Notes under the pieces: model-generated
The model's input: only the letters and a program-made list of their open reading frames with translations
Database searches by the model: none
Told to the model about the DNA's origin: nothing
Shown here: positions 1 to 64,000 of the stretch, one piece after another
How the letters are laid out: every line of letters begins with the position of its first letter
How positions within the stretch are numbered: the stretch's first letter is position 1
Assembly (NCBI GenBank): GCA_903929795.1
Contig: CAIYWC010000033.1
Span: 12,724-76,723 of the forward strand
From: an uncultured Myxococcales bacterium
Lineage (GTDB): Bacteria > Myxococcota_A > UBA9042
Reading direction: 5' to 3'
Length of the DNA stretch: 64,000 nt
Made by a program: the position numbers and the translations under genes

Positions 1-2980
1 CCTGCGTGCACGGGTTGCCGTCGGTGCAAAACCGGACGCAGGTGCCGTTTGCGCATGCCGTGAAGGGGTCCTGGCAGTCCGTGGCGATGGCGCACGGCGG
101 CGGCGGCGTGGGCAGGACTGGCGCGACGCTTTGGCAGCCCTTTGCGGCATCGCAGCTGTCCACCATGCACGGATTGCCGGTGCCGCAGGTGATTGCCGTG
201 CCAACGCACGCGCCGCTTTGGCATTTGTCGCCCACGGTGCAGACGCTGCTGTCGTCGCAGGGCAAGCTGTTGTTGGCATGGCCACAGGTGCCGCCGCTGC
301 AGCTGTCCGTGGTGCAGAGGTTGCCGTCGTCGCACGGCATGGGCGTGCCCGCACACGCGGAGCTGGCGCAGAGGTCGTTGATTGTGCATGGGTTGCCATC
401 GCTGCACGCGCTGGTGTTGGCGACGTACTGGCAGCCTCTGACCGGGTCGCAGGAATCCGTCGTGCACGGATTGGCGTCGTTGCACGTGAGCGTGCCACCG
501 GCGAGACACGTGCCCGCGCTGCAGGCGTCATTGGGCGTGCAGACCGAGTTGTCCGCGTTGCAGCTCAAGCCGTTGTTTTGCGCGACCAGGCTGCAGACGC
601 CGCTGGTCGGGTTGCAGGTGTTTTTGGCGCAGAACGTGTCGCTGACGGTGCTGCAGGTGATGATCGTCGAGGGCTTGACCTTGCAGTTGTACGGCAGGTT
701 GCCGAGGTCACAAAAGAGCGTGCCGTTGCAGAGGTTGCCGTCCTCTTGGCCGGCGCAATCGGCGTCCTTGGTGCAGGTGCACGTGTTGGTGCCCGAGACG
801 CAGACGCTGTTGGCGCAGCTGTCGCCGGTCGTGCACGTGTTGCCGTCGTCGCAAGCACCGGCGGCGGGCGCGTGCGTGCAGCCGGCGTTCACGTCGCAGC
901 TGTCGGTCGTGCACACGTTGCTGTCGTCGCAAAATACCGTCGCGGTGACGGCTGAGCCCAGACAAACGCCGCCGGCGCAGGTGTCATTGACGGTGCAGGC
1001 ATTCGCGTCGTTGCAAGCGATTGTGTTCGGCGCATAGACGCAGCCTTTCGCGGGGTTGCACGCGTCGCTGGTGCACACGTTGTTGTCCGTGCACGCCACC
1101 GCTGTGCCGACGCAGACGCCGCTCGCGTCGCAGGTGTCGCCCTGGCTGCAGGCGTTGCCGTCGTCGCAGGTCACCGCGATTTGGATGGCGAAGGTGCAGT
1201 TCCCCGTGCTGGCGTTGCAGGAATCCGCGGTGCAGGCGTTGCCGTCATTGCACACGGTCTTGACGCCGGGTACGCAGCTGCCGCCGCCGCAGACGTCGCC
1301 GACCGTGCACGCGTTGCCGTCGGTGCAAGCGCTTGAATTGTTGATGTTTTGACAGCCAAGCACTTTGTCGCAGCTGTCCGAGGTGCAGACTTGGCCGTCG
1401 TCGCAGTTCAGCGCCGCCCCGGGCGTGCACGCGCCGCTCTTGCACGTGTCGCCGGAGGTGCAGACCGAGCCGTCCGCGTCGCACCCAGCGCCCTCTTGCT
1501 GCGCGACAAAGCCGCACAAGCCGGTCAACACGCTGCACACGGACTTCGCGCAGGTCGTGTCGTTGCTCGCGTCGCAGACCACGATCGTCTTGGCGGAGAC
1601 CACGCACTTGTACGGCGCGCTGCTCAGGTCGCACATGAGCGTGCCGTTGCACGGGTTGCCGTCCTCTTTGACCGCGCAATCGCTGTCTTTTTTGCACTCG
1701 CAGGCGCTGACGCCCGAGACGCATTTGCCGCCGCCGCACGCGTCGCCGACGGTGCAGGGCAGGCCGTCGTCGCAAGTCGCGGTGTTGTTGGCGTGCGTGC
1801 AGCCGTTCACGGGGTCGCACGCGTCGTCCGTGCAGACGTTGCTGTCATTGCAAAATGCGGTCGCAGCGATCGCCAGGCCGACGCACGAACCGCCCTGGCA
1901 GGTGTCGCCCGGCGTGCATTTGTTGCCGTCGTCGCAGGCCACGTAGTTGAAGACGTGGACGCAGCCGGTCGCGCTGTCGCACGCGTCGTCCGTGCACGCA
2001 TTGCCGTCGTTGCACGGATCCTTGGCGCCGGGAACGCAGGCGCTGGCGCCGCACGCGTCGTTCAGCGTGCAGATGTCGCCGTCGTCGCAGGTGATCGCGT
2101 TGGGCAGGAAAACGCAGCCGCTGGCTGGGCCACAGCTGTCGTCGGTGCAGGCGTTGTCGTCATTGCAGACGGTCACGTCCAGCGCCGCGCAGACGGTTTC
2201 GGTGCAGTGGTCGCCCAGCGTGCACGCGTTGTTGTCCGAGCAGGTCGCGTCGGTGGCAAGGTGAACGCACGCGTTGCTGACGTCGCAGGTGTCCAGCGTG
2301 CAGGCGTTGCCGTCGTCGCAGCCGGCGCCGGGGATGAAATAGCAGCCCGTCTTGGGGTCGCACTTGTCCGCGGAGCACGCGTCGCCGTCGTTGCAGACCA
2401 GCAGCGACTCGCCGGTGCATTTGCCGCCGGTGCACGTGTCGTCCAGCGTGCACGCGTTTGCATCGTCGCATGGACCGGACTTGGCGACCTGGGTGCAGAC
2501 GCCGCCCACGCACGCCGCGACCTGGCACGCGCCCAACTGGGCGGCGGTCCATTTTCCGGCACAAGCGGTCGACGTCACGCATTCCGGCGGTGGCACATCG
2601 GGGCCGGCATCCACGTCCGCGGCATCGCTGCCATCGGCCGCATCGGCATCCGCCGCGGCATCCGAGCCTGCCGCATCCGAGCCTGCCGCATCCGCGTCCG
2701 CTGCATCGGTTCCGGCATCCGCCGCGTCGGCGTCGGCTTTGGCATCGATGGCGTCTGTTGTTCCGGCCAGTGTGTCATTGCCAGACTCATCCAATACCGC
2801 GACATCATTGGTATCCTGACTATCCGCCAGCGTTTGGGCATCCTCGCGTTCAGATTGGGTCGCGTACTTGAACGCATCCAACGCCGGCACGCCGACGCAC
2901 CCGGCCAGCGCCAGCGCCATCAGCGGCAGCAGCCCGAGCGGCGAACGCGTGCGCTCTGTCATTTGCGTGCCTTGGCCCAT
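1..2980 (-). CDS. Large Cys-rich repeat lipoprotein (Dictyostelium-type CDDGNxCTxDxC repeats), partial: 3' end runs off the window
   Basis: Not in the ORF track because no stop lies in the window. The minus frame is open from ATG 2980 (GAGG RBS; alternative ATG 2962) to base 2. N-terminus MGQGTQMTERTRSPLGLLPLMALALAG-C is a lipobox, followed by an Asp/Ala-rich linker and >20 CDDGNACT..D.C units. The + strand ORFs here are antisense shadows. Confidence 0.9.
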   Translation of the reverse strand, partial: MGQGTQMTERTRSPLGLLPLMALALAGCVGVPALDAFKYATQSEREDAQTLADSQDTNDVAVLDESGNDTLAGTTDAIDAKADADAADAGTDAADADAAGSDAAGSDAAADADAADGSDAADVDAGPDVPPPECVTSTACAGKWTAAQLGACQVAACVGGVCTQVAKSGPCDDANACTLDDTCTGGKCTGESLLVCNDGDACSADKCDPKTGCYFIPGAGCDDGNACTLDTCDVSNACVHLATDATCSDNNACTLGDHCTETVCAALDVTVCNDDNACTDDSCGPASGCVFLPNAITCDDGDICTLNDACGASACVPGAKDPCNDGNACTDDACDSATGCVHVFNYVACDDGNKCTPGDTCQGGSCVGLAIAATAFCNDSNVCTDDACDPVNGCTHANNTATCDDGLPCTVGDACGGGKCVSGVSACECKKDSDCAVKEDGNPCNGTLMCDLSSAPYKCVVSAKTIVVCDASNDTTCAKSVCSVLTGLCGFVAQQEGAGCDADGSVCTSGDTCKSGACTPGAALNCDDGQVCTSDSCDKVLGCQNINNSSACTDGNACTVGDVCGGGSCVPGVKTVCNDGNACTADSCNASTGNCTFAIQIAVTCDDGNACSQGDTCDASGVCVGTAVACTDNNVCTSDACNPAKGCVYAPNTIACNDANACTVNDTCAGGVCLGSAVTATVFCDDSNVCTTDSCDVNAGCTHAPAAGACDDGNTCTTGDSCANSVCVSGTNTCTCTKDADCAGQEDGNLCNGTLFCDLGNLPYNCKVKPSTIITCSTVSDTFCAKNTCNPTSGVCSLVAQNNGLSCNADNSVCTPNDACSAGTCLAGGTLTCNDANPCTTDSCDPVRGCQYVANTSACSDGNPCTINDLCASSACAGTPMPCDDGNLCTTDSCSGGTCGHANNSLPCDDSSVCTVGDKCQSGACVGTAITCGTGNPCMVDSCDAAKGCQSVAPVLPTPPPPCAIATDCQDPFTACANGTCVRFCTDGNPCTQ

Positions 2981-2990
2981 GCTGTGCCTC

Positions 2991-4121
2991 TCAGAATCGA
3001 ACTGCGACGCCCGCGCCCGTCCAGCTTGGCCCCGGCACGATCGCCACGGCGTTGGGAGGCGACGTCAGCAACCACCACGCGCCCACGCCCGCAGCGGCCG
3101 CGCCCACGCCCGTCATCGCCCAGGCCACGCCCACGCGCGCGTTGATCGAGGATGCCTGTGCCTGCGCTTCTTGCGACGACAGCCCGGTGATTTGGCCGCT
3201 GGCATCCTTCTGAATCCCCTTGTTATACGCGGAGATATCCGGTGTCGTCGCGGCGTAGAGCGCCAAACCGGCGATCGCGAGCACCGTGCCGCCGCCCACC
3301 ATCGCCCAGCCCGGCCAGCGCGGCTTGGTCAGCTCAGCTGGCTTGGCGATGTCGTTCGAGCCACCGCCGACCACCGCGTCCGGCCGCGGCAGCACCGGCG
3401 GATGCGGGATCGGGGCAATCTTGGGCTCCGGCTTCGGCTCGGGCTTGGGCTCCGGCTTGGGCTCGGCGTCCTCCTTGGCTTTGCGCGTCATCGAATCCAG
3501 TCGCGCCTGCGCCTGATTGCGGTCCGGCGCGTCCGCCGGCGCCTTAGCCAGATAATCGCGCAGCAGCCGCTCGGCGGCGGCCAGATCGTGGGCCGATTGC
3601 TCCGCCACCGCGGCTTTGAACAGCAGCACAAGCTCATTGGGCGCCAGCTTGAACGCGTCCAGGTACAGGCCAGCGGCCACCTTGGGATCGTCGCGCTGCG
3701 TGCGCTCAGCCTCCGCGACGCGCGACTGCACCTTGGCGCGCTCCAGCTCAGCCAAATACTCCTTGGCGCGCTTTTGCCGTTCAGGATCAGCACCTTCCGT
3801 CGCCAGAAACTGCTGGTACAGCTCGACGGCCTTGTCGTTCAGCGCGCCCAGATGCGCCGACCGCGCGGCGCCAAACAGGAAATCCGGCTTGGGATCCGTG
3901 CGCCACGCGGCGAGGTAAAACTCCGATGCGCGCGCAAAGTCCCCGGTTTCAAAGGATTTTGTCGCTTGTTTGGCCAGCGTTACCGCCATGCGCGCGTTGT
4001 CAGCCGCGTGTCCAGCCGGCGCGAGCGTGAAGGCGACCGCCAGCGCGACGAATAGGCGGCGCAGCGGCCGCGAATCGAGCGACGCGAACCGTGGCGCCGG
4101 TAGTGCAGTTTCGGTAGTCAC
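2991..4121 (-). CDS. Secreted TPR-repeat protein with EPKP linker and C-terminal hydrophobic/beta segment
   Basis: Probable GTG start at 4121. Signal peptide (RRLFVALAVAFTLAPAGHA), TPR-like helices (GDFARASEFYLAAW, AAGLYLDAFKL), (EPKP)4 linker, and C-terminal ...TGAGVAVRF typical of myxobacterial TPR/PEGA-type envelope proteins. Confidence 0.75.
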   Translation of the reverse strand: MTTETALPAPRFASLDSRPLRRLFVALAVAFTLAPAGHAADNARMAVTLAKQATKSFETGDFARASEFYLAAWRTDPKPDFLFGAARSAHLGALNDKAVELYQQFLATEGADPERQKRAKEYLAELERAKVQSRVAEAERTQRDDPKVAAGLYLDAFKLAPNELVLLFKAAVAEQSAHDLAAAERLLRDYLAKAPADAPDRNQAQARLDSMTRKAKEDAEPKPEPKPEPKPEPKIAPIPHPPVLPRPDAVVGGGSNDIAKPAELTKPRWPGWAMVGGGTVLAIAGLALYAATTPDISAYNKGIQKDASGQITGLSSQEAQAQASSINARVGVAWAMTGVGAAAAGVGAWWLLTSPPNAVAIVPGPSWTGAGVAVRF

Positions 4122-4185
4122 GAGCCCAACCCCGCGTGCAGTGCGGCAGCGTTCGCCACGAGGGCGATACACCGTTCCGACCGGC

Positions 4186-4214
4186 ATAGTTGCGGCAACT
4201 GCGCACGGCGTCAA
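4186..4214 (-). promoter_or_regulatory. Putative sigma70-type promoter for the TPR gene
   Basis: TTGACG (4214-4209), 17-bp spacer, AACTAT (4191-4186). Confidence 0.4.
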
Positions 4215-4255
4215 GCCTTCACAAATCTCCACGCACACCGGCGTGCCGTGCGGGG

Positions 4256-4858
4256 CTACTGCGGCAGCAGTTTTTCGATTTGCGCGGTGAGCTGCGGGTC
4301 CAGCGGCTTGACCAGCGGTTCAAAGCGCGCGACGACGTTGCCGTTGGAGTTGACGAGAAACTTCGTGAAATTCCATTTGATTTCGCCGCGGAGTGCCGGA
4401 TTGATCTCCTCGGTCAGCGTCCGGTACAGCGGGCTCTTGTCGCCCAGCGCGCGGACTTTCTCGAACAGTGGAAAGCTGACCTGGTACTTGCTGCTGCAAA
4501 ACGTCTTGATCTCGTCGGCGCTGCCGGGCTCCTGGCCGCCAAAATCGTTGCAGGGAAAACCCAGCACGGTGAAGCCGCGGTTGGCGAATTTCTGTTGCAA
4601 AGCCTCAAGTTGCTCGTATTGCGGCGTTAAGCCACATTGGCTCGCGGTATTGACGATGAGCAACGTTTTGCCGCGGTAGCGCGACAGCGAGATCTCCTCG
4701 CCATCGATGGTTTTGACGGTGTGGTCGATCACTTTGTCTCCGGTGGAAGCGGCGGCGCCGGACGGGCTGGACGCGGGCGGTGGGGCGATCTTGACGTCGC
4801 TCCAGCTGCATGCGCTGGCGAGTGCGGCGGTGGCGAGGAACAAGGGCAACGTGCGCAT
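4256..4858 (-). CDS. gpx: Glutathione peroxidase family (Cys-type, probably thioredoxin-dependent) with lipoprotein signal
   Basis: Motifs IVNTASQCGLTPQY, LGFPCNDFGGQEPG and IKWNFTKFLV. ATG 4858 has a GGAG RBS. N-terminus MRTLPLFLATAALASA-C. Confidence 0.93.
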   Translation of the reverse strand: MRTLPLFLATAALASACSWSDVKIAPPPASSPSGAAASTGDKVIDHTVKTIDGEEISLSRYRGKTLLIVNTASQCGLTPQYEQLEALQQKFANRGFTVLGFPCNDFGGQEPGSADEIKTFCSSKYQVSFPLFEKVRALGDKSPLYRTLTEEINPALRGEIKWNFTKFLVNSNGNVVARFEPLVKPLDPQLTAQIEKLLPQ

Positions 4859-4976
4859 GGCGGCCTGTCTCCGCGAAAGGCGGCTCGCGGTGATGCTGCC
4901 GTAACCGCATGGGGCGCGCGAGATATGGCGCGACAAGCAATTGAAAAAGCGCATGAAAATGCCGCAGATTAGACGG

Positions 4977-6929
4977 TCACTGGATGCGAACGGGCAGAAT
5001 CACCATCGTGAAGCCGTCCCACTGCAGGCGCTTTTGCAGGGCAAATGCCGTCTGGTTGTGCAGCACGCCGTGCCACCATTGCTCGCGCCCGAACATCAGC
5101 TGGCCGGCAAAGAACGTCACGTCGTGCGTCTCGTCCGCCGCGCGCAGGCACAGCTGCTCCAGCTCCGCGACAACGTCCGTGCCGATCGCCGACATGCCCT
5201 TGGAACGCAAGCCCAGCGATTGGCCCAGCGCCACGTAGCGCGCCAACGTGTGGTCCACGCCTTCGCGGACGAGCGAGAGCTCGTGCTCGTCCTTGAGCGC
5301 CGCCGAATCCACGCCGCCGACCGCGATGAACACCGCGTTTTTGTAGTGGTTCGGAAAGGCGTGCAGCGCCGCGGTCAGCGTCTCGTGGCCGATGCCGTTG
5401 TAGCCGCCCACCAGGAGCACCGCGGTCGGTGCCACGGGCAGCAGCGGCTTGGGTTCTTCGTTCAGCAGCTCGACTTGCGGAACATGGCTGTCCAGCTCGG
5501 CCAGCTGGCTCGCGACGCGGTGATAGTGCCGGCGGATCGCCACGAACAGGCCGACCAGCGCCATCGTCACGAGCAGCGTGACCCAGCCGCCTTCCAGGAA
5601 TTTCTCGCTTGCCGTCACGCACAGGATCGCGGCGCAGAGCGTGAAACCCAACAAAAACAGCAGGGTGTCGCCCACGTGCCGTTCGTGGAAGGAGTGCTTG
5701 AGCATCCCGAGCATGGACAGCGAAAACGTCAGGAACACGTTGATGGAGTACATCACGACGAGCGCGCCGATGTCGCCGCGGGTGTACAGCAGCGCGGTCA
5801 GGGACGCGACGCCGATGAGCGCGATGCCATTTTGCGTAGTCAGCCGCTCCGACAGCGCGGCAAAACGCCGCGGCGCCCAGCCGTCCAGCGCCATGTTCGC
5901 CAGCACCCGCGGCCCGTCCAGGAAGCCGGCCTGCGCGCCGACGACCAGCAGCGCGCCTTCCGCCACCAGCGTGATCACCGAAAACGCTTTGCCGCCGGGC
6001 CAATGCGAAGTGATCTTCTCCGCCAGCACCGCGTTGAGCGTTTGGCCCTCCACCGGGTGCACGCCCGCCAGCAGGTAGGCGATCAACAGGCCGGCTGCCG
6101 TCGCCGCCAGCGAAGCCGCCATGTAGAGCATCGTCCGCCGCGCAGTTCGCGCCCGCGGCTCGCGCAGGATCGGCAGGCCGTTGGACACCGCCTCGATGCC
6201 GGTGTACGTGCCGCCGCCCAGCGACCACGCGCGGGCAAACAGCAAAAGCACGCCCATGACGCCCAGCGTCGAGCGGCTGTGATGCCAGCCTTCCGTGACT
6301 TGCTGCGTCAGCGGCAACCCTTGGTTATGAAAGAACAAACCTGTGACGATCAGCACGATGTGCGTCAGCAAGAACAGCAGGAACACGGGCACCAGCGGCA
6401 AAATCGCCTCGCGCACGCCGCGCAGGTTCAGCAGCGTCATGCCGACGACGATCGCGACCTCGCACGACAGCTTGATGCCCTGCCAGGACGGTGGCAAAAA
6501 GCTGAACAGCGCGTCGCCCGCCGCGGCAATGGACACCGTCACGGTCAGCACGTAGTCGACCAGGAGCGCGGAACCGGAGACCAGACCCGGCGTAGGGCCA
6601 AGCAGCTTGGTCGCCACGACGTAGCCGCCGCCGCCATTGGGAAACACAGCGATAATGCGCGTATAGGCGATCGAGATGATGAAGACCGTCAGCGCGGTCA
6701 TGGCCGCCATCGCGACGGCCAGCCAAGTGTGCTCGCCCAGCGCAGCGAACGCTTCCGGCGGACCATAGGCCGAGGACGACAAGCCGTCCGCGCCCAGGCC
6801 GACCCACGCCAGAAAGGGAATCAGCGAAAGCTGATGGAAAATCGAGCGATCCGCCAGATCGCGCGGCTTGCCCAGGAGCCAGCGGCGCAGGCGCGCACTG
6901 GCGGACTTATCGGGCGCAACCTCGGTCAT
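4977..6929 (-). CDS. kimA: APC-superfamily K+ transporter, KimA/YdaO-like
   Basis: About 12 TM segments. [11 protein letters not shown] has the D...Y spacing of KimA D36/Y43; also LLVDYVLTVTVS, TGIEAVSN and MYSINVFLTFSLS, plus a C-terminal cytoplasmic domain. Preceded by a c-di-AMP riboswitch. Confidence 0.8.
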   Translation of the reverse strand: MTEVAPDKSASARLRRWLLGKPRDLADRSIFHQLSLIPFLAWVGLGADGLSSSAYGPPEAFAALGEHTWLAVAMAAMTALTVFIISIAYTRIIAVFPNGGGGYVVATKLLGPTPGLVSGSALLVDYVLTVTVSIAAAGDALFSFLPPSWQGIKLSCEVAIVVGMTLLNLRGVREAILPLVPVFLLFLLTHIVLIVTGLFFHNQGLPLTQQVTEGWHHSRSTLGVMGVLLLFARAWSLGGGTYTGIEAVSNGLPILREPRARTARRTMLYMAASLAATAAGLLIAYLLAGVHPVEGQTLNAVLAEKITSHWPGGKAFSVITLVAEGALLVVGAQAGFLDGPRVLANMALDGWAPRRFAALSERLTTQNGIALIGVASLTALLYTRGDIGALVVMYSINVFLTFSLSMLGMLKHSFHERHVGDTLLFLLGFTLCAAILCVTASEKFLEGGWVTLLVTMALVGLFVAIRRHYHRVASQLAELDSHVPQVELLNEEPKPLLPVAPTAVLLVGGYNGIGHETLTAALHAFPNHYKNAVFIAVGGVDSAALKDEHELSLVREGVDHTLARYVALGQSLGLRSKGMSAIGTDVVAELEQLCLRAADETHDVTFFAGQLMFGREQWWHGVLHNQTAFALQKRLQWDGFTMVILPVRIQ

Positions 6930-7003
6930 CTTAGCCCCCACTCAAGGCACCGGCCAAACACGCAAACGGAGCTGCTGGGCCGGCCCATCTGGTCGGTGGC
7001 GAA

Positions 7004-7132
7004 CTCCTCGAAGCCTACGGGGTTAGCTGACGGGCTCGGACCGAGAAGTGTCCGTCCGGCGCAGGTTGGTCAGGCGCCGGATTAGCCCCAAAAAGTGGGT
7101 CCCCCGCTTCCGCGGAAGGCGGAACTCGGCCG
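7004..7132 (-). ncRNA. c-di-AMP riboswitch (ydaO-yuaA class)
   Basis: Minus strand reads GCCGAGTTCC...GCGGGGGACCCACTTTTTGGGGCTAATCC...TCCGAGCCCGTCAGCTAACCCCGTAGGC, matching the hallmark ydaO blocks. It sits in the 5' leader of a KimA-like gene. Confidence 0.92.
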
Positions 7133-7136
7133 GCGC

Positions 7137-7164
7137 ATTTTGCGCCCGGTTCAGCCAGCGTCAA
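7137..7164 (-). promoter_or_regulatory. Putative sigma70-type promoter directly upstream of the riboswitch
   Basis: TTGACG (7164-7159), 16-bp spacer, CAAAAT (7142-7137). This would start transcription at the riboswitch 5' end. Confidence 0.55.
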
Positions 7165-7225
7165 GGGGGTATCAAGGCGCGGGTGCAACTGCTTACAAAC
7201 AAAGCGTTCATTCGCGCGAGCGCTG

Positions 7226-9520
7226 TCAAAATGGCACGGAGATCACGCCAAAGGGCACAAAATCCTTGGGCACGCAGAGCTTGACCGGCGAGCCGACAAA
7301 GCTCGTGCATGGGCTGCTGGCGGGGCACGCCGGGAAGCCGACGCCGCACTGTTGGATGCATTCCGGCAGCGGGCTGCCCTTGATGCACAGCGCGTCAGGC
7401 GTGCAGCCCAGCGGGTCCTGAAGGCATTCCGAGTCAACGGGCATGCTGCCGGTCTTGAAGCAAAAAGCGTCGCCGCCACCCAGGTATTCGCACTTTTCGC
7501 CGGGCGCGCAGATGCTGGCGAATCCGCTGCAGGTTTGGGCGCAAAAGGCGCCGGGATTGGCCGCGGAGTCGCCCAGACAGACCAGACCCTTGGCGCACGC
7601 CCACGGTTGCTGGTAGCAGATGCCGTTCTTGGCGATGCCGCCGTTGGGCAAGCAGTAGCCGCCCCATTGGCCCTTGGCGCACCAGAGCTTTTGGCCGTTG
7701 ACGTCGACGGCCGGGCAGTCGCTGTCGGCGCTGCACTGCGTGGCGCAAAAGGGTGCGGGGCCTTCCTGGCCGACGCAGACCGCGCCGGTGACGCACGGCG
7801 CAGCCAGGCTGCACGTCGCGCCCTGGCCGCCGGCGCCGACGGGTTGGCACCACTGGCCGGATTGGCCGAAGTCGTCGCACGTAAAGCCGTTGGGGCAGGG
7901 CGCGCTGTCGCAATTCTCGAGGCACGACGCGTTCTTTTGCACGCCGTAGCTGGCGCACAGCGCGCCTTTTTCGCAACCCCACGGGTCGCCCACGCAGCTG
8001 CTGCCGACGCCCTTGCTGCCCGTGGGCCAGCAGACCCCCAAGCCGTCCTGGCCGTATGGCGTGCACCACGTGTTGCCCGGGCAGCTGGCGCTGGCGAGCG
8101 TGCATTGGGTCATGCATTGCCAGTTGGAGGCTGCGCCGACGCAGAACGCACCGGCCTCGCAGAGCGAGGAATTTCCTTTGCAGTCGGCACCTTGGCCCAG
8201 CGCGCCGTTGGGCTGGCAGCCGCTGTAGTCCTTGGTGTACACCGTGCAGACCGCGCCGGTGGGGCACGCGCTGCCATCCGTGCAAGCCTGCTGGCAAAAC
8301 GCCCCGGGGTTGTAGCCGTCGTAGCCGCCGTTGCAGTACAGGCCTTGCGCGCAAACGTACGGGTTGTCCGCGCACGGGGCGCCGTTGCTGCCGCTGCCTT
8401 TGGGGTAGCAGACGCCGCCCGATTCGCCGGGGTTCTTGACGCAATACGCGCTGCCGAGCGACGCGCAGTCGCCGTCGGCCATGCAGCCGGGTGCGCAGAC
8501 CGCGTCGCCGGTGCCAAAACCGACGCAAAACAGGCCCTTGGCGCACGAGAACCGATCGCCCGCGCAGTTGCCGCCCGCGCTTTGGCTGCCGTTGTGCTGG
8601 CAGATGCCCTGGGCGCCGTTGTAGACAAAGCACGATGAGCCGGCCGCGCACGCGCTGTCCGTCGTGCACGCGGTGGCGCAGTACGCGAGCGGGTCGCCCT
8701 TGGCATTTTCAATGCAAAACGCGTACTTGCCGCAGCCGCCCAACGTGTCCTGTGCGCACGGGCTGCCGTCCGCGACGCCGGGCGTGAAAGGCAGGCAGCC
8801 GCCGCCGCCGGGAAAGACGTTGCAAGTCGTACCCTTGGGGCAGCTGGGGTCGTTGAGCGCGGCGCACGTCTGCACGCACTGGGAGGCGCCGCTGGTCTGG
8901 TAGCACCAGCTGGCGTCGCCGCTGCAGTCCGATTGGCCGCCCTTGGCGCAGTCGCCGCCGACGGGCTGGTTCTGCGTGCCGCAGTGCGTGGCGCCGGGCT
9001 GCTTCAAGCAATACGATTCCTTTTGATTTCCCGTGCCATAGCTGACGCAGCAGACGAGGTCGCTCGCCGGGATGCCGCCGCAATCGCTGCTCTTCGTGCA
9101 GCCGTAGGTCGTGCAATACGCGTCCGAGCTGCCGGCGCCCGCGCAGAACGCGCCGTTGGGGCAGTCGGCGATCGTCTGGCAAAAGCCGCCGAGTGCGGCG
9201 GGTTGCTTGGCCGCATCGCTGTCGCTCTTGGCGTCGCTGTCGGCGCCGGTCACGCTGTCGCCCGCGCTGCTGTCCTCGTCGGTCGCGGTGGCGTCGGGGC
9301 CGATCCACGCCTGGGCGTCTGCGCTCCACACCCAGCCGTCCGGCGCGTTGGCGTCCTGGACGAATTGCCAGCCGTCGCTCAGCGCGCTGCTGTCCAGACT
9401 GCCGATCGCGCCAGCGTCCGCGACCGCTTGCGCCGCCACGGGCTGATCCTCGCCACAGCCGACAGCCACAAGAAGCGCGGCGCCCATCGCCCACATCCGC
9501 CACGCCGCGCGTCCCTTCAT
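7226..9520 (-). CDS. Cys-rich lipoprotein with about 10 tandem ~60-aa eight-Cys repeats
   Basis: ATG 9520 has a GGAGG RBS. MKGRAAWRMWAMGAALLVAVG-C lipobox, Asp/Ser/Ala linker, then repeats such as GGNCAGDRFSCAKGLFCVGFGTGDAVCAPGCMADGDCASLGSAYCVKNPGESGGVCYPKG. The ORF-track extension to 10003 is antisense to the cytochrome c gene. Confidence 0.88.
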   Translation of the reverse strand: MKGRAAWRMWAMGAALLVAVGCGEDQPVAAQAVADAGAIGSLDSSALSDGWQFVQDANAPDGWVWSADAQAWIGPDATATDEDSSAGDSVTGADSDAKSDSDAAKQPAALGGFCQTIADCPNGAFCAGAGSSDAYCTTYGCTKSSDCGGIPASDLVCCVSYGTGNQKESYCLKQPGATHCGTQNQPVGGDCAKGGQSDCSGDASWCYQTSGASQCVQTCAALNDPSCPKGTTCNVFPGGGGCLPFTPGVADGSPCAQDTLGGCGKYAFCIENAKGDPLAYCATACTTDSACAAGSSCFVYNGAQGICQHNGSQSAGGNCAGDRFSCAKGLFCVGFGTGDAVCAPGCMADGDCASLGSAYCVKNPGESGGVCYPKGSGSNGAPCADNPYVCAQGLYCNGGYDGYNPGAFCQQACTDGSACPTGAVCTVYTKDYSGCQPNGALGQGADCKGNSSLCEAGAFCVGAASNWQCMTQCTLASASCPGNTWCTPYGQDGLGVCWPTGSKGVGSSCVGDPWGCEKGALCASYGVQKNASCLENCDSAPCPNGFTCDDFGQSGQWCQPVGAGGQGATCSLAAPCVTGAVCVGQEGPAPFCATQCSADSDCPAVDVNGQKLWCAKGQWGGYCLPNGGIAKNGICYQQPWACAKGLVCLGDSAANPGAFCAQTCSGFASICAPGEKCEYLGGGDAFCFKTGSMPVDSECLQDPLGCTPDALCIKGSPLPECIQQCGVGFPACPASSPCTSFVGSPVKLCVPKDFVPFGVISVPF

Positions 9521-9634
9521 GCCAGCCTCCTGTGCCGCCAGCGTACCGTTTTGGCCGGGCTTCGTCAGCCACCGTTTGACGTCAGGGGCCATTTCCCGGC
9601 ACAACTGCGGCAGGCAATTTCCGGTAGGCGGCCC

Positions 9635-10060
9635 ATGACGACCCTGCGCATTCTTGTTTTTCCTCTGCTGTTCGCGGCGGCCTGTGCGCGTCAGCCTGAT
9701 CCCGCGCGGGCGCTGCGTGGCGCGTCCGACGGCCCGGCGTCCATCGCGTTGCCGAATAACCTCCTGGAACTTGTGGAGAAAGCTGATGTGAAGCGCGGCG
9801 AGGCGCTGTTTGTCAGCAAGGGCTGCAAGGCGTGCCACAACCTGACGGACGTCAAGCTGGTGGGCCCCGGCCTGCAAGGCGTGCTGGAGCGCCGGCACCT
9901 GAATTGGGTCGCGCGGATGATCCTGCGGCCGGACGTGATGGTGAAGCAGGACGCCGAGGCCAAGCAGCTCTTTGCCCTGGTCATGACGCCCATGGCCAAC
10001 CAAAACGTTGCGGTCGAGACCGAGCTGCCCGCGCTGCTGGCGCTGCTGAAGTCGCTGTGA
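9635..10060 (+). CDS. Class I c-type cytochrome lipoprotein
   Basis: MTTLRILVFPLLFAAA-C lipobox, heme motif CKACH, VGPGL, and a distal Met in TPMANQ. Confidence 0.9.
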   Translation: MTTLRILVFPLLFAAACARQPDPARALRGASDGPASIALPNNLLELVEKADVKRGEALFVSKGCKACHNLTDVKLVGPGLQGVLERRHLNWVARMILRPDVMVKQDAEAKQLFALVMTPMANQNVAVETELPALLALLKSL

Positions 10061-11478
10061 ACAGGGTCCGCGCGCTTGCGCTTTTGGCCGGTCTCACGGT
10101 GCTCCTGGGCTGTGGCGCTGCGCCCATCGCGCCGCCGCCGCCGACCGGCGCTTTTGCGCCTTTTGCCGCCGAGGTCGCGCGGATTCTGCAGCCGGCGCGC
10201 GCGGATCGCGGCGCGTTTCAGAAGCTGACGGAGTTGTGCGACGGGATCGGCAATCGTCTCGCGGGTTCAGAGGCGCTCGATCGCGCGATCGCCTGGGCGC
10301 AGGCGACCCTGCGCGCGGACGGCTTGGCCAACGTCCACGCGGAGCCGGTGACCGTGACCCGTTGGGTGCGCGGGCAGGAATCGCTGGAGCTGCTGACGCC
10401 GCGGCCACTGGCGCTGACGATGCTGGGGCTGGGCGGATCGGTGGCAACGCCGCCCGAGGGCGTGACGGCGGAGGTCGTCGTGGCCCACGACGAGCATGAC
10501 CTGAAGCTGCTGGGCGAGCGGATCCGCGGGCGCATCGTGCTGTTTGACAATCCGATGCCGGTGTACACGCCGGAGACGGGCGCGCAGTACGGAGAAACCG
10601 TGCGATTTCGTGGACATGGCGCGGCGATCGCCGGCAAGCTGGGCGCGGTGGCGGTGCTGGTCCGCTCGGTGACGGCGCGCAGCCTGGCGACGCCGCACAC
10701 GGGCAACACGCGGTACGACGACGACGGGCCGAACATCCCGGCGGCGGCAGTGTCGACCGAACACGCGGCGCTGCTGACGCGGCTGATCGCACGCGGCGAG
10801 GTGGTCAAGGTGCGGCTGAAGATGCAGGCGCGCACCGAAGGCACAGCGCCGAGCGCGAACGTGCTGGCGGAGTTACCTGGGCGGGAGTGGCCCGAGCAGG
10901 TCGTCGTGTTGGGCGGCCACCTGGATTCCTGGGACGTGGGTCAAGGCGCGCACGACGACGGCGCAGGCTGTGTGATGGCGATGCAGGCGGTAGCGCTGCT
11001 GAAACGGCTGGGGCTGCAGCCGCGGCGCACGATTCGCGTCGTGCTGTGGACCAACGAGGAGAATGGCCTCGCGGGCGCGAAGGCGTATGCGCAGGTGCAC
11101 GCGGGCGAGCTGGTGCGGCACGTCGCGGCGCTGGAGGCGGATTCCGGTGCGTTCCGGCCTGAAGCGCTGACGGTGGAGCTTCAAGACGCGGAGCAGGAGG
11201 CCAAGGCGGCGGCCCAGCTGCACCAGCTGGCGGGGCTGCTGGCTGGGATGCAGCTTGAGATCCGGCAGCGCGGATCCGGCGCGGACGTGGCGCCGATGAA
11301 GTCCGGCGGCGTGCCGCTTGTCGGCTTGGTCATGGAAAGTTCGACGTATTTTGACTACCACCACACACCGGCGGATACGCTGGACAAGGTCGACCCGGCG
11401 CTGCTGGCGCAAGGCGAGGCGCTGTTTGCCGCGTTGGCGTACGTGCTCGCGGAGTGGCCCGGGCAGTTGGGGCGGTAG
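10057..11478 (+). CDS. M28 family metallopeptidase (carboxypeptidase Q-like, PA domain), lipoprotein
   Basis: GTG overlaps the cytochrome c stop (GTGA). LLG-C lipobox; motifs GGHLDSWDVGQGAHDDGAG, WTNEENGL, EADSG and YHHTPADTLDK. Confidence 0.92.
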   Translation: MNRVRALALLAGLTVLLGCGAAPIAPPPPTGAFAPFAAEVARILQPARADRGAFQKLTELCDGIGNRLAGSEALDRAIAWAQATLRADGLANVHAEPVTVTRWVRGQESLELLTPRPLALTMLGLGGSVATPPEGVTAEVVVAHDEHDLKLLGERIRGRIVLFDNPMPVYTPETGAQYGETVRFRGHGAAIAGKLGAVAVLVRSVTARSLATPHTGNTRYDDDGPNIPAAAVSTEHAALLTRLIARGEVVKVRLKMQARTEGTAPSANVLAELPGREWPEQVVVLGGHLDSWDVGQGAHDDGAGCVMAMQAVALLKRLGLQPRRTIRVVLWTNEENGLAGAKAYAQVHAGELVRHVAALEADSGAFRPEALTVELQDAEQEAKAAAQLHQLAGLLAGMQLEIRQRGSGADVAPMKSGGVPLVGLVMESSTYFDYHHTPADTLDKVDPALLAQGEALFAALAYVLAEWPGQLGR

Positions 11479-11577
11479 CCCGCGCCGCGGGTGACGAATG
11501 CGTGCGCGCGTTGACCCGCATCGGCCGTGCCCAGTACGCTGTGCCGGCAGCCGCGTGGGGCCGCAGCGGAGTTGGGC

Positions 11578-12981
11578 GTGAAGCACCTGTTGAACTTGGG
11601 ATTTCTGCTGTTTGCGGCCTGTGGAGCTGCGGCGGCGACGACCGATGCAGCGATTGCCGATACCGAGTCGGGCACCGATGCCATGGCGCCGGCCGGCGAT
11701 GTGACCGCGGACAGCGCAGTGGACATCGCGACGGACGTGTCGATCGCGTTTCCCGCCCTCCAGCCGACGCTGTGCATGCCGACAAAGCCGATTGATTTGC
11801 TCGGATATGACCGCAACTACGTGATTTTGGAGACCAATCCGCTTTCGACCTGGGGCTTTGTTCAGGACAAGGATTGGTACCTACTGACGGTGATGCAGCA
11901 GGTGCCCGCGGTCAAGGCTGCGTTGCTGGCGGACCCGACGCTGCTGGCGCTGGCGCAAAAGCGCGAGTCGCAACTGCGCATGGCGGCAGCGAAATGCCAG
12001 CCCGTGCCGGCGTGCTTGTCGGCGGACACGACCTGCCTGACCGATGAAGCGGCCTGCCTGGGCCAGCAGGTGGCGTGGGCGCCGGATGACATCACCGCGA
12101 CGGCGGCGCAGGTCGGCAAAGTGCTGGCCAAGACCACAGTTGCGCACGATCACCTGCGGCCCAGCGGGCGGTATGCGCTGTACGTGAGCCAGACCGATGA
12201 GGCGCTCATCGCGCAGGCGACGATCGACGCGCTGAATACGCTCCAGGCGGTGTACGCGAATTTCGAGGCGAATCGCCCGGCGCTCGATCTGGCCAACTCC
12301 TTGACTTCCGTGGCGTTTGACCACCCGACGGCGCTGCAGTTCTTTGAGCCGCTGCTCTGGGCGGCGATCGACGGCATGAAGGCGCAGAACCACGACCAGG
12401 CCGGCCGCGACGAGCCGCTGGCGCTGGGCGCGAACAAGCCGGCGCTGGAGCGGATGAAGACCATTGACTGGACGCAGTGGCGTTTTTCCGTCGTGCTCGG
12501 CTTGGGCTGGGGACCGGAAGACAGCGCGCCGCTGTCCGAGCTGGGCCGCGAGCACTGCGACATCGTGGCGTCGCGGTTTCAGGCGGGCCTCGCGCCGTTC
12601 ATCATGCTCACCGGCGGCCACGTGCACCCCGCGGACACGACGCCGTATGCGGAAGCGCTGGAAATGAAAAAGTATTTGATGGCGACATACAACATCCCGG
12701 AGAACGCGATCCTCGTGGACCCGCATGCGCGCCATACGACGACGAATATGCGCAATATTGCTAGGGAAATGATGGAATACGGCATGCCGTTGGACAAGCC
12801 GGGGCTCTATTCCTCGGACGTGGCGCAGACGTTCTACGTGCTGCACCTGGACACACGCTGCCAGACCGACCTGGGCTACGTGCCCTACCGCACCGTGCAA
12901 TCGCTCAGCGACAACGACGACTGCTTCCTGCCGGCGGCGGAGTCGATGTTCTACGACGCCCGCGACGAGCGCGATCCGTAG
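11578..12981 (+). CDS. YdcF/DUF218 (ElyC/SanA-like) domain lipoprotein
   Basis: MKHLLNLGFLLFAA-C lipobox; C-terminal LTGGHVHP...AEALEMKKYL...ILVDPHARHTTTNMRN. Confidence 0.82.
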   Translation: MKHLLNLGFLLFAACGAAAATTDAAIADTESGTDAMAPAGDVTADSAVDIATDVSIAFPALQPTLCMPTKPIDLLGYDRNYVILETNPLSTWGFVQDKDWYLLTVMQQVPAVKAALLADPTLLALAQKRESQLRMAAAKCQPVPACLSADTTCLTDEAACLGQQVAWAPDDITATAAQVGKVLAKTTVAHDHLRPSGRYALYVSQTDEALIAQATIDALNTLQAVYANFEANRPALDLANSLTSVAFDHPTALQFFEPLLWAAIDGMKAQNHDQAGRDEPLALGANKPALERMKTIDWTQWRFSVVLGLGWGPEDSAPLSELGREHCDIVASRFQAGLAPFIMLTGGHVHPADTTPYAEALEMKKYLMATYNIPENAILVDPHARHTTTNMRNIAREMMEYGMPLDKPGLYSSDVAQTFYVLHLDTRCQTDLGYVPYRTVQSLSDNDDCFLPAAESMFYDARDERDP

Positions 12982-13100
12982 CTACACAGGCTGACCCCTT
13001 GGCGACGTCAGACACGCCGCGGCTGGAAGCGGACTCATCTGAAACGCGGCGACCGTGCAGAGCGCTTCCGGCGTGGACAGAATTCCGGCCGTGGTCCACG

Positions 13101-16100
13101 ATGGCGTCGCCGCTGCCGGTGGACGGTCGCGCGCCAGAGGTGGACTTGCCCAACAGCAATACGCCCGAGCAACCGCTCGCGCAGTTGGAGACGCTGGAGC
13201 CGGACGACTTGGAATCGCGGGCGCCGGTTGGCCCGCGCCCGGTCACGTCGGCGACGACGGCGTTTGACGCCAAGCGGTCGCCAAGCCGCGGGACTGAGCC
13301 GCTGCCGACGGTGGAAGTCGGTTATGAAATCGACCACTTCCGCGTTGTCCGGCTGCTGGGTCAAGGCGGCATGGGCCGCGTCCTGTTGGCGCGCGATACC
13401 CAGCTGGGCCGCCTGGTGGCGCTCAAGCTGATCCGGGAAGACCGGCTGGATCGCCTGGCGCTGGACGCGCTGCTGGCCGAGGCGCGGCTGACGGCGCGGC
13501 TGTCGCATCCCAACATCGTGACAATCCACGACATTGGCCGGTTTGACAACGCGTTGTACTTGGCGCTGGAGTACGTCGAAGGCGGCACGCTGCGGGATCG
13601 CCTGAGCGGCCAGGTGCTGCAGACCCGGGAGGCGATGCGGCTGGCGCTGCCGATTGCCCGCGCCCTGGAAGCGGCGCACGCCGCGCTGGTCAGCCACTGC
13701 GATCTCAAGCCCGAGAATGTGCTGGTGCCGCCCGATGGCCGGCTACGCGTCGTCGATTTTGGCATCGCGCGCGCGATCGACACGCGGCCACGAGATGCGC
13801 GCGAGCCCGGCCGGGAGCGCGTCGCCGGGACCCCGGGCTACATGGCGCCGGAGCAGTGGCGCGGCGAGGCGGTGACCGCCGCGGTGGACGTCTGGGCGCT
13901 GGGCGTCATCCTCACCGAAATGCTGGCGGGGCATCGGCCTTTTGAGGGTCCAAACAACGACGGGCGGCCGCTCCATGCGCGCGTGCTCGACCCGGAGCTG
14001 CCGCCCGAACCGCTGGACCATGAGCCGCCGGCGGTGCGCCAGTTGGTCGCCGAGATGCTGAACCGCGATCCCGCGCGGCGGCCGTTGGCAGCCGAGGTCG
14101 CGCAGGCGCTGGAGCACCTACTGCAGAGCGATGGCGCAGCGTCGCCGATCGCGGAGTCGCCGTTTCGCGGCCTGCTGCCGTTTGAAGAGCGCCACGCCGG
14201 CTTTTTCTTCGGTCGGGAGATCGAGGTCGACGCGGCGGTGGAGCGGCTGCGAACCGTGACACTGTTGCCGATCGTCGGACCGTCGGGCGCGGGCAAGAGC
14301 TCGTTTGTCCAGGCGGGCGTGTTGCCGCGGCTGCGCGAGCAAGGCGCCGTGACGTTGCTGGCCCTGCGCCCGGGTCCCCAGCCGCTGGCGGCGTTGGCGG
14401 CGCGCTTGCTGGTTCCGGAGACCGTGGATTCCAACCGCGACGCCCGGTCGCAGCCGGACGCGGTGGCGGCGCTGGCGGCGGCGCTGTTGGCCCGTCCGGG
14501 GCACGCCAACGTGCTGCTGCACGGCCTCGCGGACGCGACGCGCGCGCGCGTGGTGCTTTTTGTCGACCAGCTGGAAGAGGTGATGACCCAGGGCGGTCCG
14601 CCCGAGCACGCCCGCGCATTTCTGGAGGCGATCGCGCGCGCCGCCGATCCGGTGGACGACCAGGTGCGGGTCATCGTCACGCTGCGCGACGACTTTTTGG
14701 CCCGGCTGGCGGTGGGCGACGCAATGGCGGCGGCGCTGAACAACGTGCTCGTCGTGCGCCGGCTGGATGATCAGCTGCTGCGCGAGGCTGCGACGCGGCC
14801 GCTGGCGCGCCTGGGCTACGCCTGGGACGATCCCGAAGTCGTGAACCGCATGGCGTCCGAGCTGCGCGGGCTGGCGTCTGCGCTGCCGCTGCTGCAGTTT
14901 GCCTGTGCGGCGCTGTGGGAGCGTCGGGATCAGCGCAGCCACGTGCTGCGGCGCGCGGATTACGAAGCAATCGGCGGCGTGGCGGGCGCGCTCGCGGCGC
15001 ACGCGGAGGCGGTTTTTGACGGGTTGCCGCCGCACGACTTGGAGGTCGCCCGCGTGTTGTTGCTGCGGCTGGTAGCCCCGGACGGCGCGCGGCGGGTGGT
15101 CGCGCGATCGCGCGCGCTCGAGGGCCTGGGTGATCGCGGGGAACTGCTGGCGGAGCGCCTGGCGAATGCGCGGCTGCTGTCGGTGCGGCGTTCGCGCGTT
15201 GCGGCGACCGGCGAGGCGGTGCTGGAGCTGGCGCATGATTCGCTGCTGCGCGATTGGCCGCAGCTGCGCCGCTGGCTGGACGAGAGCTCCGAGGAGCGTC
15301 TGGTGTTGACCGAAGTCGAGGACGCCGCGCGCGTGTGGCATGGCCGCGGCCGGCAACCGCGCGAAGTGTGGCCGCTCGATGGGGTGCTCGACGCGCGTCG
15401 GCGGCTGCGGGCGGAGAGCGTGGCGCTCTCCCAGACCGCGCGCGATTTTCTCGCGCTGGGCGAGTCGATTGGCCGTCGGGATGCAAGGCGCAAGCGCTGG
15501 GCGGTCGGCGGGTCGCTGCTGCTGGCGCTGGTGATCACGCTCACGTCGGTCGCCGCGGCGCTGGCATTTGCCAACAAGGAGCGGCAGACCACGCGGCAGG
15601 CGCAGTTGATCGCCCATGGCGCGGCTGAGCGCGCGTTGGCCGCGGCGGACACGGGGCTGGTCCAGCTGGACCTGACGCTGGTTGACTGGGACGCGCAGCA
15701 GCTCAGGCCGCGACCAGTTTCTGCCAGTGAATTTGCCGACTTGAATGTGACGCTGTGGGAAGTCGATCTCCCGGACGCGGCGACGCCGGAACATCCGCGC
15801 GACGCGCATTTCGTGCAGCTCTCGGCGCCGGAGCGTCGCGGCGGCCATTGGCGGGCAGAGCTGCAGACGCGGTCCGGGCCGGCGTTCTTGCGGGTCGATG
15901 GCCGCGGTCGCGGTGGGCAGCAGTGTCCGCCGTCGTGGCTCAAGGTCCGTCACCTGCCGGGCTGGAGCCAGCGCGCGCAAGGGCCAGTGACCTTGGCGTT
16001 GCAGATTCCGACGTGCGCCGCGTCGCGGGCGGACCTGCGCGAGGTCGCGCCGGGGCCGTTCTACCACGCTGGCGAAGGCACGCCGGCCCTTGCCGGTCAT

Positions 16101-16751
16101 CTGCGGCCACAGCCGGAGCGCTTGGTCGACCTGCCCGGTTTTGCCATCGACCGGACCGAGACGACCAACGCCTGGTTTGCGGCGTTCGCGGCCAACCAAC
16201 CGGCGACCGGCATCCAGACGCCGGATTATCCCAGCCAAATGCGGGAAATGGGTATGGATGCGCCGGATCGGCCGGTGGTGGCGGTCGACGCGGCGACAGC
16301 GGATGCCTTTTGCGCCTGGCTGGGCAAGGCGCTGCCGACGACCGAGGAGTGGACCAAAGCGGGGCGCGGCGGTCTGGTGCTGGATCGCGCCGGGCAGCTG
16401 GTCAATCCGCTGCCGCGCCGCAACCTGCCGTGGGGCGAACGGCCGCCGGGACCGCAGTTCAACCTCAATGCACCGGGCGACCCCTGGGAGCTGTCCGCGC
16501 CCGTCACGGCGGACACCGCGGACGCGAGCCCGTACGGCGTCCTTGCGCTCGCTGACAACGTCGCCGAATGGACCGCGTCGGCGCCAGCTGGCAACGGCCA
16601 TGCGCTTCGCACGATCCGCGGCGGCGACTGGGGCGACCGCTGGAGCGACGGCACGCAATCGCTTGCCATCGAGAACCAGCGCAGTCCACGCTTTTTCGCC
16701 TTCAGCCTTGGCTTTCGCTGCGCCGCGCACGGGCCACCATGGGCGCCTTGA
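13101..16751 (+). CDS. Ser/Thr kinase - nSTAND1-type NTPase - TM - FGE/SUMF1-fold domain protein (copy 1)
   Basis: Kinase motifs LGQGGMG, VALK, HCDLKPEN, DFG and GTPGYMAPE. NTPase motifs VGPSGAGKSS and LFVDQLEE, then TLRDDF. TM segment WAVGGSLLLALVITL. FGE-like motifs IDRTETTN, LPTTEEWTKAGRG, NVAEW and GFRCA. Start could be TTG 12999. Confidence 0.92.
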   Translation: MASPLPVDGRAPEVDLPNSNTPEQPLAQLETLEPDDLESRAPVGPRPVTSATTAFDAKRSPSRGTEPLPTVEVGYEIDHFRVVRLLGQGGMGRVLLARDTQLGRLVALKLIREDRLDRLALDALLAEARLTARLSHPNIVTIHDIGRFDNALYLALEYVEGGTLRDRLSGQVLQTREAMRLALPIARALEAAHAALVSHCDLKPENVLVPPDGRLRVVDFGIARAIDTRPRDAREPGRERVAGTPGYMAPEQWRGEAVTAAVDVWALGVILTEMLAGHRPFEGPNNDGRPLHARVLDPELPPEPLDHEPPAVRQLVAEMLNRDPARRPLAAEVAQALEHLLQSDGAASPIAESPFRGLLPFEERHAGFFFGREIEVDAAVERLRTVTLLPIVGPSGAGKSSFVQAGVLPRLREQGAVTLLALRPGPQPLAALAARLLVPETVDSNRDARSQPDAVAALAAALLARPGHANVLLHGLADATRARVVLFVDQLEEVMTQGGPPEHARAFLEAIARAADPVDDQVRVIVTLRDDFLARLAVGDAMAAALNNVLVVRRLDDQLLREAATRPLARLGYAWDDPEVVNRMASELRGLASALPLLQFACAALWERRDQRSHVLRRADYEAIGGVAGALAAHAEAVFDGLPPHDLEVARVLLLRLVAPDGARRVVARSRALEGLGDRGELLAERLANARLLSVRRSRVAATGEAVLELAHDSLLRDWPQLRRWLDESSEERLVLTEVEDAARVWHGRGRQPREVWPLDGVLDARRRLRAESVALSQTARDFLALGESIGRRDARRKRWAVGGSLLLALVITLTSVAAALAFANKERQTTRQAQLIAHGAAERALAAADTGLVQLDLTLVDWDAQQLRPRPVSASEFADLNVTLWEVDLPDAATPEHPRDAHFVQLSAPERRGGHWRAELQTRSGPAFLRVDGRGRGGQQCPPSWLKVRHLPGWSQRAQGPVTLALQIPTCAASRADLREVAPGPFYHAGEGTPALAGHLRPQPERLVDLPGFAIDRTETTNAWFAAFAANQPATGIQTPDYPSQMREMGMDAPDRPVVAVDAATADAFCAWLGKALPTTEEWTKAGRGGLVLDRAGQLVNPLPRRNLPWGERPPGPQFNLNAPGDPWELSAPVTADTADASPYGVLALADNVAEWTASAPAGNGHALRTIRGGDWGDRWSDGTQSLAIENQRSPRFFAFSLGFRCAAHGPPWAP

Positions 16752-16776
16752 CGGTCGCGGCAATGCGGCTCAGGAT
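16748..16776 (+). promoter_or_regulatory. Putative internal sigma70-type promoter for the beta-rich gene (copy 1)
   Basis: TTGACG-N17-CAGGAT; the same geometry recurs in copy 2. Confidence 0.45.
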
Positions 16777-16809
16777 CGGCGCGTTCGCCAACCCAAACAG
16801 GAGGTTTCC

Positions 16810-17532
16810 ATGTCTTTTCCAACGCTCCCCGGGTTTCAGACCATCGGCGTGGCCGTTCAGGCGACGATCACCGCGTACAACGCCACCACGACCGATTTCT
16901 CTTTCACCGTTGGCGGCACGGGCTACAGCGCCACGTGGAGCACGGACGTCGTCGCCAACGTCATCAACACGATCAGCCGCACGGTCGGCTCCAACGGCCG
17001 CCTGAACTTGCGCGCCGCCAAAGCGAGCGGCCTGCGCCTGACCGGCACGCAGAGCGCGGGCTCCAACTACGGCGGCACCGATTTCCAGACCTACAGCGCC
17101 TACGGCGCGACCGTCCGCAGCGTCAGCGGCAATAACGTCACGCTCAACGTCGGCGGCAAGGACGTGACGGTCGACTGGACCAACCCCGGCGAGATCTGGA
17201 CCGGCGCCGAGACCACTATCACGCCGTCGCTCGGCAGCAGCGGAACCGCGCGGATCGGCGACGCTTTCGGCCGCAGTCAGGGCTTGGGCGGCCCGGACAA
17301 ATGGCCGGCCACGCTGACACGCGGCGCGCTGGCGCACGTGCGCGTGCTGTGCGCGGGACCGATGGGTCACGTCCACGCGCTGGATTCCAGCGACCTGCCG
17401 GTGCGCGACAGCCGTGGCAACGTCGGCACGTGGCAGCTGCCGGCCAGCGTCCAAGGCTTTGACCCGCAGAATCCGGCACCGCAGACCGTGGCGATTCCGC
17501 ATGGGCTCAGGGCGCAACTTGGCATTCCGTAA
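16810..17532 (+). CDS. Unknown beta-rich 240-aa protein with internal duplication (paralog of 21794-22588)
   Basis: AGGAGG RBS then ATG 16810 (MSFPTLPGFQTIGV...). No signal peptide. Clear similarity to copy 2 (VDWTNPGEIWTGAETTITP vs VDWYNPSNVWTGSETAITP). Confidence 0.85.
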   Translation: MSFPTLPGFQTIGVAVQATITAYNATTTDFSFTVGGTGYSATWSTDVVANVINTISRTVGSNGRLNLRAAKASGLRLTGTQSAGSNYGGTDFQTYSAYGATVRSVSGNNVTLNVGGKDVTVDWTNPGEIWTGAETTITPSLGSSGTARIGDAFGRSQGLGGPDKWPATLTRGALAHVRVLCAGPMGHVHALDSSDLPVRDSRGNVGTWQLPASVQGFDPQNPAPQTVAIPHGLRAQLGIP

Positions 17533-18079
17533 CGGCTACCAGCGCGCACCGATCTCCGTCCGGCGCTTCCGCGAGTGACGCTGCGGCGTGAAAGCCAGCG
17601 GGGCCAAAATCGTGGGGATCGACGCCGAGCACTGCGACCTGAACGCGACATCCGAGGCGCCGCTTCAGCCCCACCGCCAGCAGCGCGCCGTCGCCCTCCG
17701 CGCCGAGCGGCAGATCGCGCGCCAGCCCGCCCACGCCGACCCCGCAGCCGAGCAGCCGCAGCACCGTTTCGGAGTCAACAAGCGCTGGCGGATTGAGGAC
17801 TTGCGCAAGCACGCGCTGGATCGCCGGATCGCCGCTCAGCAGCGCGTCGCCGACCGAGAGCGCGCCCGGCTCCCCGTGGCCGACCAGATCCAGCACCGCC
17901 AGCGCGCCAAATCCCAGCTCGCGCTGGCGAAAGCGCACTTCGGTCAGCGCCTGCCATAGTCCGGTAAAACGCACGATGATCACGGCGGAATTCTCCACCC
18001 GCTCCGCGCAGGCATCCAGCCCGGCGTCTTCACCCGGCCACCGTTCCACCAACATGACATGCGGCCGCTGTGTCGCCAT
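17507..18079 (-). CDS. DUF4347-like caspase-fold (clan CD) His/Cys protease domain protein (copy 1)
   Basis: GGAGG RBS then ATG 18079. Motifs LDLVGHGEPGALSVG and TVLRLLGCGVG, followed by GALLAVGLKRRLGCRVQV. The 3' end overlaps the convergent gene by 26 nt. Confidence 0.78.
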   Translation of the reverse strand: MATQRPHVMLVERWPGEDAGLDACAERVENSAVIIVRFTGLWQALTEVRFRQRELGFGALAVLDLVGHGEPGALSVGDALLSGDPAIQRVLAQVLNPPALVDSETVLRLLGCGVGVGGLARDLPLGAEGDGALLAVGLKRRLGCRVQVAVLGVDPHDFGPAGFHAAASLAEAPDGDRCALVAVTECQVAP

Positions 18080-18181
18080 CGGCACCTCCACCGGCAGCGT
18101 CGGCGGCGTCGGCGTCGGCGTCAAGTTGCCAATGGACACCGCGAGCGCATTCCGTCACGATCCCGGCGGCCGTCGACCTTC

Positions 18182-21100
18182 GTGCAGGGGTGTCCGCTGT
18201 CTCGCGATCCGCAAAGTCCGCATCCGCCGCAGGACGCGCCGTTCCAGACGACGCAGGTGGACCTCCATCGGCCGTCTGTGGAGACTTTTGAGTCGCTGCA
18301 GACACCGGCGATCGGCCTGCACATCGACCATTTCCGCGTGCTGCGGCAGATCGGCGTGGGCGGCATGGGCCGCGTCCTGCTGGCGCGTGACACGCGGCTG
18401 GGCCGGCTGGTGGCGCTCAAGCTGATCCGCGAAGACCGTCTGGACGGTGAAGGCATTGTGGCGCTGATGGCGGAGGCGCGGCTGACGGCGCGCGTGTCGC
18501 ACCCGAATATCGTGACGATTCACCACATTGGCCGCTGGGGCAAGTCGCCGTACCTGGCCCTGGAATACATTTCCGGCACCAGCTTGCGCGAGCGACTGGT
18601 GTCCTCGCCGCCGACCCAGCGGGAAGCGCTGCGGATCGCGCTGTCGATCGCGCGCGCGCTGGAGGCGGCCCACGCTGCGCGCATCGTCCACTGCGACTTG
18701 AAGCCCGAAAACGTGCTGCTGCCGTCCGATGGCCGCCTGCGCGTAGTGGATTTTGGCATTGGCCATGTAGTGGAAACGATGACGACGGGGCCGCGCGAGC
18801 CGGGTCAGGGCCACGTGGCCGGGACGCCGGGCTATATGGCGCCGGAGCAGTGGCGCGGTGAAACACCCAGTGAAGCCGCGGACTTGTGGGCAATGGGCAT
18901 GATCCTGTACGAAATGCTGGCGGGCTATCGGCCTTTTGAAGGGCCTGCAGGCGACGGGCGGCCGATGCACATGCGGGTGCTCGACGAGGCGACGGTTATC
19001 CGGCCGATCTCCGGGATTCCCAATGATCTTCAGCATCTGGTCTCCGCGCTGTGCGAGCGGGATCCGCTCAAGCGGCCGCACGCTGGCGCCGTGGCCCGTC
19101 AGCTGGAGGCGATGCTGGCGCGCGATGACGGCGATTCCCGGGTCGCCGACGCGCCCTTTCGCGGGCTGTTGCCGTTTGAGGAGCGCCACGCCGGGTTCTT
19201 CTTCGGTCGCGACGCGGAAGTCGATGCCGCGGTGGAGCGCCTGCGCACGGCGACGGTGATGCCCATCGTCGGGCCGTCCGGCGCGGGAAAAAGTTCCTTT
19301 GTTCAAGCAGGGTTGCTGCCGCGGTTGCGCGAGCAGGGGCCGTGGACAATTGTGACGCTGCGGCCCGGCGCGCGGCCGCTCACGGCGCTGGCGTCGCGTT
19401 TGCTGCACCAGGACACCGCGGATCCGCGGCGGCCGACCAATCCGCCGCGCGACCAGGTCGACGAGCTCGCGCGGCAGCTCCTGGAGGAGCCGACGCAGGC
19501 CAACGTGCGGCTGCATCTGCTCGCGGAGCAAAACCACACACGGCTGCTGCTGTTTGTCGACCAGCTGGAGGAGGTCGTGACGCACGGTTGCCCGCCGGCG
19601 GAGGCTGCCGCGTTCCTGACGGCGATCGCCGGCGCTGCGGATCCGGTCGACGACGTGCTGCGCGTCGTGTTCACGCTGCGCGACGACTTTCTCGCGCGCG
19701 TGGCGGGTGGCGAGGCGATGGCGGCGGCGCTGGCCCAGGTGGTCGTGCTGCGGCGGCTGGACGATCGCCACCTGCGCGAGGCGGCGACGCGGCCGCTGGA
19801 GCGGCTGGGCTACACGTGGGACGATCCGAGCGTCATCGACCGCATCGTCGCGGAGCTGAGCGGGCTGCCCGCAGCGTTGCCGCTGCTGCAGTTTGCCGGC
19901 GCGGCGCTGTGGGAGCGGCGCGATCGCCAAGCGCACCGGCTGCTGCGGGCGGAATACGAGGCGATCGGCGGCGTGGCGGGCGCGCTGGCGGCGCACGCGG
20001 AGGCGGTCTTTGAAGGGCTGTCGCCGGCCGACGTGGCGGTCGCGCGGCGGCTGCTGCTGCGTTTGGTGGCGATCGACGGGACGCGCCGGGCGCTGCAACG
20101 CCAAGCGGCGCTGGACGGGCTGGGTCCGCGCGCGGAAGTCGTGCTGGAGCGGTTGACGGCGGCGCGGCTGCTGACGGTGCGGCGCTCGCGGGTGGCGCAG
20201 GACGACGCGGTGCTGGAGCTCGCCCATGAATCGCTGCTGCGGACTTGGCCGCAGCTGGTGCGCTGGCTCGAAGAGAGCTCGGAGGAGCGACTGGCGGCGG
20301 CCGAGGTCGAGGAAGCGGCGCGGCTGTGGGCGAGCCGCGGCAAGCCGCTGGCGGAAGTGTGGCCTCTGGATGGCATCGCGGATGCGCGCCGCCGCCTGCG
20401 CGCGGAGGCCGCGTCGTTGTCGCAAAATGCCAAGGATTTTCTGGAGAACGGGGAGACCGCCGGTCTGGCGCGGCGCAGCAAGACGCGCTGGCTGATGGTG
20501 GCCGGCCTCGCGCTCGCCGCGCTTGTGACAACCGCGTCGCTGGTGACGGCGGCTGAGCTGGCCCGCCGCGAGCGTACGACCCAGGCCCAAGCGGCGCAGA
20601 TCGCGCTGGCCGCGGCGGATACGGGCCTCGCGCAGCTGGAGCTGGAGCTTGTCGACCGGGACGCGCGGACCGGCCAGGTTCGGCCGGTCGATGCGGCGCA
20701 GTTTGCGCAGCTCAAGGTCACGGTGTTGGACGCCGACCCGCGCGATGCGCATCGGCCGGGCGCGGTGCGTGACCCGCGTTTTGTCCACCTGGGGCCGCCG
20801 CAGGTGGTGAACGGTCGCTGGACGACGTCGCTGGAAACGCGATCGGGCACGGCTTTTTTGCAAGTGGCCGGGCGAGGGCGCGACGGGCAGCGCTGTGCGC
20901 CGTCCCTGCTGCACCTGCGCAGCCTGCCCGGCTACGTCGAGCGCAATCGCGGACCGGTGGCCCTGCGCGCGACCGTGCCGACCTGCGCGGCGACGGCCGA
21001 GGATACCGTGGAAATTCCCGCAGGTCCGTTCATTTTCGGCGGCGAAGGCGAGCCGCCGATCCCCAGCCGTTTGCCCACGACGCCGGAGAAGCAGCTGAAT

Positions 21101-21703
21101 TTGCCGACATTTTGGCTCGACCGCTCGGAAGTTTCCAACGCCTGGTACGCGGTCTATGCCCGCAACGAACCGCTGACCGGCGAAGGCGTGCCGGATTACC
21201 CGCCTGAAGACGTGGTCCACGACGCGGCGAAGGCGGACCACCCGGTCAGCGCCCTGGACGCGTACGCCGCCGAGGCATTCTGCGCGTGGCAGGGCAAGCG
21301 CCTGCCGACGACCGAGGAGTGGACCAAGGCGGCGCGCGGTGGTTTGACGCTGGACGCCGCGGGACGGCTGGTCAACCCGCTGCCGAGGCGCAACTTTCCC
21401 TGGGGCATCGACATGGCGCCCAATCGCGTCAACTTGGGGGATCGTGGCGACGCTTGGCCCGCCAGCGCGCCGACGATCAGCATGCCCGAGGGCGCCAGTC
21501 CGTACGGCATCCTGCACATGGCCGACAACGTCAGCGAATGGACGGCGACCACGCCGCGCGAGTCGCGGGGCTCTTCGCTCCGGCTGATGCGCGGCGGCGA
21601 CTGGTTCACCCCAAGCGTCGATGGCGTCCACTCGATTTCCGGAGAGAACGAGCGCAATCCTCGGTACTTCGCTCTTGCCTTGGGCGTGCGCTGCGCGTGG
21701 TAA
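18182..21703 (+). CDS. Ser/Thr kinase - nSTAND1-type NTPase - TM - FGE/SUMF1-fold domain protein (copy 2)
   Basis: Same motif order as copy 1: IGVGGMG, HCDLKPEN, VGPSGAGKSS, LFVDQLEE, TM WLMVAGLALAALV, LPTTEEWTKAARG, NVSEW, GVRCAW. Start uncertain (GTG 18182 chosen). Confidence 0.92.
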   Translation: MQGCPLSRDPQSPHPPQDAPFQTTQVDLHRPSVETFESLQTPAIGLHIDHFRVLRQIGVGGMGRVLLARDTRLGRLVALKLIREDRLDGEGIVALMAEARLTARVSHPNIVTIHHIGRWGKSPYLALEYISGTSLRERLVSSPPTQREALRIALSIARALEAAHAARIVHCDLKPENVLLPSDGRLRVVDFGIGHVVETMTTGPREPGQGHVAGTPGYMAPEQWRGETPSEAADLWAMGMILYEMLAGYRPFEGPAGDGRPMHMRVLDEATVIRPISGIPNDLQHLVSALCERDPLKRPHAGAVARQLEAMLARDDGDSRVADAPFRGLLPFEERHAGFFFGRDAEVDAAVERLRTATVMPIVGPSGAGKSSFVQAGLLPRLREQGPWTIVTLRPGARPLTALASRLLHQDTADPRRPTNPPRDQVDELARQLLEEPTQANVRLHLLAEQNHTRLLLFVDQLEEVVTHGCPPAEAAAFLTAIAGAADPVDDVLRVVFTLRDDFLARVAGGEAMAAALAQVVVLRRLDDRHLREAATRPLERLGYTWDDPSVIDRIVAELSGLPAALPLLQFAGAALWERRDRQAHRLLRAEYEAIGGVAGALAAHAEAVFEGLSPADVAVARRLLLRLVAIDGTRRALQRQAALDGLGPRAEVVLERLTAARLLTVRRSRVAQDDAVLELAHESLLRTWPQLVRWLEESSEERLAAAEVEEAARLWASRGKPLAEVWPLDGIADARRRLRAEAASLSQNAKDFLENGETAGLARRSKTRWLMVAGLALAALVTTASLVTAAELARRERTTQAQAAQIALAAADTGLAQLELELVDRDARTGQVRPVDAAQFAQLKVTVLDADPRDAHRPGAVRDPRFVHLGPPQVVNGRWTTSLETRSGTAFLQVAGRGRDGQRCAPSLLHLRSLPGYVERNRGPVALRATVPTCAATAEDTVEIPAGPFIFGGEGEPPIPSRLPTTPEKQLNLPTFWLDRSEVSNAWYAVYARNEPLTGEGVPDYPPEDVVHDAAKADHPVSALDAYAAEAFCAWQGKRLPTTEEWTKAARGGLTLDAAGRLVNPLPRRNFPWGIDMAPNRVNLGDRGDAWPASAPTISMPEGASPYGILHMADNVSEWTATTPRESRGSSLRLMRGGDWFTPSVDGVHSISGENERNPRYFALALGVRCAW

Positions 21704-21720
21704 AAAGACTCCCGGCACCG

Positions 21721-21749
21721 TTGACGGCGCCCGTTCCGAGTATCACCAT
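21721..21749 (+). promoter_or_regulatory. Putative internal sigma70-type promoter for the beta-rich gene (copy 2)
   Basis: TTGACG-N17-CACCAT. Confidence 0.45.
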
Positions 21750-21793
21750 CGCCGCGGGCCGAAAACCAACTGCCGGCCCTGGGAGGTGGACCG

Positions 21794-22588
21794 ATGGTAG
21801 CGACAGCTTATCCGGGTTACGACATCATTGGCGTGTGTCAGGACGTGATCATCCGGACCTGGGTGAATCCGACGATTACGTTCAATCTCCGCTCTGACCC
21901 GAACGGGGCGCCGTACACGGCAAACTGGGGCTCGGACGTCGTCCACAGCGGTTTGCTCACTTCGGTGACGCCGGTGGTCGGTTCGGCGGGTCGTCTGTGC
22001 CTGACTTACGCCGCGGCGGGCCACCTGCGCCTCGGCGGCACGCCGTATGTCAAGTCCAGCTTCGCCGGCGTCGACCACGCGACCGCGACGCCGTACTACG
22101 CCATCGTCCGGACCGTGACGCCGAACGGCACGCGGCTCGACGTGCAGCTGAACGTGCAGGTCGCACCGGGTCGGTTCTCGCTGGCGACCGTCGACTGGTA
22201 CAACCCGTCGAACGTCTGGACCGGGTCCGAAACCGCGATCACGCCGGCACCGGGCAATGCGGGCACGGTTTATGTCCACGACGCGTACGCCGCGGCCAAT
22301 GCTGCCGCTGGCTTGTCCGCGACCGGCAAGTGGCCGACTGATCTGGGCTTGCGCGCCAAGCCGATCCCGTACGACGTGCAGATCGTCGGCACGATGACGG
22401 TTCCGCTCGTGCAGGTGCTGGCGACCAAGAATGGCGCGCCCAGCTTCGCCGACGGGACGCTGTCCTACTGGCTGCCGGCCGATAATGGCTTGCACGTCGA
22501 GCACTTGCAGCCGCACGACTTTCACGACGTCCAGCCAATTACCGTGACGCCGGACTGGGTGAACGCCGTTGGCTTGCCGCACAAGTAG
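21794..22588 (+). CDS. Unknown beta-rich 264-aa protein (paralog of 16810-17532)
   Basis: GGAGG RBS; no signal peptide. Aligns with copy 1 (GYDIIGV/GFQTIGV, YTANWGSDVV/YSATWSTDVV, VGSAGRL/VGSNGRL). Confidence 0.85.
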   Translation: MVATAYPGYDIIGVCQDVIIRTWVNPTITFNLRSDPNGAPYTANWGSDVVHSGLLTSVTPVVGSAGRLCLTYAAAGHLRLGGTPYVKSSFAGVDHATATPYYAIVRTVTPNGTRLDVQLNVQVAPGRFSLATVDWYNPSNVWTGSETAITPAPGNAGTVYVHDAYAAANAAAGLSATGKWPTDLGLRAKPIPYDVQIVGTMTVPLVQVLATKNGAPSFADGTLSYWLPADNGLHVEHLQPHDFHDVQPITVTPDWVNAVGLPHK

Positions 22589-22597
22589 CCGCCACGG

Positions 22598-23566
22598 TCA
22601 GTCGAACCGCAGCCAATAGAGCCGCTCGCGACCATCCGCCGTCGGTTTACGCAGCATAATCATGGGCTTGTTGTCATGCCAGCCTTCGAGCGCGAGCATC
22701 AGCACGCGCGGCGCGCCCTCGTGCACGAACGCCAGCGGGAACGCCGGCCCGGGCCGCGCCAGCAGTCCGGTCATGTCTTGCAGCCACAGCCGCGCGATCG
22801 CCTCGTCGTGCGGCAGCCGGCACTCCGTTAGCTTGGCAAACGCGACCGTGTGGCCAAAGCTGTCCGCGATCACGCCGGTCCACAGCGCCGACTTCAGCGT
22901 TCCGGTCAGCTCGCCCAGATCCTCGGGTGACGTGTCCCCGCAGCTCGCCGCGCAGGCACAGTTGTCCGGATTCTGCGGGTTGACGGCGGCCAACGCGCAA
23001 GAATTCATCGACGGCGGTTGCGCCAGCAGCGCGTCGCAGCGAAAGCCAGTCGCGGTGAATTGGCAGGCATTGATGGCGTTGGTGGTCACCTGCACCACGC
23101 ACCCGAGCCGCCGGGCCAACGACAGCGCCAACACCGGGCCATCGCCGTTGCTCAGCAGCGGCAGCGGCATCGCCGTCCCGGTATTGCAGCCCAGCAGCCG
23201 AATCACCGTGTCCGGCAAAATGCGGTTGCCGATCTGCATGTTGAATTGCACGAGGCAATCCTGAAAGTTCTCGTCGGCAGTCATCCACTGGTCGATGCCG
23301 ACCTCCAGCGCACCCGGTGCGCCGTGGCCGACGATGTCCAGCACGCCGATCGACGTGAAATTCACATTGTAATTCAGCTGATTGCCAAGCGTCACCAAGC
23401 CAGCCTGAAAGTCGTGGTAGCCGCGCTGCTTGATGACGGTCGGCGACGTGACTTTTGCCAGACAATCATCGACCCGGCCGCCATCCGCAAAGTCGCTCGC
23501 GGCCATGACAACGTGGATCTTGTGGCTGGCGCTCACCGTCGCGTGCGCGGCCTTTTTCTTGGTCAT
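22598..23566 (-). CDS. DUF4347-like caspase-fold His/Cys protease domain protein with C-terminal extension (copy 2)
   Basis: GGAGG RBS then ATG 23566. Motifs VLDIVGHGAPGALEVG, TVIRLLGCNTG and GDGPVLALSLARRLGCVVQV. About 130 extra C-terminal residues relative to copy 1. Confidence 0.82.
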   Translation of the reverse strand: MTKKKAAHATVSASHKIHVVMAASDFADGGRVDDCLAKVTSPTVIKQRGYHDFQAGLVTLGNQLNYNVNFTSIGVLDIVGHGAPGALEVGIDQWMTADENFQDCLVQFNMQIGNRILPDTVIRLLGCNTGTAMPLPLLSNGDGPVLALSLARRLGCVVQVTTNAINACQFTATGFRCDALLAQPPSMNSCALAAVNPQNPDNCACAASCGDTSPEDLGELTGTLKSALWTGVIADSFGHTVAFAKLTECRLPHDEAIARLWLQDMTGLLARPGPAFPLAFVHEGAPRVLMLALEGWHDNKPMIMLRKPTADGRERLYWLRFD

Positions 23567-23574
23567 GTGCGCCT

Positions 23575-23597
23575 CCGCCCGGCGAATTTCCGGGCGG
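23575..23597. promoter_or_regulatory. 8-bp GC hairpin overlapping the RBS of protease copy 2
   Basis: CCGCCCGG-cgaattt-CCGGGCGG. On the minus strand the stem ends inside GGAGG. No U tract. Confidence 0.35.
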
Positions 23598-23626
23598 CAA
23601 GACGATCGCACCGCGGCTTTGCCGTG

Positions 23627-25588
23627 TCAAAACCCGGGGCAAAACTGCGCTTGATAGCCGTCCGCGATGCAGTTTTGTGTGCCCATCGTGTCCTGGCCGC
23701 AGCAGCTGCCGGGACATTGCGCGTTGGTCGTGCAGTTGTTCACGCACGCCGTGATCTTGCTGGGCCACGCCGGTCCGGTCTTGTTGGGCCAGTTCAGGCA
23801 TTGGCCGGTGCCGCCGACGCCGCACGCGTATGGTTGGGAGTCGGTTGCCCAGTATTCGGTTGTGCCGCAGCACTCCGAGTCGTACGTCGGCGTCAGGCAG
23901 TGCTTGGTCTTGTAGGTCATGTAGCAGCACGAACTGGGGCAATCCGCGCCGGTGTTGCACGTCTTGGCGCAAAACGGCACGAGGTTGTCCGGGTATTGGA
24001 TGCACGTCTCGTCCGCGGCGCACTGCGAACCGCCGCAACATTGCGGAATCAAATCGTGTTTGCAGCCCGTCGCCGTCAAACACGCGTCCAGCGTGCAGAT
24101 GTCGCCGTCGTCGCATTGCGTCTTGTCCGGCGTGTGGCTACAGCCGCCGCTGGCCGGGTCGCAGACGTCCTTGGTGCAGGCGATCCCGTCGTCGCAGTTC
24201 ATGCCTTGGCCGATGCAGCTGCCGCCGCTGCAGGTGTCGCTGACGGTGCAGGCGTTGCCGTCATTGCACGCGACGTTGTTGTCGGCGAACACGCAGCCCA
24301 GCTTGGGATCGCAGGAGTCCGTCGTGCACGGGTTCGCGTCGTCGCAGCTGGTCTGCTTGCCGATGCAAGCGCCGGTCGCGCAGGTGTCGCCGACGGTGCA
24401 CAGCGTGCCGTCGTCGCACGCGGCTTGGGTAGCGGTGTGCGTGCAGCCGCCGCCGGGCGCGCAGGCGTCGATCGTGCAGGGGTTGCCGTCGTCGCAGCCC
24501 AGGACGCCTTGCGATTTGCACAAACCGCCGGTGCAGACGTCGCCAGTGGTGCAGGGCAAGCCGTCGTCGCAGGCGATGCCGTCCAGCGGCGGGTGTTGGC
24601 AGCCCTGCGCGGGGTCGCAGAGGTCGTCGGTGCAGACCAAGCCGTCGTTGCAGTTCAGCGGCTTGCCCATGCAGGCGCCGTTTTGGCACTGGTCGCCGAA
24701 CGTGCACTTGCTGCCGTCGTTGCAGCTGACGCCCGCGGCAAACGGCGTGTACGTGCACTGGCCCGTCGGCGGATCGCAGCCGTCCAGCGTGCACGGATTG
24801 TTGTCATTGCAGACCTTTTGCGCGCCCGCGACGCAGCTGCCCTGGCAGGTGTCGCCAACCGTGCAGCCGTTGCCGTCGTCGCAGGGGCCGCTCGTGGGCG
24901 TGTGCGTGCACGCGCCGTTGCTCGGGTCGCACGCGTCCGCGGTGCACGGGTCGCCGTCGCTGCATTGCGCTTGAGCGCCGCCCGCGCACTTTCCGGCCTG
25001 GCAGTGGTCCTGGGTGCACGCGCTGCCGTCCAGATCGCACGCGGTGGTCAGCGGCGCGGGCGTGTGCGTGCAGCCTGAGGTGCCGGCGCAGTTGTCCACC
25101 GTGCACGGCTGGGCGTCGTTGCACAGCACACCGTTGTCGATCTCGCCGTCGCAGTCGTCGTCCAAACCGTTGCAGATTTCCGTGGTTGGCACGCACGGCT
25201 GAATATCGGGACCGATGACGTTGCCGTCGGGGTCGATCACCTGACCGTCGGGCAGGATCACGGAACCGTCTGGAATGATGAATGGAACGTCCGGCTTGAC
25301 CACTTGGCCGTCCGGCGCGTCCGGCAAGATGATCGTGCCGTCGATGAGCGTGACGTCCTTGAGCACTTGGCCGTCGGGCAGCACGACCTCGCCGTCCTTG
25401 ATCAGCACGCCATCCGGCGGCACCGTCGCGTCAGGCAGCGGCTCGCCATCGTGCTCCGCCAGCACGCCATCGCCGGTCTGGCCGCCGTCCGTCGCCACGA
25501 CTTGCGGCACGACGGCGGTGTCATCGCTGCACGCGCAGGTGCCAGCGACGGTGGCGGCAACCAACAGGAATCTCGGCACAAAACGCAT
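23627..25588 (-). CDS. Cys-rich lipoprotein: PDG repeats, MopE-type metal-binding motif, Dictyostelium-type repeats
   Basis: MRFVPRFLLVAATVAGTCA-C lipobox; (V/I)LPDGQV-type repeats; EICNGLDDDCDGEIDN; many CDDGNPCTxDxC units; C-terminal CPSSCC/CPGSCC modules. Confidence 0.88.
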   Translation of the reverse strand: MRFVPRFLLVAATVAGTCACSDDTAVVPQVVATDGGQTGDGVLAEHDGEPLPDATVPPDGVLIKDGEVVLPDGQVLKDVTLIDGTIILPDAPDGQVVKPDVPFIIPDGSVILPDGQVIDPDGNVIGPDIQPCVPTTEICNGLDDDCDGEIDNGVLCNDAQPCTVDNCAGTSGCTHTPAPLTTACDLDGSACTQDHCQAGKCAGGAQAQCSDGDPCTADACDPSNGACTHTPTSGPCDDGNGCTVGDTCQGSCVAGAQKVCNDNNPCTLDGCDPPTGQCTYTPFAAGVSCNDGSKCTFGDQCQNGACMGKPLNCNDGLVCTDDLCDPAQGCQHPPLDGIACDDGLPCTTGDVCTGGLCKSQGVLGCDDGNPCTIDACAPGGGCTHTATQAACDDGTLCTVGDTCATGACIGKQTSCDDANPCTTDSCDPKLGCVFADNNVACNDGNACTVSDTCSGGSCIGQGMNCDDGIACTKDVCDPASGGCSHTPDKTQCDDGDICTLDACLTATGCKHDLIPQCCGGSQCAADETCIQYPDNLVPFCAKTCNTGADCPSSCCYMTYKTKHCLTPTYDSECCGTTEYWATDSQPYACGVGGTGQCLNWPNKTGPAWPSKITACVNNCTTNAQCPGSCCGQDTMGTQNCIADGYQAQFCPGF

Positions 25589-25725
25589 GGCTTTCCCCAT
25601 TCTACGCGGGCGGGCAAGCGAGATGTCCGTCCTGCGCAGCGTAGTCACGGCGCGCTTGGGCTGCAAGCGACAATTCGGCGGTCGCGGTTGCTCCACATGA
25701 TCCCCTTTGTGCGAGACCACAACCT

Positions 25726-25820
25726 CCAATGTGAGACCTGTTGCATTGCGGACTGGACCGCGAGCGTGCTCCTCGGGAGGCACGCCGCGGATGACAGACG
25801 CTTGATCTCGAACCTCGGCG
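25726..25820 (-). repeat. Dispersed structured intergenic repeat, copy A
   Basis: Minus strand CGCCGAGGTTCGAGATCAAGCGTCTGTCATCCGCGGCGTGCC-tcccgaggag-CACGCTCGCGGTCCAGTCCGCAATGCAACAGGTCT matches 55065-55152 (33/42, then 32/36, counted by hand). Confidence 0.85.
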
Positions 25821-25828
25821 AGCGTGTA

Positions 25829-27373
25829 TCACGGAAGCGGCGCCAGCAGGCCGCCGACAAACGCGATGGCGTCGTGCGCGTGGTCGACCGTCGGATCCCA
25901 GCGTGCCAGCAGGCCCTGCGCCAGTCCGGCTGCGGCAAAACAGGCGTTGGAAGCCGCGCCAGCCACCGCCGCCGCCGTGACCGTCTTGCCCGGACCGAGC
26001 CACTGCGGCGTCACGCAGCACTGACCGCTTGAACAGGCGACGTCGAGCGCCACCGCCTGCGCTTGCGGATCCAGCGTCTGCGCCGCGCACGCGCCTGCGT
26101 GGCACACCTGCCAGATGTAGGTCACGCGCTCGCCGTTGGGATTGGCCGGCGCGTCATCGCCCGGCTTGGCGTGGACCGCCGGCGTCTTGTGCTTGCACCA
26201 CGTCGCGCCATCGACGTCGGGCTGGTCGGCGATCGCCGCCGCCAAGCACGTCGTCACGCCTTGCGCCAAGCCGGTCGCCATCGCGGCGTAGAGCCGATCG
26301 CTGTCGCTCTGCGCCGGAAACCACGCAAAAGTCGCCAGTTGGCCCGTGGTCGGCAGCGGCACCTGCGCGGAACCATCGACGTCCAGAATGTCCGACGGCG
26401 TCGGCTCTCCCGGCAGCGCGCCGAGCCCGGTCGTCGTCCGCGCGGCATCCCACGGCCAATCGGTCTGCCACAGCTGAATCCCCAGCGCCGTCGCCGTCGC
26501 GCGATCCGTCGCGGCGAAGACCCCGTCCGCCCGCACGATCTGGTTCTGCGCCAGCCCGGGCTTGAGCAGCGGGTCGTCAAACGACTCCACCTGGAGCATC
26601 GCTGCTTGCGCCCAGGCCGCTTCCCAGGTCGCGCCCGTCACTGCCGCGTGGTTGTCGTCCGACAGCGTCGCGTAATCGCGCTGCCAGCTGCTGCCCATCA
26701 AGAACGCCACGCGCGACGTGATCGGCGCGGCCGTCGCATACTTGGCCCAATCCGCCGGCGCCACCGCGCCCGGCAGGCCATCCCAGTTGCCCAGCACGGC
26801 CACCAGCACGCGCCCGGTCAGCGCGCCTTCATAGGGCCAGCCGTGGTCGCGCACGCACTGCACCAGCGTGCTCCCGACATCGCACTGCGCCAGCAGCTCC
26901 GCCGGCGTGTACAGCAGCGCGCCCAATGTCTGCTGCAGTTCGCCGTCCAGGTCTTCCGGCGTATGGCTGTCGTCAAAAGTCGGCGTAATCAGGCCCTTGA
27001 GCTCCAGAATCACCACGATCGCCGCGTGGCTCACCACCAGGTCGTGCAGCGCCAGCACCGGCGCGAGGCAGTCCGCGAGGTCCGTGCACACGTCATTGCC
27101 AGGCGCCGTGTGATAAATCAAAAAGTGATGCGGCGTCGCGGGATCCGGGTGGATGTCCAGCTCCAGAGCGCGGACGTGGTCGATCAGCAGCTGGTCGAGG
27201 ATCTGCTCGCCCACGCCGGACGAGCCGATGTCGCCCGGCGCGCCGCGGTTGACCCAATAGCTGTTGTGCGTGGCGATGCGGCTGGTCTGCGACAGCGTCG
27301 GGCCCAAATCGTAGGCGCCGCTTGGCGCGGAGCACGCAGCGGACAAAAGTAGCGCAAGCCAAAGCGTTTTCAC
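25829..27373 (-). CDS. Ca2+-dependent phosphoinositide-specific phospholipase C-like lipoprotein
   Basis: MKTLWLALLLSAA-C lipobox; PI-PLC X-box-like motifs ATHNSY, VRALELDIH, IYHT and VILELK. Confidence 0.78.
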   Translation of the reverse strand: MKTLWLALLLSAACSAPSGAYDLGPTLSQTSRIATHNSYWVNRGAPGDIGSSGVGEQILDQLLIDHVRALELDIHPDPATPHHFLIYHTAPGNDVCTDLADCLAPVLALHDLVVSHAAIVVILELKGLITPTFDDSHTPEDLDGELQQTLGALLYTPAELLAQCDVGSTLVQCVRDHGWPYEGALTGRVLVAVLGNWDGLPGAVAPADWAKYATAAPITSRVAFLMGSSWQRDYATLSDDNHAAVTGATWEAAWAQAAMLQVESFDDPLLKPGLAQNQIVRADGVFAATDRATATALGIQLWQTDWPWDAARTTTGLGALPGEPTPSDILDVDGSAQVPLPTTGQLATFAWFPAQSDSDRLYAAMATGLAQGVTTCLAAAIADQPDVDGATWCKHKTPAVHAKPGDDAPANPNGERVTYIWQVCHAGACAAQTLDPQAQAVALDVACSSGQCCVTPQWLGPGKTVTAAAVAGAASNACFAAAGLAQGLLARWDPTVDHAHDAIAFVGGLLAPLP

Positions 27374-27792
27374 CCGGCCAACCGCCCATCGCCCAGCAGC
27401 AGGTCGATCGTCGCCTGGTCCACCGGCGGAAAGCGGTACTCGCCCAGCTGAACCGGATTGACCCAGCGGAAATCCCAGACGCCGATGCGCTGCGGCAGGC
27501 CGCCGACAATGCGCGCAGAAAAGCTATGAAAATCAATGCAATATGGCTCGTACTCGCGGCGCAAGCTGACGCTCTTGCTCACGATCTCGATCGCCACGTC
27601 CAACTCCTCGCGGATCTCGCGGATCAGCGCGGCCTCGTCGCTCTCGTCCGGCTCCACCTTGCCGCCGGGAAATTCCCACAGCAGCGGCATCCCGGCGTGC
27701 GGCAGCCGCTGCGTGATCAGGTACTGCCCAAGTTCATTGCGAATTTCCGCGGCAACGACGCGAATGACCCGCTTTGTGGAAGTGCAACTCAT
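27370..27792 (-). CDS. mutT: NUDIX hydrolase, MutT/NudG-like
   Basis: VVAAEI...LITQR...LWEFPGGKVEPDESDEAALIREIREELDV contains the Nudix box. 4-nt overlap with the PLC gene. Confidence 0.88.
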   Translation of the reverse strand: MSCTSTKRVIRVVAAEIRNELGQYLITQRLPHAGMPLLWEFPGGKVEPDESDEAALIREIREELDVAIEIVSKSVSLRREYEPYCIDFHSFSARIVGGLPQRIGVWDFRWVNPVQLGEYRFPPVDQATIDLLLGDGRLAG

Positions 27793-27800
27793 CGCCTGCC

Positions 27801-28496
27801 TCACTTGAACGGGTCAAACCCGCAAACGCCCGACGACGACACGTACTTGGACGAGCCAATGCAGTGCGGTAATGCGGGGTTCCATTTGCTGCAGTCGGCG
27901 TCGGCTTTGCACTGCATGGCGCAGCGCTTTTGCGGCGGGTCGCTGGCCAGCGTGTTGCCGCCGGATTGCGACACCTCAAAACCGCAGGAAAATTGCACAG
28001 TTTGGATGGATCCGCCGACAATGTTGTCATCGCTGCACTGCGCCGTCGCTTGGCTGCAGCCGCAGTCCTTGGTGCAGTAGCCAAGCGCGGCGTTGTAGCC
28101 GGTGAGAAAGCCGCCTTTTTGGCACAGGCCGTACGTGCAGTCGCTGTCCTGGGAGCAGGTCTTGCCGTGCGGCGTGGCGTGGGCGCTGACGAGGACCGGC
28201 GGGCAGGTGCTGGCGGCGGTGTCGCTGGCGGCGTCGGTGCCGGCTGGGACGTCGCTTGTGGCGTCCGTGGCGCTGGAATCGGTGGTGCTATCGGGCGTCT
28301 GTCCGCCGAGGTCGTTGCCCAAACCGTCGCAGGAACCGTTGCAGCAAGCGTCGGAGCACACTTCTTGCATCGCTGCGATGTCACCGTTCGCGTCCACCGC
28401 GTCCGCCGCGCCGCCGCCGCTGGCCGTTGTGCTGCCGCAGCCCAGCGCGATCGCCGCGAGCAGGCAAGGCAGCAAGGCCGGTGGGAGCGAGGACAT
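27801..28496 (-). CDS. Small Cys-rich lipoprotein of unknown function
   Basis: LLAAIALG-C lipobox, Asp/Ala/Thr linker, C-terminal CSQDSDCTYGLC...CKADADC units. Confidence 0.8.
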   Translation of the reverse strand: MSSLPPALLPCLLAAIALGCGSTTASGGGAADAVDANGDIAAMQEVCSDACCNGSCDGLGNDLGGQTPDSTTDSSATDATSDVPAGTDAASDTAASTCPPVLVSAHATPHGKTCSQDSDCTYGLCQKGGFLTGYNAALGYCTKDCGCSQATAQCSDDNIVGGSIQTVQFSCGFEVSQSGGNTLASDPPQKRCAMQCKADADCSKWNPALPHCIGSSKYVSSSGVCGFDPFK

Positions 28497-28618
28497 GCGT
28501 TTCCTGACGCCGCGAAAAGGGGTTCGGTCGCGGCGTGCGTCCGGCAGTCTGGCTGACGCTGGCGGTCGCCGTCAACGACTTTTGCGCCTCCGCGCCGCCG
28601 GCAAAACGTCGCTGCGGA

Positions 28619-28647
28619 TTGACCTCTGCGCCACAACTTGGTACACC
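28619..28647 (+). promoter_or_regulatory. Putative sigma70-type promoter of the atp operon
   Basis: TTGACC-N17-TACACC, about 70 bp before the b' start. Confidence 0.5.
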
Positions 28648-28718
28648 GCGCCGCCGTTCGGGCTGGAGGCCAAATCCGGCCCGTGCCCTCCCGTCTGCAA
28701 GCGCATCCTGAGGCGTCC

Positions 28719-29201
28719 ATGCTCGCACTGATTACGCTGCCACACCTCAATAATGTTCACGCGTTGGTGTCGCACGCCGGGCTCATCGACATCGACGTCA
28801 CGGTGTTCTATTACGCCGCGCTGTTCGTGATCTTGCTGCTGGTGCTGCCGAACCTCGTGTTCAAGCCGATGCTGGCGCGGATGGAAAAGCGCGAAGAGCG
28901 GACGTCCGGCGCGCGCTTGGAGGCGCAGCTGATCCGCAAGTCGGCCGACGCGGAAGCCGAGCAGTTTGACAAGCATGTCGCCGACGAGAAGCGCAAGGCC
29001 TTGGAAGAACGCGCGAAAATGCGCGAAGAGACCCAGCGCACCGCGGACGACACGATTGCGCAGGCGCGGCGCGACACGCAGGCGCGAATTGAAGCCGGGC
29101 TCGTGGCCCAGCACGCGCAGGCCGTGCAGGCGCGCGAGGCGATTGCCACCGACGCCCGGGACATCGCGGGTGCGATTGCCCAGAAGCTTGTGCAGGCCTG
29201 A
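28719..29201 (+). CDS. atpF2: ATP synthase F0 subunit b'
   Basis: Single TM then LVFKPMLARMEKREERTSG and a coiled coil; first gene of the atp cluster. Confidence 0.85.
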   Translation: MLALITLPHLNNVHALVSHAGLIDIDVTVFYYAALFVILLLVLPNLVFKPMLARMEKREERTSGARLEAQLIRKSADAEAEQFDKHVADEKRKALEERAKMREETQRTADDTIAQARRDTQARIEAGLVAQHAQAVQAREAIATDARDIAGAIAQKLVQA

Positions 29202-29231
29202 ATGGCGCCGGTTTGGACGCAGGAGACGAGG

Positions 29232-29819
29232 ATGAAGCGATTGCAGCAGCTCCCGATTCTCGGCCTTGGCCTGGCGACGCCGGTGCTGGCGTTGGCCGCT
29301 GAGACGTGTGAGCCGAACGAATTCTGCTTCCAAGTCCAGGGCTATTACATCCTTGATTTCATTGCGTTTGTCGCGATCATCGTCTATGCCGCGCGCAAGC
29401 CGCTGGCGGCGTTTCTAGACAAGCGGTACGCGGACGTCTCCAAGGAGATCGCCGCGGCGCACGAGCTGCGGGACGCGGCGCAGCAGAAATTCGACGCCTA
29501 TAAGGCGCGGATGGACAACTTGGCCGTCGAGATGGACAAGATCCTGGCCGACGCGCGGGCCGGCACCGAAGTGGAAGTGCAGCGGATTTTGGCCGATGCC
29601 AAGGCCCAGGTCGAACGCGTGACGGCGGAAGAGAAGATTCGCCTGGACCAGGAGTCCAAGCGGATTCGCGACGAATTACAGCGGGATGCCGCGGCGCTGG
29701 CGCTCAAGCTGGCCGAGCAGATGGTGCGGGAACGCCTGGACGCGGCGGCGCAGACCAAGCTGGTCGACCGGGCGCTGCACGAGATCGAGGAACTGCCGGC
29801 GACGGGCGCGAACGCGTGA
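29232..29819 (+). CDS. atpF: ATP synthase F0 subunit b
   Basis: AGGAG RBS; ILDFIAFVAIIVYAARKPLAAFLDKR, coiled coil, ALKLAEQMV. Confidence 0.9.
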   Translation: MKRLQQLPILGLGLATPVLALAAETCEPNEFCFQVQGYYILDFIAFVAIIVYAARKPLAAFLDKRYADVSKEIAAAHELRDAAQQKFDAYKARMDNLAVEMDKILADARAGTEVEVQRILADAKAQVERVTAEEKIRLDQESKRIRDELQRDAAALALKLAEQMVRERLDAAAQTKLVDRALHEIEELPATGANA

Positions 29820-29846
29820 GTTGCGGACTATTGGGAGCGATGAAGC

Positions 29847-30401
29847 ATGGCTAGCACGAGCGGTTCTGCAAAAATTGCCCGACGTTATGCGCGCGCCCTC
29901 GCGCTCCTGTGCGACGAGCGCGGGGACGCGGATGCGGTGCGCGCGGCGCTTGCTCAGGTCGTGGTGACGCTCGACGCCGTGCCGGAGGCGCTCGCGTTTC
30001 TGACCAACCCGACGCTGCCGCACCTGGTGCGCACGGCGCTGTTGGCGAACTTGCTGAAAGAATTGGCGATTACCGGCACGGCCGACGCGTTTGCCAAGCT
30101 GATGCTGGACAACGGGCGCATCGGCTCGCTCGCGGCGACGCTCAGCGAATTTGCCGCGATTCAGGACGCGCGCAGCGGTCGGGCGGAAGCGCAGCTGACG
30201 TCTGCGGTTGCGCTGGATCCGGCGGCGATCGCGCGGGTAGCTGCGGCGATTAAGCGCTTGATCGGCAAGGACATTCAGGTGACCGCGGCGGTCGATCCGG
30301 AGCTGCTGGGCGGTGTTGTCGTGCGCGTGGGCAACACAGTGTGGGACAGCTCCGTGCGCAACCACTTGAATCGCCTTCACGCCGAACTGGTTTCTCACTA
30401 A
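29847..30401 (+). CDS. atpH: ATP synthase F1 subunit delta
   Basis: IARRYARAL, FLTNP, VDPELLGGVVVRVGNTVWDSSV. Confidence 0.95.
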   Translation: MASTSGSAKIARRYARALALLCDERGDADAVRAALAQVVVTLDAVPEALAFLTNPTLPHLVRTALLANLLKELAITGTADAFAKLMLDNGRIGSLAATLSEFAAIQDARSGRAEAQLTSAVALDPAAIARVAAAIKRLIGKDIQVTAAVDPELLGGVVVRVGNTVWDSSVRNHLNRLHAELVSH

Positions 30402-30452
30402 GGTCAACTGGTTACAGACTCATTCGAACTCTCGTTTCTGCTGGAGAAAGTC

Positions 30453-32036
30453 ATGGACATCCGCGTTGAAGAAGTCAGCCGCATCATTCGCGACCAGGTC
30501 GCCAACTACGGCGCCAAAGTTGACGTTCAGGAGACCGGCCGTGTGCTGGCGGTGGGCGACGGTATCGCCCGCGTCCACGGTCTGGAAGCGGCCATGGCCG
30601 GCGAGCTCCTGGAATTTCCGCATGATGTCAAGGGCATGGTGCTGAATCTGGAAGAAGACAACGTCGGCGTCGCGCTGCTCGGCAATGCCAACGCGATCAA
30701 AGAGGGCGACCTCGTCAAGCGCACCGGCCGCATCGTCGAAGTGCCGATCGGCATGGCGCTGCTCGGCCGCGTGATGAACGCGCTCGGACAGCCGATCGAC
30801 GGCAAAGGTCCGCTGGCCAACGCCGACGGCTCGCCGCTGACCTACGGCCGCGTGGAAGTCAAAGCCAAGGGCATCATCTCGCGCAAGCCGGTGTTCGAGC
30901 CGCTGCAGACGGGCTTGAAGCCGATCGACGGCATGGTGCCGATCGGCCGCGGTCAGCGCGAGCTCATCATCGGCGACCGCCAGACCGGCAAGACGGCCGT
31001 CGCGATCGACGCCATCATCAACCAGAAGCCCGAGCACGAGCGCTTCAAGGCCGGCGACAAGACCGCCAAGCCGGTCTACTGCATCTACGTCGCCGTCGGC
31101 CAGAAGCAGTCGACCGTCGCGCAGGTTGTCAAAAAGCTGACGGATCACGGGGCGTTGGACTACACGATCGTCGTCTCTGCCGGCGCGTCGGATCTCGCGC
31201 CGCTGCAGTTCCTGGCGCCGTACACCGGTGCGGCGATGGGCGAATACTTCCGCGACAACGGCATGCACGGGCTGATCGTGTACGACGACCTGTCCAAGCA
31301 GGCGGTCGCGTATCGCCAGATGTCGCTGCTGCTGCGCCGTCCGCCGGGCCGTGAAGCGTATCCGGGCGACGTGTTTTACCTCCACAGCCGTCTGCTCGAG
31401 CGCGCCGCCAAGCTGCGCGACGAAGAGGGCGGCGGGTCGCTGACGGCGCTGCCGATCATTGAGACGCAGGCGGGCGACATCTCCGCCTATGTGCCGACCA
31501 ACGTGATTTCGATCACGGACGGCCAGATCTTTCTGGAATCGGACCTGTTCTTCAAAGGCATCCGCCCGGCCATCAACGTCGGCTTGTCGGTGTCCCGTGT
31601 CGGCGGCGCGGCGCAAGTCAAGGCGATGAAGGCGGTGGCCGGTCCGCTGCGGTTGTCGCTCGCGCAATACCGTGAATTAGCTGCGTTTTCGCAGTTTGCG
31701 TCGGACCTCGATCCGTCCACCCAGCGCACGCTCGCGCAAGGCGCGCGCCTCACGGAGCTGCTCAAGCAGCCGCAGTACCAGCCGATGCAGGTGCACGAGC
31801 AAGTCATCCTGATGTTCGCCGCGACCGCCGCGGAGGGCTTCATCGATCACCTGCCCGTCGCTGCGCTGCGCCGCTATGAGCAGGAATTGTTCGCGTTCCT
31901 GCGCAACCAGAAGGCGGAGATGCTGGAGAACCTCAAGAACGGCGTCACCAAGACCGATCTGAAAAAGAAGGACGATCCGTACCGCGTGGCCCTTGTGGCC
32001 GCGCTGACGGAGTTCAAGGCGCTGTTCCAGGCGTAG
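30453..32036 (+). CDS. atpA: ATP synthase F1 subunit alpha
   Basis: [39 protein letters not shown]. Confidence 0.99.
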
Positions 32037-32072
32037 GCGTTGACGGTCGTTTCGTAGCCAGTTCGAGGCAAC

Positions 32073-32963
32073 ATGCCATCTTTGAAAGCAATTCGACGTC
32101 GCATCGTGTCGGTCAGGTCCACGGCCAAGATCACGCGCGCGATGAAGTTGGTGGCGACGGCCAAGCTGCGCCGCGCGCAGGAGCGCCTTGTCCAGCTGCG
32201 GCCGTACGCCAAGCGCGTCAACGACATGATTGTCGAGCTGGCGTCGGGCACGGATGCGGAGGGCCATGCGCTGCTCGCAGTTCGCCCGCCCAAGCGCACG
32301 CTGGTGCTGGTGCTGACGTCCGATCGCGGTCTGGCGGGCGCGTTCAACGCCAACGTCAACAAGGCGGCGTGGAATTGGGTCAAGGCCAACCAGGACAAGC
32401 GCGAGCTGATCGAGCTGCGCGTCGTCGGCAAGAAAGGCCGCGATTTCTTCAAGGCGCGCCAGGCCAACGTCGGGCATGTCTACACGGACGTGCTGAACAA
32501 CGTGACGCTGGAGCGCGCGACCGGCATCGGCCGCGAACTCGTGGCAGCGTACGTGGATGGCCACTTTGACGAAGTGTTTATCGCCTACAACCAGTTCAAG
32601 TCCGCGATGACGCAGATCGTGCAGTTCGAGCGCGTGCTGCCGCTGCCACCCGCCGGGTTGGACGATGGCAAGGGCGCGGCGGTGGATCTCGCGCTGACGA
32701 GCATCGACACGATCTTCGAGCCGACCAAGGACGCAGTGCTGGACTCGATCCTGCCGATGTCCATCGACGTGCACGTGTACCGCTGCCTGCTGGAATCCGT
32801 GGCGTCCGAGATGGGCGCGCGGATGACGGCCATGGACGCGGCGACCAAGAACGCCGGCGAGCTGCTGGCGCGCATCACGCTTGTCTACAACCGCGCACGT
32901 CAGTCGATCATTACCACGGAACTGATGGAAATCACGTCAGGTGCCGAAGCGCTTAAGGGCTAA
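32073..32963 (+). CDS. atpG: ATP synthase F1 subunit gamma
   Basis: KITRAMKLVA, SDRGLAGAFN, SEMGARMTAM, YNRARQSIITTELMEI. Confidence 0.98.
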   Translation: MPSLKAIRRRIVSVRSTAKITRAMKLVATAKLRRAQERLVQLRPYAKRVNDMIVELASGTDAEGHALLAVRPPKRTLVLVLTSDRGLAGAFNANVNKAAWNWVKANQDKRELIELRVVGKKGRDFFKARQANVGHVYTDVLNNVTLERATGIGRELVAAYVDGHFDEVFIAYNQFKSAMTQIVQFERVLPLPPAGLDDGKGAAVDLALTSIDTIFEPTKDAVLDSILPMSIDVHVYRCLLESVASEMGARMTAMDAATKNAGELLARITLVYNRARQSIITTELMEITSGAEALKG

Positions 32964-32987
32964 CTCTCGATTTTATTTCCGCGTTAG

Positions 32988-34466
<1,479 letters not shown>

Positions 34467-34476
34467 GGGGTTGCGA

Positions 34477-34884
34477 ATGAAGTGCGAGATCGTGACGCCC
34501 GTGGGCATCAAGTATTCGGGCGACGTGCTGGGCGTCATCGCACCGGGCGCGTCGGGCGATCTGGGCATTCTGCCGGGTCACCAGGCGCTGCTGTCCGGCC
34601 TGCGGACCGGCGTGTGCACCGTGCAGCTCGGTCCGCACATTGACCTGCCGCTGGTCGTGGATGGCGGCTACGTGCACGTTGTGGCCGGTCAGACCGTGAC
34701 GATCACGACCGAGCTCTGCGAAAAGGCCGAGGACATCGTGCTCGACGCCGCGCGCAAGCAGCTGGACGACGCGACGGCAGAACTGTCCCAGACCCGCGAG
34801 GACGTGGCGTCCGAGCTCTGGAAAGTCCGCAAGCGCGCTGTGGATTTGGCCGAGACACGCGTGCGCGTGGCGGCGACGAAGTAG
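34477..34884 (+). CDS. atpC: ATP synthase F1 subunit epsilon
   Basis: EIVTP, PGASGDLGILPGH, VDGGYVHV; follows atpD. Confidence 0.93.
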   Translation: MKCEIVTPVGIKYSGDVLGVIAPGASGDLGILPGHQALLSGLRTGVCTVQLGPHIDLPLVVDGGYVHVVAGQTVTITTELCEKAEDIVLDAARKQLDDATAELSQTREDVASELWKVRKRAVDLAETRVRVAATK

Positions 34885-35631
34885 TCAACCGCGCCGCAGC
34901 ACGCCCAGCAGCTGGGTTTCCAGCGCCCGCTGCACTTCGCCGATGGCCGGGCGCGGCAGCCCACGCTCCTCACACACCTGCCAGATCGACGTCAGGATCA
35001 CGCCGTCCAGGCCGCACGGCGTTACCGCAAAGCCATCCAGCCGCGGATTGACGTTCAACGCCAGGCCGTGAAACGTCCAGCCGTTGCGCAAGCCTAGTCC
35101 AAGACTGGCGATTTTGCGCTGTGCGTCGATCCACACGCCGGACTGGCCCGGCTTGAGCACCGTTTGCACGCCGAACTGCGCGCAGGCCGCGGCAATGCAC
35201 TGCTCCAGCAGCCTCACGAACGCCGGCAAGTCGCCCAGCGGCCCGTTGCCCCAAGCGCCAAGTTGCTGATTCAGCTGAAGAATCGGATACGCCACAAGCT
35301 GCCCCGGCGCGTGCCAGGTCACGGATCCGCCGCGCGCCACTTCGTGAACGGCCACGTCCAGCGCCGGCTGCCCGGGAGGCTGCCAGCGCGGCGCTGCGAT
35401 GTGCTCCCGGCCACCTTTGCGCCCCAGCGTCAGCGTCGGCGGGTGTTGCAGCACCAGCAGGACGTCGTCCGCCGTTCGCGGCCGCGCCACCAACGCGTCC
35501 ATCTGCGCCATTGCTGTGTCGTATGCGCAGAGAGGCTCGCCGTCGTGGGTGTGCGTCCGGGGGTGCGCGAGGCGCGGCGGCGTACCGGAGTTCCAGGGCA
35601 GCGGCGGCGCGGGCGGCGGCAGCGTGGTCAC
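34885..35631 (-). CDS. lipB: Lipoyl(octanoyl) transferase
   Basis: LQHPPTLTLGR, RGGSVTWHAPGQLVAYPIL, KIASLG...HGLALNV, TPCGL. Confidence 0.95.
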   Translation of the reverse strand: MTTLPPPAPPLPWNSGTPPRLAHPRTHTHDGEPLCAYDTAMAQMDALVARPRTADDVLLVLQHPPTLTLGRKGGREHIAAPRWQPPGQPALDVAVHEVARGGSVTWHAPGQLVAYPILQLNQQLGAWGNGPLGDLPAFVRLLEQCIAAACAQFGVQTVLKPGQSGVWIDAQRKIASLGLGLRNGWTFHGLALNVNPRLDGFAVTPCGLDGVILTSIWQVCEERGLPRPAIGEVQRALETQLLGVLRRG

Positions 35632-37061
35632 GGCTTGTCGGCCGCCAGCAGCGCGCGCAGTTCTTCCACCGTCGCGTTGGGCAGCAACCCGGTCGACGAG
35701 AACGCTCGCCGCAACGGAATCGGTTTTTGCGCGCCGCCGAGCGACGGGGGATGTTCGCGCTCAGGGCGCACGTCGTCCGGCACGCCCAGCAGCTGCAGCA
35801 CGCGCGGCAGGACCCGCCGGCGCACGGACGCGATCTGCCGCGCCTTGTACTCGCCGTAGGACGCACGGCCTTCCGTCGCTGCCTGGTAACTGGCGATGTC
35901 CATCAGCTGAACTTCATACGGAAAAAAGAACTGGATCTCCGGATCCACGCCCTGGGTCGTCAGCGCCACCAGCATCTCGTCCAGGGCCTCGCCCTGCAGG
36001 TGCTTCTGCGCGATGGCTTGGGCCTCGCGCATCCGCGTAAACAGCGGATTGGCAAAGCGAATCATCTGCCGGCACGTGAACTGGATCGACTGGTATTTGT
36101 CCGAGCTGTACGGGTTCCAGTCGACCTGCTCGCTGCCCGCTGGCTTGTGGTCAAAGGCGTGGATGGCCTTGACCGTCGCCATCTCGTCCAGCTCGCCGCG
36201 CTGGTAGCGCTGCAGGCAGGACCGCACGTGTGTGTCGTAAGCATCCAAATCTACAAGCGTATTGCGCGATCGCGTCGGCTTGACGTTCGGGTACATGATC
36301 GTGTGCTCTTCGCGCAGCGCCCGTACCGCAAACAGCGCATCCACCGGCGTCCCGACGATGATCCGCACGCCGATGTGGTCAAACAAGTCGTACGCGACAT
36401 TCTCCTGCTTTTGCAGCAGCTTGACGACGACCGACCGCAGCGGCTTGGTCTCCTTGACCTCGAACCGCACGATCGGCACGTCGAAGCTCTGCGCGTGCAG
36501 GTACTGGCTGCCGTCCTCGCGCGTGCGCACCTGCGCGACGAAGCGGTTCAGGATGCGCTCGCGGATCTCGTGGTAGTAATTGTTTTGAAAGTAGTTTACC
36601 GCATGCGCCACCGTGTGCATCACCCGCAGCAGCCCGCACGCCCAGCCCATCCGGACTTCCGCCGTCTGGCCGTCCTTCGCCACCGCGATCTCGCGATCGC
36701 CTGCCGCCAGCCGCATCACATCGAGGATCGGCATCGCGTCGAATTCGGCCGGCATTTCCACCGGTAGCCCCGGCAGCAGCACGCCGCGGATAAAGCCCAG
36801 CGCCTCGGTGCGAATGCGTTCAACATCCTGAAACTGAACGGGATTATCCAAGTCGTAGCCGTACCGAGCCAGAAAGCGCGAGGCCTCCTCCGCGCCGTTG
36901 TGGCTCAGCCGCAGGTGAGACAGGTCGATTGCCGACTGGCCGCCCATGATCGTGTGCATCGTCTCCCACGAGAACACGTAGCGCGCCAACAGCGGCGGCA
37001 GAGGTCCTGCGTGGAGCGTTCCGATCTCGGCCAAGGGAGTCTCCCGTCGAAAGGGCGGCAA
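35628..37061 (-). CDS. TIGR04552-like protein with RelA/SpoT-type nucleotidyltransferase motifs
   Basis: KPLRSVVVKLLQK, LFDHIGVRI, YQSIQFTCRQMI, FFPYEVQLMD. 4-nt overlap with lipB; TTG start uncertain. Confidence 0.78.
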   Translation of the reverse strand: MPPFRRETPLAEIGTLHAGPLPPLLARYVFSWETMHTIMGGQSAIDLSHLRLSHNGAEEASRFLARYGYDLDNPVQFQDVERIRTEALGFIRGVLLPGLPVEMPAEFDAMPILDVMRLAAGDREIAVAKDGQTAEVRMGWACGLLRVMHTVAHAVNYFQNNYYHEIRERILNRFVAQVRTREDGSQYLHAQSFDVPIVRFEVKETKPLRSVVVKLLQKQENVAYDLFDHIGVRIIVGTPVDALFAVRALREEHTIMYPNVKPTRSRNTLVDLDAYDTHVRSCLQRYQRGELDEMATVKAIHAFDHKPAGSEQVDWNPYSSDKYQSIQFTCRQMIRFANPLFTRMREAQAIAQKHLQGEALDEMLVALTTQGVDPEIQFFFPYEVQLMDIASYQAATEGRASYGEYKARQIASVRRRVLPRVLQLLGVPDDVRPEREHPPSLGGAQKPIPLRRAFSSTGLLPNATVEELRALLAADKP

Positions 37062-37115
37062 AAGCCGCGCGGTTGTAACCGAAAGCCGGCGACTTGTCTC
37101 GCACGAAACGCAAAG

Positions 37116-39080
37116 TTACGTTGCGGTCACGCCAAGTTCCAGCAAGCCGCGACTCGGGTGCGCGGACCGCACGGCGAACTGTGCGTGGTCGCCCACCGCC
37201 AGCATCGGCGCCCGAACCGGCGTGTCCAGCGCCAGCTCAGGCAGAAATACCAGCCGCTCGCCGCTCGCCAGCACGCGCACCACTTGGCCGTCCAGCGGCC
37301 GGCCGTTCACCCGAGCCGCGAGCCACAACAGCTTGAAATAATGGCTGCCTTTGCGCTGCCACTGCCGCCGCTCGCGTGCCGCGTCGTCCGCGGTTTGCGC
37401 CAACTGCGTCACCTCCTGGGCCGTGTGCGGCGCCGGCGTGCCGCGCAGCCACGCCACCAGCTGGCGGTGCGCCAGCACGTCGCCATAACGCCGCAGCGGC
37501 GAGGAAAATTGCACGTACGCTGGCACGCCCATCATCCCGTGCGGCGCCGGCGCGGCCTGCAGCGTCCCCGCCTCCAGCACCCGAAACATCGCAAAGCACT
37601 GCGCCGGATCGGCGTACAGCCCCGGCGGCAGCGGCGCGTTCCCCGGCCGCGGCTGCGTGCGGAACGGCAGCGCGATTCGATGCCGCGCCCCCAGCTGGGC
37701 CACCGCCGCGCACGCCTGGACCATCATCTCGGTCACCAGCCGCCGGCCCGGGCTCGTCTGCTGCACCTGACGCACCTGGATGGGCTGAAACGGCGGCGCG
37801 CTGATCTCGCAATCGGGCCGGTACAGCAGCCACGCGCCGTTGCGGATCCGCGCAGCCTCGGCCGCTAGCCCTGCGGCGATCAGCTGGTCCAGCGCCGGGC
37901 GATCCACGTCCGGCGCGCCTTGGCCCGCCAGCGCGCGCTCCACGAGGCTGTACGACCAGACGTGCGCCACGCGCACCCACGCCTCCTGCAGCGCCTCGTC
38001 GTGCGGTTGGCCAGCGGCGTCCAGCGTCAGCGACACGACCAGCGCCGGCTTCCACTGCGCCAGCGTCAGGGACGCCACGTCACGCGCCAGCAGATCCGGC
38101 AGCATCCCGACAACGTGGCGCGGGTGGTACATCGTCGCGCCCCGCTGCCGCGCCGCCAGATCCGCCAGGCTGCCCGGCGCGATCCACGCCGACGGATGGG
38201 CGATCGCCACGTGCACGCGCCAGCCGTCCGCCAGCGGCTCGACGCAGATCGCGTCGTCCACCTCATGCGGCGCATCGTTGTCCATCGCGACAAACGGCAG
38301 CTCCAGCCGCGGCGCGTCCGGCGGCATGTCGGGCGCCGTGCGCAGGCTCGCGATTGCGTCCGCGGGCCAAGGCTGCAGCAGCCCCGATCGCCACAGCTCT
38401 ACGTCCTCGTGGCCATCCCAGATGCCCAGCTCGTTCAACAGGTCCGCCGCATCGCGCGCGTCCGCCCGGTTGTGGCGCCCGTCCATCTCCAGCCAGTGCG
38501 CCGCCGCCGCATCCGCCTCGCCGCGCACGATCGCGATCAGCCGCGCCGGCGCGTCGCCCAGCACCACCCGCAGCCCGGCGCGGTGCTGCTGCAGCGCCGT
38601 CCGCCAGTTCGCTACGTCGACGTCCAGCTCCGCCTGCCGCTGCCGCTGCTGGTCCAGCGCTACGCGTTCCGCGGCGTTGCGGCGCGTCAGCCGGCCCCGC
38701 GTCAGGGCAAAACCGCTGTGGGCAAAGACCGCCAGCACGGTCGCCGCGTCGCGCGCCGCCGCGTCATCCTGGCCAAAAAGCACTTCCGCCAGCTCGCCCA
38801 CGCCCAGCGGCCGATCGGCAAACAGCGCCCACGCGATCTCCAGCTCTTCCGCCGTCGCGCGCTTTTGCAGCGCCGCCACCGCCTGTTCGGCGTCCGCCAG
38901 CGACGCGGCCCGCAGGTTCAGCTCGCCCTCCAGCTCCGGCCGTTCGATGCGCAGAACCGTTACTTCCTGACCAAAAGCGCGGACTTGCACGCGCAGCGGC
39001 CGGCCGGGCTTGTACGTCTGCACCCAGCCTACGCGTAGCGTCGGGCCATCCGCCACCATCACGACTTGTCCTTCCGTCAC
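37116..39080 (-). CDS. rnb: RNB-domain exoribonuclease (RNase II/R family)
   Basis: AMDNDAPHEVDDAI, VHVAIAHP, RGATMYHP, LVTEMMV, YVQFSSPLRRYGDVLAHRQL. Confidence 0.92.
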   Translation of the reverse strand: MTEGQVVMVADGPTLRVGWVQTYKPGRPLRVQVRAFGQEVTVLRIERPELEGELNLRAASLADAEQAVAALQKRATAEELEIAWALFADRPLGVGELAEVLFGQDDAAARDAATVLAVFAHSGFALTRGRLTRRNAAERVALDQQRQRQAELDVDVANWRTALQQHRAGLRVVLGDAPARLIAIVRGEADAAAAHWLEMDGRHNRADARDAADLLNELGIWDGHEDVELWRSGLLQPWPADAIASLRTAPDMPPDAPRLELPFVAMDNDAPHEVDDAICVEPLADGWRVHVAIAHPSAWIAPGSLADLAARQRGATMYHPRHVVGMLPDLLARDVASLTLAQWKPALVVSLTLDAAGQPHDEALQEAWVRVAHVWSYSLVERALAGQGAPDVDRPALDQLIAAGLAAEAARIRNGAWLLYRPDCEISAPPFQPIQVRQVQQTSPGRRLVTEMMVQACAAVAQLGARHRIALPFRTQPRPGNAPLPPGLYADPAQCFAMFRVLEAGTLQAAPAPHGMMGVPAYVQFSSPLRRYGDVLAHRQLVAWLRGTPAPHTAQEVTQLAQTADDAARERRQWQRKGSHYFKLLWLAARVNGRPLDGQVVRVLASGERLVFLPELALDTPVRAPMLAVGDHAQFAVRSAHPSRGLLELGVTAT

Positions 39081-41341
39081 GCGACCTCCTGCATCGACCG
39101 CTGGAGCGCCTGGCGCAGCTGCGTGTGGCGGTGAATCGGCGCATCGTTCTGCACAGCGCGCTCAATCGCCCGCAGGGGGCCGACCAGCACGACGAACCGC
39201 CGCCCGCGGGTCAGCGCCGTGTACAGCAGGTTGCGCTGGAGCATGATGTGGTGCGATGGGTGTAGCGGCAAAATAACCGCTGGATATTCACTGCCTTGCG
39301 ACTTGTGCACGGTCACAGCGTAAGCAAGCTGCAGGTTGTCCAGCGCGCTGCCTTCCACGTCAACCAGCCGTTCGCCAAAGCGGATTTGCACCGTCGGCGC
39401 CAGCGGCAGCCCCGGCTGGCGATTGTCCGCCCGGCCCACGCCGCGGCCGACAACCACGCCGATGTCGCCGTTGAACACCTCGAGATCATAATCGTTCTTC
39501 AGTTGCTGGACCTTGTCGCCCACCCGCAGCCCGTTGCCCAACTGCTCGCCGTGTGGGTTCAGCGCCTCGCGAAGCGCCTCGTTCAGCGCGTGCGTGCCCA
39601 GCGGCCCGCGGTGCACCGGCGCCAGCACCTGAATGTCGCGAATTGGCTCGAAACCTCTTTGCGGCAAGCGATGTTGCACGATCTCCAAGACGCCCGCCAG
39701 GATGTCCTCGGGCTGCTCGCGCGGCACCAGGAAGAAGTCGCCGTCGGCATTGCGCGGCGAGGACTGCGGCATCAGCCCGTCGCGCACGCGCTGCGCGTTC
39801 AGGGCGATCTGCGAGCCCTCGCCCTGCCGGTAGATGCGGTCCAGCGCCACCACCGGCATGCACTGCGACTGGATCAGGTCGTCCAGCACCGCGCCCGGAC
39901 CCACGGATGGCAGTTGATCGGCGTCGCCGACCAGCAGCACGCGGGCACCCAGCGGTGTCGCGTCAAAAAGCGCTGCCGCCAAGCTGACTTCCATCATCGA
40001 GACCTCGTCGACGATGATCAGATCGGCGTCCAGCGGCACGTCCGCATTGCGCAAAAAACGCCCGGTCCGCGGCTCGAATTCCAGCAGCCGGTGCAGCGTC
40101 TTCGCTTCCGCGCCCGTCGCCTCGGCCAGCCGCCGCGCCGCACGCCCGGTCGGTGCCGCCAGGGCCAGCCGCGGCTTGTCGCGCGCCATCGCGGCCAGCA
40201 CGCCCCGGATGATGGTCGTCTTGCCTGTTCCGGGCCCGCCGGTCACCACAAGCACGCCGGTCTGCAGCGTCCGCGTCACGGCCTCGCGCTGGCTGCCTTC
40301 CAGTGCAAAGCCCAGGGCGACCTCCGCGTCGGCCAGTCGCGCAGAAATATCCAGCAATTCCAATGATTTCTCGTGCAGCAGTGCTGCCAGTCGCTGGGCG
40401 AGCCGCTGCTCGGCGTGGGCGAGTTCCGCCAGGCACAGCGCGCCATCCGAGCGCACAAGCGCGCCCTGCGCCATCAGGAGGTCCACGGCCTCGGCCAGCG
40501 CGTCCGGTTCCACTTCCAGCACGCCCGCGGCCGCCGCCAGCACGGTCGGCTCCGGCGGCGCCGTGTGCCCCTGCTGCGCGAGTTCCTGCAGCGCGTGCAC
40601 CAGCCCCGCGCGCATGCGATCAGGCGAGGTCGCAGGCACGCCCAGCTCGCGCGCCAGCCGATCCGCCGTCTTGAAGCCGATGCCCGGCACGTCCTCGGCC
40701 AGCCGGTACGGCCGCTCGCGCACCTGCCGCACGGTGTCGTTGCCATAGCGCTGCGCGATCCGCGCCGTCAGCAGCGGTCCCAAGCCCAGGCCAAACAGGA
40801 ACACCGCGTTCGCCGCCGCCTCCGCGTTCACCTGGACCTGATCCACCAGCGCCGCGCGCGCCTTGCGGTTCAGGCCCTTCACGCCTTTGAGCACGTCCGG
40901 ATTCTGGCGAATCTGCTCCAGCGCGTCCGCGCCCAAATGGTCCAACAAACGCTGCGCAATGGTCGGACCAATGCCGGCAATCTTGCCAGACCGCAGGTAG
41001 CGCGCCACGCCTTCGCGGGTGTCGGGCAGGATCGGTCGCGCCGAGAGCACCTTGATCTGGCGGCCATGGCGCGGATCGTCCTCCGCGACGCCCTCGATCG
41101 CCACGGAATCGCCGACGTTCAGGCCCCACAGCGAACCCTTGATGGTCGCGCCGATCCCGTCGTCGCGGCGCAAAAGCGCGATGCCAAAGCCTTTTTCCGG
41201 ATTGCGAAAGACAAAGCGCTCGATCAGCCCGGTCCACGCGACGTGGTCACCCGGGCTGACGGCCGCAGGCGCAAATCGGGCCGGCGCGGCGCTGTCGAAG
41301 GCAAAAATGGCGCCCTGGCGTGGGCCAGCCGGGGCGCTCAT
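39077..41341 (-). CDS. recD2: RecD2 / SF1B ATP-dependent DNA helicase
   Basis: GIGPTIA HhH, PYRLAEDVPGIGFKTAD, TGGPGTGKTT, VDEVSM, GDADQLPSVGPG, AYAVTVHKSQGSEY. Confidence 0.96.
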   Translation of the reverse strand: MSAPAGPRQGAIFAFDSAAPARFAPAAVSPGDHVAWTGLIERFVFRNPEKGFGIALLRRDDGIGATIKGSLWGLNVGDSVAIEGVAEDDPRHGRQIKVLSARPILPDTREGVARYLRSGKIAGIGPTIAQRLLDHLGADALEQIRQNPDVLKGVKGLNRKARAALVDQVQVNAEAAANAVFLFGLGLGPLLTARIAQRYGNDTVRQVRERPYRLAEDVPGIGFKTADRLARELGVPATSPDRMRAGLVHALQELAQQGHTAPPEPTVLAAAAGVLEVEPDALAEAVDLLMAQGALVRSDGALCLAELAHAEQRLAQRLAALLHEKSLELLDISARLADAEVALGFALEGSQREAVTRTLQTGVLVVTGGPGTGKTTIIRGVLAAMARDKPRLALAAPTGRAARRLAEATGAEAKTLHRLLEFEPRTGRFLRNADVPLDADLIIVDEVSMMEVSLAAALFDATPLGARVLLVGDADQLPSVGPGAVLDDLIQSQCMPVVALDRIYRQGEGSQIALNAQRVRDGLMPQSSPRNADGDFFLVPREQPEDILAGVLEIVQHRLPQRGFEPIRDIQVLAPVHRGPLGTHALNEALREALNPHGEQLGNGLRVGDKVQQLKNDYDLEVFNGDIGVVVGRGVGRADNRQPGLPLAPTVQIRFGERLVDVEGSALDNLQLAYAVTVHKSQGSEYPAVILPLHPSHHIMLQRNLLYTALTRGRRFVVLVGPLRAIERAVQNDAPIHRHTQLRQALQRSMQEVA

Positions 41342-42396
41342 GGCGCAGCGGCGGGCACCAGCGGTCCGTGCAGCGCGACGTCAACCACCGCGCCACTGCG
41401 CAAGACCTGAGCGTGCGCGCCCGTCTGGCCGGCAACCTGCAGCGCACGGTCGATCTGGTACGCGGTCGCGATCGGCTGGCCATCCAGGCTCGTCACGAAA
41501 TCACCGCTCTGCAGGCCACCTTGGGCCTTGCGCACAAGCACGCCGCGGTTGCGTGACGCCACAAACAGCTCCTTTCCCGTCAGGTTCGGCGCCACGCGAT
41601 CCCACAGCGCCAGGGTCGCCGCCTCGCGCACCAGCTCATCTTTCGCCTTGTTCGACTCGTTCCAGCTCGGCTTGCCCGGCGCCGCCCATGCCAGCGTCGT
41701 CGGCAAGCTGTCCACCAGGCCATCGCCCTTGGTCTGGCGCACGCCGGTCTCCGCCAGCAGCGGCCCGGCGATCTCCAGCAGCTTGTTCAGCGCCAGCTGG
41801 ATCGCCTGGGTCAAGCCCGGTCGCGGATCGCCGCCCGGCATCACGTTGGTCGGGTCGTCGGTCAGCTCCACCACCAGCCCCGCCAGCCGCCGTCCGCGCA
41901 GCGCGTCCGACAGCCACGCCTCCACGCGCAGGTGCGCGTCGAGTCCGTGCTGGCGAAACGTCGGCTGCTTTTTGGGATCCGCGCTCCGGATATCTTGGAT
42001 ATCACGCACATTTGTCGCTCGCTGTTCCGTCACAAGGATGTGCAGCGCCACGGCCTCGCGCACCGGCAGCCCCAGCGCCACGGCGTGGCTCATCAGGTCG
42101 GTGTCCGCGGAGACGACACCGATTTCATCCACCGGGTGCAGGATTGCAAAATCCGCTGGCCCGACAAGCGGTTGCGGTGTCTTCGCCAGCAGCCAGCGCG
42201 CCACTTCGTCCGTCCGCATCGCGATATCCAGCGAGGTTGCGTCCTGCATCGCGAGCGCGACCGGCAGCACGATCAGCGCCTTGGCGTGCGCGCTGGCATC
42301 CGGCGCCTGAACCTCGCTGATCTGCGGTCCGCTCGCGCCGCACGCGGTCAGCGCCAGCAAACTCGCCCGTGTCAGCCACTGAAACGCCTTTTCCAC
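41338..42396 (-). CDS. Lipoprotein with C-terminal PDZ-like domain
   Basis: GTG 42396 with GAGG RBS; RASLLALTA-C lipobox; GLQSGDFVTSLDGQPI. The ORF-track extension to 44844 is antisense to mutS. Confidence 0.75.
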   Translation of the reverse strand: MEKAFQWLTRASLLALTACGASGPQISEVQAPDASAHAKALIVLPVALAMQDATSLDIAMRTDEVARWLLAKTPQPLVGPADFAILHPVDEIGVVSADTDLMSHAVALGLPVREAVALHILVTEQRATNVRDIQDIRSADPKKQPTFRQHGLDAHLRVEAWLSDALRGRRLAGLVVELTDDPTNVMPGGDPRPGLTQAIQLALNKLLEIAGPLLAETGVRQTKGDGLVDSLPTTLAWAAPGKPSWNESNKAKDELVREAATLALWDRVAPNLTGKELFVASRNRGVLVRKAQGGLQSGDFVTSLDGQPIATAYQIDRALQVAGQTGAHAQVLRSGAVVDVALHGPLVPAAAP

Positions 42397-42498
42397 GCGT
42401 GCCTCCGCCCTTCTGCGCACCGAGGATCGCACGTCTCGCGGCGGATGGGCAAGTCCGCGTTGACGCCGCGCGTCTGCATCGCGCATCCTCCCGCGGCC

Positions 42499-45189
42499 AT
42501 GACTGACGCTTCCGGCCTGCACAACGCGCATCCCAACTGGCTCACGACGCCGGACGTGGATGTCGCCGCGCTGACGCCGGTGATGCGCCAGGTTGTCGAC
42601 GCCAAGCGACAGCACCCGGACGCGCTGATCCTGTTTCGTCTCGGGGACTTCTACGAGCTGTTCTTCGAGGACGCGCTGGAAGGCTCGCGGCTGCTGGATC
42701 TCGCGCTGACGTCGCGCAACAAGAACGACCCGCGGCCGATCCCGATGTGCGGTTTTCCACACCACGCGATGGCGCAGCACGTGCAGCGCGTGCTGGAGGC
42801 GGGGCGGCGCTGCGCGGTGGTGGAGCAGCTGGAAGACGCGGCGACGGCCAAGGGGCTGGTGGCGCGCGGCGTGACGCACGTGGTGACGCCGGGCGTCGTG
42901 CTGGAGCCCGAAGCGCTGGATCCGCGGGCGGATCACCGCGTGGCGGCGCTGTGGCCGGGCAAGCAGGGCGGTCTGGGCGTGGCCGTGGCGGACGTGACAA
43001 CCGGCGTGCTGCAGGTCGGCGAGGTGCTGCATCCGACCGCGCTGGGCGTGCTGCTGGTGCGGCTGGAGCCGCGTGAACTGGTCCTGCCGGCGGCGGGCGA
43101 GCCTTGGCTGGACGCGCTGTCGAGCGCGCGCGAGCTGCCCAAGACGATCCGCGAGTTTCACGGCAATGACGCACCCACGCTGGCGCAGGCGGCGGAGTAT
43201 GCCCTGCGCCGGTACCTGGACGAGGTACGACCGGGCGCGGGCAAGCTGCTCCAGCCGCCACAACCGCTGGAAACAACGCCGCATTTGCTGCTGAATCGCG
43301 AGACGGTGCTGCATCTGGAGTTGCTGGCCACGGTCCGGCAGGGGCGCCGGCAGGGCGCGCTGCTGCACGCGGTGGATCGGACGCTGACGTCGGCCGGCGC
43401 GCGGCTGCTGCGGGGTTTGCTGCTGGCGCCGCTGGGCGATCGGCGTGCGCTGGAGCTGCGGCACGGCGCGGTGGAGGCGCTGCTGCAGGACCGGCCGACG
43501 CGCGAGTCGATCCGCAGCGTGCTGAAATACCAAGGCGATCTGGCGCGGCTGACGACGCGCGCCGCGGCAGGGCTGGCGACGCCGCGGGAGGTGACGGTGC
43601 TGCGCGAGACACTGCGCGGGCTGCCGGAACTGCAGCAGCTGCTGGCACGCGCGGGCCAGAGCTTGGCGCTGGCGGGCGTGCTCGCGGACACCGAAGGCGC
43701 CGAGACGCTGACGGCGCATCTGGACGACGCCCTGGCGGAGAGTCCGCGCGCCGTGCTGGCCGATGGCGGCGTGATCCGCGCGGGCTTTGACCCGCAGCTG
43801 GACAGCCTGCGCGAGCTGAGCGAGGACGCCCACGCGTGGCTGGACCGGTTTGAGACGCAGGAGCGCCTGGCGTCGGGGATTGCGACGCTGAAGGTGACGT
43901 ACAACCGCGTGAGCGGCTATGGCATTGAAATTACACGGAGTCGGGCCGAGCAGGTGCCGGATCGCTACCACCGCAAGCAGACGCTCAAGAACGCCGAGCG
44001 GTACACGACGCCGGAGCTGGTGGAATTTGAGCGGCGGATCCTGACCGCGGACAGCGATCGGCTGGCGCGCGAGAGCGAGCTGTTCCGGCAGCTGATGGCG
44101 CACGTCGGCGTGCACGTGGCGCTGTTGCGGCGCATTGCCGCGGCGCTGGCGGAGCTGGACGTGCACGCGGGCTTTGCCGAGCTGGCGGCGCAGTGGCGGC
44201 ACGTGCGGCCGACGCTGGTGGACGAGCCGATCGTGCGGCTGACCGGCTGCCGGCATCCGGTGATTGAACAGACGCTGGCGCCGGGCGCGTTTGTGCCCAA
44301 CGACGTGTGGCTGGCTGGCGGGCTGGTCGAGGCGCAATCTCCGGACGCCGCGCAGGTGCTGCTGATCACCGGGCCGAACATGGCCGGCAAGTCGACGCTG
44401 ATGCGCCAGGTCGCGTTGACGGTGATTTTGAGCCAGGCGGGCGGTTTTGTGCCGGCGGACGCGGCGGAGCTGGGCGTGCTGGACGCGGTGCACACGCGCA
44501 TCGGCGCATCGGACGATATCAGCCAGGGCGCGTCGACATTCATGGTGGAAATGCGGGAAACGGCGACGATTTTGGCGCAGTCGACGGCGCGATCGCTTGT
44601 GCTGCTGGATGAGATTGGCCGCGGGACGTCGACCTGGGACGGGCTGGCGATCGCCTGGGCCGTGGTGGAGGCGCTGCACGACCGCACCAAAAGCCTGTGC
44701 CTTTTTGCCACGCACTACCATGAATTGACGTCGCTTTCCGAGACGCTGCCGCGGCTGCGCAACGCCCATGTGGCCGTACGCGAATGGGCGGGCGACATCG
44801 TGTTTCTGCACCGGCTGCAGACCGGGCCGACGAACCGGTCTCACGGTATCGCGGTCGCGCGGCTGGCGGGTCTGCCGGCGGACGTGGTCGAGCGATCGCG
44901 GGGTCTGCTGGCTGAACTGGAGCGCGGCGCAGCGGGGCAGGCGACTGGTCCGTTGGCGCGCGCGCGGCGCAAGCAGTTGGAATTATTTGAGCTGGTTGCG
45001 GTGCCGTCGATCGCGACCGGGCCGTTGGCGGAGCCACTGCCGGATGAAGTGACGGCGCTGCTGCAGGCGCTGACCAGCCTGGAGCCGGACGACCTGACGC
45101 CGCGGCAGGCGCTGGCCTGGCTGGACGAGTGGCGCGCGCGCTTGGCTGCGCTGCCCGCGGGCGTGCGCGACCGGCTACTCAAACGCTAA
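42499..45189 (+). CDS. mutS: DNA mismatch repair protein MutS
   Basis: TPVMRQ, FRLGDFYELFFEDA, PMCGFP, ITGPNMAGKSTLMRQ, STFMVEM, LDEIGRGTST, FATHYHEL. Confidence 0.98.
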   Translation: MTDASGLHNAHPNWLTTPDVDVAALTPVMRQVVDAKRQHPDALILFRLGDFYELFFEDALEGSRLLDLALTSRNKNDPRPIPMCGFPHHAMAQHVQRVLEAGRRCAVVEQLEDAATAKGLVARGVTHVVTPGVVLEPEALDPRADHRVAALWPGKQGGLGVAVADVTTGVLQVGEVLHPTALGVLLVRLEPRELVLPAAGEPWLDALSSARELPKTIREFHGNDAPTLAQAAEYALRRYLDEVRPGAGKLLQPPQPLETTPHLLLNRETVLHLELLATVRQGRRQGALLHAVDRTLTSAGARLLRGLLLAPLGDRRALELRHGAVEALLQDRPTRESIRSVLKYQGDLARLTTRAAAGLATPREVTVLRETLRGLPELQQLLARAGQSLALAGVLADTEGAETLTAHLDDALAESPRAVLADGGVIRAGFDPQLDSLRELSEDAHAWLDRFETQERLASGIATLKVTYNRVSGYGIEITRSRAEQVPDRYHRKQTLKNAERYTTPELVEFERRILTADSDRLARESELFRQLMAHVGVHVALLRRIAAALAELDVHAGFAELAAQWRHVRPTLVDEPIVRLTGCRHPVIEQTLAPGAFVPNDVWLAGGLVEAQSPDAAQVLLITGPNMAGKSTLMRQVALTVILSQAGGFVPADAAELGVLDAVHTRIGASDDISQGASTFMVEMRETATILAQSTARSLVLLDEIGRGTSTWDGLAIAWAVVEALHDRTKSLCLFATHYHELTSLSETLPRLRNAHVAVREWAGDIVFLHRLQTGPTNRSHGIAVARLAGLPADVVERSRGLLAELERGAAGQATGPLARARRKQLELFELVAVPSIATGPLAEPLPDEVTALLQALTSLEPDDLTPRQALAWLDEWRARLAALPAGVRDRLLKR

Positions 45190-45198
45190 ATTTCTGAA

Positions 45199-47205
45199 TT
45201 AATACAAGAATTCGAGGTAGTGCATCGACGGCACGCCGACGGTCCGCGAGAAGTGGAACGTGCCTCCCGAGATGTCCAGCAAGCCCTGTTCGGGGAATTC
45301 GAACTTGCAGGTCACCGGGCTGCCGACCTGCGACGGGTCCGGCTTGCACCACGTGTCGTCCGTGCCGTCCATGTAGGCCCAGCGGTAGCCAACCGTCTTG
45401 GTGTCGACCGGCAAGCCTTTGATTTCCAAGCGCAAATTGTGATACAGGATGCCGAGGCCCGAGACCGGATCGTCCGGGCTGACGTCCAGATCGACGATGA
45501 ACACGTGCATGCGGTGCTGGCGGCCGGCGTCGACGGCTGGATAGCTGGAAGTCGTTGGATCATCGATGCAATTCTTGATGTTGCCCAGCGCGTCCTTGCA
45601 CGTCTCGCGCGTCGCCATCAGCAGGATGCCCGAGTCGCGGCGCGAGTCCGGCGTGCCGTTCAGGCCAAAAGCATCAGGGCCTTCCAGCACGCTGACCTGC
45701 TGCGCGCCGGCCATGAAGCCGTCGTTGAACCAGAACTGGTACCACGCCGCCGGCTTGAGCAGCGTATTCGCGATGCCCGCATCGCCAAACCACATGAAAT
45801 CAGAGTCATGCGTCGTCGCCAGCGCCTCGGTTTTGGTCACGGTGTCCAACCGCTGGCTGGGAAAGCGCGGCGCGGAGCCGAGCGTCGCGTGCGACACAAG
45901 ACCCTGCCACAGGATCTTCGCGCCGGCGTAAGAAGCGCCAAGAAACGCGGACTTGCGTGCCGGATCGCTCTCGATCGACTTCGGCAGCTGGCAGTTCAGC
46001 CGCAGGTCGGTCACCCAGATCGGAATCGGCTCGCTGCCGTCGGAGCGGTGGCCGATGACCTGACCCGCGGCGTCCAACACCGGAATCTTGCCGCCCTCAA
46101 ATGAGAAATCCTTCTCGTAGTGCAGGCCCTTCTTGGCGGCATAATCGGCGACCGACTGGACGATGGAACGCGCCTGCAGCGGTGTGCAAGTCTCGATTTC
46201 GATGGACAAATCCGTCAGCGGCACTTTGTTCGTCACCACGAAATCGATGAAGTCGTAGATCGGCGAGCGCACTGTGCCCGCTGCCGGTTCAGCCGTCAGG
46301 TTTGTCGGATCGGAATTCATGACGACCGACGGCGCGACGAGGCGCACATCATTGCCCGGCAACGGGAATTCACCGGCTGCGGCAGCCGAGCCGCGCAGTT
46401 CGATCGCAAACTGCAGGTACGCGGCGAGCCACGCCGCCTTGTCCGCCGGCGTGTTCTTGTAGCCGCCCGCGCCAAACGGGTCGCGGCCGAATTCCACGTT
46501 GAAGATCGAGGGAAAGCAGGACCACGGCAGCGCGCCGGTGCCCTGGCACGCGGCGGTTTGGGCGCCAGCGGCGGGCTGCTCGCGGTCGTAGTGCTTCATG
46601 ATCTTGCGGACAATTTTCGCCCACTTGGCGGGATCGGCGATCGGCCGGCCGGTTTGCTGTCCGTTCGCGTAGGTGCACGTGCTGCCTTCGGCGAGGTCAA
46701 AAGCCGCGGTCCACAGCGGCGTGCCGTTGGCATCACGCACGGATTTTAGAACAGTTTCAAAGGCTTTGAGGTTGTAGTTGTTGATGTCGTCCGTGCTGCC
46801 GGTTGCGCCGCCGTTCCACATGCCCTGCATCGAGTACGCGCAGCCGTAGCCGTTGGGGATGCGCATGTTCACAGCGCTCAACTTACTGAAATTCGTCACG
46901 AAATCCGCGGCGTAGTCCTCGATGAAGACTGGCGTGGGCCCACCGTTGACACCTGTCATGCCGGTGCCGGTCAGGCCGCCGGCGGGCACAGCTTCGTCGG
47001 GGCAGGCGACCGGGCCATCGATGCCCTTGGCGGCCAAATAGCACGCCGAGTTGTCGATCATCACCGAACGATTGCGCATCGCGTTGGCGCCTTCAGGCAG
47101 GATCACCGACGGATCGGATGAGCAAGCCGGCGTCACAAACGCGACAGCGGCCGCCCATGCGACAGCCGAACGCAGGACAGGGGACAGGACGAGCATGGCG
47201 CGCAT
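45199..47205 (-). CDS. Large lipoprotein with degenerate GH39/clan GH-A-like TIM barrel
   Basis: AVAFVTPA-C lipobox. The blocks DPAKWAKIVRKIMKHY, NVEFGRDP, YLQFAIELR, VRLVAPS, FIDFVVTNKVPLTDLS and PIWVTD follow GH39 order. The CDS is well supported; the fold call is inference. Confidence 0.6.
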   Translation of the reverse strand: MRAMLVLSPVLRSAVAWAAAVAFVTPACSSDPSVILPEGANAMRNRSVMIDNSACYLAAKGIDGPVACPDEAVPAGGLTGTGMTGVNGGPTPVFIEDYAADFVTNFSKLSAVNMRIPNGYGCAYSMQGMWNGGATGSTDDINNYNLKAFETVLKSVRDANGTPLWTAAFDLAEGSTCTYANGQQTGRPIADPAKWAKIVRKIMKHYDREQPAAGAQTAACQGTGALPWSCFPSIFNVEFGRDPFGAGGYKNTPADKAAWLAAYLQFAIELRGSAAAAGEFPLPGNDVRLVAPSVVMNSDPTNLTAEPAAGTVRSPIYDFIDFVVTNKVPLTDLSIEIETCTPLQARSIVQSVADYAAKKGLHYEKDFSFEGGKIPVLDAAGQVIGHRSDGSEPIPIWVTDLRLNCQLPKSIESDPARKSAFLGASYAGAKILWQGLVSHATLGSAPRFPSQRLDTVTKTEALATTHDSDFMWFGDAGIANTLLKPAAWYQFWFNDGFMAGAQQVSVLEGPDAFGLNGTPDSRRDSGILLMATRETCKDALGNIKNCIDDPTTSSYPAVDAGRQHRMHVFIVDLDVSPDDPVSGLGILYHNLRLEIKGLPVDTKTVGYRWAYMDGTDDTWCKPDPSQVGSPVTCKFEFPEQGLLDISGGTFHFSRTVGVPSMHYLEFLY

Positions 47206-47257
47206 AGAAAGCCTCCAGTCTAACCGGCCGCCAGTATCCCGGAGGCACGGGACTCGG

Positions 47258-47944
47258 TCAAGCAAGTGAGCCGTCGGCCGGGGAATTGACCGCCGCCCAC
47301 GTCGCCGTCGCCCGCAAGCCGTGCGGCGCATCGGCGTGCAGCGTCAGGGTTCCGCCCCGCGCCGCCAGGATCGCCGCCGCGACGGGCAGGCCCAACCCAA
47401 GGTGCAGGCCACCGGCCCGCGTCCCGTGCCCGTGCGCGACCGCGCGCAGATCCGCGCACCCGGGCCCGTTGTCCGAAATTTCCAGCGTCGTCGTCGCCAC
47501 CAGCGTCACCGTGACCGTCGCGTCGGCCGGCGCCGCATCCAGGGCGTTGGTCACCAGCGCCGCCACGACCGGCCGCAGCGCCGGCTCGGCCGCCATCAGC
47601 GGCACCACACCGGGCTGCCACAGCAGCGCCACGCCCGCGACGCGCGCCCGCACATCCAGCTGCTGCTGCACGTCCTGCCAGCGCTGCGGCGCGCTTTCGG
47701 GCAACGGCACGCCGGTCGTCATCCGCCGCAAATCCTGAAACGGCTTGAGCAGTTGGCCGCGCGTCGCCTGCAGCCGCTCCGCCAGATCCGCATCGTCGAT
47801 GTCGCCAGACAGCAGCTCCAGCTCGCCCATCGCGGCGACCAGGCTGTTGGACAAGTCGTGCTTCAGCTTGTGGAGCGCGCGCGCAATGACCTCCAGCTGC
47901 GCGGGCTCCAGCGGCGTCACCGTGATGCCAAGGGAGTCCGCCAT
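47258..47944 (-). CDS. Minimal sensor-less histidine kinase (HisKA + HATPase_c)
   Basis: H-box LKHDLSNSL, N-box LVTNALDA, G1 ISDNGPG, G2 LGLGLPV; no TM or sensor domain. Confidence 0.82.
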   Translation of the reverse strand: MADSLGITVTPLEPAQLEVIARALHKLKHDLSNSLVAAMGELELLSGDIDDADLAERLQATRGQLLKPFQDLRRMTTGVPLPESAPQRWQDVQQQLDVRARVAGVALLWQPGVVPLMAAEPALRPVVAALVTNALDAAPADATVTVTLVATTTLEISDNGPGCADLRAVAHGHGTRAGGLHLGLGLPVAAAILAARGGTLTLHADAPHGLRATATWAAVNSPADGSLA

Positions 47945-47955
47945 CTAGACACGCC

Positions 47956-48029
47956 GACCAAAGTTCGAGATCAAACCCATTCGATCCGCGGCGTGCCACG
48001 TCGCCACAGGTCTGACCGACGCGCTTTGG
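47956..48029 (+). repeat. Dispersed structured intergenic repeat, copy C (internally shortened)
   Basis: GACCAAAGTTCGAGATCAAACCCATTCGATCCGCGGCGTGCC is 36/42 identical to 55065-55106, followed by ACAGGTCTGACCG...CTTTGG. Confidence 0.85.
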
Positions 48030-48051
48030 AATGCGAACAAGGTTGGCCTGA

Positions 48052-51000
48052 TCATTTGCTGCACGTCTGCGCAAGCTGCCACAGGCCGGACGCCACACTC
48101 CCGTCCGGCTCCAGGCCGCCAAACAGCCAGGCCTTTTGCGTCGGCACGTCAAAATACGCTGCCGCGTGAATCAGCGCCGTCGGCGCCGTGATCGTCTGCT
48201 GCTCCAGCTTGGCTTGGACCGACTGCGGGTTGCCCGGCTGGCACAGGCCCACCGCCAGCGACACCTGCACGCCGGCGGTCGTCCACGCCTGGGTCGTCGG
48301 TTTGGCGCACTGCGTGCTGCTCGAGCCATCAAAAGTCGGCGTTGCCCGCAGCGGCGCGGCGATCCAGGCGCGGCCGCCCAGCCAGTCGAACAGCACCGGC
48401 ACAAACGCCGGCCCGCCCCAGAACTGCTGCAAAAGTGGCTGCGTATCCGCGTTGTCGGCGAAATTGGGCACCGGGGATGGCACGAACGACGGCAAGCCGG
48501 TAAACACGCCGGTCGTGCCTATCCACAGTGTGTCGCCCAACAGGCCGATACAGCCGTACGCGTCGCCGCCCGCGAAACCAGTGTCCACGCCCAAGCTGCC
48601 GTCCGGCGCCCGCAGCGAGCCCGCCGTGATGCCCAGGACGTCGTGCACCGGGTCGTAGACCATCGGCGCGCCGAAACGGTCGACGGGATGGCACGCACCA
48701 CCGCAGACCGCGAGCGGGGGCACATTCGCGCCCAGATCGGTCCATACCAGCGTCGCGAGATCGAGCGTCAGGAACTGGTGCGTCTCCTTGCTCGCATCGA
48801 AACCCCCTGAAATCACGAGGCGATTGCGCAGCGGATCCATTGCCACGGACGGCGCGGTCAAGCCCAGCGCGCCGGTCGACGGCGTCGTCTGCAGGGCGTT
48901 GGTCAGCAGGTCCAAAGTTCGGACCGCCTTGGTAGGAATCCACTGCGTTTCCATGGTGTTGGCGCTCGTTGGCAGGTTGCCGGTCCACATCCGCTGCAAG
49001 TCGGGGACCTCCTCGCCGTCTTTGAGGTCGAAGCCGCCCGCCAGCACGAAGCGGTCGGTCTTTTGGTCGATGCCGGCGATGCCAAAGGCGAAGAGCACGC
49101 CAGAGCCAACTGCGTGCCAGCTGCCGTCCGCGCCGACGCAATACGCGCTGGTCGCTGGGACCGCGCGCGGGGTGCCGAGCAGCGTGTCCGGCAGGTCGTA
49201 GGTCAGGCCACCGGCGATGCACCATTGTGCAGACGTTGGACGCCACGCTTGCGCTGCGCCGATCCGCCCTTCCGGTACGTCCGCGTCCAGCCGAGTCGCC
49301 GTTCCCGTCGCGGGCGAGAGCGCCCACACGTCCGCGCGCCCGCGCACATGCGCGCCAGATGCCGTCGTTTCGCCCTGCCAGCCACCGCCGAACACGATCG
49401 TTTTGCTCGGTGCGTGCCAGAAAGCGAAGCCGCCCGCGCGCGCCAGAGCGCCCAACGAGGAATTGCTGGCCGTCCACGTGATCTCATTGGGCAGCGACGG
49501 CGTCACGTCGTTGGGAATCGTCGCCAGATCCGCGGTCAGATACGGCCGCGTGGTGCTGCCCGGACCTTCGCCGCCGATCAGGTGCAGGACCTGGGTGTCG
49601 TCGATGGCGCACTGCGCGCTCAGCCGCGCGAGCAGGCTCACGTCCCCGGCGTTGGCGATCTTGTGCAGCACGGGCGTCTCGCCGTCGTCGACGATCCACC
49701 ACGTCGTGCCATCCGCCTGGACCAGCACCGCCGCGGAGCCGTCCGGCGTCGCGGTCAGGCACACCGCATCCTGCAGCGGCAGCGGGACCTGCACGACGCC
49801 ATTGTCCAGCATCGGCGCGGGTTTCCACTCCACAACCGGCGTCGGCGAAAGCGGCAGCTCCATCGCTGTCGGCAGGTTCGGCGCGAGCACCAGCAGCGAG
49901 CGATGCCCACCCGGCCCGGTCAGAATCACCGCCTGCGTCTGCCGCTGGTCCTGTTCGTTTGTAATGTCCACGCCGGCAAGTGCCGGAATCGACAGCGGAT
50001 CTGTGGATGCCAGCGCGCTCACTTCCGTCGCGTTGCCGCTCGGTGCGATCGACCAAACGTCTGGCTGCCAGTGCGCTGCATCGCCGCCAATCAGCAACGA
50101 GCGACCATTCGCCGCGTCCCACACGAGCGCGGCGTGCGCGCGCGGGGACGGACCCGGCGCCTGCCCGTGCTGCCACGCCGTCGCAACGCTCTGCGCCTGG
50201 CTGAGCGCCGTCAAGTCCAGCGTCCACGTCTCATCGCGCAGCACCATCCCGTCCGCCGCCGGCGTCTTGCCGCTGAACAGCACCAGCTTTCCGTCGCCTG
50301 CGAGCCCCGCCGTCCATTCCCGCCGCGCCTGCGGCACGCCCTGGCCCAGCTGCGTGAACCCGCTCGCCCAGGGTTTGCCCGCGCAGATCGCGGTCTTGTC
50401 GTCCAGGCACCGGACGACGGCGCCGCCGATGGCCGTCTTGTTGTCGCTGCACAAGAGCGCTGTGCCGCCGCAGCTGTCCGCGCAGCTGTCGCCGACATGG
50501 TGATTTTGCCAGAGAAAAGTCTCGTCCGTCTGCCCGTCGCAGTTGTCGTCCAAGCCGTTGCAGCTCTCGGGCACAGCCAGGGATTCATGGCCGTCGCTGA
50601 GCGTGGAACAGGTCGCGACTTTGTCCGTGCCGCACTCGACCGTGCCGCTTTTTTGCACCTTGCCCACAGCCGAAACGGCGCAGATGCCTTTGTCGGCCAG
50701 GCAGGGCACGCCCAGCGGCAATTGGTGCCACGTCAGGCCGGCGTCGGTCAGCCCGTCGCAGTCGTTGTCCAAACCGTCGCAGAAGGTCTCGGTGGCTTGC
50801 CAGTCGGCGACGCCGGGCGCCTCGCAGACGCAGCCCGTGCAGCCCTCCGCCAGGCCAACCGTGCTCGTGCCCTCCAACGTGACATCGCAGACGACCTTGG
50901 CTTGCGCGATGCTCGCGGCGCAAACGCCCTGGTTGCAAATTCCCTGGGCGCTGGGCAACGTGTCGGCCGCCTTAGGGTTTTTGTCGAAAGCGTCCACCAT

Positions 51001-51489
51001 GCAGTCGCCGTCCGCATCCTTGATGTTGGATTGGAGCGCGTCCGGAATGCCGTCGCCGTTGGTGTCGATCGGGTGGCTCGGGTCCGGTCCGACCTCAGTG
51101 CCGTCGTCAATACCGTCGCCATCCGTATCTTTCTTGGACGGATCGGTGCCGATCGTCTTTTCCTGGCTGTTGGTCAGGCCGTCGCCGTCAAAATCGCTGT
51201 CGGCCGTTTGGCATGTCGATTGGATGCACAAGTCACCGCCGCAGTCGCTGTCGCTGCCGCAGGACTGCGTGCACTCGCCTTGCGAGCACTTGCCCGATTC
51301 GCACTCCGAATCCTGGCCGCAGGTGGAGCCGTATTTGCGCAACTTGTGGCGGATCAGCGCCTCACAGCCGATCAGGCTGGCGAATGCGAGCAGCGCCAAC
51401 AGGCACGCCAACCAGCGCAAGCGGGGCGATGGCAGCGCGCGTTCTGGACGGCGTGCGGGAAACGCGGCGAATCGGGAAATGGCGGACAT
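48052..51489 (-). CDS. Large secreted/lipoprotein: Cys-rich, TSP3-like Ca-binding, MopE-type motifs and Kelch-like propeller
   Basis: LLAFASLIG-C lipobox; DFDGDGLTN, DTDGDGIDD and DTNGDGIPD; ETFCDGLDNDCDG and ESCNGLDDNCDG; Kelch-like LVLFSG, LLIGG, IVFGGG, LVISGG and AWLFGG. Confidence 0.85.
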   Translation of the reverse strand: MSAISRFAAFPARRPERALPSPRLRWLACLLALLAFASLIGCEALIRHKLRKYGSTCGQDSECESGKCSQGECTQSCGSDSDCGGDLCIQSTCQTADSDFDGDGLTNSQEKTIGTDPSKKDTDGDGIDDGTEVGPDPSHPIDTNGDGIPDALQSNIKDADGDCMVDAFDKNPKAADTLPSAQGICNQGVCAASIAQAKVVCDVTLEGTSTVGLAEGCTGCVCEAPGVADWQATETFCDGLDNDCDGLTDAGLTWHQLPLGVPCLADKGICAVSAVGKVQKSGTVECGTDKVATCSTLSDGHESLAVPESCNGLDDNCDGQTDETFLWQNHHVGDSCADSCGGTALLCSDNKTAIGGAVVRCLDDKTAICAGKPWASGFTQLGQGVPQARREWTAGLAGDGKLVLFSGKTPAADGMVLRDETWTLDLTALSQAQSVATAWQHGQAPGPSPRAHAALVWDAANGRSLLIGGDAAHWQPDVWSIAPSGNATEVSALASTDPLSIPALAGVDITNEQDQRQTQAVILTGPGGHRSLLVLAPNLPTAMELPLSPTPVVEWKPAPMLDNGVVQVPLPLQDAVCLTATPDGSAAVLVQADGTTWWIVDDGETPVLHKIANAGDVSLLARLSAQCAIDDTQVLHLIGGEGPGSTTRPYLTADLATIPNDVTPSLPNEITWTASNSSLGALARAGGFAFWHAPSKTIVFGGGWQGETTASGAHVRGRADVWALSPATGTATRLDADVPEGRIGAAQAWRPTSAQWCIAGGLTYDLPDTLLGTPRAVPATSAYCVGADGSWHAVGSGVLFAFGIAGIDQKTDRFVLAGGFDLKDGEEVPDLQRMWTGNLPTSANTMETQWIPTKAVRTLDLLTNALQTTPSTGALGLTAPSVAMDPLRNRLVISGGFDASKETHQFLTLDLATLVWTDLGANVPPLAVCGGACHPVDRFGAPMVYDPVHDVLGITAGSLRAPDGSLGVDTGFAGGDAYGCIGLLGDTLWIGTTGVFTGLPSFVPSPVPNFADNADTQPLLQQFWGGPAFVPVLFDWLGGRAWIAAPLRATPTFDGSSSTQCAKPTTQAWTTAGVQVSLAVGLCQPGNPQSVQAKLEQQTITAPTALIHAAAYFDVPTQKAWLFGGLEPDGSVASGLWQLAQTCSK

Positions 51490-51753
51490 GCGGCGCCTCA
51501 CGTAGTTCTTGGCGATTGTAGCAACGCATGGACCTGACCGCCAACCCTTCCAGCTGTGTTTCGTTCCGGTGGTCCCAGACGTGGTCTCACGGCGACCTGC
51601 GCCGCCCGCCGTACAGCGGATCTTGCGGGCTCACCTTGCGCGGCATCACGTGAGATCAGGTAGTTGTAGCCGACGGCAGCCGGAACCAACGGGACACGCG
51701 CCAAAGGGCGACGACGCTGGCTACGCTGAAATTGCGGGGAAAACGCCGGCGAA

Positions 51754-51778
51754 GTGAGACTTGTGAGACCGGTGAGAC
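51754..51778 (+). repeat. Triple GTGAGAC direct repeat, 9-bp period
   Basis: Copies start at 51754, 51763 and 51772; an inverted copy GTCTCAC lies at 51584-51590. Confidence 0.7.
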
Positions 51779-51847
51779 CACGCGTCGGTCGCACTGGCAG
51801 TCACGACAACCGCTCGATGTGACTGGCAAATGTCCAGAGCTCTGCCG

Positions 51848-51864
51848 CTGGCACGGCTCATGCA
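51848..51864 (+). promoter_or_regulatory. Putative sigma54 (-24/-12) promoter upstream of comM
   Basis: CTGGCACGGCTCATGCA: GG-N10-GC spacing with TGGCAC and TGCA, 40 bp before the comM ATG. Confidence 0.6.
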
Positions 51865-51904
51865 CCAGCGAGGGACGGCGCGTACGTCGCACACAGGAAG
51901 AGCC

Positions 51905-53434
51905 ATGCTGGCCAAAGTTGTCGGAGCTGCAGTCCTGGGCGTGGATGCCCAGCCGGTGGACGTCGAGTGCGACGTGACGGGCGGCTTTCCGTCGTTCGAC
52001 ACGGTTGGGCTGGCGGAACTGACGGTGCGTGAAGCCCGCGTGCGCGTTCGCAGCGCGATTCGCCACAGTGGGCTGCCTTTTCCCAAGACCCGTGTCGTCG
52101 TGAACCTCGCGCCGGCGGATTTGCGCAAGGACGGGACCAGTTTTGACCTGCCGGTCGCGCTCGCGGTGCTGCAGGCTGACGGCGCGATCCCGATGGACGC
52201 GCTCACCGGCTGGGCGGTCGTGGGCGAGCTGTCCCTGACCGGCGCCGTGCGACCCGTCTGCGGCGTGCTTGCGGTCGCGGAAATGGCGCGGCGGCTCGGG
52301 CTGCGCGGCTTGCTGTGCCCGTTTGACAACGTCGCGGAGGCGATCGTCGTTCCCGGAATTGCCGTTCGCGTGGCGGCGACGCTGGGCGAGGTGGTGCGCT
52401 GTCTGCGCGCGGAGCAGCCTTGGCCGGAGCCGTCGTGGTCGGAACCGCCGCCGCAGCCGCGCGCGACGCTCGATTGGTCGGACGTGCGCGGGCACGCGGT
52501 GGCGAAGCGTGCACTGGAAATCGCCGCGGCGGGCGCGCACAACGTCGTGATGGTCGGCACGCCCGGGACTGGAAAGACGATGTTGGCGCGGCGGATTCCG
52601 ACGATCCTGCCACCGCTGGAACCGCCTGAATCCATTGAGGTGACCAAAGTGCACTCCGTTGCCGGCTTGCTGCCGCGCGGCCTTGGTTTGCTGACGGAAC
52701 GGCCCTTTCGCGCGCCGCACCACACCGTCTCCGGGCCGGCACTGGTCGGCGGCGGTTCCGTGCCCAAACCCGGCGAAGTCTCCTTGGCGCACCGCGGCGT
52801 GCTGTTTCTCGATGAACTCGCCGAGTTTCCGCGCCACGTGCTCGAGACGCTTCGCCAACCGCTGGAAGAGGGCATCGCGCACGTGACGCGCGCGCGGCAG
52901 ACCACGCGATTTCCGGCGCGATTCATGATGGTTGCGGCCTCGAATGGCTGTCCGTGCGGCAACCTTGGCTCGCTGCACAAGCCGTGTACCTGCACGCCCG
53001 TGGCGCTTGACCGGTACCGCGCGCGGCTCTCGGGGCCGATCCTCGACCGGATCGATATCCAGATCCAACTCCGTGCGCTACCGGCCGAAGCGCTGCGGCA
53101 AGGACCGGCGGCGGAGACGTCGGCGCACGTGCGGGCGCGTGTCGCGCAGGCGCGGAGTCGTCAGCGGGAACGCTATGCGGCGCTCGGCGGCGGCGTGAAC
53201 GCGGAGATCCCGATGCGCCGGCTCCAGGAATTGAGCCCGCTGACGCCGGAGGTACACGATTTGCTGCTGCGCGCGCTGACCCGCTTTGGCCTGTCGCCGC
53301 GTGCGCACGACCGCATTTGGCGCGTGGCGCGGACGATTGCCGATCTGGACGGCCAGCCGCAGATCGGCGCCGAACACGTCGCAGAAGCGCTGCAGTACCG
53401 GCATTTCGACGAGCCGGTGCAGCACGCAAACTGA
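51905..53434 (+). CDS. comM: ComM/YifB Mg-chelatase-like AAA+ ATPase
   Basis: RVVVNLAPADLRKDGTSFDLPVA, GTPGTGKT, RPFRAPHH, GEVSLAHRGVLFLDE, CPCG...CTC, LSGPILDRID; 509 aa. Confidence 0.95.
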   Translation: MLAKVVGAAVLGVDAQPVDVECDVTGGFPSFDTVGLAELTVREARVRVRSAIRHSGLPFPKTRVVVNLAPADLRKDGTSFDLPVALAVLQADGAIPMDALTGWAVVGELSLTGAVRPVCGVLAVAEMARRLGLRGLLCPFDNVAEAIVVPGIAVRVAATLGEVVRCLRAEQPWPEPSWSEPPPQPRATLDWSDVRGHAVAKRALEIAAAGAHNVVMVGTPGTGKTMLARRIPTILPPLEPPESIEVTKVHSVAGLLPRGLGLLTERPFRAPHHTVSGPALVGGGSVPKPGEVSLAHRGVLFLDELAEFPRHVLETLRQPLEEGIAHVTRARQTTRFPARFMMVAASNGCPCGNLGSLHKPCTCTPVALDRYRARLSGPILDRIDIQIQLRALPAEALRQGPAAETSAHVRARVAQARSRQRERYAALGGGVNAEIPMRRLQELSPLTPEVHDLLLRALTRFGLSPRAHDRIWRVARTIADLDGQPQIGAEHVAEALQYRHFDEPVQHAN

Positions 53435-53527
53435 CTGATCGACCAGCGACCGCTGGCGTTTTGCCCGAGTCGGCGGCAGCCAAGTGCGCTACAGCCGGCG
53501 AGGGATTTGGTGAAGCAGGAGTTCCAC

Positions 53528-54568
53528 ATGGCGAAGACTGACAAGAAAGAAACCGCGATTCCCGGGCTGAAGGCGCTGGATGACCTGATCCACTCCGCGG
53601 AGAAGAGCTTTGGCCGCGGCATCCTGATGGCGGCGGACGGCGCTGCGGTCGAGCAGGGCGTTGAGGTCATTCCGACCGGCTCGTTTGCGCTGGACCGCTG
53701 TCTGGGGATCGGGGGCTTGCCCAAAGGGCGGATCATCGAGATCTACGGCCCGGAATCGTCGGGCAAGACCACGATGGCGCTGTCGGCGATCGCCCAGGCG
53801 CAGAAGCAGGGCGCTGTCGCGGCGTTCGTCGACGCCGAGCACGCGCTCGACCTGAAGTACGCCCGCGATTTGGGCATCGACGGCTCGCGCATGCTGGTCA
53901 GCCAGCCGGACTGCGGTGAGCAGGCGATGGACGTCGTCGAGGCGCTTGTGCGCTCGGGTCAGGTCGGCGTTGTCGTCGTCGATTCCGTGGCGGCGCTGAC
54001 GCCCAAGGCCGAGCTGGACGGCGAGATGGGCGACAACCACGTCGGCCTGCAGGCGCGGCTGATGAGCCGGGCGATGCGCAAGCTGGCGAGTCTGGCGCAC
54101 CAAACGGGCACGACGCTGATCTTCATCAACCAGATCCGCATGAAGATCGGCGTGATGATGGGCAGCCCGGAGACGACGACCGGCGGTAATGCCCTGAAGT
54201 TTTATGCGTCCGTGCGCCTGGACGTGCGGCGCATCGGCTCGTTGAAGCGCGACGAGCAGATCTACGGCAACCGCTGCAAGATCAAGGTCGCGAAGAACAA
54301 GATGGCCCCGCCGTTTCGCCAGTGCGAGATCGACCTCGTCTTCGGCGCCGGTTTTTGCCGCGAGGCCGAGGTGTTCGATGCGGCGGTCGCGGAGGGCGTT
54401 GTCACGCGCAGTGGCGCGTTCTTCAAGCTGGGCGATGAGGCGATTGGCCAGGGCCGCGACCGTTCCGTGGCGGAGCTCAAAGCCAAGCCGGAGTTGTGCG
54501 AGCGCATCGTCGGATTGCTGGGCGATGCGCCGGTGGACGCCAGCGTGGCGGAGGATCTCGCGGCGTAG
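53528..54568 (+). CDS. recA: Recombinase RecA (divergent)
   Basis: AGGAG RBS; [51 protein letters not shown]. Confidence 0.96.
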
Positions 54569-54622
54569 GTGCGCCCGGGCGTGTGCATGCCGGGACGGTT
54601 GGAGCCCGGCAAGGAGTGTGTC

Positions 54623-54973
54623 ATGTCGGATTTGAACAAAGTGATGCTGATCGGTCGGCTGGGTGCCAAGCCCGAGCTGCGCAAGCTGCCCACCGGCGAC
54701 GCGGTGACGCGACTCAATGTCGCCACGTCGTGGCAGAGCAAGAAAGATGGGGTGCGAGAGGAGCGCACGGAGTGGCACTCGGTCTCAGTGTTTGGCAAGA
54801 GCGCCGAGAACTGCGTCCGCTATCTGGACAAGGGCAAGCTCGTGTTCGTGGAGGGACGCCTGCACAACACGCACTGGAAGGCCAAGGACGGCACGGAACG
54901 CTACGACCGCGAGGTGCGGGCAGACACCGTGACGTTCCTCAGCGGCCGGAGCGACCCGGCGAAGGCCGCTTGA
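54623..54973 (+). CDS. ssb: Single-stranded DNA-binding protein, short form without acidic tail
   Basis: LNKVMLIGRLG...TEWHSV...GKLVFVEGRL; 116 aa ending DPAKAA. Confidence 0.93.
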   Translation: MSDLNKVMLIGRLGAKPELRKLPTGDAVTRLNVATSWQSKKDGVREERTEWHSVSVFGKSAENCVRYLDKGKLVFVEGRLHNTHWKAKDGTERYDREVRADTVTFLSGRSDPAKAA

Positions 54974-54988
54974 ACGTTCCCCAGCGTG

Positions 54989-55030
54989 CTCGCCGGGGAT
55001 CTGCCGCACCGAAGGCGGGTCCCCGGCGAG
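54989..55030. terminator. 17-bp stem-loop between convergent ssb and radical SAM genes
   Basis: CTCGCCGGGGATCTGCC-gcaccgaa-GGCGGGTCCCCGGCGAG (two G-U pairs). No U tract, so terminator function is uncertain. Confidence 0.5.
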
Positions 55031-55064
55031 TGTCTGGTTCGTCGGCCCGACGTCCATTCGCTTT

Positions 55065-55170
55065 GACCGAAGTTCGAGATCAGGCCCCCGCGATCCGCGG
55101 CGTGCCTTGTTCGGCACACGCTCGCGGTCCCAGTCCGAAATGCAGCGGGTCTGGCCGAAAAAGCTTGGTG
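55065..55170 (+). repeat. Dispersed structured intergenic repeat, copy B
   Basis: GACCGAAGTTCGAGATCAGGCCCCCGCGATCCGCGGCGTGCC-ttgttcggca-CACGCTCGCGGTCCCAGTCCGAAATGCAGCGGGTCT; matches copies A and C. Confidence 0.85.
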
Positions 55171-55189
55171 TCCGACATCGGTCAGCGGT

Positions 55190-56512
55190 CTATGCGTCGT
55201 GCGGCAGCTCTGCCCCCGGCAACGGACCGGCCTTGCCGAACTTGGTCCGTGGCGGGTTGAAATAGCCGAACCGCAGCTGCGGAAAACGCTGGCGCAGCGT
55301 GCGGATGAGCGCCAGCACCCCGATCGGCTCGTCCACTGCCCCGTCACCCAGGACGCGCAGGTACAGCTCCGGGTCGATGTTCAGGTTGCGCAGCTGCACG
55401 AGGTTGACGCCGCCGTCGGCGATGAACTGGCTCAGCGCGTCGATCTCGCGCGGCGAATCCGAGACGCCGGCGAAGACAAAGTAGTTCAAGCTGACGTACT
55501 TGCGGCGGCTGGACATCTCCTTGGCCGACTGCAGCACGTGCTGGAAATCGTAGCCGCGCGGCTTGTAATACGCGCGGTACAGCTCGGGCTGCGCCGAGTT
55601 GAGGCTGATGCGGATGGAATCGAGGCCCGCGTCCGCCAGACGCGCAACGATACGCGGCAAGCTCGCATTGCTGTTCAGGTTTACCACGCCAGCGGACGTG
55701 CGCGCGCGGATGCCGAGCACCGTCTCTTCCAGCACCTTGGGCTGCATCAGCGGCTCGCCTTCGCAGCCTTGGCCAAAGCTGACGACGCCGTTGGGCACCC
55801 GCGCGAGGTGTAGGCACGCGAGCTCGATCAGGTCTTGCGCACGCGACGGGATCTTCATGCGTTCGTGATTGGCGACAAAGGTCGAGCCGGACTGGTCGCT
55901 GATGCAGCCTACGCACGCGGCGTTGCACTGCGAGGCGGCCGGCATCGGCGCCTCCCAGCGGCCCAGAAAAAAGTTCTGCGCCGCGCGACAGTGGTACACC
56001 AGCGCGCAGTGCTCCACGTGCTCGATCGCGCGGTTCTGCGGGTGATCCGTGCGCATCTCCCGGACGCCCGCCTCGACCAGCGCGATATCAAAGCGAAAAG
56101 GGTCCTGCCGTTGATCCGCGTCGACCCGCACTGCCGGCACGACGAAGTGGCCATTTTGCCAGCCCACGGCGGCATACGAGTACAGCGTCAGGTCCGGCGC
56201 GCCCTCGCGCGTGTCGTATGCCGGGTGCAGCAGCTTGAGGTACGCCGGCGCGATGAACGCCGCGACGGTCTGCAGCACGCCCGTCTCCGCGTCCCCTTCC
56301 ACCGGCACCGGCTCGTCGTCATCGACATCGACGGCGTACGGAATCCGCCCGGGAAGCACAAACAAATCTGAGCCCTTCGGCAGCTGAATCAGCTCGTGCG
56401 GCAGCGGTTGGCGCCAGCAGTCGCCGTCCCAAGCCAGCATGGCAAGCGTCGGGTGGTCAAAGATGCGGCCATCGGCAGCGGCAACGACGGCGCGGGGATA
56501 CGAATCAGCCAT
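55190..56512 (-). CDS. Radical SAM protein, function unknown
   Basis: CxxxCxxC motif CNAACVGC, SFGQGCEGEPL, NLNSNAS, DSIRISLNS. Confidence 0.92.
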   Translation of the reverse strand: MADSYPRAVVAAADGRIFDHPTLAMLAWDGDCWRQPLPHELIQLPKGSDLFVLPGRIPYAVDVDDDEPVPVEGDAETGVLQTVAAFIAPAYLKLLHPAYDTREGAPDLTLYSYAAVGWQNGHFVVPAVRVDADQRQDPFRFDIALVEAGVREMRTDHPQNRAIEHVEHCALVYHCRAAQNFFLGRWEAPMPAASQCNAACVGCISDQSGSTFVANHERMKIPSRAQDLIELACLHLARVPNGVVSFGQGCEGEPLMQPKVLEETVLGIRARTSAGVVNLNSNASLPRIVARLADAGLDSIRISLNSAQPELYRAYYKPRGYDFQHVLQSAKEMSSRRKYVSLNYFVFAGVSDSPREIDALSQFIADGGVNLVQLRNLNIDPELYLRVLGDGAVDEPIGVLALIRTLRQRFPQLRFGYFNPPRTKFGKAGPLPGAELPHDA

Positions 56513-56610
56513 GAAGAATCCTTGCGTCCAAAACCGCCGCGGATTGTACACGAGCGCCGCGCTGCGGATATCCTCGGCGCCTCAACGGTCGATCGCACCG
56601 TGCGAATCTG

Positions 56611-58542
56611 ATGACGCCGCTTCTCGTCCAACCCGAACGTCCGCGCAACGAGCCGGTGCTCTTGGCGCTCGCCGTTGCGCTGACCGTGCTCGGCGTGGCG
56701 CCGATCTGGATGTGCGACCTGCTGCCGCTGGTGGACATGGCGGCGCACCTGCACCTGATGACCGTCATGCACGACATGGCGCACTCGCCGTTGATTCAGC
56801 ATCATTATCAAGAAGTTCACGCGCTCGTGCCGTACCTCACGTACTACAAAGCGGTCGACTGGCTCGCCTACCTGATGACCGTCGAGCAGGCCAACCGCGT
56901 CGTCCTCACATTGACGGTCGCGGCAATGCCGTGGTCCGCGTATATCTACCTGCGCACCGTGGGCCATAGCCCGTGGCTGATGCTCGGCGTGTTACCCTGG
57001 CTGCTGCATTGCGATTTCTTCATGGGATTTTTCAGCTATTTGCTGTCGATTCCCGTCTTTTTGCTGATCCTCGCCGCTCACTTGCGCTGGCTCCAGTCGC
57101 CGACGCGCGCGCACGGGCTCGCACTCGCTGGGCTGCTTGGGCTGCTGGCGCTGACGCACTACCTGCTGTGGGCGGTCGCGCTGGTGCTGTTGCCGACGAT
57201 CGCCCTGGTCTTTGCCAGTCGCCAAGGCTGGCGCCGCGCCGTTGGCTGGCCGATCCGCGATTCACTCATGCTGCTGCCGTCGCTGGGGCTGCTACTGCCG
57301 TGGTTCCTGCGCTATTTCGTTTTTGCCGACGGCGTCAAGACGTCCGACGCCGCCATTCACCGCGTGGGCGGGACGTTCATGCAGCGGTTGTCCGCGGTCT
57401 ATCTGGGCGAACACATTGGACCTTTGGCGAATTTGCGGCAGATTCCCGACGTCATGTTCGACGCCGTCTACCGGGCCGATGCGATCACGTCGCTGCGCGA
57501 ACGTCCAGGCGAGCTGGTGACCGTCCTGTGGCTCGGTGCGCTCGTGCTTTGGCTCCTGGGCAGCGCGCGCACGCCCCGGTCCGTGGCGCGCGATGTCGTT
57601 CGTCCGCCCAACGGCGTGTCGGGCAGCGCGTATTCGGCTTGGGCCGTGGCGATTCTCGCGGTCGAGTATTTCCTGATGCCGCGCAACCTCACGCGGCCGA
57701 TTGCGCTGTACGGCGTGAACTTTCGGCTCGTCGAAGTCGCGATGGTGCTGCTGATTTGCGCGTTGCCGCTGGACCCACGCAGTCCGCCGCTGTCCGTTCG
57801 TTGGCGGGTCTGGGCAGGCGCGGCGTTGATGCTGGCCTGCGCCATCTTCTTGCCGATTCAAGTCTTGGCGGAGTTTCGCGCCGATCGCGCGCTGATGGGC
57901 GACATCCGCCAGGCGTATGACCACATCCCGCCGGGCCAACGCGTCCTGACGCTTCGCGGCCGCCGGCCAAGCCGCTGGTTTCTCTTCAATATTGGCGAGT
58001 ACTACGCGGTTTTTCGCCACGGCTACGTGCCATATTCGTTCGCGGATACGAGCTCCAAGCCGGTCGTTGTCAACCGGCGCACCGCGCTGCCGGCGCCGCC
58101 CGCGGTGGACCTCGAGTTTTTCAGCTGGCAGCAGCATGGGCGGTACTACGACTACCTCGTGCGCTTTGATGAGCCGGGGCTGGCGCATCCGTGGACGCCA
58201 GCCATGCCGAACCTGCCGGTGGTGTGGCGCGGCAAGGGCTGGACAGTTTGGCGCAACCCGCACCGGGAGGATTGGCCGCCGCCGACGTCGTCTGAGTACA
58301 CCGATCAGGCGCTGGCCGCGCTGCCACACGCCAGCCAAATGGCGATGACCGGCGAAGCGATGGCGCTTGCGGGCATGCCAGGGCCCTACGGGACGCCGGC
58401 TGAGGGCATGCTGGTGACAGTGACTGAATCGCTGCCGATCGCGTGGCCCAAACCGGTTGTGTTCACGCGCGAGCCCAAACCCGGGGCATGGCTGCCGCGG
58501 CTGCTCGGCCGGCCGATGGTCACGTCCCCGCCGCGCCCGTGA
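56611..58542 (+). CDS. Polytopic membrane protein, possibly a GT-C-type glycosyltransferase
   Basis: About 11 hydrophobic segments; LPLVDMAAH after TM1, PYLTYY, MGFFSYLLS; soluble C-terminal domain. Function is inferred. Confidence 0.6.
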   Translation: MTPLLVQPERPRNEPVLLALAVALTVLGVAPIWMCDLLPLVDMAAHLHLMTVMHDMAHSPLIQHHYQEVHALVPYLTYYKAVDWLAYLMTVEQANRVVLTLTVAAMPWSAYIYLRTVGHSPWLMLGVLPWLLHCDFFMGFFSYLLSIPVFLLILAAHLRWLQSPTRAHGLALAGLLGLLALTHYLLWAVALVLLPTIALVFASRQGWRRAVGWPIRDSLMLLPSLGLLLPWFLRYFVFADGVKTSDAAIHRVGGTFMQRLSAVYLGEHIGPLANLRQIPDVMFDAVYRADAITSLRERPGELVTVLWLGALVLWLLGSARTPRSVARDVVRPPNGVSGSAYSAWAVAILAVEYFLMPRNLTRPIALYGVNFRLVEVAMVLLICALPLDPRSPPLSVRWRVWAGAALMLACAIFLPIQVLAEFRADRALMGDIRQAYDHIPPGQRVLTLRGRRPSRWFLFNIGEYYAVFRHGYVPYSFADTSSKPVVVNRRTALPAPPAVDLEFFSWQQHGRYYDYLVRFDEPGLAHPWTPAMPNLPVVWRGKGWTVWRNPHREDWPPPTSSEYTDQALAALPHASQMAMTGEAMALAGMPGPYGTPAEGMLVTVTESLPIAWPKPVVFTREPKPGAWLPRLLGRPMVTSPPRP

Positions 58543-58545
58543 CAT

Positions 58546-58574
58546 TTGACAGCGGATGGCCAACCGTGCAAGCT
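58546..58574 (+). promoter_or_regulatory. Putative sigma70-type promoter of the rrf2 gene
   Basis: TTGACA-N17-CAAGCT, immediately followed by a palindrome. Confidence 0.5.
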
Positions 58575-58576
58575 GC

Positions 58577-58603
58577 AAAAGCCTACCGCGTTGGTAGGGA
58601 TTG
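58577..58603. promoter_or_regulatory. Putative Rrf2/CymR-like operator 1
   Basis: aaaagCCTACcgcgttgGTAGGgattg (perfect 5-7-5 core). Confidence 0.6.
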
Positions 58604-58616
58604 AGACCGAGGCCCC

Positions 58617-59123
58617 ATGCTGCCGATGAAGTCGCGTTACGCACTGAAAGCACTGGTGTTTTTGGCTCGGCATCAGGTAGATGGGCCAGTGCCCGTGGCG
58701 GGCATTGCCGCGGCCGAAGCGATCCCGACCAAGTTCCTGGAAGCGATTTTGCTCGAGCTGCGCAACGCGGGAATCCTGACAAGCCGGCGCGGGCCGACCG
58801 GGGGTTACCAGCTGCGGGTGGAGCCGAGCACGGTGCACCTCGGTGACGTGATCCGCAACCTGTCCGGGCCGATGGCGCCGCTGCCGTGCCTGTCAAAATC
58901 GGCCTACCATCGGTGCACGGAATGCGTGGATGAAGCGACCTGTGCCGTTCGCCTGCTGATGGCGGATGTGCACGCGCAGACGCTGCGCATCCTCGATGGC
59001 ACGACGCTCGCCCAGCTGGTGGCGCGGGTGGATGCCGCCGCGGCAGGCGAGGCGGAAGGTCAGTCGCAGCGCTGTCGCACGCCTGATGGGCCCGTGTCCG
59101 GCAAGCTCGACTTCATCGACTAA
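58617..59123 (+). CDS. Rrf2 family transcriptional regulator
   Basis: SRYALKAL, IPTKFLEAILLELRNAGIL, SRRGPTGGYQL, Cys cluster CLSKSAYHRCTECVDEATC. Confidence 0.94.
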   Translation: MLPMKSRYALKALVFLARHQVDGPVPVAGIAAAEAIPTKFLEAILLELRNAGILTSRRGPTGGYQLRVEPSTVHLGDVIRNLSGPMAPLPCLSKSAYHRCTECVDEATCAVRLLMADVHAQTLRILDGTTLAQLVARVDAAAAGEAEGQSQRCRTPDGPVSGKLDFID

Positions 59124-59179
59124 CGAAATTGCAGCGCTCTCGCAGCCGCGAAGCCAGCCGGAGTCAAGGTTATTTGCGC

Positions 59180-59206
59180 TAATTCCTACTTACACGATAG
59201 GTCATA
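59180..59206. promoter_or_regulatory. Putative Rrf2/CymR-like operator 2
   Basis: taattCCTACttacacgATAGGtcata, just before the porin ATG. Confidence 0.6.
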
Positions 59207-59211
59207 GAACA

Positions 59212-60609
59212 ATGAACAACAAAGCGGTAATCTTGTGTTTGGGGCTCCTTAGCGCTGGCTTTGCCCACGCCCAGTCGGCCGTGGCGCCTCCCGCCGAGGC
59301 GACGGTGACCAGCTTGGAGCACCGCGTTGCGCGTTTGGACGAGAAAGTGCGGCTGCTGGAGCGGCGGGCGGAGGTCGCGGAAGAGGTTGCGAACGCCCGC
59401 AATGCGGGTTCGCCGACCGCAGGCGATGACCTGGTGCTGAAGTCGGCCAACGGCGACCTCACGCTGCAGTTCAATGGCATCCTGCAGGCCGATGGTCGGC
59501 TCTTCCTCAACGACGAGGCGCGCAAGTACGCGGATACATTCACGCCGCGGACGATTCGGCCGATCTTCTCGGGTTCCTATGAGAACCTGCTGAAGTGGCA
59601 GTTCACGCCGGATTTCGGCGGCGGCGTTGCGACAATCCAGGACGCTTGGGTCGACCTACTGCTGGGTGGTCACGTGACGGTGCGCGTGGGCAAGATGACG
59701 GTGCCGTTTGGCCTGGAGCGCTGGCAAGGGACGGCGGCGCTGCGGTTCGTCGAGCGCGCGTATCCGACGCAACTGGCGCCCAACCGCGACGTCGGCATTC
59801 TCGTGTTCGGCGACCTGTTTGATAAGCGCGTCGGCTGGTCCCTCGGCGCGTTCGACGGCGGCATCGACAACAGCCTGACCGACACGGACAACAACGACTC
59901 CAAGGACGTCGTCGGGCGCATCTTCGCCCAGCCGTTTGCAACATTGGAAAATCCCTGGCTGAACTCGCTGCTGATCGGCGGTGCGTTCAGCTGGGGCGAA
60001 CAAAATGGCACGAACGCCGCGCCTGCGACACCGAGTTGGAAGACCCCCGGCCAGAACCAATTTTACGCGTTTCGCAGCAACGAACCCGGTCCGGCAGATG
60101 CCAAAGGCAACGCCACGACGCTCCCCAACCCGATCGCCAACGGCGCGCGCTGGCGGTGGACTGCGCACGCGTGGTGGACCGGCGGTCCGTTCGCATTCCT
60201 CGGCGAGTACACCGCCGTCAGCGAAGCGATGACGCGCGCAAGCGTCAGCGGCGACTGGAAATCCAGCGCCTGGCAGGGCGCGCTTTCGTGGGTCCTCGGC
60301 GGTCGGCCGCACTTTTCCGGCACGCGGGTCGAGGCGCCATTTCGCCTTGGCGCCGACGGCTGGGGCGCGTTCGAACTCGACGCCCGCGTCTCCAGCATCG
60401 CCACCGATTCTGCCAGCTACGCGACCTGGGCGGACCCGTCCAAGTCCGCGCGACAGGCCACCAGTTTCACCGGCGGCGTCCGCTGGCATCTCTCGGAACA
60501 CTACAGAATCTTTGTGGATTACGAGCACACGGTCTTTTCCGGCGGCGCGGCGAGCGGCGATCTCAAGCCCGAACAGGCCGTCCTCGGCCGGGTCCAGCTG
60601 GCGTATTGA
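59212..60609 (+). CDS. OprO/OprP-family anion-selective porin
   Basis: Signal peptide, N-terminal coiled coil, GILQADGR, QDAWVDL, VGKMTVPFGLE, NRDVG, FELDARVS, C-terminal RVQLAY. Confidence 0.88.
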   Translation: MNNKAVILCLGLLSAGFAHAQSAVAPPAEATVTSLEHRVARLDEKVRLLERRAEVAEEVANARNAGSPTAGDDLVLKSANGDLTLQFNGILQADGRLFLNDEARKYADTFTPRTIRPIFSGSYENLLKWQFTPDFGGGVATIQDAWVDLLLGGHVTVRVGKMTVPFGLERWQGTAALRFVERAYPTQLAPNRDVGILVFGDLFDKRVGWSLGAFDGGIDNSLTDTDNNDSKDVVGRIFAQPFATLENPWLNSLLIGGAFSWGEQNGTNAAPATPSWKTPGQNQFYAFRSNEPGPADAKGNATTLPNPIANGARWRWTAHAWWTGGPFAFLGEYTAVSEAMTRASVSGDWKSSAWQGALSWVLGGRPHFSGTRVEAPFRLGADGWGAFELDARVSSIATDSASYATWADPSKSARQATSFTGGVRWHLSEHYRIFVDYEHTVFSGGAASGDLKPEQAVLGRVQLAY

Positions 60610-60640
60610 GGCGCGCGACCCCGCTCGCGCCGGGCAGGCC

Positions 60641-60667
60641 AATTTGCTACTATGCCGATTGACATAC
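60641..60667. promoter_or_regulatory. Putative Rrf2/CymR-like operator 3 (degenerate)
   Basis: aatttGCTACtatgccgATTGAcatac, upstream of cysT; overlaps a TTGACA hexamer. Confidence 0.4.
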
Positions 60668-60779
60668 CCGCGCTGGGCATGAAACAAGTCAACCGTACCG
60701 TCAGCCAGCGCTTGCACCGACGCGTCCGCGCGCCTGCTGGTCGTTTGGGTCCGCGATTCGCTGAACCTCGGAGAACTGC

Positions 60780-61616
60780 ATGAGTTTCTGGCGAACCAAG
60801 CGCGCGCCGGCCGCGATGCCCGGGCTGGGCCTTTCGCTGGGGATCACGCTGACGTGGCTGAGCCTGATCGCGCTTATCCCATTGATTGCACTGGTAATTC
60901 GCGCGGGAAGTCTCGGCTGGCAGGGCTGGCTGGACGCGGTGACGGGCGAGCGCGTCTGGCTGTCGCTGCGGTTGAGCTTCGGCGCGTCGCTGATCGCCGC
61001 GGGGCTGGACACGCTCGCGGGGCTGCTGATCGCGTGGGTGCTTTGCCGCTACAAGCTGCCGTTCGCCGCTTTCTGGGATGTCCTGGTCGACCTGCCGTTC
61101 GCGCTGCCGACCGCCGTCGCCGGCTTCGCGCTGACGGCGCTGTGGGTGCCCGATGGTTGGCTCGGGCGGATGCTCGCGCCGCTGGGCTGGAAGATCGCGT
61201 TCGCGGAGCCCGGCGTGGTCGTGGCGCTGACGTTCATCGGCCTGCCATTCGTTGTGCGCACGGTCCAGCCCGTGCTGCAAAGCGCGGAGCGGGAGCTGGA
61301 GGAGGCCGCGGAGTCGCTGGGCGCCAGTCCGTCGCAGGTCGTCTGGCGCGTCGTGCTGCCGACGCTGCGCCCGGCGCTGTTGACGGGCTTCGCGCTCGCG
61401 TTCGCCCGCGCGGTCGGGGAGTACGGCTCGGTCATCTTCATCTGCGGCAACATCCCGATGAAAACCGAGATCACGCCGCTGCTCATCGTCTCGCGGCTGG
61501 AGCAGTACGACTACGCCGGCGCGACGGCGCTGGCCACGATCATGCTGGCGTTTTCCGCGGCGATCCTGGCGCTGCTGCAGGTGCTGCAAACCGGTCGGCG
61601 CGTGGCGCTGCGCTGA
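60780..61616 (+). CDS. cysT: Sulfate ABC transporter permease CysT
   Basis: LVDLPFALPTAVAG, FIGLPFVVRTVQPVL, ELEEAAESLGAS, GEYGSVIFI, KTEITPLLI, LEQYDY. Confidence 0.95.
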   Translation: MSFWRTKRAPAAMPGLGLSLGITLTWLSLIALIPLIALVIRAGSLGWQGWLDAVTGERVWLSLRLSFGASLIAAGLDTLAGLLIAWVLCRYKLPFAAFWDVLVDLPFALPTAVAGFALTALWVPDGWLGRMLAPLGWKIAFAEPGVVVALTFIGLPFVVRTVQPVLQSAERELEEAAESLGASPSQVVWRVVLPTLRPALLTGFALAFARAVGEYGSVIFICGNIPMKTEITPLLIVSRLEQYDYAGATALATIMLAFSAAILALLQVLQTGRRVALR

Positions 61617-61628
61617 CGGGGAGGTCCG

Positions 61629-62417
61629 ATGATTCGCATCCTGTTGATGTTTCTCGCCATGGCCTGGCTGACGCTGATGGTGCTGGCGCCGGTGGCGATC
61701 GTGCTGGCGGAGGCATTCAGCGCGGGCGTTGGCGCGTGGTGGACGGCGGTCAGCGATGACGAGACGCGCACGTCGGTCGCGCTTTCGCTCAAGGTCGCGG
61801 CGATCGTCGTGCCCTGCAACGCGGTTTTTGGCGTCGCCGCTGCTTGGGCGCTCGCGCGTTTTCGCTTTCCGGGCCGCGGGGTGCTGCTCGCGCTGCTGGA
61901 CTTGCCGCTGTCGGTGTCGCCGGTGGTGTCCGGCCTGGTGTTCGTGCTGTTGTTCGGCGCGCAAGGCTGGTTCGGATCGTGGCTGCAAGCTCATGACATT
62001 CAGGTGATTTTCGCGGTTCCCGGCATCGTGCTCGCGACGGCGTTCGTCACGCTGCCGATGGTGGCCCGTGAGCTGTTGCCGCTGCTGGAGTCACAAGGCC
62101 AGGACGCGGAGTTGGCGGCGCGCACGCTCGGCGCGTCGGGATGGCAGACTTTTTGGCGGGTCTCGTTCCCGCGCATGCGCGGCGCGCTGGCGTACGGCGT
62201 GTTGCTGTGCACGGCGCGCGCGCTCGGCGAATTCGGAGCAGTTTCAGTAGTTTCCGGCCACATTCGCGGCCAGACGGACACGCTGCCGCTGCACGTCGAG
62301 ATCCTGCACAACGAGTACCGCTTCCAGGCCGCATTTGCCGCTGCCTCGCTGCTCTTGCTCGTCGGCGTCGCCACGCTGCTGCTGCGGCGCCTGCACACGA
62401 CCGAATCGCCGCACTGA
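61629..62417 (+). CDS. cysW: Sulfate ABC transporter permease CysW
   Basis: DLPLSVSPVVSG, FVTLPMVARELLPLLESQG, ARALGEFGAVSVVSGHIRGQTDTLPLHVEILHNEY. Confidence 0.95.
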   Translation: MIRILLMFLAMAWLTLMVLAPVAIVLAEAFSAGVGAWWTAVSDDETRTSVALSLKVAAIVVPCNAVFGVAAAWALARFRFPGRGVLLALLDLPLSVSPVVSGLVFVLLFGAQGWFGSWLQAHDIQVIFAVPGIVLATAFVTLPMVARELLPLLESQGQDAELAARTLGASGWQTFWRVSFPRMRGALAYGVLLCTARALGEFGAVSVVSGHIRGQTDTLPLHVEILHNEYRFQAAFAAASLLLLVGVATLLLRRLHTTESPH

Positions 62418-62429
62418 CCGGAGCTTAGG

Positions 62430-63392
62430 ATGTCGATAGAAATACTCGGGATTAGCAAGAACTTTGGCGCATTCAAAGCGCTGGACGACGTCACGCTGAC
62501 CATCGGCAACGGCGAACTGCTGGCGCTGCTGGGTCCGTCCGGCTCAGGCAAGACGACGCTGCTGCGGGTGCTGGCGGGCCTGGAGCTGCCCGACGTGGGC
62601 AAAGTGCAGGAAAATGGTCATGATTTGACGTCGCTGGGTGCGCGGGACCGCAACGTCGGGCTGGTGTTTCAGCATTTCGCGTTGTTTCCGCATCTGGATG
62701 TTTTTGAAAATATTGCATTTTCCCTGCGAGTGCGCAACCGGCCGGCGGTCGAAGTCCAGACGCGCGTGGACGAACTGCTGCACCTGGTCCAGTTGGAAGG
62801 CCTGGCGCACCGGCGCCCGGCGGAGCTGTCCGGCGGCCAACGGCAGCGTGTGGCGTTGGCGCGCGCGCTGGCGGCCCGGCCGCGCGTGCTGCTGCTGGAC
62901 GAGCCGTTCTCCGCGCTGGACGCCAAAGTGCGCCACGAGCTGCGTGGTTGGCTGCGGCGTCTGCACGAAGAGCTCGGAACTACGACTGTTTTTGTCACCC
63001 ACGACCAGGACGAAGCGTTCGAGCTGGCCGACCGCGTCGCCGTCTTTCACCGCGGACGGATTGAGCAGCTCGGCACGCCGGACGAGATCTATGACGAGCC
63101 CAAGAGCCCGTTCGTGCTGGATTTTCTCGGTCACGTGCAGTGGCTGGAAGGCTTGGGGCTGGCCAAGATCGCCGTGCGCCACCGCGACGTGACGCTGCAT
63201 GCGACCGGCGAGGACGGCTGGGCTGCGCGCATCGTGCGCATTCACCGCACGGGCCCGCGCGTGCGCGTGGATTTGCAGTTGGAAGACGGTCAGCCGCTGA
63301 TCGCGGCGCTGGAGCCGCCCGCCGCGCAGGGTCTGACGGTCGGCCAGCGGGTGCGCGCGGTGGCGGAACGGCGGTACGCGTTCGCCGGCTGA
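62430..63392 (+). CDS. cysA: Sulfate ABC transporter ATP-binding protein CysA
   Basis: [41 protein letters not shown]. Confidence 0.95.
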
Positions 63393-63805
63393 CGGTTCGC
63401 TGGCGGAATTTCGCGGACTTCCGGCTTCGCCGGGGCCCTCCGCCCCCCAAAAGTGCCCTCCCCGCCGAAACGTCCACCTTTGAGCGGACGCACCACCACA
63501 CTGCGGTCCAGCGGCTTGCGCCGCCCCGCCCAACCTTTGGCGGCCTCGCGGGGTCCTTGTGTCCCGCTCGCCACCCGGCTTGGTTTGGTGGCTTGCAGCT
63601 GCCCCGCGCGCGCGCCCGGTGCCGCTACAAGCGCCGCGCCCGACATGCGCGACAGAGGATGTTCGTGCTTCTGTCACTTTTGCCGCGGCAAAAACTGCGC
63701 TGGCCGCCAAAAAGTTGCGCGCGCCGGGCGCCGGGTTTGCCGTCCAGCACCTTGAATCCGCGCGGCAACCCGACTACGTTGTCGCCCCCAAAGCTCGGAG
63801 CGACC

Positions 63806-64000
63806 ATGCCACAGCTCATGACCCTGACCCGCCAACTGACCTTCGCCACCAGCGCACCCGTCGCGGATGCGAACGGCCTGGTGATCGCCGGCGTCGTGCT
63901 GGCCGTTGTGGCTGTGGTGGCGTTCCTGCTGCTGCGCAAGCCCGCGTCGCGCCTGCCAAAATCCGCAGAGCAGCGGCCCGGTGCGGTGGCCCAGGATCAG
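63806..64000 (+). CDS. Partial membrane-anchored protein (5' fragment), identity not determinable
   Basis: GGAG RBS then ATG 63806; MPQLMTLTRQ...GLVIAGVVLAVVAVVAFLLLRKP; open to the window end. Confidence 0.6.
   Translation, partial: MPQLMTLTRQLTFATSAPVADANGLVIAGVVLAVVAVVAFLLLRKPASRLPKSAEQRPGAVAQDQ

Follow-up and report, generated by a model that had tools for sequence, protein, structure and literature searches.

Two diverged copies of a kinase-STAND receptor, small orphan protein and predicted clan-CD peptidase module in an uncultured Myxococcales bacterium

We analyzed a stretch of 64,000 nucleotides from an uncultured freshwater Myxococcales bacterium (contig CAIYWC010000033.1; the whole stretch is referred to as the window) and found two adjoining copies of a three-gene set, at positions 13101-18079 and 18182-23566. 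In each copy, a gene for a kinase-STAND receptor (K) is followed by one for a small orphan protein (B) and, convergently on the other strand, by one for a predicted protease (C). On balance, we think that a conserved receptor-protease-small protein module is present here in two diverged copies and that its role is somewhat more likely than not one in conflict or in self/non-self recognition. The architecture of K is already described as that of a predicted conflict-system sensor (Kaur et al. 2021, PMC8195603; Dore et al. 2024, PMC10907252). Since the three-gene set recurs together in other genomes, B and C look like an undescribed accessory pair on this known class of predicted immune or signaling receptors. 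GC3 and ORF analysis called six genes across both copies, laid out with their domains as follows.

13101-16751, plus strand: K1, 1216 aa; Ser/Thr kinase, nSTAND1 NTPase, TM, ecto-linker and FGE/C-type-lectin-like domain
13341-14105, plus strand: K1 kinase domain (Pfam Pkinase, aa 81-335)
14160-15359, plus strand: K1 nSTAND1 NTPase domain (Pfam nSTAND1, aa 354-753)
15495-15578, plus strand: K1 single predicted transmembrane helix (aa 799-826), preceded on the cytoplasmic side by RRDARRKR
16044-16724, plus strand: K1 FGE-sulfatase-like (lectin-fold) domain, predicted extracytoplasmic (Pfam FGE-sulfatase, aa 982-1208)
16810-17532, plus strand: B1, 240 aa; orphan small protein with a good RBS, 58 bp after K1
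17167-17316, plus strand: B1 conserved core, TVDW..P..IWTGAETTITP..G..G....KWPATL
17507-18079, minus strand: C1, 190 aa; predicted minimal clan-CD cysteine peptidase, DUF4347-like
18182-21703, plus strand: K2, 1173 aa; K1 paralog with the same architecture
18335-19093, plus strand: K2 kinase domain
19154-20344, plus strand: K2 nSTAND1 domain
20489-20563, plus strand: K2 TM
20996-21700, plus strand: K2 FGE domain
21794-22588, plus strand: B2, 264 aa; B1 paralog
22184-22345, plus strand: B2 core motif
22598-23566, minus strand: C2, 322 aa; C1 paralog with a C-terminal extension of about 130 aa

An earlier sequence-only reading had described this arrangement as occurring twice back to back, with all three genes paralogous yet diverged and with catalytic motifs kept in both copies. 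Each of these points was confirmed. K1 and K2 are 59% identical over 1174 aa, B1 and B2 39% over 157 aa (E 4e-27, although they can be aligned from end to end), and C1 and C2 37% over 187 aa (E 7e-30); the kinase and Walker motifs of K and the GHG and LLGC motifs of C are present in both copies. The convergent 3' ends of B1 and C1 overlap by 26 bp. Lake and freshwater metagenome contigs obtained independently in three studies run across the gene junctions; the module is therefore not an assembly artifact. No structural variants were seen in the trio among the lake metagenome contigs. Many joints in these contigs fall in repeats of the neighboring CTDC gene. None of the RNA runs searched for the region holds it.

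Both receptors matched the expected families well above the Pfam cut-offs available: Pkinase (PF00069) with E 2e-54 for K1 and 2e-48 for K2 (185 and 165.5 bits), nSTAND1 (PF20703) with 2e-93 and 6e-99 (314.7 and 332.7 bits; cut-off, 27.1), and FGE-sulfatase (PF03781) with 3e-24 and 1.5e-29 (86.6 and 103.9 bits; cut-off, 23.3). The kinase motifs GxGGMGRV, VALK, HCDLKPEN (non-RD), DFG, and APE are intact in K1 and K2, as are Walker A (GPSGAGKS) and Walker B (VDQLEE). Each protein has one hydrophobic TM segment, located between nSTAND1 and FGE and with positive residues on its N-terminal side. The initial description of K as a kinase-STAND-TM-FGE receptor agrees with these domains, the one TM and the intact motifs, and K is predicted to be a single-pass membrane protein with kinase and nSTAND1 in the cytoplasm and the FGE/lectin-like domain facing outward. 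We take the catalytic Cys pair of FGE to sit just upstream of the C-terminal GFRC motif, as in human SUMF1. Because neither K1 nor K2 has a cysteine between RGGDW and GFRC/GVRC, the domain is probably lectin-like (FGS) rather than a catalytic FGE. The ectodomain diverges faster than the kinase and STAND parts, both between the K1/K2 paralogs (52-53% versus 64-69%) and among K2 orthologs (66-69% versus 82-92%), a pattern that appears receptor-like.

How closely K resembles known sensors bears on what is new in the module. Proteins of the STAND-FGS type that carry a S/T/Y kinase, caspase or trypsin effector at the N terminus have been predicted to sense invaders and are enriched in multicellular bacteria, and frequent association with diversity-generating retroelements (DGR; reverse transcriptase and template repeat) is a mark of these systems (Kaur, Iyer, Burroughs, Aravind 2021, eLife, PMC8195603). 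K carries in one polypeptide what defines them, an effector or EAD, a STAND NTPase, and a C-terminal FGS, here with a kinase as the N-terminal effector, nSTAND1 and FGS/FGE; several paralogous copies per genome and a multicellular host lineage are further likenesses. The exact string Pkinase+nSTAND1+TM+FGS is absent from the tables of that study, which treats FGS as an intracellular sensor, whereas the TM of K would put the FGE domain outside. K also differs in having no EAD adaptor, in the absence of a DGR or template repeat from the window, and in its neighbors, a separate DUF4347-like clan-CD peptidase and usually a B-core protein. TM-containing CLec/FGE STAND proteins of multicellular bacteria are putative antigen sensors, and the conflict-system sensors of Dore et al. 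(2024, PNAS, PMC10907252) share Pkinase, nSTAND1, TM, and CLec/FGE with K. Those sensors are DGR diversified, whereas here no DGR was detected and variation comes via paralogy and cassette turnover; protease and B partners are not described in that work. DUF4347 has no mention across the nSTAND1/FGS literature searched, supplements included. When the last 450 nt of each K gene were compared with the window, they matched only themselves and each other, apart from one 46-nt match (31589-31634; 80% identity, E 1.6e-4) that was taken as chance; there was no DGR template repeat, and no RT domain was seen among the window genes scanned.

Searches against defense collections separated K from its partners. 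The K kinase domain matches strongly the PADLOC kinases PD-T4-6, MADS mad6, MkoA, and the candidate "C3a189 kinase." The C3a189 model also spans the STAND part (K1 aa 84-842, E 8e-42), whereas the other matches cover the kinase domain only, and neither B nor C is a component of any of these systems; K falls below the NCBIfam MAD6 cut-off (162 versus 460 bits). B, C, and ten homologs from other loci gave no match in PADLOC-DB 2.0, and neither B nor C was found in PHROGs, viral contigs or the literature searched. The trio is thus unlisted in PADLOC, as first supposed, with K alone matching models there. That it is not a described system holds, in the collections and literature searched, for the B and C partners and fails for the architecture of K (PMC8195603, PMC10907252).

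The C proteins carry a putative catalytic His/Cys pair, VGH68G and LLGC112 in C1 (His68 at 17876-17878, Cys112 at 17744-17746) and His81 and Cys127 in C2 (23324-23326 and 23186-23188), which is invariant in alignments of 79 and 82 family members. The family is rare, with 81 representatives at E<=1e-3 among 1.84 billion; a word-index search with a broad C alignment gave at least 5 proteins. C1 and C2 score 13.3 and 14.5 bits against Pfam DUF4347 (PF14252), below its gathering threshold of 24.6, yet 42 of 79 relatives match DUF4347 (E<=0.01, best 2.9e-9) and one of 79 matches Peptidase_C80. C is therefore a divergent sister branch of DUF4347, not a member at Pfam's threshold. An AF2 model of C1 built from the 82-sequence alignment reached a pLDDT of 91.4. 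Foldseek returned Tce1 as its best match (TM 0.55/0.58, probability 1.00; E-values modest, at least 1.7e-3), and the rest of the best 50 were all clan CD: legumain, caspases, CED-3, SAVED-CHAT, and GPI transamidase. Together with the invariant pair, the model upholds the caspase-fold protease originally proposed; C1 has a predicted caspase-hemoglobinase (clan CD) fold and is a predicted peptidase. A first AF2 model of C2 was discarded (4-sequence alignment, pLDDT 49, Foldseek matches to generic Rossmann-like folds).

Tce1 (PA0256) and Tce2 (PA2372) are DUF4347 putative cysteine proteases of P. aeruginosa that travel as T6SS Hcp3 cargo (Nat Microbiol 2026, PMC13323088; PDB 9QPE). The C family profile matched 9qpe_G (Tce1) with E 9e-4, pairing the family His and Cys with positions 77 and 131 of that chain. 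If residue 110, where the resolved domain begins, is taken as the first of the chain, these would be Tce1 His186/Cys240, the dyad that superposes on the TcdB CPD (PMC13323088). Best match by profile and by structure, with equivalent His/Cys positions and a similarly small, stand-alone build (Tce2 has 190 aa, as does C1), these T6SS cargo effectors rather than caspases proper are the nearest characterized relatives of C. Unlike them, C lacks a T6SS context, sits with a kinase-STAND receptor in every informative locus and usually with B, and presumably acts as an effector inside the cell, not as secreted cargo. With clan CD effectors in general (caspases with apoptosome/inflammasome, SAVED-CHAT, ternary conflict systems) C shares the predicted caspase-hemoglobinase fold, with His and then Cys after consecutive beta strands, and the STAND association; in contrast to the immune effectors among them, it is a minimal single domain without a CARD, death or EAD recruitment module. 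C might be activated by proximity.

B has a conserved core motif, DW..W.G.[EP][TS]...KWP, and no relatives in Pfam, NCBIfam, a PDB profile search, PHROGs or PADLOC. A word-index search gave one ortholog only, and neither a metagenome pattern scan nor viral contigs yielded further relatives. Among the loci described below, the B core is clear in L008 (HMM E 2e-64) and is found in proteins of 162 aa in L095 (E 1e-7) and 127 aa in L097 (E 2e-5), whereas proteins of L094 (107 aa) and L009 (293 aa) are alike at the motif level only; 132-aa and 95-aa neighbors in L092 and L098 were not assigned to the family. No TM or signal peptide was found in B or C. B appears to be a small cytoplasmic orphan that accompanies C in most loci.

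The linkage of the three genes extends beyond this genome, in line with the system that the sequence-only reading had inferred. A C relative adjoins a Pkinase-nSTAND1-FGE gene in 8/8 informative independent loci, with K identities of 32-80%, and a B-core protein is present in most, not all, of them. Such pairs lie in the window (twice), L009-11, L092, L094, L095/96, L098, and L099/100, with K identities to the window from 66% down to 32%. Gene orders differ (K>B><C, K>C><B, C>B><K, C><K), and the K and C genes share 4 bp (K stop, C start) in L009 and L098. L099 has no B gene beside C and K, and L005/L006 have one B-C pair for two K genes. That the window records a one-off segmental duplication of unrelated neighbors, with no functional link, draws on the adjacency of the copies and the rarity of the families in databases. 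It is already contradicted by the co-occurrence of the same three families in nonsyntenic loci with rearranged orders and K identities down to 32%, and we give it almost no credence. The linkage instead supports the view that the trio is a conserved, functionally linked set. In 80 JGI metagenome loci with distant kinase/nSTAND1 relatives (K identity, 33-48%), neither C nor B was found, so the two would partner only a narrow K subclade; these loci were fetched by kinase-motif patterns, many are short or without an FGE domain, and they give no frequency estimate. All named records of the C family come from Myxococcales MAGs; the sampling is therefore narrow, and some of the loci may be phylogenetically close to one another. 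A MopE-repeat protein in L095 was considered as a syntenic counterpart of the window's CTDC gene and rejected.

The resemblance to Tce proteins raises the question of whether C and B are a secreted effector with its immunity protein or chaperone, merely located beside K. The closest solved structure and the sole characterized DUF4347 proteins are Hcp3-loaded Tce1 and Tce2, one of them as long as C1, and the B-C pair comes, goes and is exchanged as a unit, in the manner of effector-immunity cassettes. However, the Pfam lists of neighbors contain no Hcp, VgrG, PAAR or other T6SS family in any locus, K is adjacent in all informative loci, in places with 4-bp K/C overlaps, and Tce1 and Tce2 have no neighboring immunity genes (PMC13323088). 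We consider this cargo explanation very improbable.

A fixed chromosomal site showed that the B-C cassette is polymorphic, being present as an ortholog, a third allele or an empty site. At the second site, L001 carries orthologs of B2 (77%) and C2 (69%), L003 a third C allele (33%) beside a CTDC gene 82% identical, and in L005 and L006 a K2 ortholog (79-80%) abuts CTDC without B2 or C2. Two copies and B-C cassette turnover would give different specificities, and on this ground a part in conflict or in telling self from non-self (against invaders, or among kin) would fit better than housekeeping. Several observations count against it. The flanks are housekeeping genes, no known defense genes were seen in any of the loci, B and C match nothing in PADLOC, and no EAD-like adaptor domain common to B-K or B-C was detected by hhalign; the uneven gene numbers in L005/L006 and L099 and the rarity and narrow sampling of the family weigh the same way. 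The trio could alternatively be a signaling or developmental module in which K, as one of the many myxobacterial receptor kinases, senses an envelope or extracellular cue and C and B, as a regulatory protease and its substrate, tune transcription or development. Its surroundings are housekeeping genes (M28 peptidase, DUF218, NUDIX, ATP synthase, MutS, RecD2) without a defense island, and the divergence of B and C between orthologs is similar to that of the flanks (59-77% versus 70-74% for g484, CTDC, and g514). A gene for a sigma-54 enhancer-binding protein lies immediately upstream of C, and overlaps it, in L092/L093 and L097, and extra stand-alone Ser/Thr kinase genes lie near the L095 and L099 loci. 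The differing state of the B-C cassette at one site among close relatives, where it is present, absent or replaced by another allele, speaks against such a module, as do the tandem paralogy and a vocabulary of STAND, lectin fold and caspase fold typical of conflict systems (PMC8195603); we regard it as unlikely, if still worth serious attention.

For the conflict or self/non-self module, the observations from which a model can start are the domain content, the predicted topology, the fold and catalytic pair of C, the gene linkage, and the cassette polymorphism. A ligand on the K ectodomain would induce NTP-dependent STAND oligomerization and, through it, activation of the K kinase. The assembled platform may then recruit or phosphorylate the B-C pair. 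Protease C, once switched on, would be the output effector and might cleave B (as inhibitor or pro-substrate), K, or cellular targets. Two copies and B-C allelic turnover between related genomes could confer different specificities. A bolder form of this model, which we offer tentatively and think rather less likely to be right, is an undescribed transmembrane NLR-like system of Myxococcota: an outside lectin-fold receptor signals through STAND and kinase to a caspase-fold protease and a fast-evolving orphan, with the B-C cassette swapped, lost or duplicated for specificity. It would be an "outside-in" death or allorecognition system that senses extracellular non-self (phage, prey, non-kin), not cytoplasmic invader proteins. 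To our knowledge, the bacterial STAND/NLR-like sensors already characterized (Avs, bNACHT) recognize intracellular invader proteins and have their effectors fused. If true, the model would bring the sensing of outside cues, phosphorylation and caspase-like cleavage together within a single small bacterial module. Its logic would be near that of receptor-kinase and caspase pathways in animals, and its host lineage is a multicellular bacterial one. The catalogued, uncharacterized kinase-nSTAND1-TM-FGE class gains two separately encoded partners, a 190-aa predicted caspase-fold protease and a new small-protein family; the protease gives the pathway a concrete, testable output, and the DUF4347 protease superfamily gets a second, non-T6SS context. 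The natural polymorphism at the cassette site is usable for genetics.

C might also act on the receptor itself, as a trans-acting processing protease that, once activated, clips K so that its kinase-STAND part leaves the membrane; B would then be a cofactor or an inhibitor. C falls in the DUF4347/C80-like branch of clan CD, and the characterized C80 members are autoprocessing domains (CPD of MARTX and TcdB toxins). C is strictly tied to K, at times through translational coupling, and K shows little conservation in its pre-TM and TM stretches. We nevertheless judge this quite unlikely: no cleavage site is identifiable in K, and Tce2, the closest functionally tested relative, hits foreign targets, with yeast toxicity that needs the active site (PMC13323088).

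We called genes by third-position GC content, since the GC content of the window is approximately 68%, and checked the starts against ribosome-binding-site-like sequences and orthologs. Each of two adjacent gene trios encodes K, a kinase-nSTAND1-transmembrane (TM)-FGE protein; B, a small orphan protein; and C, a putative clan CD cysteine peptidase. The genes are as follows.

13101-16751, plus strand, K1, 1,216 amino acids (aa)
16810-17532, plus strand, B1, 240 aa
17507-18079, minus strand, C1, 190 aa
18182-21703, plus strand, K2, 1,173 aa
21794-22588, plus strand, B2, 264 aa
22598-23566, minus strand, C2, 322 aa

K and B are separated by 58 bp in copy 1 and 90 bp in copy 2. B and C are convergent, with 26 bp shared at the 3′ ends of B1 and C1 (17507-17532) and a gap of 9 bp between B2 and C2. 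Terminators would not fit there, and the B and C transcripts must therefore overlap in antisense. Over its full length, K1 shares 59% identity with K2. B1 and B2 share 39% over the N-terminal 157 aa (the rest is also alignable), and C1 and C2 share 37% over 187 aa. Judged by sequence, the relationship within each pair is clear and the duplication is old. Independently assembled lake and freshwater metagenome contigs from three studies span the junctions near-identically. The back-to-back arrangement noted in the sequence-only reading is thus confirmed, at the coordinates given there.

Both K proteins matched Pkinase, nSTAND1, and FGE-sulfatase in Pfam far above the threshold. All of the kinase motifs (VALK, HCDLKPEN, DFG, and APE) are present and both Walker A and Walker B are kept, in agreement with the earlier description of K as a kinase-NTPase-TM-FGE protein with intact catalytic motifs. 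nSTAND1 is separated from the C-terminal third by a single strongly hydrophobic segment (aa 799 to 826 in K1 and 770 to 794 in K2), just before which there is an Arg/Lys run. The predicted topology therefore places the kinase and STAND domains inside, and a linker of about 150 aa and the FGE domain outside. At the position where catalytic FGEs carry their Cys pair, the FGE domain of K has no cysteine, and because of this absence we read it as a lectin-like "FGS" version. The ectodomain has diverged faster than the kinase and STAND domains, in paralogs and in orthologs.

In Pfam, C gave only subthreshold matches to DUF4347, centered on GHG...LLGC. When 1.84 billion representatives were searched exhaustively with an HMM, 81 relatives were retrieved at an E value of ≤1e-3, nearly all of them small (about 140 to 370 aa). 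The only invariant columns of the family are one His and one Cys. DUF4347 was matched independently by 42 of 79 relatives, and Peptidase_C80 was matched by one. [quoted passage not shown] According to PMC13323088, the fold of Tce1 and its His186/Cys240 pair superpose on the cysteine protease domain of TcdB. In our alignment, the His and Cys of the C family fall on positions 77 and 131 of the chain, which would be His186 and Cys240 if residue 110, where the resolved domain starts, is the first of the chain. An AlphaFold2 model of C1, built from an 82-sequence alignment, was confident (pLDDT, 91.4). Foldseek against the PDB placed Tce1 on top (TM, 0.55/0.58), and the rest of the top 50 matches were all clan CD (legumain; caspases 3, 6, 7, and 8; CED-3; SAVED-CHAT; and GPI transamidase). 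Because the profile match, the model, and the structural matches coincide, the caspase fold suggested earlier for C is supported as a prediction, most specifically in the DUF4347/CPD-like branch.

B had no match in Pfam, NCBIfam, PDB, PHROGs, or PADLOC, and neither a TM segment nor a signal peptide was found in it. Thr, Gly, and Ser are abundant in it, and a core of about 50 residues is common to its relatives, [VI]DW..P..[IV]W.G.[EP][TS]T[IL]...G..G......KWP..L.

The sequence-only reading had staked its case on the genes occurring together in other genomes, and other loci proved to contain them. L004 to L006, from metagenome-assembled genomes labeled "uncultured Myxococcales bacterium," are syntenic with the window in the order DUF218 (a flanking housekeeping gene)-K1-B1-C1-K2-CTDC (a Cys-rich repeat-protein gene), and the metagenome contigs L001 and L002 are syntenic over K2-B2-C2-CTDC. 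Nonsyntenic loci were located through distant relatives of C, and in all six of those tabulated a Pkinase-nSTAND1-FGE gene adjoins C.

Nonsyntenic loci with K and C (gene order; identity of K to that of the window)
L009-11: K, then C (4-bp overlap of K stop and C start), convergent with a 293-aa protein; 66%
L095/96: K, then a 162-aa B homolog, convergent with C; 48%
L098: K, then C, overlapping by 4 bp; 42%
L099/100: C convergent with K; 41%
L092: C, then a 132-aa protein, convergent with K; 41%
L094: C, then a 107-aa B-core protein, convergent with K; 32%

On the short contigs L003, L008, and the one with P0008, C is convergent with B or a B-sized gene, and in L097 it is followed by a 127-aa B-core protein. 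K adjoins C in every sufficiently long locus (8/8, including the two copies in the window), with translational coupling in two. The variable gene order and orientation argue for selection on linkage rather than one inherited arrangement, and we give practically no credence to a chance duplication as the origin of the repeated trio. That B and C are a Tce-like secreted effector and its immunity partner is improbable; the likeness of C to Tce1 is set against the absence of T6SS genes from the loci and the strict link of C to K. We likewise regard it as rather unlikely that C is a trans-processing protease acting on the adjoining K. Another 80 loci, retrieved by way of more remote kinase/nSTAND1 relatives, had neither B nor C; the two are partners of one K subclade. 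The C family is rare, the named records are all labeled Myxococcales, and the GC content is 62 to 72% in all loci.

The site between K2 and the CTDC gene occurs in four states among related genomes: B2-C2 as in the window; orthologs of both (L001; B, 77% and C, 69% identity); a third C allele with only 33% identity and a convergent B-like gene, beside a CTDC gene with 82% identity (L003); and an empty site in which the stops of K2 and CTDC abut (L005 and L006). Gain, loss, and replacement affect B and C jointly, and K and the flanks stay in position. B and C also change far faster than K from one locus to another; in L009, for example, identity is 66% for K and about 24 to 29% for C and B. This joint turnover and fast divergence point to B and C being an interacting pair under diversifying pressure.

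We lean modestly toward a model in which the lectin-fold ectodomain of K would bind an external ligand, nSTAND1 would oligomerize, the kinase would fire, and the B-C pair would be recruited or phosphorylated, releasing protease activity. The [EP]-[TS] of the B core could, speculatively, be a phosphorylation or cleavage site. Our doubts lie mainly in the sequence of the steps and in the biological role. The receptor-protease-B scheme first put forward is supported in part, for the linkage and the fold of C; its mechanism and role stand as proposals. A nonimmune signaling or developmental module is a less likely but appreciable alternative, in keeping with the housekeeping chromosomal context and with three contigs in which C comes directly after a gene for a sigma-54 enhancer-binding protein (GAF, Sigma54_activat, and HTH; L093 6452-8011, L092 2-643, and L097 1-255), the two genes overlapping by a few bases. 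That overlap suggests that C may be cotranscribed with the activator gene or controlled by sigma-54 in some lineages.

Kaur et al. 2021 (PMC8195603) described proteins in which an S/T/Y kinase, caspase, trypsin, or other domain precedes STAND (nSTAND1 among them) and FGS, and predicted these STAND-FGS proteins to be invader sensors; the architecture of K falls in that class. CLec/FGE STAND proteins with a TM segment have been described as diversified by diversity-generating retroelements (DGRs) (Dore et al. 2024; PMC10907252), whereas no DGR signature was found in the window. A 2026 preprint noted FGE-like sensors among defense-associated STANDs. DUF4347 is not mentioned in the portions of these three sources available to us, including the supplementary files of Kaur et al. 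Of the trio, K alone is matched by PADLOC models, and its architecture is already described; B and C match nothing there. One unvalidated PADLOC candidate, PDLC01088 ("C3a189 kinase"), covers the kinase and STAND of K (aa 84 to 842; E = 8e-42); kinase-STAND fusions are thus already among such candidates, without B or C. We conclude that a known receptor class has two conserved partners here, a dedicated, predicted clan CD protease and a new family of small proteins, and that this combination is the new element. This is a concrete, testable extension of STAND-FGS systems, computational and taxonomically narrow, and a second context for DUF4347 proteases.

In three loci, the immediate neighbor of the module is a gene for a Cys-rich, secreted-type protein.

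Window 23627-25783, minus strand, 718 aa, eight Dicty_CTDC repeats
L003 1-459, same 718-aa type with eight Dicty_CTDC repeats
L009 11903-12775, lipoprotein-like, 290 aa, adjoining B in this nonsyntenic locus

In lake metagenomes, the CTDC repeat part (about 24175-25108) had 5 to 10 times the surrounding depth and many alternative joints; the repeat is therefore common to many genes or genomes. Extra stand-alone Ser/Thr kinase genes lie a few kilobases from the K-C pair in two unrelated loci (L095 1-2115; L099 4968-5942 and L100 4706-5902), divergently transcribed from K in L099 and L100.

Elsewhere in the window, a 925-aa open reading frame (ORF) with high third-position GC (7226-10003, minus strand) has no Pfam match. 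It shares about 170 bp with an M28/PA-domain peptidase gene on the opposite strand (9832-11478, plus strand), at the 5′ end of the longest ORF of the latter. The true peptidase start is probably further downstream, because the ortholog alignment begins only at residues 62 to 92. A MutS homolog (41932-45189, plus strand; 1,085 aa) carries about 210 residues ahead of MutS domain I, an N-terminal extension of unusual length, provided that the longest ORF is the true gene. A 710-aa protein without a Pfam match (45199-47331, minus strand) lies just downstream of, and overlaps, the first of the following two genes; the second adjoins the pair.

47258-47944, minus strand, HATPase_c-only protein, 228 aa
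48052-51501, Kelch/TSP3/MopE-repeat protein, 1,149 aa
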